A stretch of DNA of 64,000 bases from Candidatus Gastranaerophilales bacterium (GTDB lineage: Bacteria > Cyanobacteriota > Vampirovibrionia > Gastranaerophilales > Gastranaerophilaceae), in NCBI GenBank assembly GCA_944324405.1, contig CALUWF010000003.1:8890-72889 (forward strand). The letters run 5' to 3'. The translations under genes and the position numbers were made by a program. Positions within the stretch are counted from its first letter, which is position 1; every line of letters starts with the position of its first letter. This document shows, piece after piece, positions 1 through 64,000 of this stretch. Under the pieces are notes generated by a model. The model searched no databases, was not told the origin of the DNA, and was given only the letters and a program-made list of their open reading frames with translations.

Positions 1-681
1 CCGGATAACACCGGCGCTTATGCGGGGCTTGCAAAAACATATGAGGGTATGGGCATAAAAGATTTAGCGGTTGAAAATTATGAAAAAGCTTTACAGATTG
101 AACCCGAGAACCCCGCTTTATTTAAACAGTACGGACAAACCCTTGAAAATCTTAATGATTTAGAGCTTGCACAAAGTGCTTTTTCAAAGGCAATCGAACT
201 TGATAATAAATCAGCCGATGCTTATGTATTGTCCGGCGACAATTATTTAAAACAAAAAAACTTTGAACAGGCGATAGAACAGTATAAAAAAGCGCTTGAA
301 ATAGAAAAAGACGACGATGCAACCGCTATTAAAATCGGCAACTGCTATAAGTATATGGGGCAAAATTCAAAAGCAATGGAATATTACACTACAACGCTTG
401 ACATTAACCCTGTTAATGAAAATGCCTATTTTAACATCGGACTGATTAATTACGAAAACGAAAATTACGAAGAAGCAGTCGCAAACTTTTCAAAAGCGAT
501 TGAACTAAAAGAAAATTTTGCTTACGCATATTGGGGTCTGGGCTCTTGTTATGAAGTTTTAAAAAACCCGAAAGACGCCATATACAATTACGAAAAATAT
601 TGTGAATATGCGCCTGACGAAGATTCTAAGGCAAAAGCACAGGAAAAAGTGGAAAATCTGTATAAAGAGCTTATAAAATGA
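1..681 (+). CDS. TPR-repeat protein (5' end runs off the window)
   Basis: The frame is open from nt 1 (PDNTGAYAGLAKTYEG precedes the listed Met at 49). It shows repeated 34-aa TPR-like units (AVENYEKALQIEPEN, AIEQYKKALEIEKDD, AMEYYTTTLDINPVN, AVANFSKAIELKENF, AIYNYEKYCEYAPDE). Confidence 0.8.
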   Translation, partial: PDNTGAYAGLAKTYEGMGIKDLAVENYEKALQIEPENPALFKQYGQTLENLNDLELAQSAFSKAIELDNKSADAYVLSGDNYLKQKNFEQAIEQYKKALEIEKDDDATAIKIGNCYKYMGQNSKAMEYYTTTLDINPVNENAYFNIGLINYENENYEEAVANFSKAIELKENFAYAYWGLGSCYEVLKNPKDAIYNYEKYCEYAPDEDSKAKAQEKVENLYKELIK

Positions 682-1097
682 AGAAAATAACTCTTTTAAC
701 GCTTCTTTCGCTGCTGCTTTTTTCGGGACTCTTTATTTTTGGCGGCTGTAAAAGCGACCCGTTTATAGTATTCAGCGCGCAAAACCCTAAAAACGGGCTG
801 AATAAAAATCAAATCGAATACAATTTTAAAAAAGAACAAAAAATTTATTACGCAATTATTGCACCAAAGGGTTTTAAAGACGATATGGTTAAAATCTCCC
901 TTACAAAAAAAGAAACCGACACGGAATTTTGGGGATATTCAAACTACAGAAATAAAACGGTTAAACTAAACGGAGAAAATTATTACAGCGATTATTTTGT
1001 AATAAGGGAAGAAGGCATTTTCGTTATGCAGGCGTTTAATCTTAAAAACCTTAATAAACCGATTGCCACGGGGATTTTTAGAGTTTATGATAATTAA
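678..1097 (+). CDS. small lipoprotein, function unknown
   Basis: ATGA stop/start overlap with the TPR gene. The N-terminus MKKITLLTLLSLLLFSGLFIFGGC looks like a signal peptide ending in a lipobox-like FGGC. Confidence 0.6.
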   Translation: MKKITLLTLLSLLLFSGLFIFGGCKSDPFIVFSAQNPKNGLNKNQIEYNFKKEQKIYYAIIAPKGFKDDMVKISLTKKETDTEFWGYSNYRNKTVKLNGENYYSDYFVIREEGIFVMQAFNLKNLNKPIATGIFRVYDN

Positions 1098-1527
1098 AAA
1101 TTTTATTGAAGATTTAATATGTCATATAAAAAACAGGCTTTTTTCTTCAAAATACGTCGTAAAAGGAAAGTGCAAAAAATGCGGGCAATGTTGTTCAACT
1201 ATTTTATTTTCCGATGAAAACGGCTATATTAAAAACGAAGAAGACTTTTTAAAACTCAAAAACAAAAACAAAAGACTGGATAACTTCATAATAAACGGCA
1301 AAGTATCCGATGTTAATAAAGATAATCCGCAATACGGCGCACTTTTATTCAAATGCAAATCCTTAAAAGAAGACGGCAGGTGCGCAAATTATTTCTTTCG
1401 CTCCTTCTTTTGCAGAGATTACCCCTCCGTTAACCCTTCTTTTATACAAATGGGCGGCACAACTCTTGACGGATGCGGGTATTACTTTGATGTCGATAAA
1501 AAATTTGAAGAGTATTTAAAAGATTAA
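1063..1527 (+). CDS. YkgJ/UPF0153-type Cys-cluster (zinc/iron-chelating) protein
   Basis: It has CKKCGQCC (CxxCxxCC) and a later GRCANYFFRSFFCRDYP motif. The ATG at 1087 (MIIKNF...) is a more likely start than 1063. Confidence 0.6.
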   Translation: MPRGFLEFMIIKNFIEDLICHIKNRLFSSKYVVKGKCKKCGQCCSTILFSDENGYIKNEEDFLKLKNKNKRLDNFIINGKVSDVNKDNPQYGALLFKCKSLKEDGRCANYFFRSFFCRDYPSVNPSFIQMGGTTLDGCGYYFDVDKKFEEYLKD

Positions 1528-3497
1528 ATATTCTCAGGGACTTTTACCCTGTAATATTTAAGGTTTTCAAAAGCATTTGTCTTTTTGCCCACTTTGTCAG
1601 GGTTTTTAATTGTCAGCTTATCATATTTGATTTTTGAATTATCATTCCCGACCATAAACAGAACGTCAAAAAGCGCTCTTTCACGGTAAGTATCGTATGA
1701 AAAGGCAACTTTAACATCTTCCGGCCCCGCTATGATATAAAATTTATTTTCAGTCAGCAAATCTTTATCCGGGTTATCCCTTAAAATTGATATCGTTCCC
1801 TGATAACCAAGTGCAAGGTATTTTCCAAGCCTTATATTTTCATCAATAGTTATAAACTGTTTACCGTATATGTATTCATCAAACCTTAAAGGGCTTCTGC
1901 CATGCACCCCTGCCATACCGTAAGATATTCTTGAGCCCCAATTTTTAACACGTGTTTGAAGCGAAGGCCCAAATCGAGCGACACCCGTAACATCACCCGT
2001 ACCATACAGTGTGGCGCCGGTTTGGGCAAATAAATAAGTTTTTATGTACATATCTTGTTCTTCGTTTCGCTTTTCAAAAAGTGTTTTAGACAACTCTGCC
2101 TGCCAGCGAAAACGCGTGGTACCATATCTGCTGTCGCTTTCATTTACGCCGTAATCGGTTACATAGCCGCCCGAAAATCTCTGTTTAAAAACGGCGTCAA
2201 GATCCTTTACTTTGTATGATTTATCGTAAACGAGCTGTGCCATATATCCCGGCTGCCTTCTTCCGAAGAACCATTCATCAAAATAGGCATGGCGGCCATA
2301 ATCCAAATACCAATTATCGTTAAATTTATATTGACCTCTGACAATAAAATTTTCGCTTGAAGTCGCATAAGCCGCTTCGATTAAATTTCTTTTTGACCTA
2401 TAGCGCGCAATACCGCCTATACCGATGCCGGAATCGTAAACAATTGCGGGCATAAGCTTTAGGGTACCGCCAAAAGGCACCTCTGTGGCATAGCCCCAGC
2501 CAAAATACGTACCAAAATCCCTTATCATACCGACTTCCGGCAGGTTAGTTTCAATAAAAGCCTGGTTTTTGTCAGTCAAAATCTCGGCGGAATGTGCAGT
2601 TGCGATTTTAAACTTTTTATAATAAATTTCGGCATCTTTAAGGGTTACCGTATCATGATCCCGCTTGCTTTCGATTATTATTTCTTTTGTTTTAATTTTT
2701 AAAGGCTCACTTCTTTTTTTTCGTAAATCCATTGTCACAAGCTCATCTTGGACAATATCCTGGTCATAGTATCCAAACCCCTTTGACTGAAGCAAAAGAT
2801 CGACTTCTTTTGCAAGCTTTGTATCACCGTTTAGCATTTGGATTTCATTTGCGTAAGCATAGCCTTCCTGTGCCCTTATGGTCATAACGCCCATAGTGCC
2901 TGTCGGCTCATTCATAAGCACATTTTCCTCATTTAAATTTATGCTCATAAAGTCACCTTTTATGGTGGAATTATTTTTATCAAGAACAACGTTATCAAAA
3001 AGCCTTATGATATTCGTATCTCTGTTAAAAATTGCCTTATCCGCGCTAAGTGTTGTTTTTTCCGGATACGTGGTAATCTTTACATGCCCTCTTGCCTCAA
3101 TTTCGTTTCTGTCTTCGAAATATTCCATCTCATCCGCATCAAGCGTCATTTTTTGTTTACTTTGTGCTTGCTGTTCATCAGCTGCCGGCTGCGCGTTATC
3201 AATTTGCGCCGCTTCATCGGGCGTGATAGCTTTTTCTTCTTGAATTTCTTTTTTATCCGCAGTTTTTTCTTTTATAACATCAATTAAATTAGGCACCTCA
3301 ACACCCGGGCCTTCATAAAGGTTTTCCCGTTTTATACCGCCAAAATTGACCTCGGATTTGTCTTTGATTTCTTCCGCTTTTTGATTTGGGTCAACGGTCG
3401 GTGCGTTTATAATTTCAAAGGCATGCGCCGCATTAAAAAAACAATTAAATGCAACCAATAAAAAAACAGGTAGTATAAGTCTTTTAGCACTTTGCAC
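1524..3497 (-). CDS. LptD/OstA-like outer-membrane protein
   Basis: GTG start with signal peptide LILPVFLLVAFNCFFNAAHA. There is an OstA-N-like pattern LDADEMEYFEDRNEIEARGHVKITT...LSADKAIFNRDTNIIRLFDNVVL. The long C-terminal region is rich in aromatic and Gly residues, with alternating beta-strand-like segments. Confidence 0.55.
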   Translation of the reverse strand: MQSAKRLILPVFLLVAFNCFFNAAHAFEIINAPTVDPNQKAEEIKDKSEVNFGGIKRENLYEGPGVEVPNLIDVIKEKTADKKEIQEEKAITPDEAAQIDNAQPAADEQQAQSKQKMTLDADEMEYFEDRNEIEARGHVKITTYPEKTTLSADKAIFNRDTNIIRLFDNVVLDKNNSTIKGDFMSINLNEENVLMNEPTGTMGVMTIRAQEGYAYANEIQMLNGDTKLAKEVDLLLQSKGFGYYDQDIVQDELVTMDLRKKRSEPLKIKTKEIIIESKRDHDTVTLKDAEIYYKKFKIATAHSAEILTDKNQAFIETNLPEVGMIRDFGTYFGWGYATEVPFGGTLKLMPAIVYDSGIGIGGIARYRSKRNLIEAAYATSSENFIVRGQYKFNDNWYLDYGRHAYFDEWFFGRRQPGYMAQLVYDKSYKVKDLDAVFKQRFSGGYVTDYGVNESDSRYGTTRFRWQAELSKTLFEKRNEEQDMYIKTYLFAQTGATLYGTGDVTGVARFGPSLQTRVKNWGSRISYGMAGVHGRSPLRFDEYIYGKQFITIDENIRLGKYLALGYQGTISILRDNPDKDLLTENKFYIIAGPEDVKVAFSYDTYRERALFDVLFMVGNDNSKIKYDKLTIKNPDKVGKKTNAFENLKYYRVKVPENI

Positions 3498-3591
3498 TTT
3501 AATGTAAGCTCTCTTCTATAAGACTGACCAAGAGTATTTTAGCACAAACATAAAAAAATACACCATGCAAAATGCCTATAGTTCTTGTTTA

Positions 3592-4746
3592 TTATCTTGG
3601 AATGAAATTAAAAGGATTTGTAGGATTACCGTTTTGGCGGACTTCAAAATGAAGGTGGGGCCCTGTTGAATAACCGGTTGTTCCGACATTTGCTATAACC
3701 TGTCCTCTCACAACCGTAGAACCTACGCCTACTCTATAACTGTTCAAGTGCGCATAAAGAGTTGTGGTAGGAACGCCGTTTATACGCCCGTGGTCAATAA
3801 TAACAACTTTTCCGTATCCGCCGTACCAGCCCACAAATATAACCTTGCCCGAGTTTGCGGCTTTTACGGGTGAATTCATCGGCATGCCAAGGTCAACTCC
3901 GGAGTGGAAGATTTTTCTTTTAAATATCGGGTGAACTCTCCAGCCGAACGGTGATGTGACCGAACCGCCGACAGGTCTTATAAAGCCGCCGGTAACGGTA
4001 ATTTTTTGGCTGCTTTTTTCTGATTTAACCGTCTGCTTATTAATCATCTCTGCAATTTCTCTGCTTTGACGAGCCAAATCTCTTTCCGCCTTTTCCCAAG
4101 TTGCTCTGTCGGTTTTGAGCTTATATATCATTTTTTCATTCTGGCTTATGGCATCTTGAATATTTTTTTGTTCTTCGTCTATTGATTTTATTGAACTTGC
4201 GAGATATCTTTTCTGCATTTCAATTTGACGTTTTACTTCAATTATTTTTCTTGTCTGACGCTGCATTTTGATAATATTGTCTTTGTCTTGTTTCATTACA
4301 ATATTTTCAAAATAAAGTCTGTCCAAAAAATTGTTTACGTTATTTGATGAGAGCAGAAATTCAACATAATTTTTTCTTTTTGTTTTAAAAATCTGCACAA
4401 TTCTTTTATTTGTAGCATTTTGAAGTGCCTTAAAATCCTGCGTGAGCTTTTGCAATTTGCCTTCAAGATTTTCAAGCTCACTTTGCGCATTTTGATACTG
4501 CTGTTTGCTCTCGTTTAATGTCTGCTCATTTCGTTCAAGATTTCTCTGGTTACGGTAGAGTTTATTTGTTTCAATCTTTTCAAGCAGCTTTAATTTATGA
4601 ATTTGCTGCTTTGCAACGGCTCTTTTCTGTTCGACCTGGCGTGCTTTATTGGCCGCACTTTGCTGGGCACATACCTGCGGAGCGCAAGCTGTAACCAGCA
4701 TAAAAATAAATGCTATTGTTAAAATTCTTTTATAAAAATTGTGCAT
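3592..4746 (-). CDS. M23 family metallopeptidase with long N-terminal coiled coil (EnvC-like architecture)
   Basis: Signal peptide (ILTIAFIFMLVTACAPQVCA), then about 200 aa of Q/K/E-rich heptad-like sequence. The C-terminal M23 signatures are HSGVDLG...GYGKVVIIDHG...YAHL...TGPHLHFEV. Confidence 0.85.
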   Translation of the reverse strand: MHNFYKRILTIAFIFMLVTACAPQVCAQQSAANKARQVEQKRAVAKQQIHKLKLLEKIETNKLYRNQRNLERNEQTLNESKQQYQNAQSELENLEGKLQKLTQDFKALQNATNKRIVQIFKTKRKNYVEFLLSSNNVNNFLDRLYFENIVMKQDKDNIIKMQRQTRKIIEVKRQIEMQKRYLASSIKSIDEEQKNIQDAISQNEKMIYKLKTDRATWEKAERDLARQSREIAEMINKQTVKSEKSSQKITVTGGFIRPVGGSVTSPFGWRVHPIFKRKIFHSGVDLGMPMNSPVKAANSGKVIFVGWYGGYGKVVIIDHGRINGVPTTTLYAHLNSYRVGVGSTVVRGQVIANVGTTGYSTGPHLHFEVRQNGNPTNPFNFIPR

Positions 4747-4751
4747 GATTA

Positions 4752-4859
4752 CTAATTAAACAAGACCGGAAACAGTATCGTAACACCAATCATCCAGGTG
4801 GCGAACATAACAGTCAGTATTAAAACAATTATCCTTCTGTGTCTTCTGAAAAATTCCAT
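4752..4859 (-). CDS. candidate 35-aa single-pass membrane peptide (not in the supplied ORF track)
   Basis: My own translation of the minus strand gives MEFFRRHRRIIVLILTVMFATWMIGVTILFPVLFN, then TAG. It has a basic N-terminus and one hydrophobic helix. It ends 5 nt upstream of the M23 peptidase start. The Shine-Dalgarno sequence is only weak (AAGAG). Confidence 0.3.
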   Translation of the reverse strand: MEFFRRHRRIIVLILTVMFATWMIGVTILFPVLFN

Positions 4860-4942
4860 TATCTCAAAACTCTTATCCCATAATGTCTTTATAACATTTT
4901 AACCAAAAAAGCGTCAGTGTGCAAATTATAAAGAAATTTGTA

Positions 4943-6538
4943 TTACTTTTTACAACTTTCGTCGTCTTTGTCAATTTTTGAGTCAAAATCATTATCAATA
5001 CCGTCATAACAAGAATTTCCGGAATCAAAGCCTTCTGCGCGCGGGTATTTAAAAAGATATTTGTCGCTGATTGAATTGTAAAGTTTAAAATAATAATCCC
5101 GATACGCCTTGCCGAGCGCACAATTTTTAATTATTAGCGTATTTTCGTCGTTTTTCAAAACGGCGCTTTTTGAAAAATTGGCACTTCCCGTTATAAAAAC
5201 GCATTTATCAACCAATATATTTTTCTGGTGATTTTTTCCGCCCCAATTTTCGACTTTGACCTTTATTGCGCTTTGTTTCAGCGGCTCTATCCGCTCTTTA
5301 AACTTGTAAGCGCCAAGCGCATCTAAAGTTATAAAAACGCTTACCCCTCTATTTTTTGCTCCAATAAGCTCTTTTATAATATCCCTGTGCGTCAAATAAA
5401 AAGCGCTCACAAGAATTTCGCTTTTTGCGTTTTTAATTTCCGTTAAAATCGGGGTCAAAATATCCGACATCGGCGCAAAATAAAGATTAAGCAGAGTATT
5501 TTCATCGAGTCTTAAATTTAAAAGTTCGTTTTTCTCTTTATTTCTGTGAAATTTATTTGCATACATCTGCTCAAATTCTTTTAAATAGGCATTTGACAAA
5601 TTCCTGGAATTTATAATAAGCCCGGTGTTTGAATTATACCCTCCGCTTCCCGTAGAAGAAAGGTTTGCGCTTGTCGTAAGTACTTTTTGATTGTCAAAAA
5701 TGAAAAATTTATTATGCATAATAAAAAGACTATTGTCACTTTTTGCACCAAAAAAATTTCTTAGTTTACAGGTATCACGATAGACATCAAGCGCGCCCGG
5801 GTTTGAATCAACAATCCCTCTTATAATAACTCCGCGTCTTTTTGCGCGGATAAGTGCATTTAAAATTTCATCTTGTTCTTCAATTCCGTAAAGTGCAAAA
5901 TCGATGGTATTTTTTGCATTATCAATATTATAAATTATTGCCTGCGCCAGATTTGTGCGGACCCTTGAAGAAGGAAGAGGATACTTTAGCGGATTTATAA
6001 GAAAAAGAGCAATGTTGCCTTCGGCAAAATCAGGAGTTCTGCTCTCGATTATCAATTTGTCTTTTGGATTGATTTTTAAAGGTGTTTGCTTGAATAATGC
6101 GGTATTTTTTGAAAATTCCTGCGTATTTTGCCAAAAGAGATAGTTCACCGGCACATTTTTACCCCTCGGCCGCGCATAACCTTCTTTTAACATAATGTAT
6201 CCGACATCTTTACCTTCAAGTGTAATTTTTACAGACTTGAAAAAAGGGGACGGCGGCTCAGAAAAAGTGATATTTTTATTCAGCAAAAGTTCTTTTAAAA
6301 AAGCATTTGAAGCATGCGAAAGCTCATCTTCTTTATAAAAATGAACAAGAAGATATTTTAGGCTGAAATATTCATCATCTGCGCATTTTAAATCCGAATT
6401 TAAATCAATACAGATACGATTTGAATTATCGATATTCAAAACCTTGTATTTATCATGCTCTGTTTGCGCCCTTTCATAAAAAATAAAAAGTGCGCATAAA
6501 AATATAACCAAAAACGCAAAAGACAAATGCCTTTTCAT
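4943..6538 (-). CDS. phospholipase D superfamily protein with two HKD motifs, an N-terminal membrane anchor and a C-terminal Cys/Asp-rich motif
   Basis: HKD 1 is MHNKFFIFDNQKVLTTSANLS. HKD 2 is NHQKNILVDKCVFITGSANFS, a perfect HxKx4Dx6GSxN. The N-terminus is a signal anchor (LSFAFLVIFLCALFIFY). The C-terminus is CYDGIDNDFDSKIDKDDESC. Confidence 0.75.
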   Translation of the reverse strand: MKRHLSFAFLVIFLCALFIFYERAQTEHDKYKVLNIDNSNRICIDLNSDLKCADDEYFSLKYLLVHFYKEDELSHASNAFLKELLLNKNITFSEPPSPFFKSVKITLEGKDVGYIMLKEGYARPRGKNVPVNYLFWQNTQEFSKNTALFKQTPLKINPKDKLIIESRTPDFAEGNIALFLINPLKYPLPSSRVRTNLAQAIIYNIDNAKNTIDFALYGIEEQDEILNALIRAKRRGVIIRGIVDSNPGALDVYRDTCKLRNFFGAKSDNSLFIMHNKFFIFDNQKVLTTSANLSSTGSGGYNSNTGLIINSRNLSNAYLKEFEQMYANKFHRNKEKNELLNLRLDENTLLNLYFAPMSDILTPILTEIKNAKSEILVSAFYLTHRDIIKELIGAKNRGVSVFITLDALGAYKFKERIEPLKQSAIKVKVENWGGKNHQKNILVDKCVFITGSANFSKSAVLKNDENTLIIKNCALGKAYRDYYFKLYNSISDKYLFKYPRAEGFDSGNSCYDGIDNDFDSKIDKDDESCKK

Positions 6539-6622
6539 ACATTGAATTATGGTGCAAAAAGACGCTTAAATCACAATATTTTACAAATATTTACAAAAAT
6601 TATCGCAAAGTTTAAAAAACGC

Positions 6623-6651
6623 TTGAATATTAACTTTGTTTCAGTTATTAT
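6623..6651 (+). promoter_or_regulatory. sigma-70-type promoter candidate for rplS
   Basis: TTGAAT (6623-6628), a 17-nt spacer, then TATTAT (6646-6651), about 38 nt upstream of the rplS ATG. Confidence 0.35.
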
Positions 6652-6689
6652 CAATCTGCATAGAATAAATAAGTCAGAAAAGGTGTAAA

Positions 6690-7043
6690 ATGAATCCGAT
6701 TATTCAAGAACTTGAAAAAGAATATACTCAAAGAGAAATGCCCGAAACAAACCCGGGAGATACAGTAAAAGTATTTGTCCGTATTATTGAAGGCAACAAA
6801 GAAAGAACACAGGCTTTTGAAGGAACCGTTATTAAAAAACACGGCTCAGGCATCAATAAAACAATTACCGTGAGAAAAATCTTCCAAGGCGTCGGCGTAG
6901 AAAGAGTTTTCGCCATTTTCTCACCCAGAATTGAAAAAATTCAAGTATTGAGAAAAGGCCATGTAAGACGCTCCAAACTCTATTATCTGAGAGAACGTTC
7001 CGGTAAAGCTACACGTATTCGCGAAAAAATGGACAGAAGATAA
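6690..7043 (+). CDS. rplS: 50S ribosomal protein L19
   Basis: It has the typical L19 sequence: [55 protein letters not shown]...[34 protein letters not shown]. Confidence 0.95.
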
Positions 7044-7064
7044 TTTTTTTATTTCAAAATTTTT

Positions 7065-7096
7065 ACAGGCCGGGTTCAATGTCCGGCCTGTTTTAT
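7065..7096 (+). terminator. rho-independent terminator after rplS
   Basis: Hairpin ACAGGCCGG (7065-7073) / CCGGCCTGT (7083-7091), followed by TTTTAT. Confidence 0.7.
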
Positions 7097-7116
7097 ATTG
7101 TTTTAAAAGTGTTAAT

Positions 7117-7145
7117 TTGTCATCAAAAAATATTTATCGTACAAT
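7117..7145 (+). promoter_or_regulatory. sigma-70-type promoter candidate for rbgA-rnhB
   Basis: TTGTCA (7117-7122), a 17-nt spacer, then TACAAT (7140-7145). It lies downstream of the rplS terminator and about 28 nt upstream of the rbgA ATG (RBS AAAGGGG). Confidence 0.4.
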
Positions 7146-7172
7146 AATTACGTTTAATAAAAGGGGCGTGTT

Positions 7173-8021
7173 ATGACGCATATACACTGGTTTCCGGGAC
7201 ATATAGCAAAAGCACAGCGCGACTTAAAGGAAAAATTAAATCTCGTTGATGTTGTGCTTGAGGTGCTCGACGCAAGAATTCCTGATTCAAGCGCGTATAA
7301 AAATGTAGAAAAATTAATCGGAAATAAATCCCGCCTTATACTTTTAAACAAAGCTGATTTATCCGACCCTGATTACAATAAGCTCTGGGCGCAAAAAATC
7401 GAAGAAGAAAGCTGCGCGCCCGTAATAATAACTGACTTGAACAATCAAAAAGATATAAATACAATTATTGATAAAATCGTTGAAATCTCAAACCCCATTA
7501 TGCTTGAACTTTTAAAAAAAGGGCTTCTCCCGCGTGCTGCGCGCACTATGGTTATCGGCATGCCAAATGTAGGTAAATCAAGTACGATAAATCGGCTAAT
7601 CAGAAAAGGTAAAACAAAAACCGGCGCAAAAGCAGGTGTCACACGCCAACAGCAGTGGGTGAGAATTAATAATAAAATAGAACTCCTTGATACACCCGGG
7701 ATTATTCCCTCAATACAACAAGACCAAAAGAAAGCAATAAAGCTTGCATGTGTTAATTCAATCGGTGAAAATGCTTACGATAATGAATTTGTAGCATCAG
7801 AGCTTTTAAAAATATTAAAAGAAGAGGGTTACGAAAATATTGTGCGTAATTATTACAGATTGCAGGAAGATAAGGGGCTTACAATCGATAATATCGCACT
7901 TGCAAGAAATTGGCTCATAAAAGGTGCAAACCCGGATATGCTCCGCGCAAGCCAATTTATTTTAACGGATTTCAGAGAGGGCAAAATTGGAAAAATCACT
8001 CTTGAAAAACCCTCTGTTTGA
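7173..8021 (+). CDS. rbgA: ribosome biogenesis GTPase A (YlqF/RbgA, circularly permuted GTPase)
   Basis: N-terminal HWFPGHIAKAQRDLKEKLNLVDVVLEVLDARIP. G4 NKADL precedes G1 GMPNVGKSSTINRL and DTPG, which is the permuted order. Confidence 0.9.
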   Translation: MTHIHWFPGHIAKAQRDLKEKLNLVDVVLEVLDARIPDSSAYKNVEKLIGNKSRLILLNKADLSDPDYNKLWAQKIEEESCAPVIITDLNNQKDINTIIDKIVEISNPIMLELLKKGLLPRAARTMVIGMPNVGKSSTINRLIRKGKTKTGAKAGVTRQQQWVRINNKIELLDTPGIIPSIQQDQKKAIKLACVNSIGENAYDNEFVASELLKILKEEGYENIVRNYYRLQEDKGLTIDNIALARNWLIKGANPDMLRASQFILTDFREGKIGKITLEKPSV

Positions 8022-8661
8022 CTTTGACGAAAGTTTTAAAGAAACAAGGACAACTCCTCTCGGGCTTGAAATTCAATCATACAGCCATATTTTAGGTACC
8101 GATGAAGCGGGCAGAGGCCCTGCCGCAGGCGGAGTCTGGGCGGCGTGTGTTTGTTTTTTGAAAAATGATGTACAAAAAGAACTTTTAAAATTAAACGACT
8201 CTAAAAAACTCGGCGAAAAAACAAGAGAGGAGCTTTTTAATATAATCCGCGCAAACTCTGTCTGTTCAATAAAATCCGTTGATGTTGAAACGATTGAAAA
8301 AATTAATATTTTAAACTCGTCGCTTATGGCAATGAAGCTTGCAGCACTTGAAGTTTTAGAAAAAATTTCGCCACAGTCCCCGATTTTGCTTGTCGATGGC
8401 AACAAAACGGTGAAAAATTTAAAAATTGCACAAAAAACAATTGTAAAAGGCGACTCAAAATCCGCCTCAATTGCCGCCGCAAGCATTTTGGCAAAAGTTG
8501 AACGGGATAATTTTATGAAAAAAATTAACGAAGAATATCCTCAATACCTTTGGGCAAAAAACAAGGGGTATCTGACAAAAGAACATATTGAAGCCATTAA
8601 AAAATTCGGCATCACAAAATACCACAGAAAAAGTTTTTTAAAGAATATTTTAAACATATGA
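7987..8661 (+). CDS. rnhB: ribonuclease HII
   Basis: GTDEAGRGPAAGGVWAA catalytic motif, DSKKL, and IAAASILAKVERD. The listed start overlaps rbgA by 35 nt, so the true start is uncertain. Confidence 0.9.
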   Translation: MEKSLLKNPLFDFDESFKETRTTPLGLEIQSYSHILGTDEAGRGPAAGGVWAACVCFLKNDVQKELLKLNDSKKLGEKTREELFNIIRANSVCSIKSVDVETIEKINILNSSLMAMKLAALEVLEKISPQSPILLVDGNKTVKNLKIAQKTIVKGDSKSASIAAASILAKVERDNFMKKINEEYPQYLWAKNKGYLTKEHIEAIKKFGITKYHRKSFLKNILNI

Positions 8662-10740
8662 ACTTTCGCCTATTGTATCAATAGCTTCGACTCTTATATC
8701 CGTTATAAGTTCAGAGTATGATATAACGACAATTGTGGGGATATGGCGCTCCAGCATTTGATACAGCGGAAGTCTTATCCTTGGCGAACAAAGGATTACA
8801 GGCTGTGTACCGACTGCCTGCTGGGCGCGCATAAGGGTATTTGCGGTAGATTCAATAAGCTCCTGCACCTGCATTGGGTTGAGCAAAAACATTGTGCCGA
8901 GCTCTGTTCTCTGACAGCTGTCATCAAGCGTTTTTTCCCATTCGCTTGATAACGTAAGGGCATATAAGACTTTTTCTTTATTACAGTGTGCAAGGCAAAT
9001 TTGTCTGCCTAAAGCCGCACGCAGACGCTCTGATAGGATATCAGGTTCTTTTGAAAATCTTGCATAATCACACAATCGCTCAAAAATAAAGATGATATCT
9101 TTAATTGAAACTTTTTCACGAATGAGGTTAACAAAAATTTTCCTCAAATCGCTTGTTGAGATGATAGTTGGAACAAGGTCGTTAACAAGCGTCGGGTCTT
9201 GCGATTTTACAAGCTCCATAAGTTTTAAGACGTCTGTTTTTGTCATAACTTCATCTACATATTTGCGCACACAATCTTGTAAATGGGTTACAATGACATC
9301 GACCGAATCAACAGCCGTTATATTGTCACGTTTGTCAATAAACTGCGGATCAAGCCAGTAAGCTTGTGATTGATAAGTCGGATCAACACTTACTATAGCA
9401 TTTTGAGGCAATTTTTTGCCCAAAGCTTCCCACTGGTCTGCAATTACCATATATTTACCCGGATAGACCATACCCGTTGCGACGGTATTTGAGCGAATGG
9501 CGATTAAATACTCATTATCCGCAATGGCTGATGAATCCATAATTCTTATGTTTGGAATAATATAACCAAGCTCGTCCGTTACCCTCTGTCTTAATGCGGC
9601 AATTTTTGCAAGCAGTTGTCCGTCCTGGTCAGGATCGGCAATAATCAAAAGTCCCGAGCCGACCTGCAAACTCAAAACATCAACCCCTAAACGTTCATAC
9701 ATTTTATTCGGGTTAACAAGGTCTTGCATATTTTGTTTAACAGCATCCAACTGGCCCAATTGAGCCTGAACATCAGCATTAACAAGGACTGAAAAGCCTG
9801 CAAGCGCAATAATTATCGTAAACATTAAAAAAGGCAGCCACGGCAGCCCAGTTATGGGACTTGTAACAGCAATTAAAAGCAAGAAGCCGCATGCAAAAAA
9901 CAAACTCTGCGGTTTTGATAAAATCTGGCTTGCAAGGTCAATACCTAAAGATGAGCCTGTAGCGGTCGAGCGTGTCATAACTATACCTGCTGAAATTGAC
10001 ATCAAAAGAGAAGGAACCTGAGAAGCCAGACCGTCACCTATCGTTAAAATTGTATATTTTGAAACCGCATCCGCCGCGGGCATTCCGTTCATTACAATAC
10101 CGATAATCAAACCGCCCACGATATTTATGACAACAATGATGATACCTGCTATAGTATCACCTTTTACAAATTTCATCGCACCATCCATTGAACCAAAAAG
10201 GGATGATTCTCTTTGCAAATCTTCTCTGCGTCTTACCGCTTCTTCGGGAGATATAAGCCCCGCGTTAAAATCCGCGTCAATTGTCATTTGTTTACCGGGC
10301 ATAGCATCCAATGCAAAACGTGCGGCAACTTCGGCAATACGTTCGGCACCTTTTGTAATTACCATAAACTGTACTACCGTGATAATTAAAAATATAACGC
10401 CGCCCACGACCATATTTCCGCCGGTTACAAAAGAACCGAAAGCATGTATTACCTCGCCTGCGTCCCCTTTCGCCAAAATTAATCGGGTAGAGGCAATTGA
10501 GAGCACAAGACGAAACATTGTGCCTATAAGAATAATGGATGGGAAAGAAGCAAGTTCAAGCGGCTTTTGCACGTAAAGGGAAATCATTAAAAGTACAATG
10601 CCAAGCGTAATATTAAGGCTTATTGAAAAATTTATAACCCAATTTGGCATTTCAATCAGCAATATCAAAATCAAAACGATTACAAATACTGCAAGAAAAA
10701 TTTCACTTATAGGGTTTGATTGTGCGTTTTGTTGTGCCAT
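8650..10740 (-). CDS. flhA: flagellar type III export apparatus protein FlhA
   Basis: 696 aa. The N-terminal polytopic region carries conserved FlhA strings (FPSIILIGTMFRLVLSIASTRLIL, FVTGGNMVVGGVIFLIITVVQFMVITKGAERIAEVAARFALDAMPGKQMTIDAD). A large cytoplasmic C-terminal domain follows. Confidence 0.95.
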   Translation of the reverse strand: MAQQNAQSNPISEIFLAVFVIVLILILLIEMPNWVINFSISLNITLGIVLLMISLYVQKPLELASFPSIILIGTMFRLVLSIASTRLILAKGDAGEVIHAFGSFVTGGNMVVGGVIFLIITVVQFMVITKGAERIAEVAARFALDAMPGKQMTIDADFNAGLISPEEAVRRREDLQRESSLFGSMDGAMKFVKGDTIAGIIIVVINIVGGLIIGIVMNGMPAADAVSKYTILTIGDGLASQVPSLLMSISAGIVMTRSTATGSSLGIDLASQILSKPQSLFFACGFLLLIAVTSPITGLPWLPFLMFTIIIALAGFSVLVNADVQAQLGQLDAVKQNMQDLVNPNKMYERLGVDVLSLQVGSGLLIIADPDQDGQLLAKIAALRQRVTDELGYIIPNIRIMDSSAIADNEYLIAIRSNTVATGMVYPGKYMVIADQWEALGKKLPQNAIVSVDPTYQSQAYWLDPQFIDKRDNITAVDSVDVIVTHLQDCVRKYVDEVMTKTDVLKLMELVKSQDPTLVNDLVPTIISTSDLRKIFVNLIREKVSIKDIIFIFERLCDYARFSKEPDILSERLRAALGRQICLAHCNKEKVLYALTLSSEWEKTLDDSCQRTELGTMFLLNPMQVQELIESTANTLMRAQQAVGTQPVILCSPRIRLPLYQMLERHIPTIVVISYSELITDIRVEAIDTIGESSYV

Positions 10741-10751
10741 CCTTTAGGTTA

Positions 10752-11528
10752 TTATTGACCTCCTTTATAAATACCGAAGGCATTTTGAATTATTTGCAGC
10801 TGTGTTGAAAAATTCGCATCCACCACACCGTTACTTGAAACAACGACGCAGCTTCCTTTTTCAATTGAATCATCCGGTACTATCGCAACTTTTGCGTCTA
10901 ATCTGTTAGTTTGGATTATCTCGGGCAAAGACGCACGTGCGAAATCCGCATCATCGGGCGCCACTTTGATTGTGATTTTCTCATCCGAATTTGTGAGTTC
11001 GCCAAGCACTTCGTTAATGATATTTTTCAACACATCATCCGACAATTCCACTTCTTTTTTAATGATTTTTTTTGCAACTTCAAGAGATATTTCAAGAATG
11101 TGAGGCATAAGCTCGTCATAAATTTCATATTTTGAAGACAAAAAATCCTCAAGTGCCGCTTTTAGCCTTTCCACTTCCTTTTGAGCATTTTCAAGCCCGT
11201 TTTTATAGCCCTCTTTTGCGGCAAGTTCTCTTATGGAGCGGGCTTCTTCCTGTGCACGGGATACAAGCGCACGCTCATCAATCCTCCTGTAGCCTTTTCT
11301 TCTGTCGCCTCTTCGTCTTTCAACTCTTTCCTTGAATTCAATTTCCGAAATGTCTATTTTTTCAAATTCTTCAATCGTATCAAGCTCGGTCTTTTGTTTT
11401 TCTTTTTGTATTTCGGGACTTTTGCTCTGAACCTCTTGCAAAGTCTGCTCCAAAGGCGCATCCAAAATTTGCTGCATGGCAGGTTGTTGTATATTTTCAG
11501 AAGTTTTAAGTTTTCTTTTTATTATCAT
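10752..11528 (-). CDS. fliH: flagellar assembly protein FliH
   Basis: Charged, disordered N-terminus. The central part is FliH/YscL-like (EGYKNGLENAQKEVERLKAAL...ISLEVAKKIIKKEVE). The C-terminal beta domain reads ITIKVAPDD...KGSCVVVSSNGVVDANFSTQLQ. It has a 4-nt ATGA overlap with the upstream gene. Confidence 0.7.
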   Translation of the reverse strand: MIIKRKLKTSENIQQPAMQQILDAPLEQTLQEVQSKSPEIQKEKQKTELDTIEEFEKIDISEIEFKERVERRRGDRRKGYRRIDERALVSRAQEEARSIRELAAKEGYKNGLENAQKEVERLKAALEDFLSSKYEIYDELMPHILEISLEVAKKIIKKEVELSDDVLKNIINEVLGELTNSDEKITIKVAPDDADFARASLPEIIQTNRLDAKVAIVPDDSIEKGSCVVVSSNGVVDANFSTQLQIIQNAFGIYKGGQ

Positions 11529-12466
11529 AGAGTTTTTTCTTCCAGATATTTACAAATTATATTCGCAACTCTCACGGGAATATTCGGCTCGGCAGCACCC
11601 GAGAGGACAAACTCGCGTATCTGCGGGCGCTCGTCTTTAATAATATTAGAAATTTCTTCTTTGTCCGAATTTTTTACAATTTTACATACTTTTCGTGCAA
11701 TTCTTTCAAATGACATACTCTGCGGCTCCGGAAGCGCCTGCTTCATTTCATTCAGGCACCTTTGTGTAATTTTTGTATCTATTTTTGTTTCTAAATCTTT
11801 CATGGATAAATACTGCAAAAGCACCTCCCGCTCGGGCTGGTTGAATTTTGCAAGTATACTTTTTATTTTCTTCTCGGGAAAATTTCTGATTAATAGCGCA
11901 AGGGAGGCCAGTTTGAGTATTTTTGTATCGCTCATATCTGCGCCTATTGCTTCTTTTTCGGCTTCAACTTTTGCCATGGCATCAATATTAGACTGGCTCA
12001 GCGCCTCTTGCTCCGCTTTATCATCCAAGACGCCTTTTTTCTTTAAATCTTCAAGGGCCTGTTTAAAGCAGACATTCACATGGTGTTCCACAAGCGGAAT
12101 AATCTGTTCCGGGGGCATTCTTTTAAGGGTTGCCTGTTTTGCAATTTCAAAAACGGTAAAAGCAACTCTTTGCAATATACCTTCCCTTAAAGAAGGGTCT
12201 ATTTTTGAGCGAATTAAGTCAATTGATTTGTGAAAAGACCATTCACCGATAAACTGGGTTATTAAAGACGCCTGTCCGGCATCGAGATTAATTGTTTCAT
12301 CTTTTATAAGTGCATCGCCCGACAGGAAAGAAAATTTATAGACAATATCCACTACAAATTTTTTGTCAGCCTCGCCAATATCAGACGGAACAACTTGCCC
12401 TGCCTGCGTGGCAAGGTTCTTTGCAAATGCCTTATGGTCAAATCCTTCTATTTTTTTCTCTGTCAT
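11525..12466 (-). CDS. protein in the FliG position; only a short FliG-N-like armadillo segment is recognisable
   Basis: It lies between fliF and fliH. Residues around 180-225 (KILKLASLALLIRNFPEKKIKSILAKFNQPEREVLLQYL) resemble the FliG N-domain. I could not find the EHPQ or M-F-x-F signatures of the FliG middle and C domains. Confidence 0.4.
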   Translation of the reverse strand: MTEKKIEGFDHKAFAKNLATQAGQVVPSDIGEADKKFVVDIVYKFSFLSGDALIKDETINLDAGQASLITQFIGEWSFHKSIDLIRSKIDPSLREGILQRVAFTVFEIAKQATLKRMPPEQIIPLVEHHVNVCFKQALEDLKKKGVLDDKAEQEALSQSNIDAMAKVEAEKEAIGADMSDTKILKLASLALLIRNFPEKKIKSILAKFNQPEREVLLQYLSMKDLETKIDTKITQRCLNEMKQALPEPQSMSFERIARKVCKIVKNSDKEEISNIIKDERPQIREFVLSGAAEPNIPVRVANIICKYLEEKTL

Positions 12467-12496
12467 TTCTCCCCTTAAATAAGTATATCAGGATTT

Positions 12497-14203
12497 TTAA
12501 TTTTCAATCCAGTTTTTTAATTTTTCCGCCGCTTCATTTTCATCAAGCTCGCTAAAATCCATACTTAGCTCATTTAGCACATCTTTTATATCGTCATTTG
12601 TACCATTGTGAGGCTGCGGCTGAGGTGCTGCGGCAGGTGCTGCACCCTGCGAAGCCGCAGCTTGTGCAATTGCCGCCGCATGAAGATTTTGCTGCTCTAT
12701 TAAATTTTGCGCCATTTGTGCCTGTTTTTGGATAAGTTCCGCCGCTTTAAGGTTCACATCATTTAACTGTTTTTCCTGTTCCTGCGCCTTTTTCCTTAAA
12801 AGCGCAAGTTCTTCTTCTTGCCTTTGGGCTTCTTTTTTAACTTTTTGCATAATATGTCTTAGGCCAAAACCAAGTCCCACAAGCAAAAGCGCACCAACAA
12901 CCCACCAAGGATTGCCCGATTCTTCCGGTTTTGGCAGATTAGGCCCCTGATCCGGCGCAAGTATCGGACTGTTTGATTCCACAAAGGCTATTGACACGTT
13001 TTCCGGGTCAACTTTCGGGCTTGCCGCATGGGCTATTAATTCCTTAAGTTCGGATATTGTCATGCTCATAGGGATTGAAGATTCTTCCAAAGATACAGCA
13101 ATTGAAATTTCTTCAATAACGCCTGCCTTCATGTATTCATTCACCTGTGTTTTTGTAACACCGTACTGGGTTTCTTGTGCCTGGCGCACATATTTTCTGT
13201 CTTGCGAACTGTTTGAACCGCTGTTTGGCACGCCAAAAGGTAAATATGTACTTACGGCATTAGTCGCGGAGTTAATATCGTTTGTATTATCGCCGAGTTT
13301 TTCGGTGAAATTTTGTTCGTTTACCGATGTTTTTCTTGTCGGGTCATAAATTATGCTTGTTTTTTCAACAGGTGCCTGAGTCAAAAAGGTAGAAACCGTA
13401 ACTACATAATTACCCTTGCCCACAAGCCTGTCCAACTGTGACGCGACTTTTGACTGCATGTATTTATCGTTTTCTTCAATTTTTGACAGGGCATCGTCAG
13501 AGGCACCTATAATACTGTTGTAAACAGTGCCGTTTGTGTCGGTTATTGAAATGTTATTAGGCTCAAGCCCCTGTACCGCACCCAAAAGCAGATTTGTAAT
13601 CGCTTTTATTTTCATATTGTCAAGGCGCTCGCCCGAAGGCACGGTTACCTGTACGGTTGCAGTTATAGGCTTTTGTTTTGAAGCAAAGAAAGTCTGCTCC
13701 GGAATTGAAATAAATACCTGAGCATTTTCAATGGGAGGAATTTTCCTTATAAGACGTGCAAGTTCGCCGTTAATAGCGCGGACAAGGCGAATTTTTTTAT
13801 CATCTTTTGTGGATGTAAAATCACCTTTGTCAAAAATTTCAAGACCAGTATGCTCATCTATAAGGCCTGATTTTACAATGGCCAAAAGCGCTCTGTCACG
13901 CTCGGACATTGTGTATTCCTGCAAGTATACTGTGGATTTTGTACCGTCCACTTTTCTTTGCGCATGAATTCCCTCGCGCGCAAGAAGCGCCTGCACTTCA
14001 AGCGCCTGCCCGATACTGTCTGTTGTAAAAAGGTCAAGCGGTTCTTTTATGACTTTTTCTTGAACTGCCTGCGGGGTTTTTGATTTGCCTGATGAGGAAA
14101 TAACAGCCGTTAAAGTTATGGCAAACAAAAGGACAACTATCACGATACCCGCAATAATTCCGTAAAAAAGAGGTTTATTTTCCAGTATTTTTTTAAAATC
14201 CAT
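12497..14203 (-). CDS. fliF: flagellar MS-ring protein FliF
   Basis: N-terminal TM (YGIIAGIVIVVLLFAITLTAVI), a YscJ/FliF-like periplasmic region (LEVQALLAREGIHAQRKVDG...YLQ), and a second TM (WWVVGALLLVGLGFGL). The cytoplasmic tail ends in AAEKLKNWIEN. Confidence 0.85.
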   Translation of the reverse strand: MDFKKILENKPLFYGIIAGIVIVVLLFAITLTAVISSSGKSKTPQAVQEKVIKEPLDLFTTDSIGQALEVQALLAREGIHAQRKVDGTKSTVYLQEYTMSERDRALLAIVKSGLIDEHTGLEIFDKGDFTSTKDDKKIRLVRAINGELARLIRKIPPIENAQVFISIPEQTFFASKQKPITATVQVTVPSGERLDNMKIKAITNLLLGAVQGLEPNNISITDTNGTVYNSIIGASDDALSKIEENDKYMQSKVASQLDRLVGKGNYVVTVSTFLTQAPVEKTSIIYDPTRKTSVNEQNFTEKLGDNTNDINSATNAVSTYLPFGVPNSGSNSSQDRKYVRQAQETQYGVTKTQVNEYMKAGVIEEISIAVSLEESSIPMSMTISELKELIAHAASPKVDPENVSIAFVESNSPILAPDQGPNLPKPEESGNPWWVVGALLLVGLGFGLRHIMQKVKKEAQRQEEELALLRKKAQEQEKQLNDVNLKAAELIQKQAQMAQNLIEQQNLHAAAIAQAAASQGAAPAAAPQPQPHNGTNDDIKDVLNELSMDFSELDENEAAEKLKNWIEN

Positions 14204-14268
14204 AACTTATACAACAGGCGATAGTACTATACATTTAATTATACTATTAATTTCCTTAATAGTTAACG

Positions 14269-14601
14269 CTATATCTGAATTTGCATGATTTTTTCATACG
14301 TTTGGACGACTTTACCGAGAACGGTTGTTGCAATATTGACATTTATTTCGGATTTTGCAACTGCGGCCATAACATCATGAACATCTGCTTTTCCGAGCAT
14401 TGCATCTTGGGTCAGCTGCTCGGGCGCATTGACGGTTTGGTTTAATTGCTCGACAAGACCCGTCAAGACGCCGTTAAAGTCGGTTGTTTCCGGTTTTTCA
14501 ACATCATCAAGACGTGCCGATTTAATGCTGCCCGGAGCATCGAGCTTTGAAAACTCCATTCTTTCAAATAAATTAATTTTTGGTGCAATTCCATGTTCCA
14601 T
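14269..14601 (-). CDS. fliE: flagellar hook-basal body complex protein FliE
   Basis: 110 aa. The C-terminal part is FliE-like (DVHDVMAAVAKSEINVNIATTVLGKVVQTYEKIMQIQI). It sits directly upstream of fliF. Confidence 0.75.
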   Translation of the reverse strand: MEHGIAPKINLFERMEFSKLDAPGSIKSARLDDVEKPETTDFNGVLTGLVEQLNQTVNAPEQLTQDAMLGKADVHDVMAAVAKSEINVNIATTVLGKVVQTYEKIMQIQI

Positions 14602-14616
14602 TTATTCAGTCCTTTT

Positions 14617-15279
14617 TTACAAGTATTGGCTTAAAATAGAGCGGACGTAATTTTGAGTTTCTTTATAAGGGGGTACGCCGCCGTATTTTTTAACAGCATT
14701 AGGCCCTGCATTATACGCAGCAAGAGCTAAAATAGTATTTCCGTTAAATCTGTCAAGCATTGATTTTAAATATTTAACACCACCTTCGACATTTTGCACG
14801 GGGTCAAGAGGATTTTTTACCCCAAGACCTTCCGCAGTTGAAGGCATAAGCTGCATAAGGCCCAAAGCTCCTGCGTGGGATTTTGCATTGGGGTTAAAGC
14901 CGGACTCCTGTTTTACAAGAGCGCGCACAAGTTTTTCGTCTATCCCGTATTTTTGAGCTGTTCTGTCTATTAAATTTAAAATTTCGTCTTTTGTGTATTT
15001 TGTTTTTCTTGACAGAGAACCAAAAGGAATTGAGGGCGGTTTATCAATTTCAAAAACACTGCCCGATTCTTCTTTTGTTACTTTTAAAACCTCGTTAAAA
15101 GGCTTAACTGTAGTATTTTGTTTATTATCAACCGGTGTGGGGTAAAGAGCTTCAATATACGAATTAAGCTGTTGTGCACGCATTTTAGCCTGCGCTTCGC
15201 CGCTTGAATTTATATATGATTGAATTTTAGGATTAAACATCGTGTGAAACTTCACCCCCCTAATGGGATTTACGGACAC
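14617..15279 (-). CDS. lytic transglycosylase (SLT domain), flagellar-operon associated
   Basis: The SLT catalytic region is [28 protein letters not shown]...[20 protein letters not shown] start with a GAGG RBS. There is no obvious signal peptide. Confidence 0.85.
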
Positions 15280-15361
15280 TGAACCTCAATACTTCAATTA
15301 AACACTGAAATATAAGTATTTTTTCATACAAATTAATGATTTTTTCACACGAGTCAAAAAT

Positions 15362-16867
15362 TTATTGAGGATTGTAATTATACGCCCAGGCAAATTTTTC
15401 ATTTACGCCGTTACGATAACCGCGCTCTACCGCACCTGTTGCAAAAAGATTGTCATAATGGCTTTTTGGAGCATCGTCATCTGAAAAATTCTTGTTTTGC
15501 AGCATTAAATCGTGGGTATTTGTTGAATAATTAAGCGGGAATAAATCGTGCATTTGCATAAACGAGGGAAGCTTTTCCGCCTGTGAATCATAGCCAAAAA
15601 GCGCGGAATTTATCTTATTCATTCTGTCACTATAGCAAATTACACCCTCATCATTATCATCTGATACAACAGGGCCCCAGGCAAAATCACTACACCAAGC
15701 CTGAGAGTGCGCGGAATTTTTAACTTCATCCACACTATTTGCGCCCATCTGGCTTGCCCCTGCATTTACGCCCATGTTTTTATATCTGAGTGAATCTCCT
15801 TCGGCCTTTTCGCCCGAAAAACTTAAGTCATTTCTTCCCGTTCTTACTCTTATTTCATTTAAAATGTAGGCCATCTGATCATAGCTTGGCACAGCACCTA
15901 CTCCCGCGTAGTGTCCCCAGTCATACCCGCCGACATGTTTTAGAGAATCAAAGAAAATTCCGTCAAAGCCAAGTTCAATACCTTTGCAGCAAGCTATAAT
16001 AAACGCTTCAACATGCGCCGGATTATTCCATCTGAATTGGCCGGAGTCGCCTAATTTTAATTGGTCTTCCGAAATTATCATCCTGAAAGATGTTTTAAAA
16101 CCCCGAAGGTGTGCTAAATCGTTAAATGCTTTGATTTGTTCTTCCGGAGTAAATGTTTTATTTCTTATATTTACATGGCCTATATTATCCGATAAACGCT
16201 CGTATTCAAGCTTTATACCATAAAGAGAGTTTTCTCCGTTATTGTTCCAGCCGTCCCCCCAGATATTAGGATATAACTGCGATATTAAAATACAATTTGC
16301 CCATTTGTCATGAGATGGAGGAATGGCGGGAAGCATTTTAATTGCGCCTAAAATTGAACTGTTTGTTCTGTTTCCGTACATTTCGCCAAGTGCACGGTTA
16401 TTTATTTCAATGTAGTTTGCATGCCTGCCCCAATTATCACCGTAGTTCGGAGTTTTTATATTAGATGGGATTTTGTCAGGTATATTTTCTCCATACTGAA
16501 GAGTCATAATTGAATTTATGGCGTCTGACAAATTTCTGTTTAAAAGCTCTTTTGGCTCAACCCCGGCCACCCACCTCTTCTCCGGATGATTAACACCGTG
16601 ATAGATATGCTCAAGCGTCCATCTGTCGGTTTTAATCTTATGGTTTTTTGCCGCATGTGCGTATAAAATCTGAGCCGGGGAGTGTGTCTGGTGTGTTTTT
16701 TTTCTTCTTGCGCCAAAATTTATCCTTGCGCCGTAAATATTGCCCAGAGGAAGCGGGGTAAAATTCGGATTATATGATATAGGTTTTTGGGATGTATTTA
16801 CCTTGTTTGAGGTAAAATTAATCCTTTGATTACCCGATACATTAACACTTTGAATTTTACTTATCAT
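15362..16867 (-). CDS. divergent GH13 (alpha-amylase superfamily)-like protein
   Basis: Region-II-like CCKGIELGFDGIFFDSLKHV (Asp307) parallels ACVELGIDGIRADV in the clearer GH13 at 35023-36801. FRWNNPAHVE parallels FRVWDNEG..NPHL. LSFSGEKAEG and VVSDDNDEG sit where regions III and IV would be. AAGGAG RBS. Confidence 0.4.
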   Translation of the reverse strand: MISKIQSVNVSGNQRINFTSNKVNTSQKPISYNPNFTPLPLGNIYGARINFGARRKKTHQTHSPAQILYAHAAKNHKIKTDRWTLEHIYHGVNHPEKRWVAGVEPKELLNRNLSDAINSIMTLQYGENIPDKIPSNIKTPNYGDNWGRHANYIEINNRALGEMYGNRTNSSILGAIKMLPAIPPSHDKWANCILISQLYPNIWGDGWNNNGENSLYGIKLEYERLSDNIGHVNIRNKTFTPEEQIKAFNDLAHLRGFKTSFRMIISEDQLKLGDSGQFRWNNPAHVEAFIIACCKGIELGFDGIFFDSLKHVGGYDWGHYAGVGAVPSYDQMAYILNEIRVRTGRNDLSFSGEKAEGDSLRYKNMGVNAGASQMGANSVDEVKNSAHSQAWCSDFAWGPVVSDDNDEGVICYSDRMNKINSALFGYDSQAEKLPSFMQMHDLFPLNYSTNTHDLMLQNKNFSDDDAPKSHYDNLFATGAVERGYRNGVNEKFAWAYNYNPQ

Positions 16868-17008
16868 ATCCGCACTCCTTTAGCTATTATACAAAATCGC
16901 TGAAGGAAAAAAATTGATATTATATGGAAAATGTAACAAAAAATTTACAAAAGGCTGCAAGGTCAAAATAGAGTTTGAACATAAAAATTTTTAAAATATA
17001 ATATCCAT

Positions 17009-17512
17009 GTGAGAAATATAACCCAAAATCAAAGAACGGCAATTTACCCCGGAAGCTTTGACCCCGTTACAAAAGGTCATTTGGATGTATTGGAGAGAGC
17101 ATCCAAAATGTTTGACAGGGTTATAATTGCAGTGCTAAAAAATTCGGCTAAAAAATCCTTTTTACCTGTCGAAGACAGGGTAAAGCTCATAAAAGAAAGC
17201 ATTGAAGGACTTGAAAACGTTGAAGTAGACAGTTTTGACGGACTTACAATTGAATATGCGCAATCAAAGGGCGCACATTTTTTAATAAGAGGGCTGCGTG
17301 CGGTGAGCGATTTTGAATATGAACTACAGCTTTGCCAGACAAATGCCGCAATAGCGCCGGATATTGACACTGTTTTTTTAACAACAAAGCCAAAATACAA
17401 CTTTATTTCTTCCGGCATAGTGAAAGAATTATCTTATTTTGGTACAGATGTATCAAAATTTGTACCAAAAAGTGTGGTAGAATATTTACAAAAGCAAAAG
17501 AAAGGTAAATAA
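17009..17512 (+). CDS. coaD: phosphopantetheine adenylyltransferase
   Basis: IYPGSFDPVTKGHLDVLERA (T/HxGH nucleotidyltransferase motif), IRGLRAVSDFEYE, and ISSGIVKE. GTG start in the ORF track. Confidence 0.9.
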   Translation: MRNITQNQRTAIYPGSFDPVTKGHLDVLERASKMFDRVIIAVLKNSAKKSFLPVEDRVKLIKESIEGLENVEVDSFDGLTIEYAQSKGAHFLIRGLRAVSDFEYELQLCQTNAAIAPDIDTVFLTTKPKYNFISSGIVKELSYFGTDVSKFVPKSVVEYLQKQKKGK

Positions 17513-17519
17513 AATAAAA

Positions 17520-18086
17520 ATGTCTCCTTCCGAAGAAAAAATGTACGATTTAATAGACAGATTGAATCAACTCTGGGAAACGGGTTTTCATATTCTGCCT
17601 CCGTTGATTGTTGTAAAAAGCCAGGAACTGTCAAAGATTATTTCAAGCTTTCCTGACGCCATTTCAAATGAAATCAGAGATGCGCATGTCATTTTAAGAA
17701 AAAAAGAAGACATTATTCAAGACGCAAAAATGAAGGCGGAGCGCATTATAGCTGATGCGGAAAATGAAAGACACAGATTTTTAAACGAGTCAAGTCTGAA
17801 TAAAGCTGTTGAAGAAAGAGCAAGAGAAATCCGCGAACAGGTTATTGAAGAATGCGAAGCAATTAAAATGAAAGCATTTAACGAAGCCGAAAGCGCACGT
17901 CTTGCCGCCCAAGAAGAGGCAATTAAAATCAAAGAAGGTGCCCAGCAGTACGCGCAAGAAGTGCTAAACAAACTCGAAGGCGATTTAAAACAGCTTTACC
18001 AGGTTGTTATGAACGGTCAACAGTATTTGGCAGATATGCAGTATCAAAATTCACAGGCATCAAGCCAGCCGAACAAAAGAGATTAA
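17520..18086 (+). CDS. coiled-coil protein of unknown function (ATP-synthase b/V-ATPase G-like composition)
   Basis: 188 aa, 8 nt downstream of coaD. It has a long A/E/K/R-rich helix (AKMKAERIIADAENERHRFL...AREIREQVIEECEAIKMKAFNEAESARLAAQEEAIKIKE). Confidence 0.5.
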   Translation: MSPSEEKMYDLIDRLNQLWETGFHILPPLIVVKSQELSKIISSFPDAISNEIRDAHVILRKKEDIIQDAKMKAERIIADAENERHRFLNESSLNKAVEERAREIREQVIEECEAIKMKAFNEAESARLAAQEEAIKIKEGAQQYAQEVLNKLEGDLKQLYQVVMNGQQYLADMQYQNSQASSQPNKRD

Positions 18087-18115
18087 AAAAAGCCGCTTTT
18101 AAAGCGGCTTTTAAT
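18087..18115. terminator. bidirectional rho-independent terminator between convergent genes
   Basis: Stem AAGCCGC/GCGGCTT (18090-18110), flanked by an A-run upstream and TTTTAATTTTATTTTTTT downstream. U-tracts are therefore available on both strands. Confidence 0.6.
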
Positions 18116-18116
18116 T

Positions 18117-19091
18117 TTATTTTTTTCTGAAAATATCTGAAATTTTTCTTGCCGCCTGTTGCAGCTTATTCGGTGCTTCAATTGGCTCAAGATAAATTTC
18201 AGATGATTCTGAATATGCCGAACTAAAAGGATGCAGACAATATGCCATGTCTTGTTTTTGAGTTTTCATATCCGTTATTTTATATTTCCCGCGTGATGTA
18301 TATTTTATTCTTTGCAGATGGCTGCCGTCAAATTCGTCGTAAATATCCTGGCGAACAAGCCACGGATGATTTGCCGAATAATATTTCGAGCGCATTTTTA
18401 TAGCGGATCTGCCTTCCTGTGAAAAATCAACGGCATGGCATGTATCATTTACGTAATCGGAAACAAAAAATCTTTTCAATTTACCTTTAAGACTGTAGTT
18501 TAGGCAATACTCTTTTGCCTTTTTGCCTTTTTCATATTGGGTTATGCTCTTTGAATAAAAACTTTCGCCGGGTTCGCCTGTTTCTATAAAAACCGTATCC
18601 ACTTTGTTTCTGCGATATTCTTTAAAAAGTTCGCCATTTATATACGATTTTGAAATTTTACCCTTGTGATATTCTACCGTGATTTCTCCTTGGCTGTTTA
18701 ATGTTTTCATAACGCCGCTAAAAGGAGAATTATCAGTATTAAAAACATAAGCGCCCTTTTTCTTAACATCAACAAGTGCACCGTTATTTGCCAAATACAT
18801 TTTAGTACCTTGTTTGAGCTTATCTTCAATTGCGGCAACGGGCTTATGTTTATCTTCAAGTATAAGAGGGGCCAAATTTGCCTTTTTACTTTCAAATACG
18901 TCATTTAAAAGGCGTCCTCTGCCTCTTAACAAAGCAAAAGCTGCAACTCCGCCGCCTGCAACCAGGGCAAACGCCGCAACTTTTAAAGCTTTTTTCTTAA
19001 AATCCGAATAATCCCTTCGCTTGGTATAGTCACTATACATTCCTATTTTCTTAATCATGTTTTGCACCTTATTTTTTATTTGCATGTACAA
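18117..19091 (-). CDS. membrane-anchored protein, paralog family with 19649-20881
   Basis: Short basic N-terminus, one TM (ALKVAAFALVAGGGVAAFALL), then the shared motif PFSGVMKTLNSQGEITVEYHKGKISKSYINGELFKEY. Confidence 0.6.
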   Translation of the reverse strand: MYMQIKNKVQNMIKKIGMYSDYTKRRDYSDFKKKALKVAAFALVAGGGVAAFALLRGRGRLLNDVFESKKANLAPLILEDKHKPVAAIEDKLKQGTKMYLANNGALVDVKKKGAYVFNTDNSPFSGVMKTLNSQGEITVEYHKGKISKSYINGELFKEYRRNKVDTVFIETGEPGESFYSKSITQYEKGKKAKEYCLNYSLKGKLKRFFVSDYVNDTCHAVDFSQEGRSAIKMRSKYYSANHPWLVRQDIYDEFDGSHLQRIKYTSRGKYKITDMKTQKQDMAYCLHPFSSAYSESSEIYLEPIEAPNKLQQAARKISDIFRKK

Positions 19092-19105
19092 AACATGTGA
19101 AAAAA

Positions 19106-19570
19106 TTATTTTGCGTTTAGGAATTTTTGAACATTTGTGCCCATATATTCTTCTTTTATTTTAAAACCGTTTTTGGTTTTTGTGATTATAAAATGAGCAG
19201 GGAGTCCTGTTTTATCGTTTCTTGGAATTCTTATTGCAGATAGTTTATAATCACTTCCGGATTTTGTAACTTTTTGATTTTCATAACGGTTTTTATATTT
19301 AACCGTTTTTGCCAAAACCGCGCCTTTTTTAAGCTCTTGTAAGTATCTGTCAAAAGGTATTACGACATCTTGCGTCGTGCCGTCGGGCTTATATACAACG
19401 CGTACGATTTTTGCGTTTGGAACATAATAAGAAGGCAAGTTTGTCGCATAAGTATTTGAGGCATTAACAAAATTATTAAAAAAAGTTTTAACATCGCTTA
19501 TTTCATCCGCAAAAACGCCCGGCGCAAAAACAAAAGCGAAAAACAGTGTTAGTATTATTTTTTTTAACAT
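19106..19570 (-). CDS. secreted protein, unknown function
   Basis: The best start is the ATG at 19570 with AGGAG 6 nt upstream. That gives MLKKIILTLFFAFVFAPGVFADE, a classic signal peptide. The listed ORF start at 19642 is probably too far upstream. Confidence 0.6.
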   Translation of the reverse strand: MLKKIILTLFFAFVFAPGVFADEISDVKTFFNNFVNASNTYATNLPSYYVPNAKIVRVVYKPDGTTQDVVIPFDRYLQELKKGAVLAKTVKYKNRYENQKVTKSGSDYKLSAIRIPRNDKTGLPAHFIITKTKNGFKIKEEYMGTNVQKFLNAK

Positions 19571-19648
19571 ATTCACTCCTTGTATAAATCGCATAACTAT
19601 TTTATCACTAAAAACAATTATGGAAAATACACCTTCGGACAATTAGCA

Positions 19649-20881
19649 CTAGCCCAAAGAAGCAATAAATTGTGCGACTTTATCACAGTCAAAATCAAAG
19701 CCGTTTTCTTTTGCTTTATTGAGCGCATCTAAAACACAAGACTTTAAATAACCCGTTTTTGTTTCATCCAATGCTGCAGTATTAAACGGCTGTCCGTCTT
19801 TTAAGACAAAGACCGCACGTGCATACGGAGCATTATTTTCATTTAATTCTATGATGAGTTTTTTACCCGAAATATTCATATTTACCGGAAGTTCAATTTC
19901 AAGAGTCCTTAATGTATCGCCGCTCCTGCTTATGCTTTTAAGTACGTTTGTAATAGGATTTTTCTTATCAAGAGTAATTTCGTTTTGTGCCACAATGTCA
20001 CCCTGGCGATAATATTTTGCGAATTGAGGATTTTTAATTTTATAATCCGCGGCTCTTGTCATGATTAAATCATAATCTTCAAGCTTACCGCCCGTTACAA
20101 CTGTTGTGCCGTCATCAAGATATTTTGTTATGGTATTTAGACCTTTATCTTTAGATATTGAAGCGCTCAGGGCCCCGCCGTTGTATAGTTCGCCCCTCGG
20201 GGAAAGCTTTTCCGTATGAATACGGGAACTTATCATGCCATCTTGAATATCAATTGCATCAAAAGCTTTTTGAGTTGAATATTTGACGCTGCGGTTCACT
20301 CTGCCGTCTTTATCAAATATATGATAATAAAATTCCTTTGGAAGCTCATCTTCAACAAGACTTATTTTAGTCCCCTGTGTCCTTGGATATTTAGGGCTGT
20401 CGGCTGCCAAAATTTTTGACGGAATGCCTTCAAGAGTGTCATAGGTTTTGAACAATGTATCATTTTTGTAAGATTCACTCATAAATCCGTCTTGGAAGTT
20501 GATTTTTATTTTATCACCTTTTTTATTTACGGTTTCCATAATTCCGCTAAAGGATGTGCCATCTTGCATTATTGCTTTTCCACCCTTAAGAAAAGCTCCT
20601 TGGACTTCATCACCGGACTTTGTGAAAAATTTCAGCGCACTGTTTAGCTCGGGATTTTTTCCTTTTGCCGTTTTTGCAACCGCCACCGCAACAGCAACCG
20701 CAGCAGCACCTAAAATACCAAGTGCCGCAAGAGTTTTGTTTATTTTCTTTGAATTATTCGACTCATCTCGCAATGGCTGCGATGATGTATTCGCATTCTC
20801 GCTTTGAAGCTTTATGCCTTGTTCTGAAGGATTTGCAAGCGCTTTGGCATTTAAAAGATATTTATTTGTAACAGAATCCAT
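19649..20881 (-). CDS. membrane-anchored protein, paralog family with 18117-19091
   Basis: About 50-aa polar N-terminus, a TM (LAALGILGAAAVAVAVAVA), then SFSGIMETVNKKGDKIKINFQDGFMSESYKNDTLFKTY, which matches the motif in the 324-aa neighbour. Confidence 0.6.
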   Translation of the reverse strand: MDSVTNKYLLNAKALANPSEQGIKLQSENANTSSQPLRDESNNSKKINKTLAALGILGAAAVAVAVAVAKTAKGKNPELNSALKFFTKSGDEVQGAFLKGGKAIMQDGTSFSGIMETVNKKGDKIKINFQDGFMSESYKNDTLFKTYDTLEGIPSKILAADSPKYPRTQGTKISLVEDELPKEFYYHIFDKDGRVNRSVKYSTQKAFDAIDIQDGMISSRIHTEKLSPRGELYNGGALSASISKDKGLNTITKYLDDGTTVVTGGKLEDYDLIMTRAADYKIKNPQFAKYYRQGDIVAQNEITLDKKNPITNVLKSISRSGDTLRTLEIELPVNMNISGKKLIIELNENNAPYARAVFVLKDGQPFNTAALDETKTGYLKSCVLDALNKAKENGFDFDCDKVAQFIASLG

Positions 20882-20947
20882 AAAATTAAAACCTTTTTTC
20901 TTATGTAAAATTACAAAACATATGATAGAAAAAAATTGCTAACCAAA

Positions 20948-20992
20948 TTTAAAAAAATAAAAAACGGGCGGAAGTAAAAACTCCCGCCCGTT
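20948..20992 (-). terminator. rho-independent terminator after rpoC2
   Basis: Read on the minus strand: ACGGGCGGGAG-TTTTTA-CTTCCGCCCGT (one mismatch), followed by TTTTTTATTTTTTT. Confidence 0.75.
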
Positions 20993-21005
20993 TTGGCAAA
21001 TTAAA

Positions 21006-24000
21006 TTATTCAATGGTAAAATCCGGCGCCCCGAACATGCCTTCTATTTCTTCAAGGATTGCTGAGGGTTTTCTTGCCTGATTTTTCTGTTGAGCTCTCT
21101 TAAGGGCTTCTTTTTCTTTCTCTTCGTTTGCATTGATAAGGTGGTAATAGCCCGTGCCGGCAGGTATTAAACGTCCGATGATAACGTTTTCTTTAAGACC
21201 GCGCAGCATATCTTTTTTGCCTTCAACTGCTGCTTCCGTCAGAATTCTTGTAGTTTCTTGGAAAGATGCAGCCGAGATAAAGCTTTCCGTATTCAAAGAA
21301 GCTTTTGTGATACCAAGCAGAAGTGCTTCATAAGTAGCTTTTTCACCGCCTTGTTTTTCCACTTCGGCATTTTGCGCTTCAATTTCTTTAAGCTCAACAA
21401 GCTCGCCTGGCAGAAGTTTTGTAGTACCCGAGTCAACAACGCGGACTTTTTTAATCATCTGACGAACGATAACTTCCACGTGTTTGTCGGCAATTTCTAC
21501 GCCTTGAGAGCGGTATACTCTTTGTACTTCATCTACAAGATACTGTTGAGCAGCATTTGCGCCTCTTAACCTGATAACGTCATGAGGGTTCAGAGGGCCC
21601 GAAGTAAGCGCCTGACCTTTAACGATTTTTTGTTTATCCATAACAATAACGCTTGATTCAATCGGATATTTAATTTCCGTTCTGCCGTTTTCGTTTACAA
21701 TAAACAATCTTGCAACATCATCTTCGTATTCAATTTCCGCTACACCGTCTTCTTCCGCAACGATAGCACAGTCTTTCGGCTTTCTTGCTTCAAGAAGTTC
21801 TTCAACACGCGGAAGACCTTGGACGATGTCGCCTGTTTTTTGTCTTTCAAATACAAGTGTTGCAAGCAAATCGCCCCTTAAAATAAGAGCGGAATTATCA
21901 ACCTGTAAAAGTGTACCGGGGCTTATTAAGTGAGGTCTGCCAACCCTTATGGTAACAGATTTAGGTGTAACATCAACTACACGGCCCGAGCAGGTTGAAG
22001 TTTCTCCGGAAGATGAAATGACCGCATCAAGCTTAACAAATTCGCCCGCTTTAACCGTGGGTTTTGATTTAAGTTCGATTACGTTTTCATAAGCGTCAGA
22101 CACAAGTAAGAGTCTTCTTAATTCTTTGTCTGCTGATTTTATGCTTGCAACAGAGTCATTTACCGAGAGTACCTGAGTTTTTGTAACGGGGGTTCTCGGT
22201 TCAATTATTTGACCGTTTTCAACAAGAAGCTCGGTTTGAGTTGATGAAAGCATTCTTGAACCTTCTTCCTGTTCGCGACGCACGATAAGCGTTTCAAGAA
22301 CGACGATTTTTAAGCTGCCTTCTTTGTCAAGTTCGACAAGGCCTTTAAGATGGCTTAAATAGCCGCCCATTGAAAGTACAAGGGAAGTCCTTGTGAGCAC
22401 AGCGCCGTCAAGGTTTCTGACACGTGCGCCGTCTTTAAATTGCAATTGCGTCAAAGGAACGATTTCAATAGCGTCATCTGTTGTATTGAACTCAATTGAA
22501 ACGTCTTTAGGTTTAATTTCAAACCTTTGAATAGGTCTGATAAGGATTTGAACGGATTTATTTTCGATATTGTCTTCTTCAACGATATCTTCTGTTATTT
22601 CTTCATCCAAATCATCAATTTCAAGCACATCAGACTCATTTTCAACAATAGTTACAATTGAGTCAACTTTTGCTTTAATTCCTGCCGCAACAATTGTGCC
22701 CGCTTTTACAACTTCACCTTCATCCACTTTTAAGTCGTTAATCGATTCAAGCGTGTGAATTTCACCCGGGCGGATAACAACTTCGTGAATAATATCGTTA
22801 AATTCTTTGATTTCAACAATACCGTCGATGTGAGTGTATAGGTCTTTTACAACTTCGGTGCCCGCTTCAACGTATGTGCCTGATTCAACCAATTTTAGAG
22901 ATGAATCTTTTGAAATCTGGTGGATTTCTTCGGGAATAAATATTGCCTCACCCGCTTTTGTAACGACTTGATTTTCATCAACTTCAACGCCGTTGTAGCG
23001 GATTTCACCCGAAGATTCAACTTTGTGTTCTTCATCAATCAGCTCGGCTATTATCATACCGTTTTCAACCGTTGTATCAATAGGGCATTTAACGATATAT
23101 TTTTCGCCCGTTTTATCAACAGTCCAAAATTGTTCTTTTTTGGTTTGTTCAAATGTTGCATTTGAAGGCTGGATTGAAGCGATAACAATTGTGAGTTCTT
23201 TACCTGCAACGATTTTTCTAATCTTTTTGCCTTCAAATTTAACTTCTTCAATTTGCAGCGAATCACCTACGCGAACTTCACCGCCATGCTCAGATACGAT
23301 GAGCGTTTCGGCAAGTTTTTCACCTTTTTTAATTTTCTGGCCGTCAGATACAAGAACCTTTGAACCTGCGGGCAGTGTGTAAACATCGCCGCCCAAAACC
23401 CAAACAATACCTTGTTTGTTTGAAGTTCTTGAGATGTTGCCTTGTCTGTCTTTCTTTTCATCCGCTACAAAGTCTTCAAAAACGACTTCGCCCGAGATAT
23501 CTGATGTAATATCTTTTGTAGCTTTTTCGGTCAAACGGGAGCCGTCGCCTTTTGAAACGGGTTCGTACTCGGCGATTTCCTGACCTTTTTTAACTTCCGC
23601 GCCTTCGTTTGCAAAAATTTTCGCACCCGAGGGAACGTGAACTTTGTGGCTTGTGCCCTTTTTGTCGACTATTTCAATATCAACTTCTTTAATTGCAACC
23701 TGAACGACATCCCCGTGACGTGTTCTCAATTCACGCGTTTTAACAGATGTTTTAACGGTACCGTCAACGGGAGCTTCAACGTGTTTCATTGCACCCGAAC
23801 CTTTAAATACACCGCCCGTGTGGAATGTTCTCATTGTAAGCTGCGTACCGGGTTCACCGATTGACTGTGCCGCAATGATACCGATTGCCTCGCCGATATC
23901 AACGAGTTTTTGTGTTGTCATTGCCCAGCCGTAGCACTTTTGGCATATACCGTATTCAAGTTCGCAGGTAAGAGTGGAGCGAACATCAACTTCTTTTAGT

Positions 24001-24857
24001 TTTAGCGCTTTAATTTTAGCCAAATCTTCACGGTTAACCGTTGTATTTTTAGTTACAATAACATTTCCGTCTTTATCAAGAATATCCTGAGCAACGGTTC
24101 TGCCAAGCAGCCTGTCTTCAAGAGGAACAATAACTTCATCTCCGTCCGTGATTGCGGTTAATTTAATTGATTTATTTGTATGGCAGTCTTCTTCACGGAT
24201 AATAACATCTTGAGCAACGTCAACAAGACGACGTGTCAAATATCCTGAGTCCGCCGTTTTAAGCGCCGTATCTACAAGACCTTTACGGGCACCGTATGAG
24301 GAGATAATGTATTCCGTAACGGACAGACCTTCTTTAAAGTTGGATTTAATGGGCAAGTCGATAATCTGGCCCTGTGCGTCTGCCATCAGCCCGCGCATAC
24401 CGACAAGCTGTGAAACCTGTGACAAGTTACCTCTTGCACCGGAGAATGCCATCATATAAACGGGGTTTAATCTGTCAAAGTTTTCAACAACCTGCTCGGT
24501 GAGTTTAGCGGTAGTTTCAGACCAGGTGTCGATAACTTTTGTATATCTTTCAACTTCCGTGATTTCACCTTTTAAATATCTGTTTGTTGATTCTTCAATT
24601 TGATTTTGCGCTTCTTCAAGGAGCTGTTGTTTAACTTTTGGAACGCTCAGGTCATGAATTGAAATTGTGGTGCCTGCTTTTGTTGCATATTTAAAACCTA
24701 AGTTTTTAAGGTTGTTTGCAAGCTCAGCCGTCTTTGCACCGCCCCATTCCAGATACATTTGTGATAAAAGTTTTCTCAAGCCGCCTTTATCAACAATTCT
24801 GTTAATAAATTCAACTGTATGTTTTTTCTTTTTACTCTGCGGAGTTAAAGTAGTCAT
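21006..24857 (-). CDS. rpoC2: DNA-directed RNA polymerase subunit beta' (C-terminal part, cyanobacterial-type RpoC2)
   Basis: It contains the bridge-helix and trigger-loop regions (SGARGN, GLMADAQG, SYGARKGLVDTALKTADSGYLTRRLVDV, MRTFHTGGVF at aa 342-351, GDIVQGLPRVEELLEARKP from aa 1009). Confidence 0.97.
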   Translation of the reverse strand: MTTLTPQSKKKKHTVEFINRIVDKGGLRKLLSQMYLEWGGAKTAELANNLKNLGFKYATKAGTTISIHDLSVPKVKQQLLEEAQNQIEESTNRYLKGEITEVERYTKVIDTWSETTAKLTEQVVENFDRLNPVYMMAFSGARGNLSQVSQLVGMRGLMADAQGQIIDLPIKSNFKEGLSVTEYIISSYGARKGLVDTALKTADSGYLTRRLVDVAQDVIIREEDCHTNKSIKLTAITDGDEVIVPLEDRLLGRTVAQDILDKDGNVIVTKNTTVNREDLAKIKALKLKEVDVRSTLTCELEYGICQKCYGWAMTTQKLVDIGEAIGIIAAQSIGEPGTQLTMRTFHTGGVFKGSGAMKHVEAPVDGTVKTSVKTRELRTRHGDVVQVAIKEVDIEIVDKKGTSHKVHVPSGAKIFANEGAEVKKGQEIAEYEPVSKGDGSRLTEKATKDITSDISGEVVFEDFVADEKKDRQGNISRTSNKQGIVWVLGGDVYTLPAGSKVLVSDGQKIKKGEKLAETLIVSEHGGEVRVGDSLQIEEVKFEGKKIRKIVAGKELTIVIASIQPSNATFEQTKKEQFWTVDKTGEKYIVKCPIDTTVENGMIIAELIDEEHKVESSGEIRYNGVEVDENQVVTKAGEAIFIPEEIHQISKDSSLKLVESGTYVEAGTEVVKDLYTHIDGIVEIKEFNDIIHEVVIRPGEIHTLESINDLKVDEGEVVKAGTIVAAGIKAKVDSIVTIVENESDVLEIDDLDEEITEDIVEEDNIENKSVQILIRPIQRFEIKPKDVSIEFNTTDDAIEIVPLTQLQFKDGARVRNLDGAVLTRTSLVLSMGGYLSHLKGLVELDKEGSLKIVVLETLIVRREQEEGSRMLSSTQTELLVENGQIIEPRTPVTKTQVLSVNDSVASIKSADKELRRLLLVSDAYENVIELKSKPTVKAGEFVKLDAVISSSGETSTCSGRVVDVTPKSVTIRVGRPHLISPGTLLQVDNSALILRGDLLATLVFERQKTGDIVQGLPRVEELLEARKPKDCAIVAEEDGVAEIEYEDDVARLFIVNENGRTEIKYPIESSVIVMDKQKIVKGQALTSGPLNPHDVIRLRGANAAQQYLVDEVQRVYRSQGVEIADKHVEVIVRQMIKKVRVVDSGTTKLLPGELVELKEIEAQNAEVEKQGGEKATYEALLLGITKASLNTESFISAASFQETTRILTEAAVEGKKDMLRGLKENVIIGRLIPAGTGYYHLINANEEKEKEALKRAQQKNQARKPSAILEEIEGMFGAPDFTIE

Positions 24858-24895
24858 TTTTTATATTTTCCTCATTATGTTCAGTTACATTTAAA

Positions 24896-26608
24896 TTAAG
24901 CAAGAATTGATTTTCTTACGACTTCATTGAAAACAATTCTGCCGGGAGTTGTTTCAATTCTTTCACCGTTATCATCACGGACGACTATTTTGTCATGGAG
25001 TTTAACAATTCCCGATTCAAGAGCCGAGATTGCATCCATATAATCATGGAAATAACCCTTAATCGGAGCGTTTTCGTCTTTCAGGATAGTAAGGTAATAA
25101 ATACCCAAAACCATATCCTGAGAAGGTGTGATGATAGGTTTGCCCGTCGCGGGTGCAAGAATGTTATTTGTTGCAAGCATTAACATTCTAGCCTCAGCCT
25201 GAGCTTCGATTGAAAGCGGCACGTGAACAGCCATCTGGTCACCGTCAAAGTCGGCGTTAAATGCCGTACATACAAGCGGGTGAAGCTGAATTGCGCGCCC
25301 TTCTACAAGGATAGGCTCAAATGCTTGAATACCGAGCCTGTGCAAGGTGGGGGCACGGTTTAACATAACAGGGTGTCCGTCTACCACCTCTTCAAGGATA
25401 TCCCAAACAATGGGTTCCGAGCGCTCAATTTTCTTTTTGGCTGATTTAATGTTTTGTACCAAGCCGCGCTCGATTAATTTATTAACAACGAAAGGTTTAA
25501 ACAGCTCGATTGCCATTTCTTTTGGCAAACCGCACTGATTAAGGCTCAGCTGGGGGCCGACTACGATAACCGAACGACCCGAGTAGTCAACACGTTTACC
25601 GAGCAGGTTTTGTCTGAAACGACCCTGTTTACCTTCGATGATATTCGATAAAGATTTAAGAGGTCTGGAATTTGGCCCTACAACCGTTCTTCCGCGTCTG
25701 CCGTTATCAATTAGAGCATCAACGGCTTCCTGAAGCATACGTTTTTCGTTGCGAACGATAATTTCCGGAGCACCCATCTCTAAAAGTCTTAAAAGACGGT
25801 TGTTACGGTTGATAACACGTCTGTACAGGTCGTTTAAATCTGACGTTGCAAAACGTCCGCCGTCTAATTGCACCATAGGACGCAAATCCGGAGGAGTGAT
25901 GGGAAGTACATCCATAATAAACCAGGTAGGTTCTGTTCCCGATTCAATTAAAGATTCAACAAGTCTTAATCTCTTGATTAATTTTGCTCTTTTTTGAACG
26001 GAGCCGCCTGCGGCGTCTAACTCGCCCCTGATTTCGTTTGCAAGTTCGTCGAGTTTAATTTCCGCCAGAAGGTCTTTTATAACCTCTGCACCTATACCGA
26101 CTTTAAGAGTAGAGTCCTCATTTTCAAGGATATAATCTTCGTATTCCTCTTCGGTTAAGAGCTGAAGCTTTTTAAAGGGGCTTTCTCCGCCGTCAACTAC
26201 AACGTAGTTGTTAAAGTAGATAACCTGTTCAAGGTCTTTTAAAGTCATATCAAGCAAAAGACCAAGATAGGAAGGAATGCCCTTTAAAAACCAGATATGG
26301 CTCACGGGAGCCGCAAGTTTTATGTGCCCCATACGGTGACGGCGCACTTTTGAGTCGGTAACTTCTACACCGCAGCGCTCGCAGATAATACCTTTGTGAC
26401 GGACTCTTTTATACTTACCGCAATAGCATTCCCAGTCTTTTGAAGGCCCAAAAATCCTTTCGCAGAAAAGACCGTCGCGCTCGGGTTTTAAAGTACGATA
26501 GTTAATAGTTTCTGGCTTTGTAACCTCGCCGTATGACCATTTCAATATGCGCTCGGGAGAGGCAATTGAAATTCTTATATAATCAAAATAATCAATACTA
26601 GTAGACAA
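24896..26608 (-). CDS. rpoC1: DNA-directed RNA polymerase subunit gamma (N-terminal part of beta', RpoC1)
   Basis: Zn-finger [23 protein letters not shown], and the catalytic [12 protein letters not shown]. It ends where the cyanobacterial gamma subunit ends. TTG start in the ORF track. Confidence 0.97.
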
Positions 26609-26643
26609 CTTTTATTCTCCTTAACTGTTGTTTAATAATCATC

Positions 26644-29600
26644 TTAGTCTTTAAAGCTTGTAGGTGTTTCAAAGAAGTTAATGTTCAGCAGTTCGCTGTC
26701 CATATCGGATAAAACACGCTTTGGAGCTGATTTTCTCAAATCATCCGTATCCGACATTAAATCAACTTCTTCGCCGCCTTTCTTGGACACCGCAATATCT
26801 AAGCCGATACTTTGCAGTTCGCGTACAAGTACTTTAAACGACTCGGGAATACCCGGACGAGGTATATTATCACCTTTGACTATAGCTTCATAAGCTCTGC
26901 TTCTGCCGTTAACGTCATCTGATTTGATTGTAAGCATTTCTTGCAGAGTATATGCCGCGCCGTACGCTTCAAGCGCCCAAACTTCCATCTCGCCAAATCT
27001 TTGACCGCCGAATTGAGCTTTACCGCCCAGGGGTTGTTGTGTAACAAGCGAGTACGGGCCGGTTGAGCGGGCGTGGATTTTATCGTCAACCAGGTGGACA
27101 AGTTTTAATATGTATGAAAGACCGACTGCAACAGGCTCATCAAAAGGTTCACCCGTTCTTCCGTCGTAAAGTGTAACTTTACCGTCTTCTCTTACCCAGT
27201 CGCAGCCTGATTCTTTAATACCCTTAAGCAGCTCTTCTTTTGTTGCAATTTCGGACTGGTTAGCCCCGTACATTTCATCAAAAGAAGGTGCTTCATAGTA
27301 ATTTCCTGTCAAATATGCAGCCAAACCGAGCAGCAGTTCATAAGTTTGACCCACGTTCATACGGGAAGGAACACCAAGAGGGTTTAGAACTATATCAAGC
27401 GGTGTACCGTCAGGCAAGAAGGGCATGTCTTCTTTTGGAAGAATTCTTGAAACAATACCTTTGTTACCGTGGCGGCCCGATAATTTATCACCGACGGAGA
27501 TTTTACGTTTTTGGGCGATGTACACACGAATTACCGTATTAGCGCCCGGAGGAAGCTCGTCGCCTTTTTCGCGGTCAAACACTTTAACGTCGACCACCCT
27601 TCCGCCTTCACCGTGCGGTACGCGAAGCGAGTTGTCTTTTACGTCGCGTGCTTTTTCCGCAAATATCGCGCGCAGAAGTTTTTCTTCCGGCGGATGTTCC
27701 GATTCGCCCTTGGGAGTGATTTTACCGACAAGAATGTCATCGGCATAAACTCTTGCGCCGATTCTTACAATGCCGCGCTCATCAAGGTGTCTGATTGAAT
27801 CCTCGGAAACGTTGGGAACTTCGCGGGTGATTTCTTCGGGGCCGAGTTTTGTCTGGCGTGCGTCTATTTCAAGTTTTTCAATGTGAACGGATGTAAATAC
27901 GTCATCGTATACAAGGCGTTCGCTGATTAAAATAGCATCTTCAAAGTTATATCCTTCCCAAGGCATATAAGCAACAAGCACGTTTTTACCGAGTGCAAGT
28001 TCGCCCTGGTGGGTTGAAGCACCGTCTGCAATAACATCGCCGGCTTTAACTTTATCGCCTGCGCGAACGATAGGTCTTTGGTTAATGCAGGTGTCTTGGT
28101 TTGAGCGGACATATTTTAATAAAGGATACTGATAAATTTTGCCGTCGTCGCCTTTAATGTGGATTTCTTCACCCACAACTCTTATTACTTCACCGTCCAC
28201 TTCAGAGCATGTTACCATGCAAGAGTCTTTTGCGGCGCGCTTTTCAAGACCCGTTCCCACAACCGGACGTTGTGTAACAAGCAGAGGAACAGCCTGGCGC
28301 TGCATGTTTGAACCCATAAGCGCACGGTTCGCGTCATCGTGCTCGATAAACGGAATCAAAGATGTTGCAACAGATATTATCTGAATTGGGCAAACACCGA
28401 CATAGTCAACTTTTTTAGATTCGCCCATTGTAAATTCTGATCTGTAACGAACAGGCACATATTCTTCTTTAATGCTTCTGTCAGGGTTTAATTGAATATC
28501 GGCGGGAGCAACACGGTAGTTTTCATCCTCATCCGCCGTCAGGTAGTGAACTTCATCTGTTACTACACCGTCTTTTACAACAAAGAAAGGTGTTTCAATA
28601 AAGCCGTAATCGTTAACACGGGCATGCGTTGCAAGCGAACCGATAAGACCTGCGTTAGGACCTTCAGGTGTTTCAACAGGACAAATACGTCCGTAGTGGG
28701 AAGGGTGAATGTCGCGGACTGCAAAGCCTGCACGTTCTCTCATCAAACCGCCGGGGCCAAGGGCCGAAATACGTCTTTTGTGAGTAAGCTCAGCCAGAGG
28801 GTTTGTCTGGTCCATAAACTGTGACAACTGTGAAGAACCGAAAAACTCTTTTAAAGACGCAACAAGCGGTTTTGTATTTAAAAGGTTTAAAGGTGTTAAA
28901 GTTTCACTGTCCTGCAAAGTCATTCTTTCTTTAACAATTCTTTCGATACGGCTTAAACCGACTCTGAATTGGTTTTGCAAAAGTTCGCCGACCGAGCGGA
29001 TACGACGATTGCCGAGGTGGTCAATATCATCAAGAGTTCCTTCGTCGTATGTTAAATTAATAAGGTACTCAATACCCGCAACGATATCTTGAACGGTGAT
29101 TGTTCTTTGTGTTTCGGGAAGGTTAAGACCTAATTTTTTATTTAATTTATAACGGCCGACTTTACCTATATCGTATTTCTTTTCATCAAAGAAACGAGCC
29201 TCTAAGATGGAGCGTCCGCCGGCTGCCGATGCGGGGTCGCCGGGGCGAAGTTTTTTGTAAACTTCAATAAGTGCTTCATCTGTTGAGTTTGTAGTATCTT
29301 TTTCTAAAGTTTTCTTTAAAAATTCAAAGTGGGTAAATAAAGATTCCATTTCAACAGGGGTAATGCCGAGCGCTTTTAATAAAGTTGTAGCAAGAATTTT
29401 CCTGTTTTTATCAATTTTAACGTATACAAGGTCATTTGAATCTGTTTCTATTTTAAGCCACGCACCGCGGTTAGGGATTAAAGTAGCGTTATACAAACGT
29501 TTTCCCGTTGGTGAAACTTCTTTTTTATAGTAGATACCGGGCGAGCGCACGATTTGCGAAACAATGACACGCTCCGCACCGTTGACGATAAATGTACCTT

Positions 29601-29958
29601 TATCAGTCATGGTCGGGATATCGCCGATATATACTTCCTGTTCTTTAATTTCCCCGCTGTCGCGGTTAACAAGACGCATCATAACACGCAGCTGCTTAGC
29701 ATAAGTAGCGTCATGGATACGTGCTTCTTCTATTGTATATTTCGGGTTATCAAATGTATAATTGGGGAGAAAATGCAGTTCAAGTCTGCCTGTGTAGTCT
29801 TTAATAGGTGAAAAAGAAAGAAATTCTTCTTTCAAACCTTCTTTTAAAAACCACTCAAACGACTTTTTCTGAATTTCAATCAAGTCGGGTAAATCCTTAA
29901 GGCGTGTTGCGGGTATGCCCATAGGAGTAACTCGGTTCGCATATTTTGTTGTTGACAT
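26644..29958 (-). CDS. rpoB: DNA-directed RNA polymerase subunit beta
   Basis: 1104 aa with canonical RpoB strings ([90 protein letters not shown]). Confidence 0.98.
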
Positions 29959-30128
29959 TTAAGTACCTCTAATATATGTAATTACAATTAAATTTTAAAA
30001 CAGCTGTTAATGGTATTATTCTTTCTTGAACTTATTTTTTTGCAAAAAATGATTTTTTCCCATCCTGCAATATCTTAGTCAGACTTATACAATCATATTC
30101 GCTAAAAGCCGCCAGTCAAGAGTAAAAT

Positions 30129-30158
30129 TTTACATATCTTTACATTTTGTGGTAGAAT
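30129..30158 (+). promoter_or_regulatory. extended -10 promoter candidate for 30171-30839
   Basis: TTTACA (30129-30134), an 18-nt spacer, then TGG-TAGAAT (TG at 30150-30151, hexamer 30153-30158). Confidence 0.35.
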
Positions 30159-30170
30159 TTAAATTGCGAC

Positions 30171-30839
30171 ATGGAAATAACTATGAAAAAAATAATACTC
30201 ACGATTTTATTTTTACTTATATTTACTCTTAAATCAAATGCGGATGTCACTCCGCAGTATCTTTCATCTGTTGCGCACTGGGGAATTGGAGTCGCCAGTG
30301 TCGGCAAAAACATAAAAATTTACGAGGAAAACAATTCCAAATCAAAAGTAAAAGCGCAGATTATTTGGGATGAAACAGGAGAGCTTGAGTGTAAAAGCAC
30401 AAATATGAGCTGTGAAGCACGCGAAATGTTTTTAGGATTTGCCCCTTCAAACAACGTTGCGCTCTTTAGTGTGGAAGATGAAACCGACGAGTGGATACAA
30501 ATTTGCTATAATCAACGTTTCAGGCTTTTTGGCTGGATTAAAAAAGATAATAATACAAAATATCTAAGCTGGGGCGAATTTATACTCTCATACGGCAAAA
30601 AATACGGTATGTATTTATTTCGTGATGTACCAAAATCGTATAAAACTCTGTACGCTTCACCGGATACGGCAAGTCCGAGCGTGGACAGTTTTTTTCTTGC
30701 AACCCACATAAACCCCTGGCTTATAAGGGGCAACTGGGTACTTGTAAAAGTTGAAAATTACGACGACACGCAAAAAATGGGCTGGCTTCGTTTCAGAAGT
30801 GACACCGGAAGACTTTTTGGCTTTGTTAACTTAAAATAA
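30171..30839 (+). CDS. secreted protein with two SH3b-like repeats
   Basis: Signal peptide MKKIILTILFLLIFTLKSNA (from the ATG at 30183). Two units resemble bacterial SH3: IKIYEENNSKSKVKAQI...EWIQICYNQRFRLFGWIKKD and KTLYASPDTASPSVDSF...GNWVLVKVENYDDTQKMGWLRFRSD. Confidence 0.5.
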   Translation: MEITMKKIILTILFLLIFTLKSNADVTPQYLSSVAHWGIGVASVGKNIKIYEENNSKSKVKAQIIWDETGELECKSTNMSCEAREMFLGFAPSNNVALFSVEDETDEWIQICYNQRFRLFGWIKKDNNTKYLSWGEFILSYGKKYGMYLFRDVPKSYKTLYASPDTASPSVDSFFLATHINPWLIRGNWVLVKVENYDDTQKMGWLRFRSDTGRLFGFVNLK

Positions 30840-30842
30840 TTA

Positions 30843-33800
30843 CTAAATCGAGCGGTGATACCTGTTCATAATTTCAAGCTGCTTTTTATCGTTATTTATA
30901 AGAGGCTTGTAAAACGTTGTAACAGTATCGTTTAAAACGATTTTTTCTCCGTCCGCACGTCTTAGTTTGCCGTCGGCAATAATATATTTGACGGGATTAT
31001 TGTGTTCATCAACTTCATCGACAAAGCTTCTTTTTTTCGGGCTGTACACTTTGCGTTTCATATAAGATGAACCGCCTTCGGAATTGATTTTATATTCAAC
31101 ACCGTTTGAATCAACCACGCTTATATATGGGACTTCAATTGGTTTGTCTTCTTTTATTTCATAAATATCTTTTGTAATGCCGACATTTGAGAAAACCTGT
31201 ATGACATTTGAACCCTTATCATCATATTTAAGCAAAGCGTAGAGCTTTTTAGAATCCTGCTGCGGAAGCGAGATTGGCATACCGCCGGCTATTGCGGATA
31301 GTCCGTATTCTTTATACATTGAGGCTATTGCCTGCATTTTATCATAATATCTTTTTATTTCCGGTTTAAACTCGGACGATTTCGGGTCAATCCACTCATG
31401 TCTTATCAGGTTTCTGTTTGCCTGAGTAATATTTTTTGTGGCATATTCATAACCCGTTTGTCCGAGATTATTACCGGCGTATAAGAAAGGAATACCTGTT
31501 ATTGCATTTAAAAATTGAGTTATTTGCAGCATTTTTTTAAGTGCCGGAGCCATAACTTCCTTAAATGCGGCGTTTTCAACTTCTTTTGCTTCCTGTGCGT
31601 CATACCAGGGAATATTGCTGCCAAGAGCTATAAATCTTGCCTCTTTCATAACATCGCCTATTGTTATTTCAAAAGGAAGTTCGCCGAAAGCTTCCGCACG
31701 GACAAAGTCCGGAGCATTTTTTCTTCTGGATTTGCCAAGTGCAAGATTTTCGATTGCTTTATTTATAACCCGGAGTTTTTGAGGATCGTCTTTTAAAACT
31801 TTTTCAAAACTTCTTTTAAATAAATCACCTACGACCACCGCTTTTGAACTTATTTTTTCATAAGTTTTTATCGGTGAATTTTTATCTATGCCAAGAACGT
31901 TATCCGCTGCTTTTCTTGCGTTTTCAATATCTTTTTGTTGTGTTTTGGACGGAGAATTTATACCGAAACGCGAAAGATAAGCGCCCAAATCAATTGCAAG
32001 GCAGTGTGTTCCGCGGGGTTTATCGTGGTTATCGTAGAATATATGACTGTGGGTTATGCCCAAAAGCGGCATTGAGTCCATAAAAGCTTCGAGATTGCTT
32101 TTTATTTCATTCATATTGCCGATAATACCGTCTTCATAGTTGCCGTATTCAAAGTTTTGAGAGAAAAGATTAGGCGCAAGTCCAAAAAATCTTGAATACT
32201 GCGAACCTGTTGTTGCACCTGTTTTTTCATAAAGCATGCGCTCTGCAATATTAGGATTAATGTATTTGCCCCAATCCACTCTTCTTAAGGCATTTGCCAT
32301 ATTTATAATTTCTTTTTGAGAAGCTTTATCGCCAAGCGCTCTTGAGGCTTCGCTTATATAATTATTAATGTCGTAAAGCGCCCAGAGGTCTGTAATTTCA
32401 GCAACTACATAGGATGAGGGATTAATATCTCTTACGTTTTTAACAAACTGACCCCAAAATTCTATAATATCATCCATGGAATCTTCGGCAGTCCTTATTC
32501 CGTTTCTGTTTGAGGTTAAATCCGCAACATCCTTTGCCGCGTCAAAACGCCAGTTTAAACCGCCGCGCGCTTGTTTTACAAATTCACGCGCAAATTTTAA
32601 ACTTTCCGGAGTTAAATATTTTAAATCAGTATTTGCAAGATTATCTGCAAGTATTGACCTGGCGTCTTCATAACTATCCGTATTAAACAGGTTGAAAATA
32701 ATTTTGTTTGCAACGCTTCTTGCATCATCTTCAATATTTCCCGTACTTACCGCGCCGACACCGTACATTGATGCTTCTTTAATATTCTGAGATGTTTTAA
32801 GAGTACCGTCCGGCGTTATATTCACTTTTTCATTAGGGAATATACCTTTTAAGATAATAAAGCCCATAATTTGAGAAGAAAACATATCAAGAATTTCACG
32901 TCCGTAAGGAGTGAGTTTTATGCTGTTTAAATGTTTTTGTATGTCTTTGTAGCTTTCTGCTCTTGCTTTTTCATTTTCAGAAGATTCTTCAAAGAGTTTT
33001 TTCTCAAATTCGGTCAACAAAATGTCACTTGTTTCAAGCGAAGATTCTATAATTTTATGCGGAAGTTCTTCGTTTAATTTTATAAGAGTTCTTGCGACAA
33101 ATTCAGAAATCGCAAGCTTTCCGTAAGGACTTTGCAGGCGTTTTTTAAGTTCCGGACAAAAAAGAACCGGGGTTGCCTGATCCGACAGGTCAAGGGTCGG
33201 GAAATTAAAATTCTTAATTAGTTCATCCACAACCGATTGGATACTGTAGCTTGGAGTATCTTCATCCGGATGCGGCACCCTTGCATTTAAAATTGTTTTT
33301 TCAAGGGCGGCACTTGAAATATCATTTGCTTTTGCAATTTTAGCAATTTCTCTGTTGTCGCCTTCGCTGTAGCATTTTGCAATATAGCCCACAAGAGCGT
33401 TATTTGCAAATTTTGTCCAATGTGTCGCAACATTATAGAGATAATCTCTTGTATTGTAATATGCATCAACGTTTTTTGTCGAAGGATTGGGGTTTGAAAG
33501 GTTCATTTTGACAAGGTCTGTATTTCCGTCCCAAAAATCCGCGCCGGCAGCTTCGCTTTTTCTTACAATATCAAAATTTTCAAATGAAAAGAATTTATCG
33601 AGATGATCAATAATTCTGTTGTGATTTTCATCAAGCTTACTGTACATTTCATGGGTATCTGTAAGCATTTTACTTGTATAGCCGGTAAATTTTTGCCTTA
33701 CAAATTCATTGCCGTAATCAAGCTCAAAAAAGAAGGGGACAATTGAATCTTCATGTGTTGTAATATCGTAATGATCCTGCGGGTTTGCATTATCATATGT

Positions 33801-34913
33801 TTCTATAAGTTTTGTTCTGTCGTTTTGTTGTTCTCTGCTTGCAAGCCTTGAGTCAAAAAATTGGATGTAGCTTGGTTTATTATGGTCGTAATCAGGGTAA
33901 CCCATCGGGTTAACAAGCTTAAAACCTATGTATTGATAAGGGTTCGGATGCGCCGAATTTGTACTGTATACATTATCCGGCAAAATACCGAGTTTTATTC
34001 TGCCTTTAATTTTAAACCAATCGCGAAACAGGGAATTTTTGCCATATTTAAGAACATGTTGAAAAAGCGGGCTTTGAATACTCTGTGATGTAAAAGCACC
34101 GTCTGCAATGTAGCCTTTTCCCGATTTAAAAAGCTCTGTTATAACTTTTTTGAATTTTTGTTCGGAAGGCACTTTAAAGAAATTTTCACCCCAATATTTA
34201 TGTGATGACCTTGAATCAACGCCTATATAAGGATTTGACATAACGTAGGCGTAAGGTTTAATTTCATCCGTATAATCCAAAATTCCGTCAATGTCGCCGA
34301 GCGCTTTATTAAAATGGTTGCGCACAAAAGTGCTGCGATCAATTTTTGAACCGTATTGATTTTCAGTGTTTTTAGTACTGTAAGAATCGTAGAAAACATG
34401 CAATGCAGAGCCGGATTTCGGCGTAACGCCCATTCTGTTGGAAATTACCGTAAAATCTCCATAGCCGTCTACGTTAACTTTAACACCGGGGTCAAGGATA
34501 TATTTTTTTGTTTCAATTTCGCCAAAGGGATTGTTTTTATTATCCGCATTAATTTTTTTATAAGCTTCTTTTGCGTCATTTTTATCCACAAGCCTAAATC
34601 TGTAGCCCATGTATTCACTGTATCCGGGATCGCTTATGATAGATTTTCTTGAATATCTGGTATAACCGTGGTCAATAAAATCTCTGTATGATTTATTAAT
34701 GGTAATCGGATTTCCTACTTTTTCATCAATTTTAAATCCGCCTTTACCGTCTTCAACAACGCCGCATACTTCAAGCAAAATATTGTATTTATCTTTATCA
34801 TAAGGCGCGCTATAAAATTCATACTCGTTATAGGGAGTAAGTTTCAGCCCTTTAAAATTTGTATTTTGAATATTTTTGCTGTCGTTTTGTATCTCTATTG
34901 CAGAAATTTTCAC
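30843..34913 (-). CDS. 1356-aa GH13-like protein with very large insertion
   Basis: GTG start. Region I-like is GKGYIADGAFTSQS (Asp271). Region II is GGLNWRFDAAKDV (Asp791). Region III is SYVVAEITDLW (Glu839). Region IV is HIFYDNHDKPR (Asp964). No signal peptide. Confidence 0.5.
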   Translation of the reverse strand: MKISAIEIQNDSKNIQNTNFKGLKLTPYNEYEFYSAPYDKDKYNILLEVCGVVEDGKGGFKIDEKVGNPITINKSYRDFIDHGYTRYSRKSIISDPGYSEYMGYRFRLVDKNDAKEAYKKINADNKNNPFGEIETKKYILDPGVKVNVDGYGDFTVISNRMGVTPKSGSALHVFYDSYSTKNTENQYGSKIDRSTFVRNHFNKALGDIDGILDYTDEIKPYAYVMSNPYIGVDSRSSHKYWGENFFKVPSEQKFKKVITELFKSGKGYIADGAFTSQSIQSPLFQHVLKYGKNSLFRDWFKIKGRIKLGILPDNVYSTNSAHPNPYQYIGFKLVNPMGYPDYDHNKPSYIQFFDSRLASREQQNDRTKLIETYDNANPQDHYDITTHEDSIVPFFFELDYGNEFVRQKFTGYTSKMLTDTHEMYSKLDENHNRIIDHLDKFFSFENFDIVRKSEAAGADFWDGNTDLVKMNLSNPNPSTKNVDAYYNTRDYLYNVATHWTKFANNALVGYIAKCYSEGDNREIAKIAKANDISSAALEKTILNARVPHPDEDTPSYSIQSVVDELIKNFNFPTLDLSDQATPVLFCPELKKRLQSPYGKLAISEFVARTLIKLNEELPHKIIESSLETSDILLTEFEKKLFEESSENEKARAESYKDIQKHLNSIKLTPYGREILDMFSSQIMGFIILKGIFPNEKVNITPDGTLKTSQNIKEASMYGVGAVSTGNIEDDARSVANKIIFNLFNTDSYEDARSILADNLANTDLKYLTPESLKFAREFVKQARGGLNWRFDAAKDVADLTSNRNGIRTAEDSMDDIIEFWGQFVKNVRDINPSSYVVAEITDLWALYDINNYISEASRALGDKASQKEIINMANALRRVDWGKYINPNIAERMLYEKTGATTGSQYSRFFGLAPNLFSQNFEYGNYEDGIIGNMNEIKSNLEAFMDSMPLLGITHSHIFYDNHDKPRGTHCLAIDLGAYLSRFGINSPSKTQQKDIENARKAADNVLGIDKNSPIKTYEKISSKAVVVGDLFKRSFEKVLKDDPQKLRVINKAIENLALGKSRRKNAPDFVRAEAFGELPFEITIGDVMKEARFIALGSNIPWYDAQEAKEVENAAFKEVMAPALKKMLQITQFLNAITGIPFLYAGNNLGQTGYEYATKNITQANRNLIRHEWIDPKSSEFKPEIKRYYDKMQAIASMYKEYGLSAIAGGMPISLPQQDSKKLYALLKYDDKGSNVIQVFSNVGITKDIYEIKEDKPIEVPYISVVDSNGVEYKINSEGGSSYMKRKVYSPKKRSFVDEVDEHNNPVKYIIADGKLRRADGEKIVLNDTVTTFYKPLINNDKKQLEIMNRYHRSI

Positions 34914-35022
34914 AGTAATTACCCTTTTATTCCCTTCGATTTTTATAAAACATCTGAATGTATAAAATTGCCTTTATATGTAGTTTTATTTAACAGATGT
35001 TAAGACTTTAAATATGCGGCTT

Positions 35023-36801
35023 TTAAAAATTTTGCTGCATAATATTATGTGGCTGCACACGTTGCTCAATATCCGGAGTATCTATTTCAAATACGTGCGC
35101 TCTTAGCGGCCCTAAATCAACAGTTACGGAATTGTCGGATTTTTGGAAATAGCTCGGCTGGCTGTAATTGGGCAGAAGATTGTTCAATTCCTGCGTTTTT
35201 TTGAAGCCGGGTATTTCGATTTTTGCACTTCTTCTCATATTGGCATTTCTGTTTCCGATAAAGAGAAGTGTTTTGCCGTTTTTATGACGTGCGTAGGCAA
35301 TAACCTCGGGGTTATTTGTTTCAAGCTGAATAAACGAACCATGTTCAATTATATCTTTGTATTCAGGCTTAACTTTTCCGCTTCTTAAATCAAGAGATGT
35401 TTTTATAAAGTCTTTGATTTCCGGAAAATCGCCGCCCGGTTTTCTTGAGAAGTTAAATATATCAAGTCTGCCGGTGTGCACCGTACATTCATCATTATCC
35501 GTCTGCGAATTCGGGGCTTTAGCGTGATCATAAGGATATAAGAAATAATCACCCGTTTGGACACCGTCAATGTAATACGGGTTTACCATCGGAAGGGTTG
35601 CTTGCAGCGCAGTTGTAAACATTACCCAAGGCGCACCGCCATAATACATCGGGCTTTGGTCGTCGTGCGTTGTCATTGAACCGATTAAAGATTTAGGCTC
35701 ATTTTGCCTGTTTGACATTGCGATGTTTTCCCTCATATAGTCAAAAAGCTCATCCGCTTTTGTCCATTGATGAAGAATGTGGAACTGACCGTAATAAGAG
35801 TCAAAACCTGCCCTTAGTTGATCTTCGGGCCTGTCGTATGGCATATTGAGCTGCGGAGAGGCATCTTCATGGGTATAAGATTCTGCAAGCCAGCCGAATT
35901 GCGGATCCAGAGAATGAGAATAAGGAATAATAACATTCCAGAACTCAACGGGTTTTGCACGGGAAACATCAGCCCTTATGCCGTCTATTCCAAGTTCAAC
36001 ACAGGCATCAATATATTTTTTGTGCATATCAAGGAGATGAGGGTTTAATTTTCTTTCGCCTTCATTATCCCAGACTCTGAACATTCTGATATCCTGCCAG
36101 CCCTGCGGTGTTTTGTCCTGTCCGTCTTTTTCTTTTGCCATAAGTTCGGGGTGTCTTTTTGCAAAGTCAAGGCTTGCACAGGAGGGAAGGTCGAGCATAA
36201 CCGATATTCCGCGTTTGTGGCATTCGTCAATAAAGATTTTAAAATGATCCCAAGCACTTCCTTCCGTATTCGGGTCTTTTAAATTAGGGTCAACGGCAAG
36301 TTTTCCGTTGTCTTCCACAAATCTGTCGGGAGCATAAATTGAACCGGCGGTACCCATTGCAAGGGTTTTTCCGGTCGGATGAACAGGAAGGACATGCAAA
36401 GTATTTATGCCCATTGCTTTAATTTCATCCAGCCTTTCAATTGCATTTATAAAATTTCCTGTTTCTTCGCCAACCTGGACAAGCCCGTTGCCGTCCAAAT
36501 CTTTTGCGTTCATAATTCTTGGCACAACGCCCAAGATAGTGGCTTCGTTATTTTTAAGCATATCTTTAAAATGGTTTTCCCATTTTACGCCCGTTGTACT
36601 TTTTGCTTCCTCAATCGCAGCTACACTGTTTGCGGGAAGTATTTGGCTGTATTGTTTGATTATATATTTGGAAAGTAAAGGGTTAAATTCCGTATCGGCA
36701 CTTTGTACGGTATTTTGAGGCGTATCTTGTGCATTTTTCGCAACGGGTGCCTTAGCGAGATAAGAAAGGTATTTATTTAAATTTATATTATTTATTGCCA
36801 T
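35023..36801 (-). CDS. GH13 alpha-amylase-family enzyme
   Basis: AMGINTLHVLPVHP; CHKRGISVMLDLP; ELGIDGIRADVSRAKP (Asp278); FGWLAESY (Glu307); SMTTHDDQSP (Asp380). A GGAGG RBS lies inside the 3' end of the upstream gene. No signal peptide. Confidence 0.8.
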   Translation of the reverse strand: MAINNINLNKYLSYLAKAPVAKNAQDTPQNTVQSADTEFNPLLSKYIIKQYSQILPANSVAAIEEAKSTTGVKWENHFKDMLKNNEATILGVVPRIMNAKDLDGNGLVQVGEETGNFINAIERLDEIKAMGINTLHVLPVHPTGKTLAMGTAGSIYAPDRFVEDNGKLAVDPNLKDPNTEGSAWDHFKIFIDECHKRGISVMLDLPSCASLDFAKRHPELMAKEKDGQDKTPQGWQDIRMFRVWDNEGERKLNPHLLDMHKKYIDACVELGIDGIRADVSRAKPVEFWNVIIPYSHSLDPQFGWLAESYTHEDASPQLNMPYDRPEDQLRAGFDSYYGQFHILHQWTKADELFDYMRENIAMSNRQNEPKSLIGSMTTHDDQSPMYYGGAPWVMFTTALQATLPMVNPYYIDGVQTGDYFLYPYDHAKAPNSQTDNDECTVHTGRLDIFNFSRKPGGDFPEIKDFIKTSLDLRSGKVKPEYKDIIEHGSFIQLETNNPEVIAYARHKNGKTLLFIGNRNANMRRSAKIEIPGFKKTQELNNLLPNYSQPSYFQKSDNSVTVDLGPLRAHVFEIDTPDIEQRVQPHNIMQQNF

Positions 36802-39418
36802 TTACCCCTCCGCTTTCATTGTTGCCTTTTTTGTAAAGGTGTTCGTTTTTGACTTTTCCGAAAAATAACTGAGAAACAAGCGTAACGCCCATAACTGCCA
36901 AAGTTAGAGGCAGGAATATTCTCATCCAGTGTCTGTCGTTAAATTTCTGGCTGGCTGTTTCAAGGAATAAATTCGAAACAGGCTTTCCTATCATTGAATA
37001 TCTGATTTTTTGGTTAGCCGGCAAAGTCACGCCTGCTTTTGTGTGTCCTAATCTTGCATAATCAACGGTTGCATAATAAATTCTGTAGAAATTTTCCCTT
37101 GTTTGTCTTAAATTATCCAAAAGTGCACTGTCACAGCTTGAATAAGTAGAGGCACTTAAACCGTAGGGAATTCTTATTTCTTTATTTCCGTTAATTTTAA
37201 CTGTATAGTCAGATAAATTTTCAGAATGTCCGAAAATAAGATCAATGATTTTCGGCGCATAGTCGCCGTTTCCGCTGAAGTGGAATTTATTTGCAAGGTC
37301 GTTCATTGTACCGTCATATATTACACGGCGGCATTTTTCGATTATATCATCACTGAGAGTTTCATCGCCCGTCAGCTGTTTCCAGAAAGCTTCAAGCTCG
37401 CCCGTGTAAAGTCTTCTTTCAAAATCGGCGGCGAGAATATATCTGTGTCCGGTAGCCCTGATGCCGGCACCTTTATCTTCGACAAAAAGATCCACAACTC
37501 TTTTAAAGAGTGCTTCTCTTCTTAATTTTTCGGGAGCTATATCTTTTGATTGCAAGAATTTTACAAGTTCATTCTTGCTAAATTCTTTTCCGCCGTTATT
37601 TTTTACAATCTCATCGTATTCAACCCCGCAAACTTCTTTTACAAGGTCTTTTAGATAGTCCATATCCAAATCAATTTCTTTTTTATAGAAAGCAAGCGGA
37701 GAATTATCGGGAATTTTTTCAAAGAGCGAGCCTATCATACTGCCCGTTTTTTCTCTTATTTGCGTAATTAACTTATTAAGCGTAGTCGCTTCATATTTTG
37801 CTTGCCTTGAAGTTAAATCCGAAATAAAATCCGCATATTTAGCGTCATCTTTTACTATTTCAAAAAGGTGTTTTTGAAGAACTTCTTTTGCGGATTCGGT
37901 TGAACTTCTTGCCAAATCTAAATCATTTTGGGTTAGTTTCAGACTTTTCATAAATTCATTTAAAGAATTTAAGTGGATGCTTGTGTGTACGGATTCATAT
38001 TTTTGTCCGGCAAGTCCGTTTAAAAAGTCGCAAAGCGCCGAAACAGCAGCGCTGATTGGTTTTGTTTGTGTGTCATAAACAGTTTGTACGCCATTGGCAA
38101 ATTGTTCCGCAATTGCAGCGGGAACACGCTTATATTGCAGGCATTCGTTATATGCTTTGTTAAGTCTTGAAATTTCATTAGGATCGCTTGTATTTTTTAA
38201 TGCATTTTCAAAAATTTCATTAAAGCTTTTTACGCTCATATGCGTTTTTTTGTTGGCGGTCAATTTCGAAACTTTTTCCGCAATCTCTGTTTCAAAAGGC
38301 GATTTTATCGGATTTCCCTGTAAATCAACCACTTCCGAGCCCATTGCAGCACTTACCGTGGACATAATTTTTGAAGTGGGAATAGTGCCGTAATCTTTGT
38401 ATATTCCTTTTAATCTGTCGTAATTTTGTTGCAGCGCTTTATTGATTTTCGGGGCAGCTCCGCTTAATTCACTTATAACGTTTGCATCATCGGGATCACT
38501 TGAATGAAGCATTGCATGGAAAGGATCAAGAAGAGCGGAAGCTTGTCTGAAAAATTCTTCGTCAGGTTCACCGTCAAGCCTTTCGATAAGCTTTTTAAGT
38601 TCCTTTGTATCTTCGATATTAAACGTGCGGTCGATTAGTTTGTCATGTGCCGCTTTATCTATTTTTCCGATATTTTTTTGAATTTTATTATATTGGTTGT
38701 TAACAATATATTTAGTAACCCCTCTTTCGGCAAGGTTACATATCATAGAAGTTAAAAGCGGGCTAAATCCTGCCGTTAACATCCACAACGTATTGCCTTG
38801 GAGGGCGATTGTGCGCATTTTTTCTTTTGTAAGTTCGCGATAATCCGGAAGTGATTTATCTATGCCCAATTTATCCGCAACCCTGTCAATTTCTTCCTGA
38901 GAATATAAATCGGGAATAAATTGGTTATCAAGATAAAGTCTTTTTTTGCGGCCTTGCGCATCTACGTATTGCTGACGAATATCAAAGCCGTAGAGAAGTT
39001 TTAAAGGCTCTGATATAAGAAGTCTGGGCCATGCTGCCATTGAGGCAAAAAATGCGCCCGCACCGATGAATTCCATTATACCTTTTGTGCCTGTGCCGCG
39101 GCGTGTGAAAAGATAAGATGCAATACCCAAGCTGCCCAGTTTCATACCGAGATCATTAAATCTTCCGAGTTGATTATCGTTGGATTTACCCGTTACAAGA
39201 GCTTTACCGAGCTCCACTACATCCTTTCCGGTATCTGCCGCGCCTATTATTATGCTTGAAATCGGATTTCTGGTTTCTAAAAGGTAAGCGCGTTGCTCTT
39301 GAGGAGCGATTGAATTTGCATTTAAAACAAATGCTCTGTAAACATCCTGGCGTGCAATTGCCTGTCTGAGTTTTTCCTGTTGTGTGCTTTGAATTGAGGT
39401 GTTAATACTGTTATTCAT
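36788..39418 (-). CDS. 876-aa membrane protein, no recognisable family
   Basis: A hydrophobic hairpin lies near aa 90-135 (LGSLGIASYLF...IMEFIGAGAFFASMAAWPRLLI), with another segment near 205-225. The central region is long and helical-looking. The C-terminal anchor is WMRIFLPLTLAVMGVTLVSQLFF. Its start overlaps the upstream stop (TAATG). Confidence 0.6.
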   Translation of the reverse strand: MNNSINTSIQSTQQEKLRQAIARQDVYRAFVLNANSIAPQEQRAYLLETRNPISSIIIGAADTGKDVVELGKALVTGKSNDNQLGRFNDLGMKLGSLGIASYLFTRRGTGTKGIMEFIGAGAFFASMAAWPRLLISEPLKLLYGFDIRQQYVDAQGRKKRLYLDNQFIPDLYSQEEIDRVADKLGIDKSLPDYRELTKEKMRTIALQGNTLWMLTAGFSPLLTSMICNLAERGVTKYIVNNQYNKIQKNIGKIDKAAHDKLIDRTFNIEDTKELKKLIERLDGEPDEEFFRQASALLDPFHAMLHSSDPDDANVISELSGAAPKINKALQQNYDRLKGIYKDYGTIPTSKIMSTVSAAMGSEVVDLQGNPIKSPFETEIAEKVSKLTANKKTHMSVKSFNEIFENALKNTSDPNEISRLNKAYNECLQYKRVPAAIAEQFANGVQTVYDTQTKPISAAVSALCDFLNGLAGQKYESVHTSIHLNSLNEFMKSLKLTQNDLDLARSSTESAKEVLQKHLFEIVKDDAKYADFISDLTSRQAKYEATTLNKLITQIREKTGSMIGSLFEKIPDNSPLAFYKKEIDLDMDYLKDLVKEVCGVEYDEIVKNNGGKEFSKNELVKFLQSKDIAPEKLRREALFKRVVDLFVEDKGAGIRATGHRYILAADFERRLYTGELEAFWKQLTGDETLSDDIIEKCRRVIYDGTMNDLANKFHFSGNGDYAPKIIDLIFGHSENLSDYTVKINGNKEIRIPYGLSASTYSSCDSALLDNLRQTRENFYRIYYATVDYARLGHTKAGVTLPANQKIRYSMIGKPVSNLFLETASQKFNDRHWMRIFLPLTLAVMGVTLVSQLFFGKVKNEHLYKKGNNESGGVNGNK

Positions 39419-40470
39419 TATGCCACCTCGTATTCTTTATCAATATCTATCTGTGTATCAGGTTGATTTTGCGCAATTTTAAATCCGCGCGTAGCGTTGT
39501 AAATGCCAAGTATAGTCGAAGCCAGAGCACCGAATATCAATGTTCTTCCGACTATTTTTGAAGCATATTTAAACTTTATGTTGTTTCCGTTATATAAATC
39601 CAAGAAACTATCTCTTAAGGTAGTCGCAAAATTTCTTGCAAGTCCTTTTATTCTTTCCGATTTTGTTCCCTGAAGCGGCATTGAAATTTTATGTTCAAAG
39701 GGCTCTTGTGCGGCAAGGGCAACACCTAAAGCAGCCCAGAAATAAGAGCTTATGTATTTTGCCGATGTTGCTTTTATTATAATTTCTCTTACTTTTTCTT
39801 GAATAGTTTGATCGGGCGAGTTAAGAGGTTTTTTGAAGCCCATTTTTTTGGCTATTTTATCCCACCATAAAAATCTGTTTCCCTTTTGTTCGCCCATCTT
39901 ATTTATAAGGTCAAAGCGGGGAAAATCCGCACTTTCAAAGACTCTGTGATATTCAATTCTTGTTAAATCGGTATCTCCGGGATACTCGGGCAACTCAGTC
40001 ACCACTTTTTTATAAGGCATTTCAAGGTCAACCCCTGTTTTAAGCTGTACGCCTTTATTTATAAGTTTAGAGCCAAGCCATTTTCCTATTGCATAAAATA
40101 TAACCCCGTATGTCATTTTTCTGCCGGATATTGCGGCAAAATATCTGTCCGGGCTTCTAAATTTGGAGTTTGCAAGATTAAACAGAGCAATAAGCGCTGC
40201 CGAGCCTGTTATATTAGGTATTAGGCCCATTGATAAAAACTCGTAAAAATTAGAATTTCTGGAGCCGGCCATGCCTTTTGGAGCATATGTAAAAACACTG
40301 TTTACAAGTTTATCCGCAACAATTCTTGCTCCCGTAAGAGGTGTTTTTTTAATTATTCTGTCAGATGTGCTTGAAAGCTTTTTATGCGCTTCTTCAGAGG
40401 CATAGTAAGCGTTTTTAGGCATGTTTATAGATTTTACCTGACCTGTTTGCACTTTGTTATAGGACTCCAA
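39418..40470 (-). CDS. 350-aa polytopic membrane protein, no recognisable family
   Basis: About four hydrophobic segments (LSMGLIPNITGSAALIALFNLA, MTYGVIFYAIGKWLG, YISSYFWAALGVALAAQ, IVGRTLIFGALASTILGIY). The ORF-track start is TTG with no clear SD, so the start is uncertain. Confidence 0.55.
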   Translation of the reverse strand: MESYNKVQTGQVKSINMPKNAYYASEEAHKKLSSTSDRIIKKTPLTGARIVADKLVNSVFTYAPKGMAGSRNSNFYEFLSMGLIPNITGSAALIALFNLANSKFRSPDRYFAAISGRKMTYGVIFYAIGKWLGSKLINKGVQLKTGVDLEMPYKKVVTELPEYPGDTDLTRIEYHRVFESADFPRFDLINKMGEQKGNRFLWWDKIAKKMGFKKPLNSPDQTIQEKVREIIIKATSAKYISSYFWAALGVALAAQEPFEHKISMPLQGTKSERIKGLARNFATTLRDSFLDLYNGNNIKFKYASKIVGRTLIFGALASTILGIYNATRGFKIAQNQPDTQIDIDKEYEVA

Positions 40471-40621
40471 AAACTAACACACACATTAATGAAAAAGCCT
40501 GAATAAAATAATTTGTTACCAAATCATATAAAAATTTACATTGGTTAACAAATATTTTTGTTTTTCACCAACAACGTTACTAAATGTAGATAAATCCTTA
40601 GAAATTATGTAAAATAATTAT

Positions 40622-42973
40622 ATGGAAACATCTGATTTTCAATTTAGTAATGAAATTATAGACAAAATAAATCTTTTTTACAACTCGCCGGATGAGCTAT
40701 TGCTTTTGTGCGGTTTTTCAGGTTGTGCAAAATCGGAAATCCTAAACAAAACTTTAGAAAATCCCGGTGACGACACCCTTGTATTCAGGCATTTATGCTT
40801 TGAATTCACTACAATCGATGATTTTCTTTTAAATTTTTACGACTCTTTCAGAAAATTTTCGCTTGAAAAAAAAGTAAGCCTTAAAAAAACCATGGGCGAA
40901 AGTTTTAAAAACAAAGTAAGTTTTTATTTTAAAAACATAGATAAAAAATGCATTATAGCCCTGGATAATTTTGAACTTGTCGAAAACAATACCGAAATTT
41001 TAAACTTTTTATCCCACATTGCAAGTTTTGAAAATGTAAAATTAGTTCTTGTTTCAAGGGATAAAAACATTGATTTTTTCATTAATGCGGGTTTGGCGGC
41101 GCAAATAATCGAAATTCATCCGGATTCAAAAGAAGTTTTTAACCAAAAAATACAAAGCGAAGGGATTGAAATCGACAAAAAAACTCTTGATGAATTTTAC
41201 GAACTGAGCGAAGGACATCAGCTTTATTTAAGGATGGTTTTAAGATACTCTCAAATAACCGGACTTAAAATATCCGAACTTTTAAACGAATTTAAAAAGC
41301 GAAACGAAACATTTGGCGATTTTGTGACTTTAAAGCTTGTTTCCCTTGTGCCTGTTGTTTATTTTGATTTTTTAAAAAATTTAAGCGCACTAAACCATCA
41401 AGTCAGCCCTGATTTTATACAAAACTACAATCTCGGCGACACAAGACAGATTGAATATCTGGAAAGAAATTATCTTATTTCAAAAGTCGATAATGAAATT
41501 ATTTTAAGAAATTATTTTAAGAAACATTTTCTAAATACTCTGTCACTTCAAGAAAAATACAGAATTTTTACAAAATTGTGCGAAATTTATGAACAAGAAC
41601 TTGCAAAAAGCCCGCGCGACAGGCTTTTAAGACTATCAAGAGAAAGTATCAGAAAACAAATAGAAACCGTAAAGAAAAATATCCCGACTCTCGGGCGCCA
41701 AACAAAAATTACTCAGGATAATTTTTCCTACATTTCTTTATCACAAGAAGGTTCCAATCCCTGGTTCAACAAAAAAGAAATGGATAGAAAACAAAGATAT
41801 CTGGATAAAAAAAGAGAACTTCAAAACAAAAAACTGAGTGTAAAAAAAGAATTTATGAGCGAAGAAGATGCAAATTTGCTCAGAGAATACAGGAGAAAAA
41901 AATACGAACGGGAACAGATTGAACGTATTGAAAACAGAGAGTTTGATTTCCTTGAAGAGTTTAAAAAAGCGGATGAGCTTGAACAAAATTACCAATACGC
42001 ACAGGCAAACGAAATTTTATCAAAATTAAAAAGCAAAACGGACGATGAGAAAACAAAAATAGAAATTCTTGAGCACCTTGCGCACAACAGCGAAAAACTG
42101 AACAATTTTGAAAATGCCCTTGATTATTATACGCAAGCCTGTTCACTGCACCTTTTAACAGGTGATTACGAAAAATATTTCAGAACCCTCCTTGAAGTGG
42201 CAGCTCTTTATAAAAATCTCTACAGATTTGCAAGCGCAAAAGAAGAATATCTGAAAATAATCAACAGCGACAAAATTTTTGATAATTACGTAAAGACAAC
42301 GGCATATCTTGGCCTGGGGGATATTTTTGAAAGCGAAAACTCTATCGCGCAAGCACTTAAATATTATAGACTGGCGGGAGATTTTGCGGATGAAAATGAT
42401 ACAGCTTCTCTTTGCGAAATTTATTATAAAACCGCAATTTTATATGATGATATGCAGGATTTTGATAATGCGGAAGAATTTTATTTAAAAAATATAAATT
42501 TAACAAATGACAGCGCAAAAAACAGATGGTACTCGCAAAGCTGCATAAATTTGGGACTTATATACTCTTATCAAAACAATATTGATGATGCAAAAAAATA
42601 CATTACTCTTGCACTTGAAAAAGACAGAGCGGACGGCAACCCCTCGGGCATATATTTTGCTTCGCGCGAACTTTCCAAAATTTACGAAAATGAAAATTTT
42701 GATATTGCACGCGAATACATACAAGAAGCCCTGAATTGCGCAAAAGAACTGCATGACGAATTTAAAGAAGCTTTTGCCTATCTTGAATTAGGGGATTTGA
42801 ATTATAATTACAATCAGGATGAAATTGCTCTTGAGTGTTTCTTTGAAGCCAAAAAAGTACTCGGGGCTAATATTTTAAAAGAAAACGAACAAATAATTAA
42901 CCAGAGAATAAACGATATGAAAGTAAAAATGCTGCCTGCCGTTTTTAAAAGGATTGAAGAAAAATATGTTTAA
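40622..42973 (+). CDS. STAND/AAA-like NTPase fused to TPR repeats
   Basis: Walker-A-like LLLCGFSGCAKSEIL, Walker-B-like KKCIIALDNFE, sensor-like VKLVLVSRD, and LSEGHQLYL at the position of the STAND GxP motif. A K/E/R-rich linker follows, then about 330 aa of TPR-like repeats (ALDYYTQA, AKEEYLKI, ALKYYRLA, AEEFYLKN, AKKYITLA, AREYIQEA). Confidence 0.6.
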   Translation: METSDFQFSNEIIDKINLFYNSPDELLLLCGFSGCAKSEILNKTLENPGDDTLVFRHLCFEFTTIDDFLLNFYDSFRKFSLEKKVSLKKTMGESFKNKVSFYFKNIDKKCIIALDNFELVENNTEILNFLSHIASFENVKLVLVSRDKNIDFFINAGLAAQIIEIHPDSKEVFNQKIQSEGIEIDKKTLDEFYELSEGHQLYLRMVLRYSQITGLKISELLNEFKKRNETFGDFVTLKLVSLVPVVYFDFLKNLSALNHQVSPDFIQNYNLGDTRQIEYLERNYLISKVDNEIILRNYFKKHFLNTLSLQEKYRIFTKLCEIYEQELAKSPRDRLLRLSRESIRKQIETVKKNIPTLGRQTKITQDNFSYISLSQEGSNPWFNKKEMDRKQRYLDKKRELQNKKLSVKKEFMSEEDANLLREYRRKKYEREQIERIENREFDFLEEFKKADELEQNYQYAQANEILSKLKSKTDDEKTKIEILEHLAHNSEKLNNFENALDYYTQACSLHLLTGDYEKYFRTLLEVAALYKNLYRFASAKEEYLKIINSDKIFDNYVKTTAYLGLGDIFESENSIAQALKYYRLAGDFADENDTASLCEIYYKTAILYDDMQDFDNAEEFYLKNINLTNDSAKNRWYSQSCINLGLIYSYQNNIDDAKKYITLALEKDRADGNPSGIYFASRELSKIYENENFDIAREYIQEALNCAKELHDEFKEAFAYLELGDLNYNYNQDEIALECFFEAKKVLGANILKENEQIINQRINDMKVKMLPAVFKRIEEKYV

Positions 42974-43595
42974 TAAAGAAAATCTTGAACTATTAAAAAA
43001 AGAATTTAATATTGAATTGAACAATAATACCATTGAAAGATTAAATGCTTGGCATAAACTCTTTCTGAATTACAATTCTCACACAAATTTGATGAGCGCA
43101 AACGATATAAACGTACTTTTTGAAAAACATGTTTTTGATTCGCTTGCAATTTTAAAATGGAAAGAGTTTGACCCGCATAAAAAACAAAAAATTCTTGATG
43201 CAGGTACGGGCGGAGGTTTTCCTTCGGTTATTCTGGCGCTTTTTTTCCCGGAACTTGAAATTGTGGCAAACGATTCAAGGATAAAAAAAATTAACTTTAT
43301 AATAGATTTAAAGGCCGAACTTGATATTCAAAATTTAAAAATTTCATACGCAAGAGTAGAGGATTTAGAGTCTCTTAACTGTGATATTGTAATTTCACGA
43401 GCCGTTGGCACAATTAAAAACGTTTTAAGACTTACAAAAAAACATATTAAAGAAGGCGGATATTTTATAATCTATAAATCAAAAAATCTTCAAAAAGAAC
43501 TCGATGAAATTAAAGATATAAATGCAAAAATAGTTAGCTATAATCTGCCTTTGAGGGAAAATTTTGAAAGACACCTTGCAATAATTAAAATGTAG
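42954..43595 (+). CDS. rsmG: 16S rRNA (guanine527-N7)-methyltransferase RsmG (GidB)
   Basis: HTNLMSANDINVLFEKHVFDSL, the SAM motif ILDAGTGGGFPSVILALFFP, and SRAVG. It overlaps the upstream gene by 20 nt. Confidence 0.85.
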   Translation: MKKNMFNKENLELLKKEFNIELNNNTIERLNAWHKLFLNYNSHTNLMSANDINVLFEKHVFDSLAILKWKEFDPHKKQKILDAGTGGGFPSVILALFFPELEIVANDSRIKKINFIIDLKAELDIQNLKISYARVEDLESLNCDIVISRAVGTIKNVLRLTKKHIKEGGYFIIYKSKNLQKELDEIKDINAKIVSYNLPLRENFERHLAIIKM

Positions 43596-43693
43596 ATATG
43601 CATTTTAGCGGCAATTTACTTTAAAAATTAACAAACTTCAAGGGAACAACTCTGCCCGTCATTCGTCTATCATCCAAAAGGCTATAAAATTTA

Positions 43694-44665
43694 TTGAGGA
43701 GTAGTATTTTGGGTATTAACATTTGTGATAGCAGAGAAGATTTTGAATTAGAGCGTATATTGCTTGAAGGAAATGACGAAGAAAAAGAGGATGTACAGGA
43801 AGAAGTAAGAACTTTTTCGACAATTGCAAACAAAGATGAAATTTTACAGATGTATTTAAAAGATATCGGAAGAGTAAAGCTCTTAAATCGCAGCGGCGAG
43901 ATGGCTCTGGGGAAAATAATTAAAGAAGGGAGCAGAAAAGAAGCGCAGATTGCCAAAAAGAAACTTGTGCAGGCAAATTTAAGGCTTGTTGTATCAATTG
44001 CAAAAAAATACACCGGCCAGGGAATATTATTTATGGATCTTGTACAGGAAGGTTCTTTGGGGCTAATTAAAGCGGCGCAAAGGTTTGATTATACAAAGGG
44101 ATTTAAATTTTCCACTTATGCAACCTGGTGGATAAAACAGACAATAATCCGCGCCATAGCTAACTCGTCACGCTCAATAAGAATTCCCGTGCATATGAGC
44201 GATAAAATCAGAACACTAAAAAAAGCAATTATAAAATTAAGCGTACAAAAAGGCTCTGAACCGAGTGATGAGGAGCTTGGAGAGTATTTAAATATTGATG
44301 TAAAAAAAGTAAAAAGCATTAAAAAAGCCATGATAAAAGAACCGGTAAGTCTTGATACACCTGTGGCACAGGATTTATGCCTTGAAGATTACATAGCCGA
44401 CAATGAGGGTAAAATGCCCGAGATAAGCACGGAAAAAGACTTTTTAAACAAAGATATAATAAGCGTGCTTGACATTTTAAATCAAAAAGAGAGATTTATT
44501 TTAATAAACCGTTTTGGATTAGGCGGGCGCAAAACAAAAACTTTAGAAGAGTTGGGGAGAATTTTGGGCTTTTCAAAAGAGCGAATAAGACAGATTGAAA
44601 ACGAAGCACTTAAAAAATTAAGACGCTCGGAGAGAGCAAAACCTCTCAAAGATTACTTGAGGTGA
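43694..44665 (+). CDS. RNA polymerase sigma-70 family factor (RpoD-like, short N-terminus)
   Basis: Region 1.2 is [11 protein letters not shown]. Region 2 is [61 protein letters not shown]. Regions 3 and 4 include [27 protein letters not shown]. The likely start is the TTG at 43709, 7 nt after GAGGAG. Confidence 0.9.
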
Positions 44666-44703
44666 CAATGTTTAAAGACTAAAAATATGCTACAATCATT
44701 TTA

Positions 44704-45486
44704 ATGGAAAATTTAGTCGAAATTAAAAATCTATATAAAACTTACAGCGAAAACACGGGGCTCTTTAGTGCAAAAAAAGAGCCCGTGCACGCGCTTAGGG
44801 GAATAAATCTTGAAATTAAAAGGGGGGAAATTTTAGCTCTTGTAGGCGAATCCGGCTGCGGGAAGTCAACGCTTGGCAATTGCATACTAAAGCTTATTGA
44901 TACAAGCTCGGGCGAAATTTTATTTAAAGGGGAGAATATTCTTACGTATAATAAAAAACAAACAAAGGCCTTTAGGAAATCGGCGCAAATGATTTTTCAA
45001 AACCCATATTCAAGCCTAAACCCCAAAATGAGAATAAAAGAAATCCTTGAAGAGCCGCTTAAGATTTACCGCGAAAAAAATATAAAAGAAAGGGTGATTG
45101 AAACAATATCTCTCTGCGGACTTAACCAAAACGATTTAAAAAAATATCCGCATCAATTCTCGGGCGGACAGCGCCAAAGGATTGCAATTGCCCGTGCACT
45201 TATTCTAAAACCGGACTTTATTGTGGCTGATGAGCCGGTGTCCGCGCTTGATGTAAGCATTGCGGCACAAATTATAAACCTTTTAATTGAACTCAGGGAA
45301 AAATTAAATCTCACATTCCTTTTTATCTCACATGATTTAAACATAGTAAAATATATAAGTACGCGCATTGCCGTTTTAAATAAAGGAATGATAGCCGAAG
45401 TCGGTATAACGGAAGAAATTTTTAAAAATCCCAAAGATGACTATACAAAGCTGCTTTTAAGTTCTATACCAAAGGTTAATCTTTAG
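44704..45486 (+). CDS. ABC transporter ATP-binding protein (Opp/Dpp F-type)
   Basis: Walker A GESGCGKST, signature FSGGQRQRIAIARAL, and Walker B FIVADEPVSALD. No permease or binding-protein gene is adjacent. Confidence 0.85.
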   Translation: MENLVEIKNLYKTYSENTGLFSAKKEPVHALRGINLEIKRGEILALVGESGCGKSTLGNCILKLIDTSSGEILFKGENILTYNKKQTKAFRKSAQMIFQNPYSSLNPKMRIKEILEEPLKIYREKNIKERVIETISLCGLNQNDLKKYPHQFSGGQRQRIAIARALILKPDFIVADEPVSALDVSIAAQIINLLIELREKLNLTFLFISHDLNIVKYISTRIAVLNKGMIAEVGITEEIFKNPKDDYTKLLLSSIPKVNL

Positions 45487-46151
45487 CGCAGGTTTAAAAA
45501 TTTATGCATTTGCGCGATTAAGCGCACATTTTTATACTGCTTGTAAAATTTATCAAAAATTCCCTCAATATCCAAAGAAGTACTCATTGGCATCCTGGGC
45601 TGCAAAATAAGCTCTATTTGATATTTTTTGGCAAGCTCGCAGCATTCTTTAATCTCTGTATCTAAAATATTTTCATCAAAAACAACTTTTGCAAAAACTT
45701 CTTTCTGCTTTGCGATTTCTAAAAATTCATCGAAAGTTATAAGGCTAAATTCAATTCCCGCTGCGCTTTTAAGCTTAATATCCATTGATATAATATCGAC
45801 GTAATCAATAACTTTTGCAAGTTCTTCCGCGTTCGTTCCGTTTGTTTCAAGGTATATTTTTTTATTCAGTCTGTTTTTGTATTTTCTTAAAAATTCGCAT
45901 AAAAAATCCGCCTCCAAAAGAGGTTCGCCGCCCGTAAAGCTGACCGTTGCGGCATCGCTTGCTTTTAATTTTTCAAAAAATTCGTCAAAGCCGTATTCCT
46001 GGGAACTCTCATCGCACAAAAAATCAGTATCACAATAACTGCAATTTAAATTACACCTTGTCGTCCTTACAAAAAGCTGCTTTTGCCCGATATAAGAGCC
46101 TTCTCCCTGAATTGAGTCAAAGATTTCTTTAATTTTAATTCTGTTTTCCAT
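45483..46151 (-). CDS. queE: 7-carboxy-7-deazaguanine synthase (radical SAM QueE)
   Basis: IFDSIQGEGSYIGQKQLFVRTTRCNLNCSYCDT and SFTGGEPLL. Confidence 0.85.
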   Translation of the reverse strand: MENRIKIKEIFDSIQGEGSYIGQKQLFVRTTRCNLNCSYCDTDFLCDESSQEYGFDEFFEKLKASDAATVSFTGGEPLLEADFLCEFLRKYKNRLNKKIYLETNGTNAEELAKVIDYVDIISMDIKLKSAAGIEFSLITFDEFLEIAKQKEVFAKVVFDENILDTEIKECCELAKKYQIELILQPRMPMSTSLDIEGIFDKFYKQYKNVRLIAQMHKFLNLR

Positions 46152-47130
46152 AAAAGTTTTCTCTTAAGCTTTCATTATGTCCGTTTGAAATTAAGCGATA
46201 CATTTCTACTTCTTTATCCCTCATATCGGGCGATATGTCAATAACCACTTTTACCATAAGCGGGTCGCGTTTGTTTGTCTGCGCGTTTAAAAAACCGCTG
46301 TCCAAAAGCTTAAAAGTCGTGTTTGTTCTTGTCTTTGGCGGAATTTTTAAAATTTTTGTGCCGTTATCCGGAGAAGGGATTTTTATTTCCGCCCCCAAAA
46401 CCGCTTCATAAGGATTTATCGGAATTTCAATGTAGGCAAGACCCTCCAGACTCTTAAAAGCAGCATTTTTTTCAATATGCACAATAAGATACAAATCGCC
46501 GTTTTTACCGCCGAATTTGCCTTCTTCTCCTTCATTTCTCACTCTTATTTTAATGCCGTCTTTAATATTCGGCGGAATTTTTACATTTATTTTCTTATAA
46601 CTTGTTTTCTCGCCGCTTCCGTTGCAAAAAGAGCATTTTGAGCCGTTTGTAAATTTTGCGCCGAAACATTTGGGGCATTTTTCGTTTTGCAAAATGTTTA
46701 CTTTCGCGTTTGTACCCTTTAATGCCTCATCCAAGGTTATTGTAATATGCGTTGTTATATCTTCGCCGTTTACTTTCTTGGGGGCATTGGCGCGCTTTTT
46801 TGTTTCATCAAAAAACTTATAAAAGTTTTTCATAAAATCATTTTGTTTTTTATATTCATAACTTGCTTTTTTATAGCTGTACGATGTGTTTTTTTCATAT
46901 GTTGAAGTTTTTTTCTTTTGATTAAATCCGTATGCAAAATCATATTGAAGACGCATATTGTCATCAAGGAGCGTTTTTGCCGCAAGGTTAATTTGTTTAA
47001 AAATAATTTCGGCTTCAAGCGTATGGTTAACATCCGGATGATACTTTCTGGCTTTTTTTCTGAAAGCCGATTTTATTTCATCCCTTGTTGCATCGGGTTT
47101 TATGTCCAATATATCGTAATAATTTTTCAT
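46135..47130 (-). CDS. DnaJ-like co-chaperone (J domain, single zinc centre, DnaJ C-terminal domain)
   Basis: J domain YYDILDIKPDATRDEIKSAFRKKARKYHPDVN. There are only two CxxC motifs (CPKCFGAKF...CSFCNGSGE). The C-terminal beta domain is DnaJ-like. Confidence 0.8.
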   Translation of the reverse strand: MKNYYDILDIKPDATRDEIKSAFRKKARKYHPDVNHTLEAEIIFKQINLAAKTLLDDNMRLQYDFAYGFNQKKKTSTYEKNTSYSYKKASYEYKKQNDFMKNFYKFFDETKKRANAPKKVNGEDITTHITITLDEALKGTNAKVNILQNEKCPKCFGAKFTNGSKCSFCNGSGEKTSYKKINVKIPPNIKDGIKIRVRNEGEEGKFGGKNGDLYLIVHIEKNAAFKSLEGLAYIEIPINPYEAVLGAEIKIPSPDNGTKILKIPPKTRTNTTFKLLDSGFLNAQTNKRDPLMVKVVIDISPDMRDKEVEMYRLISNGHNESLRENFYGKQN

Positions 47131-47185
47131 TTGTTCATAATTTTAATGAACATTTTTAAAAAATCCAATTGGACGGGTAATTAAA

Positions 47186-47219
47186 TTAAAAAACGGCAGG
47201 CGTTTTTCCTGCCGTTTTT
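47186..47219 (-). terminator. rho-independent terminator after 47236-49275
   Basis: Stem AACGGCAGG (47192-47200) / CCTGCCGTT (47208-47216). On the minus strand it is followed by TTTTAATTT. Confidence 0.7.
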
Positions 47220-47235
47220 GTATTGTATAAAGCAA

Positions 47236-49275
47236 TTACACCGCTCTTGGGTTTATGGTGATTGCATCTGCGTATTCATCAAGTATTGCGGGATTTACTT
47301 TAGAAGCCTGAGGCGCAACCATAACCTGTCCTTTTATATCATATTTATCCTCAACCGCATTTTTTAGCTCTGGAGTTGTGGTAACAAGACCGGTTTGGGT
47401 ATCCACACATTTAAGGACATTTGCTCTTTCAAAGTCCTCAAGCGGGAAATCGCCGGAAGCGATTTGCATTGTCGTGTGGTAAAGCTGGTTCAAGCTGCCG
47501 CAATCAGCCCAAGGTTCATCTGTCGGAACTGCAAGGATTTTTTGATTTCCGAGAATTGCCTTAGCATTTGCAATTGCATCAAGAGGAATATCCTGCTCAT
47601 CCATATCTACAATTTTTGCCAGCTCTTCTCTGATTTCTTCCGGGCTGTCTTTTTGAGTAAGCTGCATTAAAACGGGAGTAAGGCATTTAGACCAATCTCT
47701 GGGCTCTTTTCCGCTGCCTGCCGGGAAATAAGGAAGCAAAGCATTAAGCGCATCAAAAGCTTCTTCGCTCACTGCAAACTGGAATGTATTTGCCATACAT
47801 TTTCCTTCGGGAGAAATCAAGCTCTTTGAAGGATTTTTCGGCTTTTCAACAAACTCAAGAATTTCATTGTTATCGCCAAGCCTCATAATACCGAAATCCT
47901 TTGCAAGAGAAGGATCTACTTCTTTTGCAATCATTACCATCGCGGCCTGTTTTGAATCAATGAGTTCTTTTGTTTTTTTCATTGCGCCGGTAACGCGTGA
48001 AATCGGATCATTTGGAAGAATTAAAAGGTTTGTTCTTCCGCTTCTTGCCATTTTATCGTACATATCAAGCGTAAAGCCGCCGTTTCCTTTATTTACGCCG
48101 GATTTATTCAAATAGAATTTAACGTTTTTACCTATGCCGAAAACACCTTTTGTACAGTCTAAAAGTCCTGCATTATGAAGGGTAATAAAAGTTGTTTCCA
48201 TAGGAGTCAAGCCGGTCGGAGTTCTGAATGCCCCTTTTGTTGATTGAGCACCGTTTGCCTTGCCATGGAAAATACCGTCGGATGATGCGTTTGTATATTC
48301 AGCACGGGAACCAAAACCGCCCGCGAGCATAGCGATTTGAGTTTTATCTGCATCAGGTGCGGCATAAAAAGTATCAAGGACTATTTCTCCGTCATTAATT
48401 TTACGTTCAAATTCCGCTATGCTGTCAATAATTTCGGGAACAAAACGTCCGTCTTCCATACCGATGACAATTTCCGTACCTTTGCCTTGTGATTCCTGCG
48501 GATGTCTTTCTCTGACTTCTTGCGGCGCTGCGACAAAAGGAGTGTATACATTACCACCTTTGTCGGCATCAACTTTTAAACCGCCAAAAAGGCTGCTTTT
48601 CTTTTCAATGTGTCCGGTGTCCGTCATAAGAACATATCTGTTCAGATAGTCTTCGTTATCTTCCACAACCGCCATCAAATTACCTTTTGTATTTAATACA
48701 TAAGCTCTCTCACTCATAGGTACTTCAAGCTTAGAATCAGGCGTTGCCGTAATTTTTATGTCCTGCTTAAGGGGCAGCGATAAATCCGCGATGCGTTTTG
48801 GATCTCTTGGCATACGCACCGCCATTTGGTATAAAAGGTCTAAACCCTGACTTTTTATCTGGGTTCTTGCTTCGGTAAATAAATTATTTGCCTTATCTTC
48901 GGATACTACAATATTTGTTTTTACCGCATCTTCAAACTTGGGCAGAGAATCCGAAAATTTGTCTATAAGATCTGAAACAGGCATTCTGAAACCTACTTTT
49001 TCGCCCATTTTGCCATTATCCGGGTCTGCGCAGGTAAGGATTTCAAGGTTCATTTCACCAAAAGCTTCCTGCAAAGATATTCCGCCCGTAAAGCTTAGTG
49101 TTTTTGCGGTTTTAATGCCGTTAAGCGCCTGATAAGCACTTGCAAGTTTTGCGGCAGAAGTCTTTGCGCCTTGAAATTCTACTACGTTATTTTGCCTTAT
49201 CGGCGAAGTTGCGGCGCTTGCCTGTTTTATTGTGCCGTTGTAATTCACAGGATTTAAATTAAGTTTGTTTATCAT
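47236..49275 (-). CDS. sugar-1-phosphate nucleotidyltransferase (GlgC/GalU-like fold) with about 300-aa unknown N-terminal extension
   Basis: It has the G-rich loop IAMLAGGFGSRAEY. It also has GIMRLGDNNEILEFVEKPKNP (an EKP motif) and EPWADCGSLNQLYHTT (a W-x-D-x-G motif). The first 300 aa or so have no motif I recognise. Confidence 0.55.
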   Translation of the reverse strand: MINKLNLNPVNYNGTIKQASAATSPIRQNNVVEFQGAKTSAAKLASAYQALNGIKTAKTLSFTGGISLQEAFGEMNLEILTCADPDNGKMGEKVGFRMPVSDLIDKFSDSLPKFEDAVKTNIVVSEDKANNLFTEARTQIKSQGLDLLYQMAVRMPRDPKRIADLSLPLKQDIKITATPDSKLEVPMSERAYVLNTKGNLMAVVEDNEDYLNRYVLMTDTGHIEKKSSLFGGLKVDADKGGNVYTPFVAAPQEVRERHPQESQGKGTEIVIGMEDGRFVPEIIDSIAEFERKINDGEIVLDTFYAAPDADKTQIAMLAGGFGSRAEYTNASSDGIFHGKANGAQSTKGAFRTPTGLTPMETTFITLHNAGLLDCTKGVFGIGKNVKFYLNKSGVNKGNGGFTLDMYDKMARSGRTNLLILPNDPISRVTGAMKKTKELIDSKQAAMVMIAKEVDPSLAKDFGIMRLGDNNEILEFVEKPKNPSKSLISPEGKCMANTFQFAVSEEAFDALNALLPYFPAGSGKEPRDWSKCLTPVLMQLTQKDSPEEIREELAKIVDMDEQDIPLDAIANAKAILGNQKILAVPTDEPWADCGSLNQLYHTTMQIASGDFPLEDFERANVLKCVDTQTGLVTTTPELKNAVEDKYDIKGQVMVAPQASKVNPAILDEYADAITINPRAV

Positions 49276-49398
49276 TAGGGATTTCCTTTCAACTGCCCTC
49301 TCACATCTAACAACTTTTTTGCACCGGCGTGCAGATTAACAACGCCCGTAAAAAATTTTTTTTGACATCTTTAATTGAAATTTACAATTCTTTACAAG

Positions 49399-50070
49399 TT
49401 ATTTCACAATGCCCGTATCCAAAACTTCTTTCAATTTATTTTTTATGGATGTATGTATTTCTTCCTTGCTTTTCGTACCGTCAAGTACTATAAAATTGTA
49501 TTCTTTTTCCAGTTTTTTATACTCATCAAGACATCTTTTCTGATAAATTTCAAAGCTTTTGTAAATATCCGTCGAAAGTCCTATATCCCTACCTGATTCA
49601 AAGTAATCAAGCCCGCCTGAGGCTATGAGTCTTTTAATTAATTTATCCGTCGGCATTTTTAAATAAAAGACCAAATCAGGCTCGGGCGCAAATTCATAAA
49701 GTTTTTTAACCCAGTTTATATCATGACCTCTTACCGAATCACGCACATAAGCGGTATAAACGTATCTGTCCAAAAGCACAACAAAGCCTGCTTTAAGCGC
49801 CGGAATAATTATATTTTCAAGCCTGTCCGCGTAATCTGCCGCGTATAAGAGCGAAAAAGTCGTAGTATTTAAAAGATTTTTCTCTTTTGCTTCGTTAATA
49901 AGGCCCGATATAAGTCTTGAGGTTTTCCACTCCGACACAACACAGCCAAAACTCAGCCCCTCAACAAAACTTTTGAGCATATTAACCTGAGTCGATTTTC
50001 CTGCGCCGTCCGTGCCTTCAATTACAACTAACAGCCCGTCATAACCGTGTTTTTTATAAGTCATTTCCAT
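49399..50070 (-). CDS. thymidylate-kinase-like P-loop kinase (paralog 2)
   Basis: VVIEGTDGAGKSTQ P-loop, LLDRYVYTAY, and PDLVFYL. The ATG at 50064 has better SD spacing (GAGG, 6 nt). Confidence 0.7.
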   Translation of the reverse strand: MEMTYKKHGYDGLLVVIEGTDGAGKSTQVNMLKSFVEGLSFGCVVSEWKTSRLISGLINEAKEKNLLNTTTFSLLYAADYADRLENIIIPALKAGFVVLLDRYVYTAYVRDSVRGHDINWVKKLYEFAPEPDLVFYLKMPTDKLIKRLIASGGLDYFESGRDIGLSTDIYKSFEIYQKRCLDEYKKLEKEYNFIVLDGTKSKEEIHTSIKNKLKEVLDTGIVK

Positions 50071-50749
50071 CCTCTTTAATTTCTATGCCGCGCTTATTTA
50101 AAACATCAATCACAAGTTTTCTGAAAAGCTGCTGTTTTTCATGGATTGTGCCGTTTGCATCAATCCAGGTAAGCGAATATTCATCTATCATATTTTTATA
50201 CTGCTCAATTACTCTGTTTTGAAATAAAACATAGCTTTTATAAGGGTTATTGGACAATTTTAAATCCATGCCCGCTTCGTAAAATTTCGGCTGTCTTGTC
50301 GCACAAATTCTCTCAAGCGAAACCTGAGCACTTACATCAAAATACACTGTTAAATCGGGCTTTATTGCAAAACCGTACATATTTCTCACCCATTTCGGGT
50401 CGACTTCTCTTGCAACATCTCTTGCAAATGCAGTGTAGACATATCTGTCCGCAAGCACTATAAACCCTGCTTTAAGTGCGGGTATTATGGTACGCTCCAG
50501 TCTGTCCGCAAAGTCTACCGCATGCAAGATTGAAAAAGTTCTGCCGGAGAGCAAATTTTTCTTTTTTGCGCGCTTTGTGGTTTGTGAAATAAGTTCGGAT
50601 GAATTCCAACAGGTTAAAATTACATCAAGATTTTTTGACTTTAACCAACTGTACAATAAATTCAATTGGGTACTTTTACCCGAACCGTCAATACCTTCAA
50701 CACAAATTAGCACACCTTGCAGTTTATGATCTTTTGAAAATCTTAACAT
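50054..50749 (-). CDS. thymidylate-kinase-like P-loop kinase (paralog 1)
   Basis: ICVEGIDGSGKSTQ P-loop, LADRYVYTAF, and PDLTVYF. It aligns along its whole length with the downstream paralog. Confidence 0.7.
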   Translation of the reverse strand: MLRFSKDHKLQGVLICVEGIDGSGKSTQLNLLYSWLKSKNLDVILTCWNSSELISQTTKRAKKKNLLSGRTFSILHAVDFADRLERTIIPALKAGFIVLADRYVYTAFARDVAREVDPKWVRNMYGFAIKPDLTVYFDVSAQVSLERICATRQPKFYEAGMDLKLSNNPYKSYVLFQNRVIEQYKNMIDEYSLTWIDANGTIHEKQQLFRKLVIDVLNKRGIEIKEDGNDL

Positions 50750-50824
50750 TTTCTGCCTTGTTTTTTTTGCCGATTAACAATAATATCTATATAGTAAAGC
50801 ATAAATTTTAAAAGAGAGCAATAA

Positions 50825-51703
50825 ATGTACAGTGCAATTAAAAAAAGTATTTCTATTATAATAGATAATCCGATTTTAACTTTAAGTTTTGTAATATATC
50901 TTATATTTTTAACCCTGCTTTTACCAAAAATATTTATTTCTCAAAATCTGATTATTTTTGCTTTAACAATTATTGTGGCCCTGCTTTTAACTTCCGCCTT
51001 TTTTGCAGGCTGGCTGCAAATGGTAAAAACAGCCATTTCAAACTCTAAAAAAGAAAAGAAAAGCGACGAAGAGAAAATAAAAGAATTTATCGACATAAAA
51101 AATGACTTTTTTGTCGCAATTCCCGTGTACATTCTGCCGCTTTTAGGAGGGATTGTACTCTACATTATTATGTTTTCGCTGATTGTGGCTTTTAATATAA
51201 AATTTGCAAATCATTTTATCGGAAGTCTTGATTTTTTGGTTGAAAAATTAAACTCCATACCAAAGGATACTCAGGGGCTGCAAGCCTTTTTAGAAGCGCT
51301 TCCACAGGAAGAAATTCTTATTATCTGGTACTGGCAGATACTGTTTTTGTTTACCATAGGACTTTTTAATTTCTTTATGATGTTCTGGGCATCCGCACTT
51401 TATTATCCGCAAAAATGTACAACAAATCCGCTAAGTGCGCTTAAAAATTCTTTGCTTGTTATTTTTAAACATCCCATAAAATCTTTTACACTCTATCTTT
51501 TTATCCTGTTTTTAGGCTTTATATTCAGGACTATGGGAGTATTTTTCTCCACAAACGTAATTTTATATTTCATATTTATGATTTTAGCCATATATTTCTG
51601 GGTTTTTGTATTTGTGTTAATATTTGACTATTATGAGTCAAGATTTTACAATCACGGTGATAACGGGTGCAACCTGCTCGGGGAAAACAAAACTTGCGAT
51701 TGA
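50825..51703 (+). CDS. polytopic membrane protein, unknown function
   Basis: 292 aa with about six long hydrophobic stretches (LTLSFVIYLIFLTLLL, IIFALTIIVALLLTSAFFAGWL, ILPLLGGIVLYIIMFSLIVAF, ILFLFTIGLFNFFMMFWASAL, LYLFILFLGFIF, ILYFIFMILAIYFWVFVFVLIF). Confidence 0.6.
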   Translation: MYSAIKKSISIIIDNPILTLSFVIYLIFLTLLLPKIFISQNLIIFALTIIVALLLTSAFFAGWLQMVKTAISNSKKEKKSDEEKIKEFIDIKNDFFVAIPVYILPLLGGIVLYIIMFSLIVAFNIKFANHFIGSLDFLVEKLNSIPKDTQGLQAFLEALPQEEILIIWYWQILFLFTIGLFNFFMMFWASALYYPQKCTTNPLSALKNSLLVIFKHPIKSFTLYLFILFLGFIFRTMGVFFSTNVILYFIFMILAIYFWVFVFVLIFDYYESRFYNHGDNGCNLLGENKTCD

Positions 51704-52484
51704 TTTTGCTAAAAAAAATAACGCTGAAATTATTTGTGCAGATTCAAGAAGCGTGTATAAAAACCTTGACATTGTAAGCGCAAAGCCAAAACCCTCCGAA
51801 ATGCGCGGTATTAGGCACCATTTACTTGATATTGCAGAGCCAAGCGAAGATTTCAGCGCGGGAGATTTTGTAAAGTACGCCAAAATGGCACTTGAAGATA
51901 TTAAAAGCAGAGGCAAAAACGTAATTATCGCGGGGGGCACCTGGTTTTATATAAAATCTTTTCTTGATGAAAAAGAACTGCCAAAAGTCGGCATAAATAA
52001 AGAGTTAAGGGAAGAATTAAACAAAAAAAACAACGATGAACTCTGGCAAATGTTAAATGAACTTGACCCCATGCGCGCCTCACAAATTCACAAGAATAAC
52101 AAAGATAAAGTCATACGCTCAATTGAGATGTGTAAAGGGTTAAATATGCCGGTTTCACAGTATCAAAGAGAAGAAAAAGAGCCGATTTCAGCCCTCTGGT
52201 ATATGCCGAAAATAAGCCGCGTGGAGCTTTATGAAAGAATAAACGCGCGCGTTGACATTATGCTTGAAGAGGGACTTTTTGACGAATGGCGGAAAAATAA
52301 AGCTCTTTACCCTAATTCAAAAATACTTGAAAATACAATAGGCTACAGGGAATTTTTCGAACTTGAGCGCGGAGTTTGGCAGGATTTTAATCAGGCGGTT
52401 GAGAAAATTAAACAGAGAACAAGAAACTTTGCCAAAAGACAGCTTACTTATTTCCGCTCAAATCCCGATATAAAAGAAATTTAA
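51633..52484 (+). CDS. miaA: tRNA dimethylallyltransferase
   Basis: ITVITGATCSGKTKLAIDFAKKNNAEIICADSRSVYKNLDIVSAKP, IAGGTWFY, and FAKRQLTYFR. The ATG at 51633 is preferred over the TTG at 51624. Confidence 0.9.
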   Translation: MSQDFTITVITGATCSGKTKLAIDFAKKNNAEIICADSRSVYKNLDIVSAKPKPSEMRGIRHHLLDIAEPSEDFSAGDFVKYAKMALEDIKSRGKNVIIAGGTWFYIKSFLDEKELPKVGINKELREELNKKNNDELWQMLNELDPMRASQIHKNNKDKVIRSIEMCKGLNMPVSQYQREEKEPISALWYMPKISRVELYERINARVDIMLEEGLFDEWRKNKALYPNSKILENTIGYREFFELERGVWQDFNQAVEKIKQRTRNFAKRQLTYFRSNPDIKEI

Positions 52485-52485
52485 A

Positions 52486-52521
52486 AAATTTTAAAAAGCC
52501 CCCTTTTAAAAAGAGGGCTTT
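52486..52521 (-). terminator. rho-independent terminator after hpf (hairpin shared with the miaA 3' end)
   Basis: Stem AAAGCCC (52495-52501) / GGGCTTT (52515-52521), plus inner pairs. On the minus strand it is followed by TTTTTAAAATTTTTT. The U-tract on the plus strand is weak. Confidence 0.6.
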
Positions 52522-52541
52522 AAAAAGTTAATTATTAAATT

Positions 52542-52898
52542 TTAAATCGTTTCAGCATCTACAACTGCTTCCGTTCTTATGGAAGGCGAGCCGCTTTTTG
52601 CTTTTAAATATTTCTCTTTGTACTTTCTTACCTGTCTGTCCAGTTTGTCGCAGACAAGGTCAATTGAAGCATACATCGATTCTGCTTTTTCTTCCACTCT
52701 TACAGTGTCACCCAAAACCTTGCAGTTAATTTCCGCAACGTGAGAATCTGCAACGGACGGATTTTTAATAACTGTTAAAACAACGTCAATAGCCTGAATT
52801 TGATCATAGTGTGCGGCGACTTTACCCGCTTTTTCTTTTACATAGGCCTTAATAGCGTCTGTAATTTCGACATTTCGTCCGTTTACATGAATATGCAT
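52542..52898 (-). CDS. hpf: ribosome hibernation promoting factor / RaiA family (short form)
   Basis: MHIHVNGRNVEITDAIKAYVKEKAGKV...INCKVLGDTVRVEEKAESMYASIDLVCDKLDRQVRKYKEK. The start at 52898 has GGAGA 6 nt upstream. The ORF-track start at 52958 is probably too long. Confidence 0.85.
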   Translation of the reverse strand: MHIHVNGRNVEITDAIKAYVKEKAGKVAAHYDQIQAIDVVLTVIKNPSVADSHVAEINCKVLGDTVRVEEKAESMYASIDLVCDKLDRQVRKYKEKYLKAKSGSPSIRTEAVVDAETI

Positions 52899-53039
52899 AG
52901 TGTCTCCGTTTCTAGCTGCGCTGTTCATATGCGCAACTTTTCTATTATACATCATCAAACCATGTTTTTAAAGACACAAAAGGTAAAAAATTAAACTTTT
53001 GTAGTATAATAAACCCAAAAACATTAGCGAGGGAAAAAT

Positions 53040-54275
53040 ATGCAAAATTTCAACAGTTACATGGGCACACTTGACACTTACATTATGTTTCAAATCAAGG
53101 CAAAGATGATTGCCATGACTGAAGAACTCACAAAAAAAGGTCGAAAGCCCATCGCACTTTCCATGGGTGCGCCTGTTGATATGGTACCTCAATTTGTAAT
53201 TGAAAGAACAAAAAAATATTTGGACGAGCCTAAAAATCACACATATTCTATTCCAAAAGGTGAAATACCTCTGCTTGAAGCAATTTCAAAAAGAATGAAA
53301 AATCGCTTCGGAGTTGAGCTTGACCCAAAAAGCGAGATATTTTCTCTAATCGGTTCAAAAGAAGGCATTGCAAATTTTATTCGCTCAATTATTAATCCCA
53401 CAATGGATAAAAAAGAGCAGGAAATAATTATGATACCTGACCCGGGGTATGCTTCATACACCGAAATGATTAAAGTCTCAGGCGGAAGGGCCTATGATGT
53501 TCCCCTGACAAAAGAAAACAACTACATGCCAAACCTTGATGAAGTTTTTGAAAAATTCAAAAAAGAAGGCAATGACCCCAAAAAAGTCAAAGCTCTTATA
53601 ATTAACTACCCTAACAACCCTCTTGGCTGCACATGTACAAAAGAATATTTGCAGCACTGTGTTGATTTTTGCAAAAAACACAACATAATTTTAATGTCAG
53701 ATAACGCATATTGCGATATTTATTTTGATGAAAAAGACAAACCAAACTCCGTCCTTGAGTGCGATGGCGCAAGAGATATTGCCGTTGAATTTTACAGCTT
53801 TTCAAAACCTTACGCCATGACAGGCTGGCGTCTTGGCTGGGTTTGCGGAAATAAAGACTTAATAGGCACTTTCGGCAAATTAAAATCAAGTCTTGATACA
53901 GGCATATTTAAAGTACTTCAATACGCTGCCGCCGATCTTTTAAATTCAAAAGAGGGAGATGAGTACATTAAAAACGCAAATAAAAAACTTCAAAAGAAAC
54001 TTGAAGATTTTGTATCCGGACTGAATGAACTGGGCTGGAATATAAAAGTACCGAAAGCAACATTCTATTTGTGGGTAGATGTGCCGCCAAGATATAAAAC
54101 CGCACAAGACTTCTGTGACGAACTTCTTGAAAAATCAGGCATTGTGGCAGTCCCGGGTGATGCTTTCGGAGATGAAGGCGCCCGTCATTTAAGACTTTCT
54201 ATCGTCGCCGGTGAGGACGAGTTAAAAGAAGTTATAAGACGTATGAAAGAGGACGGGCACACTTTTGTCAAATAA
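53040..54275 (+). CDS. class I/II PLP-dependent aminotransferase (DapL/AspC-like)
   Basis: SFSKPYAMTGWRLGW (PLP lysine), INYPNNPLG, and DNAY. The N-terminal LDTYIMFQI resembles the LL-DAP aminotransferase N-terminus. Substrate not assignable. Confidence 0.75.
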   Translation: MQNFNSYMGTLDTYIMFQIKAKMIAMTEELTKKGRKPIALSMGAPVDMVPQFVIERTKKYLDEPKNHTYSIPKGEIPLLEAISKRMKNRFGVELDPKSEIFSLIGSKEGIANFIRSIINPTMDKKEQEIIMIPDPGYASYTEMIKVSGGRAYDVPLTKENNYMPNLDEVFEKFKKEGNDPKKVKALIINYPNNPLGCTCTKEYLQHCVDFCKKHNIILMSDNAYCDIYFDEKDKPNSVLECDGARDIAVEFYSFSKPYAMTGWRLGWVCGNKDLIGTFGKLKSSLDTGIFKVLQYAAADLLNSKEGDEYIKNANKKLQKKLEDFVSGLNELGWNIKVPKATFYLWVDVPPRYKTAQDFCDELLEKSGIVAVPGDAFGDEGARHLRLSIVAGEDELKEVIRRMKEDGHTFVK

Positions 54276-54858
54276 TAAAGTAATAATAATCGACTATGGC
54301 GCGGGAAACGTAAAAAGCCTGGGCAATATGCTTGAATATCTCGGCAGAGATTATGAAATAACTGACGAGAAGGAAAAAATCCTGAAGGCAAAAAAAATAA
54401 TTTTCCCGGGTCAGGGGCATTTTGAGCAGGCGATGAACAAACTAAACGCAAAAAATCTTCCCGAAACAATAAAAAAATCCATTGATAACGGGGTAGATTT
54501 CCTTGGGATTTGCCTTGGTTTGCAGGTTTTGTTTGAAAAAAGCGAAGAAGCACCCAATACTAAAGGGCTTGGAATTTTTAAAGGCGAAGTTAAAAAATTT
54601 CAAACGGGCAAAACTCCCCAAATTGGCTGGAATAATATTAAGACAACAAAAAATAACACCTATTTAAATGATGATTATTTTTATTTTGTCAATTCTTATT
54701 ACGTCATTGCGGAGGATGAAAGCATAATAAGCTCATATACAAATTATCACATTGATTTTTGTTCATCAATTGAAAAAGAAAACGTCTGCGCACTGCAATT
54801 CCATCCGGAAAAAAGTTCAAACGCCGGAATAGAATTTTTCAAAAAATGGCTTATGTAA
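54265..54858 (+). CDS. hisH: HisH-type glutamine amidotransferase (imidazole glycerol phosphate synthase subunit-like)
   Basis: VIIIDYGAGNVKSLGNML, FPGQGHF, GICLGLQVLFE (catalytic Cys), and QFHPEKS. 11-nt overlap with the aminotransferase. Confidence 0.8.
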   Translation: MSNNKVIIIDYGAGNVKSLGNMLEYLGRDYEITDEKEKILKAKKIIFPGQGHFEQAMNKLNAKNLPETIKKSIDNGVDFLGICLGLQVLFEKSEEAPNTKGLGIFKGEVKKFQTGKTPQIGWNNIKTTKNNTYLNDDYFYFVNSYYVIAEDESIISSYTNYHIDFCSSIEKENVCALQFHPEKSSNAGIEFFKKWLM

Positions 54859-56767
54859 TATCATAAAATTCATCGAGCGCCGCTATAAATTCATCCGTTA
54901 ATTCTTCGGAATACTTTTTGCCCGACTGGCGCTTAATCTCTTCCACGGCTTCTTCTTTTGTATAAGCACGTCTGTATGGTCTGTCCGATATCATTGCAAA
55001 ATACGAATCAACAATTAAAATAATTTGAGAAGTTATGGGAATTTCTTCCCCTTTTATTTGATTAGGGTAACCGCTTCCGTCCCAGTTTTCATGGTGATGC
55101 TCAATTATCGGAATAACATCCGAGATATTTGTAATAGGTTTTAAAATCTCTCTTGCAGCCAAAAGCGGATGCTCGACGATTTTGTCTTTTTCTTCTTTTG
55201 TTAAAGGAGCCGGCTTTTTAAGGATTTCATCAGGGAGCATGGTATTTCCGATATCATATAATAAAATTGCAATTTTAAGCTTGTCAATTTCCGATTTTGA
55301 AAGTTTAAATTTCTTTGCAACAAGTGTTGCAAGCGACATTTTTGCCTTTGTAACACCCTCTTGATTGGATGAAGTATAAGTTTGTGAAATGGTATCCACA
55401 ACGGAATATAAAAGCTCCTGTGCCGAGTTTCCTTTTACGTTTTCCTGGCGGGTTTGCAGCTTTTGCGAAAGCTCAAGAGCGAGTTTAGAGTTAAATGGTA
55501 TTCTGTGTTTTTCAAGAATTTCAACAAAGGCGCTCACCGCAACATCCTGCCAGGATACGTTTTTCTGCGGCTGGGCAATACAAACTCTGTTTCTGCCCTG
55601 CATTTTTGCATCATACATTGCCTTATCCGACATTTCAATCAAATCATCAAGATCTAATGTATGCTCTATAAAAGTTGCAACCCCGATACTTGCGGTAACG
55701 TTTCCAAGACCTTCTACGGGCTCTTTTTCAATTGAGGCTCTGAGCCTCTCTGCTGCTATCATGCCGCCTTTTGCATCAATACCGGGAAGAATTATTGAAA
55801 ACTCTTCGCCGCCTATACGGGAAGCGATATCGACCGAACGCGCGTTTCTTAAAATTACCCTTGCAACGGTTGAAATCGCTCTATCGCCCATAGAGTGCCC
55901 GTAGGTATCATTTATTTGTTTTAGGTGATCCAAATCAAGCCCGATAAGAGTAAAAGGCTGATTTAAACGCAATGCGCGGTTTGCCTCACGCTCGATTGCA
56001 TCATCAAAAAATCTTCTGTTGAAAAGCTCTGTCAGGGGATCTGTTACTGCTTGCTTTTTAACAGTTTCAAAAAGATTTGCAATTGTAATTGCAAGTTCAA
56101 TTTGCCGGGCAAAAAGATTTAAGAAATTAAGCTCGTCGTCTTTTGCTTCAACCCTGGGTGAAAAAACCGCCAAAAAGCCCGTAAATTCCTTTGAAGCAAC
56201 AAGCGGCAGAATTATGACGGACTTTGTAAAAGTTTTTCTTGATATTTCGCGCGCAGTTTCTTCATCAAGCTCCGGAAAGGCCTCGGTTAAAATCGCAAAT
56301 ATATCCGTAAAGACAACTGCTGTTTTATTTTCAATAGCTTCTTGAATTTTGCCGTCTTTTTTAATTTTTAACTTAACATCAAAAATTGACTTTCCGACAA
56401 ACTCTTCAAGCCTTTGAGAAAATTCGTTTTTCAGATAAGTTCTGAGTGAATAAAAAACCCCGTCTTTATCCAGCTGCTTTTGGACAATACAACTGTAGAG
56501 ATAACCAAACTCACCATGCAGCGAAGAAACAATCGTTTCAAGAACGTTAGAGAGCGGACGCGATGAATTCATCATATCCCACACATGTTCTAATGTGAGC
56601 AGCGTTTGATTTGCTTTGTGGAGTTCTTCGGTGCGCTGCGCGATTTCACGCTCTAAAGCCTGATTGCGTTGATAAACTTCAAGATAATCTCTTTTATGCT
56701 GGTATATCTGGCTTTCTACGCGTTTTAGATTTTCGTTTGATGCTTTAATCCAGTCAAAAAAACCCAT
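54851..56767 (-). CDS. GAF-like sensor + GGDEF diguanylate cyclase + HD-GYP phosphodiesterase fusion
   Basis: DPLTELFNRRFF...GLDLDHLKQINDTYGH...RIGGEEFSIILPG (GGEEF). The C-terminus has HHHENWDGSGYP (HD-GYP). Confidence 0.85.
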   Translation of the reverse strand: MGFFDWIKASNENLKRVESQIYQHKRDYLEVYQRNQALEREIAQRTEELHKANQTLLTLEHVWDMMNSSRPLSNVLETIVSSLHGEFGYLYSCIVQKQLDKDGVFYSLRTYLKNEFSQRLEEFVGKSIFDVKLKIKKDGKIQEAIENKTAVVFTDIFAILTEAFPELDEETAREISRKTFTKSVIILPLVASKEFTGFLAVFSPRVEAKDDELNFLNLFARQIELAITIANLFETVKKQAVTDPLTELFNRRFFDDAIEREANRALRLNQPFTLIGLDLDHLKQINDTYGHSMGDRAISTVARVILRNARSVDIASRIGGEEFSIILPGIDAKGGMIAAERLRASIEKEPVEGLGNVTASIGVATFIEHTLDLDDLIEMSDKAMYDAKMQGRNRVCIAQPQKNVSWQDVAVSAFVEILEKHRIPFNSKLALELSQKLQTRQENVKGNSAQELLYSVVDTISQTYTSSNQEGVTKAKMSLATLVAKKFKLSKSEIDKLKIAILLYDIGNTMLPDEILKKPAPLTKEEKDKIVEHPLLAAREILKPITNISDVIPIIEHHHENWDGSGYPNQIKGEEIPITSQIILIVDSYFAMISDRPYRRAYTKEEAVEEIKRQSGKKYSEELTDEFIAALDEFYDIT

Positions 56768-56823
56768 GTCACTTATTATACAACTTTATTCACATATTTT
56801 TCAATACCGAATTTTGTTGAGTG

Positions 56824-57552
56824 TTAATCCTTTACCCAGTATTTATCGAGCCATTTAACGGGTTTAATGTATCTAAAGCCCATTTTGCCAAAATAGCCTC
56901 TGTATGCTTGTCTTGGGTTTGGTTTACCGTGAAATATAACTATTTTAGCCTCCGAAGGGTCGCGCGGCACTTTAAACCAGCAGATGGGAAACTTATGCAG
57001 GCAGCATCTTTTAAAACTTACACACCAGTCTTTATCCCAATATTTTAAAATGCCCTTTTCAAACATTTCATAAGTTAAAAAAGCCTGTTCATTTTTAAAA
57101 TGTTTCCTTATTGCCGTGCCAAGGCCGTAAAAATGTTCCAAAACCTCGGGGTGTTTACCTATTTCAAAACGAAATACCGAAGAATTGCCTATAATATCGT
57201 CCTCAAAGTCCCAATCTTTAATAATTAAAAATTCACCCTCCTGCTCAAAAAAAGCGTCGATATTTTGGCGAATTACGATATCAAGATCTAAAAACAAGGC
57301 TGTGCCTTTTAGGTCGTACAATTCTTTATTAAAAACAGTCAATTTTTTCCACATTCTATCGGGAATTCCATCCTCTTTAAGGGGCGGAATGGGGAATGTT
57401 TCAATATTTTTGTCAATTCCTTCGTTATTGTCGGTAAAACAGATAAAGCGGTGCGGAATTGTTATATTTTTTTCAACCATTTTATAAAGGCGGTTAACAT
57501 ACGACGAGTCAAATTTATCGCCCCACTTCATGCATATTATATTTTTATCCAT
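56824..57552 (-). CDS. putative nucleotide-diphospho-sugar transferase (GT-A-like)
   Basis: MDKNIICMKWGDKFDSSYVNRLYKMVEKNI...FICFTDN and a DxD candidate FLDLDIV. The family assignment is from memory of similar hypothetical glycosyltransferases and is not verified. Start taken at the second Met. Confidence 0.35.
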   Translation of the reverse strand: MDKNIICMKWGDKFDSSYVNRLYKMVEKNITIPHRFICFTDNNEGIDKNIETFPIPPLKEDGIPDRMWKKLTVFNKELYDLKGTALFLDLDIVIRQNIDAFFEQEGEFLIIKDWDFEDDIIGNSSVFRFEIGKHPEVLEHFYGLGTAIRKHFKNEQAFLTYEMFEKGILKYWDKDWCVSFKRCCLHKFPICWFKVPRDPSEAKIVIFHGKPNPRQAYRGYFGKMGFRYIKPVKWLDKYWVKD

Positions 57553-57622
57553 TGTTACTCTCCCGACAATATCGTGCTTTAGCGGCACAGGTGTGCTCCA
57601 CTTTTATTTTAAAATTACAAAA

Positions 57623-57937
57623 TTATATTTCGCCTTCTTCAATGCCGCCGGACTGTTCAAGTTGTTTCTTTTTTAAATTGTGAACAACGGCATCTACAAG
57701 AAGCTCATAAGATTTTGCATCTTTAATTTTGGGAGAAAATTCTTTTGCAAGAGTTTCTCTTACCATCATTTCAAGCTTGTCATTATCATACCCCGGTGTT
57801 TTTTGTTCGTCGGGAATAAGATAATCAATATATTTAGAGCCGATTTTGTAGTCCTGCAAACTTTTATACATAAACCATTTTAATTTAGGGCTTATGTTTG
57901 CAAGTTTTCTGACTATTTTGAAATTTTTAAAATTCAT
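57623..57937 (-). CDS. hypothetical 104-aa protein
   Basis: The ATG at 57937 is preceded by GAGG at 7 nt. No motif recognised. The ORF-track start (58018) adds an unlikely hydrophobic extension. Confidence 0.4.
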   Translation of the reverse strand: MNFKNFKIVRKLANISPKLKWFMYKSLQDYKIGSKYIDYLIPDEQKTPGYDNDKLEMMVRETLAKEFSPKIKDAKSYELLVDAVVHNLKKKQLEQSGGIEEGEI

Positions 57938-58172
57938 CCTAACCTCAGATGTTGTGCTTTCTCTTTTTTTAAGTGCCGTGAATAAAAAAAGTGTCAGATT
58001 TTTTGATTTTATTAACAAAAATTTACTTAATTGTATAACATTTTAAAATTTTTGAAAAGTTAATATATTTTTGTAAATTTTTTTTACATTGAAAGAAAAA
58101 TCATTAAAGTTTTAACACGCTTATTACGATGTTATAAATACAAGGATAGACTCTTAAAAGGAGATATGGTTA

Positions 58173-58430
58173 ATGTCCACAAATTTTAACGTAAAATCTT
58201 TCGGCTTAAATGTAATTCCCGATTTAAAACAAGGAAGACAAGCAGCACACACCGTCGAAAAAGCGATTGGGGACATGTGGGAGCCTGTGCTTGATTATCT
58301 TGCCACAAATGAAAATGTCTTTAGCGGGGATGTCGCAAAAGAAATTAATAAAATTAACATTCAGACCATGCAGCTGGGCACAATTGTAAACGGGGATAAA
58401 GAAACGCGTAATCTGGATACGCAGTTTTAA
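58173..58430 (+). CDS. hypothetical 85-aa protein
   Basis: Strong AAGGAGA RBS 8 nt upstream. An extended -10-like TGTTATAAA lies about 35 nt upstream. No motif recognised. Confidence 0.45.
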   Translation: MSTNFNVKSFGLNVIPDLKQGRQAAHTVEKAIGDMWEPVLDYLATNENVFSGDVAKEINKINIQTMQLGTIVNGDKETRNLDTQF

Positions 58431-60118
58431 ATAATTTCAGTCCTTTCAATAAGTTTGCAGCCGTCTTTAGAGTAGGTTGAAACAATATTTTTACCGTTAT
58501 TTTTTGAATGATACAGTGCAGTATCCGCGGCATTAATAAGTGTTTTAGGGTCAACCCCGTCATAGGGATACTGCGCAACACCTATACTTGTGGTAGGTGA
58601 AATTGTAGTAGTTTCATTTGCTGCAACCGTAATTTTTGAAATATTTTTTCTTAAACGCTCAGCTATGACAACAGCGTCATCTTTTGTAGTTTCCGGCAAT
58701 ATTACGACAAATTCTTCACCGCCGTAGCGCGCCGGGATATCAATTTTGCGAACCGTTTCCGCTATGACGCGTGAGAGTTCTCTTAAAATCTGATCGCCGA
58801 TTAAGTGTCCGTATGTATCATTTACGTTTTTAAAATTATCAATATCGAGCATTAAAAGCGACATATCACGCTTGTATCTTGCACAGCGGCGTATTTCATT
58901 TTCAAGCAGCGTATAAAAATGGCGATAAATATAGAGTTTTGTAAGTCCGTCTTTTGTGGCAAGCTCGTATAACTTTGCGTTGTCAATTGCAATAGCTGCC
59001 TGATTTGCAAGAGATGTCATAAACTCTAAATCCTTTTGGTTAAAGAGTTTACCGTTTTTCTTATTTGTAATGTTTATAACCCCTATTGCTTCACCCTTTG
59101 CAATTAAAGGCACGCACAAAAGCGAGTGGGTATTTGTTAAGATATCTTTTACGATAAACCTCGGGTCGGCAGAGCCAAGGTTTGTAATAATGGGCTTTCT
59201 CTCCAAAAATACCATGCCTGCAACGCCTTCGCCCGCTTTGATTTTGGAGCATTGAATAATGCCGTTATTGATACCTTCTTCTACCTTTTTGTCCTGCAAA
59301 CCGTAGACAACCCGCACTTGCAGAGAGTTCTGCGAATAATCATACAGCATAAGCGAGCCTTTTTCCGCCTCCAGCGTGTCAATTGCCTTAGACAAAATAA
59401 CCTGTAAAAGGCGTTTTAAGTCGTCAATGAAATTAACAGCCTGGGAAATATTATAAAGAATTGAAATATTATAAAGCGACTTTTGAAGCTTTATAATCTC
59501 ATGCTCTTTTTTAAGGTCATTTAAATATTTGCCTATTATAGGCTCTACATAATCAAAAGCAATGTCAAGCATTTGCCTTTGCTCATCCGTAAGGGATTTA
59601 AAAGTATCACTCAAACCTATAAAACAAAAACACACGGGAACGCCGTTTGAAAAAAATGCTCTTAAATACTTGGGCTTAAGTTTTTCAAGTCCGTTCTTTT
59701 CCCAAAATGAAGCATACAAAATATCGCCGTGTTCATTTCTTGCATCGACAATTTTTCCTTCATTTATTGCACTTAAAAAAGCTTCGTTATCCTGCTCGGA
59801 TTCAAAACACTCATCCGCACGAAGGTTTTGAGCCGTAACAACGCTTTTAAAAATCTGCCCTTCTAAAATGTAAAATGAGATATTTTCATTGTTAATAAGT
59901 TTAACAATGTAATCAGACAATTTTTTTAAAAGGTCATAAACACCAAGAGCCTGGTTAGCAATAGTACTTATATCAAACATTCTGCTCAGGTGAACGACAT
60001 TATTTTCAATATTTGAGATTTCGTTATTGTTTGACATTGTTGCCCAAATATACATTCTGGTAATATTATAAGATAACATGTGGTAAAATACAATTTTCAC
60101 CACCCTTAAAATACACAA
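58427..60118 (-). CDS. GAF-domain diguanylate cyclase (GGDEF)
   Basis: The GAF-like region is GSLMLYDYSQNSLQVRVVYG...GEGVAGMVFLERKPIITN...LCVPLIAKGEAIGVINITN. It also has DGLTKLYIYRHF...LMLDIDNFKNVNDTYGH...RYGGEEFVVILPET. An internal Met (60037) is a more plausible start. Confidence 0.85.
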   Translation of the reverse strand: MCILRVVKIVFYHMLSYNITRMYIWATMSNNNEISNIENNVVHLSRMFDISTIANQALGVYDLLKKLSDYIVKLINNENISFYILEGQIFKSVVTAQNLRADECFESEQDNEAFLSAINEGKIVDARNEHGDILYASFWEKNGLEKLKPKYLRAFFSNGVPVCFCFIGLSDTFKSLTDEQRQMLDIAFDYVEPIIGKYLNDLKKEHEIIKLQKSLYNISILYNISQAVNFIDDLKRLLQVILSKAIDTLEAEKGSLMLYDYSQNSLQVRVVYGLQDKKVEEGINNGIIQCSKIKAGEGVAGMVFLERKPIITNLGSADPRFIVKDILTNTHSLLCVPLIAKGEAIGVINITNKKNGKLFNQKDLEFMTSLANQAAIAIDNAKLYELATKDGLTKLYIYRHFYTLLENEIRRCARYKRDMSLLMLDIDNFKNVNDTYGHLIGDQILRELSRVIAETVRKIDIPARYGGEEFVVILPETTKDDAVVIAERLRKNISKITVAANETTTISPTTSIGVAQYPYDGVDPKTLINAADTALYHSKNNGKNIVSTYSKDGCKLIERTEII

Positions 60119-60131
60119 TTCGGAGGATAAA

Positions 60132-60998
60132 TTGAGCGATATTTGTAAAAATTGGACGCAATGGCTTCAAAAGACGCGTTTTGCACACATGAACGAAGAG
60201 CAAATACAACAAACATTTCGCTGGCTCTTTGCAATAAGAGATGTTGTGATTTCAAAAGCAGACATTAAAAAAGCGGACAAAATAATAGATATAGGCTGCG
60301 GAAGCGGACTTTTGGGTTTTGGAGTAATAGAAAAATTCAAAGATGACGTTGAAATAATTTTTTCGGATAAATTTGAAGACTGTCTTGAAGAATGCAAAAA
60401 ACTCCTGGGCAAATGCGACGTAAAATACAAAGCTTCTTTTCTGCAAAGCGACTGCCTTGACATCAAACTTCCGGATTGCAGTGTGGATAAAGCCATGACA
60501 CGCTCGGTGCTCGTACATATTGTCGATAAACAAAAAGCAATAAATGAAATTTGCCGCATACTTAAAAAAGGCGGCATTTACAGCGCCTTTGAACCTATTA
60601 TAAAATCAAACACAAGATATCACGAACTCACAAACCCTGATGAAATCACGGACTGGCAGACTTTTAAAGAGGCAGAGGACGAATTTATGTCCGACATGAA
60701 TGATCCTCTTGTAAACTTTGATGCGCAATCAATTGCAAATAATCTCGATTTAGCTGGATTTTCAGACGGCGATGTAGATGTATGTGATACCCCCTCCACA
60801 TATATTGCAACAAAAAATTCAATTAAGCAGTGGTTTATGAGCGCTCCTAGCCCGGACAGACCTACCTCTAAAGAGAGATTTTTAAAATACTTTGATGAAG
60901 AAAAAGTAAATAATTACATTGAAGAAATGCAAAATGCGCTTCACAATAAAATGATAACTGTTAATTCAAAAACCGTTTTTATAAGAGCAACAAAATGA
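60132..60998 (+). CDS. class I SAM-dependent methyltransferase
   Basis: Motif I is IIDIGCGSGLLG, followed by an acidic FSD and ILKKGGIY. TTG start 5 nt after GGAGG. Confidence 0.8.
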   Translation: MSDICKNWTQWLQKTRFAHMNEEQIQQTFRWLFAIRDVVISKADIKKADKIIDIGCGSGLLGFGVIEKFKDDVEIIFSDKFEDCLEECKKLLGKCDVKYKASFLQSDCLDIKLPDCSVDKAMTRSVLVHIVDKQKAINEICRILKKGGIYSAFEPIIKSNTRYHELTNPDEITDWQTFKEAEDEFMSDMNDPLVNFDAQSIANNLDLAGFSDGDVDVCDTPSTYIATKNSIKQWFMSAPSPDRPTSKERFLKYFDEEKVNNYIEEMQNALHNKMITVNSKTVFIRATK

Positions 60999-61249
60999 AA
61001 AAAAGGAAATGCCAAGGCTGCAAAGAATTAAAGGACGCTAATTTAATGCATAAAATTACGCGCGAATTTAAAAGCGGCAAACTCTACCTTAATCCCGGCC
61101 CGAAAGTTTTGGGCAGAAGCGCCTATGTTTGCAAAAACAAAGAATGCATAAAAGAATTTTTAAAAAGAAAAACTCTTAAAAAAGTGCTAAAGACAAATGA
61201 AACATCACAAATAGAACAAGAGCTTTTAAAAATCATTATTGAGGGTTAA
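60995..61249 (+). CDS. ylxR: YlxR/DUF448-family RNA-binding protein
   Basis: KRKCQGCKELKDANLMHKITR...GRSAYVCKNKECIKEFLKRKTLKKVLK matches the R-x-C-x-x-C...L-x-R...GRG-x-Y-x-C pattern of YlxR. ATGA overlap with the methyltransferase. Confidence 0.65.
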   Translation: MKKRKCQGCKELKDANLMHKITREFKSGKLYLNPGPKVLGRSAYVCKNKECIKEFLKRKTLKKVLKTNETSQIEQELLKIIIEG

Positions 61250-63490
61250 AAGTACATCTTGCGGATAAACCTCATTTATCACTTCACCTGTCGCGCTTAC
61301 CACGCAAAATTCAACCGGAGAATTTTTTTCAAGGCCCAAATCCTTGTATGATATTTTAATTTCAATTACGTCTTTATAGGCGTATTTATCATGTTTCATA
61401 AGAACCATTTTCCAAATCCCGCCCTGAACAGCAGTACACAAAACGGGAGGCAGAAGGTCTTTTTTATTAAAAGCAAACATGACTTCATGAGAAAAACTGT
61501 TTTTTAAGGTCGGATAAATATTATTTGTCCTTGAAATCACTCTGACCGGAGAAAAGGCGCCCTGGAGCGTGCTTCTTATGTATATATGAATTTGATTTTT
61601 AATAAAATGGTTGCTTTTTGAAACGGTTTGACGGTTAACTTCAAATTTAAAATACAAATTTTCACTGTCACAGCCGTAATATATTCCCTTTATTGATTTA
61701 AGCTTTGAAAAACTCGGGGAGTCAGGCAAAAAGATATAGCCGGAATTATCCCATTCATCCTTTTGGATTTCAAGTCCGTCGATTTCCGGGCTTATATGCC
61801 CGACAGCCTGCCTTATAGGTTTTCCGACCATTGAAATCAAAGGAACATTAAGATGATCAGGCGAAGGAACATTTAAAAATCTGTATACGTTTTTCAGTCT
61901 TTCGCGGAAAATATGGTCAAAAAGCGCATCTCTTCCGGATTCATTAGGCTCGCCATACCACCAGAACCAATCCGAGCCTTCTGTAACCAAAATTTCCTCA
62001 TGCGCTTCATGAATTGCTTTATTTGCCCTTGCTTTTTCAATATTTGTTTTTGCTTTTGAGAGCATATTTTTTGAAATTTTTTCAAAGCTCTCTTTAGCCA
62101 TATTCAAATAGTTCCATGCAACGTTTTTTGTAGGCTCGCCAACCCAGAGTTCAAAATTTCTGTTTATCCAGGAGCCGGATGCAATTTTTTGAAGTTCTTC
62201 CGGTTTTGATTTATTTACAAAATCACTTACCAGAGTTGTTTCAAGGGTGTCGTCTTCTTCTATCAGGCGATATAAGGTATTTAAAAAACTATCGCCGTCA
62301 TCACTGTATGTTTCCCAGCAATTTTCACCATCCATTGCAATTGTTAAAAGGTGATTTTCTCTCGGCGAGTTTTGAAGTTTGTTTTGTATTGTTTTTATCT
62401 TTTCATAGAGGTCATTTGCCGCAACTTCACCTTCGCAGCTTCCGTAACCAAAACCCACGAGATTTGCAAAAAACGAATCCGCAAAGATAATATTTGTTTT
62501 TTTTCTGTCTTTTTTAAAAGCATAATTCACGCACAGGGCAAAAGGATCCTCCAGATTTCCTTCAAAATCCCTTGTGAATTCGCGTCCTATGCTGTTTGAA
62601 AGTATTCCTTCATCCAAAACAGTCCAGCCGACATTAAAATAAGAAAGAAGATTAAGAGTTTTTTTGCTCACGCACTGTTCCGAAAGCCACAGGCCGCGCG
62701 GACGTTTCCCGAATACTTCTTCAAATCTGTCTAATGCGCGTCCGACCTGCTCTTTTGCATCTTTTATCCCGCCTATAATATTCTTTGGCAGATTTTCTTC
62801 ATAAGGATAATCATTTTCACGTATATTTATCAAAAGGGGCAAAATCGGATGATAATAAGGGTTTGTTGAAATTTCTATTCTGCCTTCATCTTGAAATTTT
62901 TTATAGGTCGGAATGATATCTTTAATTATTTGCAGCTGTATATCATAGATTTTTTGCCTGTCTTCAAGCGTAAAATCCTTTTGTTTATTTAAAAGATAAT
63001 CAAGCCCTTTGTATGTGTATCTAAATCTTTTATCAATCCAGCACAGGGTAAAATTTGCCATTATATCGGCATAATCCTGGTTGCTAAAACTGTTAATAAG
63101 TTCTTCTTTGGAATTGCAATTATTCCTTCTTTCGCTTAATTTTGCGTAATAAGGACGTGCAAGGAGCATATTTGAATAATTTACGTCAAAAAAATTCTCC
63201 AAAATAAAGAGCTTATCTTCATCATCGAGCTTTTTTATATCATCAAGCATTAAACCCAAATGCATGTCCTTTGCGCCATTTGCATATTTTTCTATGGAAT
63301 CCAGCAAAACCGGCGAAATGTCAAAATTAAGTTTAATTTTCTTGAAATCCTGAAGTCTTAAGAGCATATCAAGATAATCTTTTGTTGCATGCAGGCGCAC
63401 CCAAGGCATAAGAAATCTTGAAGAAGGATTTTCTTGATAAGAAGGTTGATGAAAGTGCCAAACAAAGGCTATATTCAGCTTTTTACCCAT
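61226..63490 (-). CDS. GH57 family alpha-glucan enzyme (amylase/branching/glucanotransferase type)
   Basis: GH57 conserved regions: FVWHFHQPSY, WVRLHATKDYLDM, ISTNPYYHPILPLL, GLWLSEQCVS (nucleophile Glu) and IAMDGENCWE (acid/base Asp). Confidence 0.85.
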   Translation of the reverse strand: MGKKLNIAFVWHFHQPSYQENPSSRFLMPWVRLHATKDYLDMLLRLQDFKKIKLNFDISPVLLDSIEKYANGAKDMHLGLMLDDIKKLDDEDKLFILENFFDVNYSNMLLARPYYAKLSERRNNCNSKEELINSFSNQDYADIMANFTLCWIDKRFRYTYKGLDYLLNKQKDFTLEDRQKIYDIQLQIIKDIIPTYKKFQDEGRIEISTNPYYHPILPLLINIRENDYPYEENLPKNIIGGIKDAKEQVGRALDRFEEVFGKRPRGLWLSEQCVSKKTLNLLSYFNVGWTVLDEGILSNSIGREFTRDFEGNLEDPFALCVNYAFKKDRKKTNIIFADSFFANLVGFGYGSCEGEVAANDLYEKIKTIQNKLQNSPRENHLLTIAMDGENCWETYSDDGDSFLNTLYRLIEEDDTLETTLVSDFVNKSKPEELQKIASGSWINRNFELWVGEPTKNVAWNYLNMAKESFEKISKNMLSKAKTNIEKARANKAIHEAHEEILVTEGSDWFWWYGEPNESGRDALFDHIFRERLKNVYRFLNVPSPDHLNVPLISMVGKPIRQAVGHISPEIDGLEIQKDEWDNSGYIFLPDSPSFSKLKSIKGIYYGCDSENLYFKFEVNRQTVSKSNHFIKNQIHIYIRSTLQGAFSPVRVISRTNNIYPTLKNSFSHEVMFAFNKKDLLPPVLCTAVQGGIWKMVLMKHDKYAYKDVIEIKISYKDLGLEKNSPVEFCVVSATGEVINEVYPQDVLLTLNNDF

Positions 63491-63530
63491 TAGTTTACTC
63501 TTAAACCGTAACTACAACATTATACTAACT

Positions 63531-63557
63531 AAAAAGCCCACTCGAAATGGGCTTTTT
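63531..63557 (-). terminator. rho-independent terminator after 63585-64000 gene
   Basis: Stem AAAAAGCCCA / TGGGCTTTTT with loop CTCGAAA. On the minus strand it is followed by TTTTTAGTT. Confidence 0.7.
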
Positions 63558-63584
63558 AGTTGATTTATTTGTTAATTAAAGAAA

Positions 63585-64000
63585 TTAATCCCGCGAATTT
63601 GATTTTGTAATAATATCATATAATTCTTTTAGCGCAAAAGCACCGGCCACAACGGAGGTAAGCGCCATAGCAGCAATTTTAACACCTTTTGCACCTTTAT
63701 GATTATTGACAAAATCCGCTATTTTACCGCTTGCTTTTGTGTAACCTTTTTGCGTTGCACCTATAACGGTCTTAAAACCGTCAAGAACTTTTGAACCTGC
63801 AAACGCTGCGCCTTCTTTTATTTTGCCTCCCAATTTTTTTACTGCATCGGGTATATTTTTTACAATATTTTTAACAAATCCTGCTGCATTTGACAGACCG
63901 TTTTTTAAAGCGGCACCTTTTGATTTTGCAGCCGTTTTTGCCGCGCCGTTAATATTATTTCCGAATGAAACATTATTTGCTCTCGGTACCTGGCGTCTGC
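63585..64000 (-). CDS. Gly/Ala/Lys-rich tail-anchored protein (5' end beyond window)
   Basis: My translation shows the frame stays open from 63833 to nt 64000 (...RRQVPRANNVSFGNNINGAAKTAAKSKGAALKNGLSNAAGFVKNIVKNIPDAVKKLGGKIKEG...). There is a single C-terminal TM (IAAMALTSVVAGAFAL). Confidence 0.5.
   Translation of the reverse strand, partial: RRQVPRANNVSFGNNINGAAKTAAKSKGAALKNGLSNAAGFVKNIVKNIPDAVKKLGGKIKEGAAFAGSKVLDGFKTVIGATQKGYTKASGKIADFVNNHKGAKGVKIAAMALTSVVAGAFALKELYDIITKSNSRD

Follow-up and report, generated by a model that had tools for sequence, protein, structure and literature searches.

A conserved operon of two paralogous putative membrane proteins and a GH13 enzyme in Gastranaerophilales, a candidate module for alpha-glucan handling at the membrane

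To our knowledge, it has not been established in any organism how alpha-glucans (capsular or surface glycogen-like polymers) cross the bacterial cytoplasmic membrane, and the well-described polysaccharide export routes that we know of all use other enzyme classes. Synthase-dependent exopolysaccharide secretion (cellulose Bcs, alginate Alg8/44, Pel, and PNAG Pga) has a membrane-embedded GT2 synthase, c-di-GMP receptors, TPR/porin components of the outer membrane, and periplasmic hydrolases, and the E. coli maltose system (MalT regulon: MalFGK2, MalQ, MalP, MalZ) combines cytoplasmic alpha-glucan enzymes with a membrane step. Known GH13 enzymes of the AmyB, maltosyltransferase, and GlgE types are not encoded with membrane partners, unlike the 592-aa GH13 of the locus analyzed here, which follows the genes of two putative membrane proteins of 350 and 876 aa (Table 1). 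The source genome of the window (i.e., the whole stretch of DNA analyzed, 64,000 nucleotides) belongs to the Gastranaerophilales (Melainabacteria). Melainabacteria (Vampirovibrionia) are the non-photosynthetic sister group of cyanobacteria and are common in animal guts. No description of the operon was found in the literature on Melainabacteria glycogen, Gastranaerophilales amylase, or alpha-glucan export by GH13 and membrane proteins. The original prediction, made from the sequence alone, had read the three genes as a membrane-associated alpha-glucan module, a reading that would fall if both membrane proteins belonged to a characterized family unrelated to glycans or if their homologs were never adjacent to a GH13 gene. 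Both possibilities were checked and neither refuted it, while a giant GH13 and GT5 enzymes among the neighbors add support. Such a conserved unit of two membrane proteins without known relatives and a GH13 enzyme points to an undescribed handling of alpha-glucan at the membrane.

Table 1. Coordinates of the operon, its parts, and the adjoining features in the window
Feature	Position	Strand	Details
222-aa protein with signal peptide, no family	30171-30839	+	converges with the giant GH13 gene (stop codons 3 nt apart); co-occurs with the giant GH13 in a subclade
Giant GH13 (1356 aa), the second GH13 and fourth same-strand gene	30843-34913	-	neopullulanase/cyclomaltodextrinase-like, large insertions, no signal peptide
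GH13 ORF	35023-36801	-	592 aa
GH13 N-terminal extension (72 aa)	36586-36801, aa 1-72	-	sits where the partner-less sister paralog has a Sec signal peptide
Large membrane subunit ORF	36788-39418	-	876 aa
C-terminal anchor helix of the large subunit	36857-36922, aa 833-854	-	most hydrophobic segment of the operon (hydropathy)
All-helical, poorly conserved domain between hydrophobic helices 3 and 4	36923-38731, aa ~230-832	-	DSSP of the model; consensus mostly 'x'; K+R flanks
Large-subunit region with homology to small-subunit aa 33-283	38642-39301, aa 40-259	-	holds the invariant residues of the family (G77...P220)
Small membrane subunit ORF	39418-40470	-	350 aa
Divergent intergenic region, expected site of the operon promoter	40471-40621	.	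TTGTTA-17-TATGAT match at 40551-40523(-)
AAA_22 + TPR (MalT-like TPR) protein, 783 aa	40622-42973	+	divergent; overlaps rsmG/gidB; co-occurs with the extended cluster

The stitching of the minus-strand triad that had been predicted was confirmed in all its elements, namely the ORF coordinates, the TAATG shared by the 350- and 876-aa genes (gcaTAATGaat, 1-nt overlap, with GAGGTGG upstream), the 14-nt overlap of the 876- and 592-aa genes (GGAGGggtaaATGgcaataaaTAA), and the GGAGG situated 5 nt ahead of the ATG of the latter. Since the spacing stays tight across related loci (-7 to +2 nt at the 350/876 junction in 84/86 loci, -17 to +6 nt at the 876/592 junction in 86/89), the overlaps can not be ascribed to chance. 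The three genes are translationally coupled and their proteins are therefore made in fixed proportion. The 350-aa reading frame starts at TTG; the start of its homologs corresponds to a GTG at 40455 (345 aa), which, from this comparison, is probably the true one. Promoter-like matches in the divergent intergenic region were not more frequent than expected by chance, and scans for promoters and terminators gave no better results than shuffled sequence.

The small-large-GH13 order with its tight junctions recurs in essentially all related loci on long-enough contigs (~100 loci, distant environmental lineages included). It is kept in 86-89 of 90 loci, every exception being located at a contig end, and the GH13 gene lies directly downstream of the membrane pair in 89 of the 90, the remaining locus stopping at the contig edge. 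The triad is complete in six distant environmental loci (GC 0.40-0.53), and the membrane partners adjoin the metagenome orthologs of the GH13 wherever the contig is long enough, so homologs of the pair are anything but separate from GH13 genes. As a specificity control, no membrane partners were present within 10 kb of ~60 outgroup GH13 loci and of five loci of a sister paralog. Relatives turned up in 409 species-level genomes, and among 1.8 billion proteins there are only 232 clusters at 50% identity. In the window the triad lies amid housekeeping genes (rpoB, rsmG), and in another clade next to uppP/bacA; where the giant GH13 is lacking, a search for glycan genes around the triad retrieved only uppP/bacA and a PTPS gene recurring upstream, and the genes downstream are unrelated housekeeping ones. 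In two loci (L006 and L091) fliJ, fliK, flgD, and flgE adjoin the triad and the N-termini are vaguely flagellin-like; a flagellar link was set aside as a probable coincidence, as it has no profile support and the triad has other contexts elsewhere.

Neither membrane protein could be placed in a family by the original prediction, and the searches of Pfam, NCBIfam, and the PDB (family profiles and Foldseek) left this unchanged, revealing no characterized family, related to glycans or not, for either protein. In brief, the 350- and 876-aa proteins had no match in Pfam or NCBIfam, and no recurring family emerged when 54 and 44 members of the two families were scanned against Pfam at E 0.1. The small family (alignment A2) comprises 111 clusters, all from Gastranaerophilales or unnamed, and the large one 81 clusters without Pfam domain or names. 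Confident AF2 models were obtained, with a pLDDT of 78.9 (pTM 0.72) for the 350-aa protein and 78.2 for the 876-aa protein, and Foldseek searches of the PDB found no significant relative of either (best E 0.069 and 0.13, respectively, both at TM ~0.1). The top match of the small subunit, a dynamin-like protein pair (E 0.069, TM 0.11), was rejected as not significant, the conserved GTPase motif being absent. Searched against PDB sequences, the small-family profile reached E 0.24 at best and the large-family profile only coiled-coil-type matches (the ZorA tail at E 0.002, apolipoproteins, designed helical bundles), which were discounted as likeness in composition and coiled-coil character that is confined to the variable helical region and has no Foldseek counterpart.

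The distant paralogy of the pair, hinted at earlier by one similar string in each protein, is borne out by profile comparison: hhalign of the two families aligns both of these strings (E 3.6e-5, probability 71%, 212 columns), cross-family HMM matches reach 2.9e-12, and the hydrophobic helices occupy equivalent positions. On this evidence the two proteins are paralogs, the large one with an extra helical insert of ~600 aa. Family-averaged hydropathy gives four conserved hydrophobic segments in the 350-aa protein (78-96, 119-137, 236-258, and 306-324), in agreement with the predicted number, with a conserved alpha/beta loop domain at aa ~138-235, and in the 876-aa protein the segments 117-135, 211-229, and 835-853 plus a weaker one at 86-105, matching the hairpin, the segment near aa 205-225, and the C-terminal anchor that had been proposed. 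The central ~600 aa, expected to look helical, are nearly all helix in the AlphaFold model and are possibly extracytoplasmic. Large subunits vary between 524 and 1286 aa across lineages, and this domain is kept in all of them while evolving fast. The helices are marginal (Hessa-scale sums of +2.3 to +6 kcal/mol, the C-terminal anchors being best; family-averaged KD peaks of 1.0-1.7), and a membrane location is probable for both proteins, not proven, without experimental localization. An inward orientation is suggested for their C-termini and for the loop preceding helix 3 by the abundance of K/R there. The K/R flanks fit the positive-inside rule for helices 3 and 4 and not for the first hairpin, whose K/R-rich turn is at odds with a simple four-pass topology.

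The 592-aa enzyme is so divergent that the Pfam Alpha-amylase model (PF00128) scores it at 13.6 bits, below the 22-bit cutoff, with up to 23.8 bits for distant orthologs; identity across the whole class is 50-60%. The family profile matched AmyB (4e-22), T. maritima maltosyltransferase (2e-20), and GlgE (1.7e-15) in the PDB; the nearest solved relatives are transferases or maltogenic enzymes. The catalytic Asp278/Glu307/Asp380 identified beforehand are invariant in 29 orthologs, together with D204, R276, and H379, and align with GH13 regions II-IV of solved enzymes and with regions I-III of AmyB, 3dhu, and GlgE, region I of the operon enzyme reading DLPSCAS; judged by its residues, the protein meets the GH13 catalytic criterion (Asp nucleophile, Glu acid/base, Asp transition-state). 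Identity with GlgE (GH13_3) is not supported, the match being weaker than to AmyB and the maltosyltransferase and limited to the core, without the N-terminal domains; the donor-site stretch PPKKYQDIY of GlgE corresponds to TPQGWQDIRMF, which resembles AmyB/3dhu. A signal peptide was searched for and not found, as predicted. Its lack is meaningful because the sister GH13 paralogs of the same lineage, which have no membrane partners (L110-L114), carry a Sec signal exactly where the operon copy has its extension, followed by WKNDLRT.FLNN, equivalent to aa 73-85 of the operon copy. The extension is thus a candidate docking element, its contact with the membrane pair being inferred.

The predicted unit of three genes held, with the reservation that a fourth gene, the giant GH13, had been overlooked. 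It begins 109 nt downstream of the 592-aa GH13 gene without an intervening terminator-like site, its product has invariant D271, R789, D791, E839, H963, and D964, by which GH13 regions I-IV with the catalytic Asp-Glu-Asp are present, and its profile matches maltogenic amylase, neopullulanase, and cyclomaltodextrinase in the PDB at 5e-14. No relationship to the 592-aa GH13 or to the large subunit was found by hhalign. The giant GH13 occurs in 32/90 loci, also in distant ones (L094 and L095), and adjoins the triad in three separate contexts. In L091 a GlgA-like GT5 shares translational coupling with the GH13, and in L095 the two genes are neighbors; this vicinity occurs in only 2 of ~8 distant loci and never in gut clades; a metagenome scan for GlgA-like GT5 returned no match, hence no frequency can be given for this association. 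Signal peptides are lacking in the GH13, the giant GH13, and the GT5. The tie between the AAA_22-TPR gene and the operon is uncertain, and no DNA-binding domain was detected in its product.

We consider it probable that the triad encodes a new membrane complex to which the GH13 is docked and which handles alpha-glucan, contact and membrane location being inferred. The paralogs would be subunits of a lineage-specific complex of the cytoplasmic membrane. Based on hydropathy and K/R distribution, the conserved N-terminal domain of each would most likely be cytoplasmic and followed by two anchoring helices, which in the large subunit flank the fast-evolving ~600-aa helical domain, probably outside the membrane. 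The GH13, by its residues a catalytically competent alpha-1,4-glucan transferase or hydrolase, would be kept in the cytoplasm and most likely dock on the conserved cytoplasmic domains via its 72-aa extension (an inference with no support from experiment, multimer model, or co-evolution), so that the complex would work on alpha-glucan at the inner membrane face. In our preferred reading, alpha-glucan made in the cytoplasm would be handed outward: the GH13, plus the GlgA-like GT5 where present, would build or transfer chains, eight hydrophobic helices would form the passage, and the chain would be guided by the large subunit with its helical ectodomain, in the manner of a polysaccharide co-polymerase. 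This full explanation, with outward movement as an inferred direction, is tentative and stands at less than even confidence, and we are more doubtful still that the triad is an unknown kind of polysaccharide translocation machine, in which a paralogous heterodimer of new fold forms the passage and a GH13 transglycosylase, in place of a GT2 synthase, feeds or receives alpha-1,4-glucan at its cytoplasmic mouth. Against the explanation, the core triad has no outer-membrane component, nucleotide-sugar enzyme, or energizing ATPase; the marginal helices, the K/R misfit of the first hairpin, and the restriction of GT5 to few distant loci also count against it, as does the 592-aa GH13, which is closer to AmyB-type enzymes than to the polymerizing GlgE.

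Export, import, and simple tethering cannot be told apart from these data. The degradative-looking giant GH13 and the MalT-like TPR neighbor are no less compatible with catabolism than with export, and the pair could form or gate an entry for malto-oligosaccharides that are supplied by the secreted sister amylase and processed in the cytoplasm by the docked and giant GH13s. This would agree with the Sec-exported sister paralog in the same lineage, the position of the giant GH13 nearest to cytoplasmic neopullulanases, cyclomaltodextrinases, and maltogenic amylases, the divergent gene with its MalT-like TPR region and AAA domain, the gut-fermenting lifestyle of the organisms, and a variable ectodomain that could bind substrate. 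We nevertheless hold uptake to be unlikely, as the pair resembles no transporter family or fold in the Pfam, NCBIfam, and PDB searches (no permease or ATP-binding cassette domain of ABC or secondary sugar transporters was matched), an energy-coupling component is absent, the GT5 coupled or adjacent to the GH13 is biosynthetic, and two thirds of the loci lack the MalT-like gene and the giant GH13. Tethering without translocation, with the pair as a scaffold that fixes glycogen-remodeling enzymes, perhaps granules, to the inner membrane face, is the simplest reading of recruiting a soluble enzyme, and the signal-less GH13, giant GH13, and GT5, the strongest conservation in the putatively cytoplasmic domains of both membrane proteins, and marginal helices that could be monotopic are compatible with it. 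It would leave unexplained why every lineage keeps a size-variable ~600-aa domain between the anchoring helices, and the literature searches gave no earlier example of bacterial glycogen enzymes tethered to a membrane, hence we regard it as improbable.

Further from the preferred reading of outward glucan movement, the pair might serve a function unrelated to glucan (e.g., envelope or cell-shape maintenance), with the GH13 as a co-regulated passenger or a non-enzymatic structural partner. The housekeeping surroundings of the triad (rpoB, rsmG; uppP/bacA in another clade) and the absence of direct functional data leave room for this, but it is very unlikely given that the catalytic residues are invariant across the class, that translational coupling is kept through the whole depth of the lineage, and that further alpha-glucan enzymes joined the triad independently in distant lineages. 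Hardly credible, in our view, is non-Sec export or surface display of the GH13 or giant GH13 by the pair with conserved N-terminal peptides as signals: the lineage exports such enzymes by ordinary Sec signals, L091 has an ADP-glucose-type GT5, translationally coupled to the GH13, that can only work in the cytoplasm, and the pair does not resemble holins, type III translocators, or pore-formers (Foldseek against the PDB). What speaks for it is that the closest paralog is an exported enzyme and that subunits and GH13s share N-terminal motifs ('M.TNLIQ / MI..TNLI' in the large subunit and the GH13, '...N.SFKG' in the small subunit and the giant GH13), 58% and 38% of these proteins having N[LIVM][LIVM] among their first 12 residues vs. 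12% in the background, counts that come from related sequences and are not independent.

As three co-translated genes with an enzyme of clear, assayable chemistry, the locus is a compact candidate for further work, for which the secreted, partner-less paralog offers a natural control within the same lineage, and its function bears on the basic physiology of the poorly understood Melainabacteria. If the translocation reading is true, it would be the first described dedicated route for alpha-glucan over a bacterial cytoplasmic membrane; were the pair merely a tether, it would still represent two new protein families, whose confident folds are unmatched, and the first example of dedicated membrane subunits for a bacterial GH13.

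When compared with known systems, the 592-aa protein has in common with AmyB (T. neapolitana, 4gkl), T. maritima maltosyltransferase (1gju), L. plantarum 3dhu, and GlgE (GH13_3) the (beta/alpha)8 core, the Asp-Glu-Asp triad, and a His-less region I with Cys (as in DFALQCS of GlgE), at 20-35% local identity and with the 72-aa N-terminal extension in addition; unlike GlgE, it is without the N-terminal domains of that enzyme and does not conserve the KKYQDIY stretch (QGWQDIRMF). With synthase-dependent secretion the proposed complex would share a cytoplasmic-face enzyme joined to an inner-membrane passage, a periplasm-reaching accessory protein, and a glycoside hydrolase in the operon, whereas the core triad has none of the characteristic components of those systems and its enzyme is a GH13; no GT2 or porin is encoded in the triad or its conserved neighbors, where the only adjoining glycosyltransferase is the soluble-type GT5 of two distant loci. 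The likeness to the E. coli maltose system lies in cytoplasmic alpha-glucan enzymes next to a membrane step and in the MalT-like TPR neighbor, but an ABC transporter, a permease fold, and a binding protein are all lacking in the operon. The large subunit recalls the Wzz/Wzc (PCP) family in its two presumed anchoring helices flanking a long, mainly helical, fast-evolving domain and in its K/R-rich, putatively cytoplasmic tail; the membrane pair has no Pfam match to Wzz or Foldseek match to solved Wzz/Wzc, possesses an extra conserved N-terminal domain (common to the large subunit and its small paralog), and lacks a kinase domain. A precedent for a GH13-fold protein as the obligatory partner of membrane subunits is given by SLC3 (rBAT/4F2hc) with SLC7, a eukaryotic system in which the GH13-like part has no activity, forms an ectodomain, and brings a membrane helix of its own, whereas the GH13 of the operon has no membrane segment and keeps all its catalytic residues.

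Four consecutive open reading frames on the minus strand occupy 30843-40470 of the window. The original prediction had grouped the three genes for a 350-aa protein (hereafter the small protein), an 876-aa protein (the large protein) and a 592-aa GH13 enzyme (the operon GH13), and all three ORFs are present; the fourth, encoding a 1356-aa second GH13 (the giant GH13), had been left out. The shared TAATG described for the small/large junction was recovered as gcaTAATGaat, with 1 base common to stop and start and GAGGTGG upstream, and the 14-nt overlap reported for the next junction was found in GGAGGggtaaATGgcaataaaTAA, where GGAGG lies 5 nt ahead of the ATG. A 109-nt spacer, in which no terminator-like site was found, separates the genes of the two GH13 proteins. 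Homolog alignments suggest that the GTG at 40455 is the true start of the small-protein gene. The divergent AAA_22 + TPR gene remains paired with rsmG in 30 loci; its product showed no DNA-binding domain, and a role as operon regulator is unproven. The split rpoC, together with the names carried by homologs, assigns the window to Gastranaerophilales (Melainabacteria/Vampirovibrionia).

Coordinates of the features discussed (positions without an L-number refer to the window; L-numbers denote loci of other genomes or metagenomes carrying relatives, with L091, L094 and L095 from distant lineages)
Feature	Location	Strand	Context
Small protein, 350 aa	39418-40470	-	ORF
Large protein, 876 aa	36788-39418	-	ORF
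Operon GH13, 592 aa	35023-36801	-	ORF
Giant GH13, 1356 aa	30843-34913	-	ORF, directly downstream of operon GH13
AAA_22 + TPR protein	40622-42973	+	divergent from the three-gene set
rsmG (gidB)	42954-43595	+	20-nt overlap with AAA_22 + TPR gene
222-aa protein with signal peptide	30171-30839	+	convergent
rpoB, rpoC1, rpoC2			flanking, after the 222-aa gene
flhA	8650-10740		
fliF	12497-14203		
679-aa protein	47236-49275	-	beside dnaJ in L004
GAF-GGDEF proteins (two)	54851-56767, 58427-60118	-	
GH57, 754 aa	61226-63490	-	~21 kb from the operon
Sister GH13	L110:9905-11455, L114:9917-11467, L112:4675-6207		also in L111, L113
GlgA-type GT5, 838 aa	L091:15409-17925	+	4-nt overlap with GH13 stop
GlgA-type GT5, 894 aa	L095:9975-12659	-	convergent with the three-gene set
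PTPS and uppP/bacA (example)	L008:7661-8875		upstream of small subunit
Flagellar genes	L006:6443-8568, L091:3575-7482		adjoining the three-gene set
Large-subunit homolog, 1286 aa	L092:11301-15161		

A genome scan recovered relatives of the large protein in 409 species-level genomes, and the loci of the best 80 of these matches were inspected. Their labels, where given, were Gastranaerophilales, Melainabacteria, cyanobacteria or Vampirovibrio, with the exception of five MAGs (L024, L027, L035, L048, L084) labelled Gammaproteobacteria or Muribaculaceae; these have the complete locus of Melainabacteria type, with rsmG and the AAA-TPR gene, and are probably taxonomic mislabels. A GH13 gene lies directly 3' of the large-protein gene on the same strand in 89/90 loci (the exception is a contig edge), and a homolog of the small protein directly 5' of it in 86/90, the other four beginning at a contig edge. 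The spacing is tight, at -7 to +2 nt between the small and large genes (84/86 loci) and -17 to +6 nt between the large and GH13 genes (86/89). Family-specific HMMs retrieved the full triad from six far more distant environmental loci as well (GC 0.40-0.53). As a control, metagenomes were scanned with the GH13 profile: true orthologs always had the partners as far as the contig reached, and no partner gene was found within 10 kb at ~60 outgroup GH13 loci, nor within the same distance at any of the five loci that carry a sister paralog (L110-L114). The triad is thus conserved and translationally coupled, and its arrangement is more than chance. Between the most distant members of the gut clades, the GH13 is still ~50% identical, whereas identity falls to 36-40% in the small protein and to 26% in the large protein. 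When the small-protein profile was run with HMMER against all 1.84 billion representatives, only 232 proteins were returned (E <= 0.001), indicating a lineage-restricted family.

That neither of the two probable membrane proteins could be placed in a family was borne out by all searches performed. Neither matched Pfam or NCBIfam, and no recurring Pfam family appeared when 54 and 44 aligned family members were scanned singly. AlphaFold2 models built with family alignments were confident (small protein: pLDDT 78.9, pTM 0.72; large protein: pLDDT 78.2, pTM 0.63), and Foldseek against the PDB alone gave no hit better than E 0.07 for either, with TM ~0.1. Profile searches of the PDB yielded no match for the small protein and only coiled-coil-type matches for the large one (e.g., the ZorA tail at 0.002, or designed bundles). 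The distant paralogy hinted at in the original prediction gained support, as hhalign matched residues 33-283 of the small protein to residues 40-259 of the large protein (E 3.6e-5, 212 columns), a region containing both strings on which the hint had rested, and cross-family HMM matches in distant lineages reach 2.9e-12; the two are paralogs. In both, the hydrophobic helices occupy corresponding places, with a pair first, then a single helix, and an anchor at the C-terminus; the large protein has ~600 aa of poorly conserved helical sequence inserted between helices 3 and 4, its central region being helical in the model, as anticipated. Large-subunit length varies from 524 to 1286 aa across lineages. 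In L092, the family HMM matches the homolog twice (profile positions 22-671 and 248-813), so the helical domain is duplicated in that lineage. The hydrophobic helices of both proteins are only marginally hydrophobic; K/R counts favour an 'inside' location of the C-termini and of the loop preceding helix 3, but the first hairpin has a K/R-rich turn as well. The safest inference is a cytoplasmic conserved N-terminal domain, with helix 3 leading out to an external variable domain and helix 4 returning from it.

The operon GH13 is very divergent and scored only 13.6 bits with Pfam Alpha-amylase, while its family profile matched AmyB (4gkl, 4e-22), the T. maritima maltosyltransferase (1gju, 2e-20), 3dhu (5e-19) and GlgE (1.7e-15) in the PDB. 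The catalytic residues named beforehand, D278, E307 and D380, do not vary among 29 orthologs, and neither do D204, R276 and H379. Because of these residues and the PDB matches, the protein is predicted to be catalytically active on alpha-1,4-glucans, as a hydrolase or a transferase; it is a new, deep-branching GH13 member. Its region I (DLPSCAS) is without the usual His, and its Cys matches the Cys position of GlgE (DFALQCS). GlgE identity was not supported, since GlgE has KKYQDIY where the operon enzyme has QGWQDIRMF, a stretch at which it agrees with AmyB and 3dhu.

Gastranaerophilaceae genomes also encode the 516-aa sister GH13, which is 39% identical to the operon enzyme and has a classical Sec signal peptide immediately ahead of the motif WKNDLRT.FLNN. 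The operon GH13 has this motif at aa 73-85, preceded by an extension of 72 aa, and the reported lack of a signal peptide was confirmed. Since the partner-less paralog carries a Sec signal, the lineage exports this enzyme type via Sec, and the operon GH13 has swapped the signal for an extension plus two membrane partners. We read this as evidence, by inference, that the operon GH13 remains cytoplasmic and that its extension, standing in place of the signal, may be a docking element. Paired clade-conserved N-terminal peptides were seen in all four operon proteins (window 40455, 39418, 36801 and 34913; orthologs L027-L090): 'MRTNLIQSY' in the large subunit and 'MI..TNLI..K' in the operon GH13, and 'MILPVSNF..KNLSFK' in the small subunit and 'M.LSI.K....NL.FKG' in the giant GH13. 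These could be docking or targeting signals; the motif enrichment counts related sequences.

Further alpha-glucan enzymes have been repeatedly recruited to the locus. The giant GH13, which has large insertions, invariant D271, R789, D791, E839, H963 and D964, and no signal peptide, is closest to maltogenic amylase, neopullulanase and cyclomaltodextrinase (5e-14). Roughly one in three gut loci has it next to the triad, and it reappears, divergently placed, in L094 and L095. GlgA-type GT5 genes (TIGR02095 3e-27; PDB glycogen synthases 6e-9), unusually long with a ~270-aa insert, accompany the triad in L091 and L095, an association resting on these two loci.

Several other neighbours were recorded. 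The window encodes a GH57 protein (Pfam 2.3e-50) of an alpha-glucan-active family, and a 679-aa protein, conserved beside dnaJ in L004, whose sole match is a weak one to NTP_transferase in its central part (1.4e-8). Two GAF-GGDEF proteins, one also with an HD domain, indicate that the organism has c-di-GMP signalling, which often governs exopolysaccharide systems. In the L032-L090 clade, which lacks the giant GH13, the small-subunit gene is immediately preceded on the same strand by a PTPS gene and uppP/bacA (undecaprenyl-diphosphate phosphatase) in 20-21/26 loci; this could reflect synteny alone or a connection with the envelope. Flagellar genes (fliJ, fliK, flgD, flgE) adjoin the triad in two distant loci, and flhA, probable fliH and fliG, and fliF lie ~25 kb from it in the window, probably by coincidence.

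We consider it likely that the triad specifies a membrane complex that handles alpha-glucan and on which the GH13 is docked, its function being unproven. The small, large and GH13 proteins would form one complex, with the enzyme located on the cytoplasmic face and alpha-glucan processed there. For the direction of transfer, outward hand-over of glucan made in the cytoplasm is tentatively favoured because of the GT5 coupling, the transferase-like relatives of the enzyme and the co-polymerase-like large subunit. Uptake and catabolism, to which the secreted paralog, the neopullulanase-like partner and a MalT-like neighbour would be suited, seem rather unlikely.

Tethering without translocation would agree with the inferred cytoplasmic location of all enzymes and with the marginal helices, and is held to be unlikely. 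A function unrelated to glucan is improbable; the housekeeping neighbourhood and the absence of functional data leave room for it, next to the recurrent alpha-glucan enzymes at the locus. That the enzyme is itself exported or displayed could draw on the exported paralog and the common N-terminal motifs, and is very improbable.

The membrane pair fits no curated family, solved fold (PDB), transporter or part of synthase-dependent secretion, and it resembles polysaccharide co-polymerases in architecture alone. Full-text literature searches returned no account of the operon, and no bacterial GH13 that has membrane subunits of its own is known to us. As the pair fails these membership tests and neither an account nor a bacterial precedent came to light, we rated the module as outside known kinds of system, with its function unproven and the fold comparison made without the AlphaFold DB. 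Conceptually, the closest parallel is found in eukaryotes, in the SLC3/SLC7 pair, which differs in that its GH13-like part is inactive.
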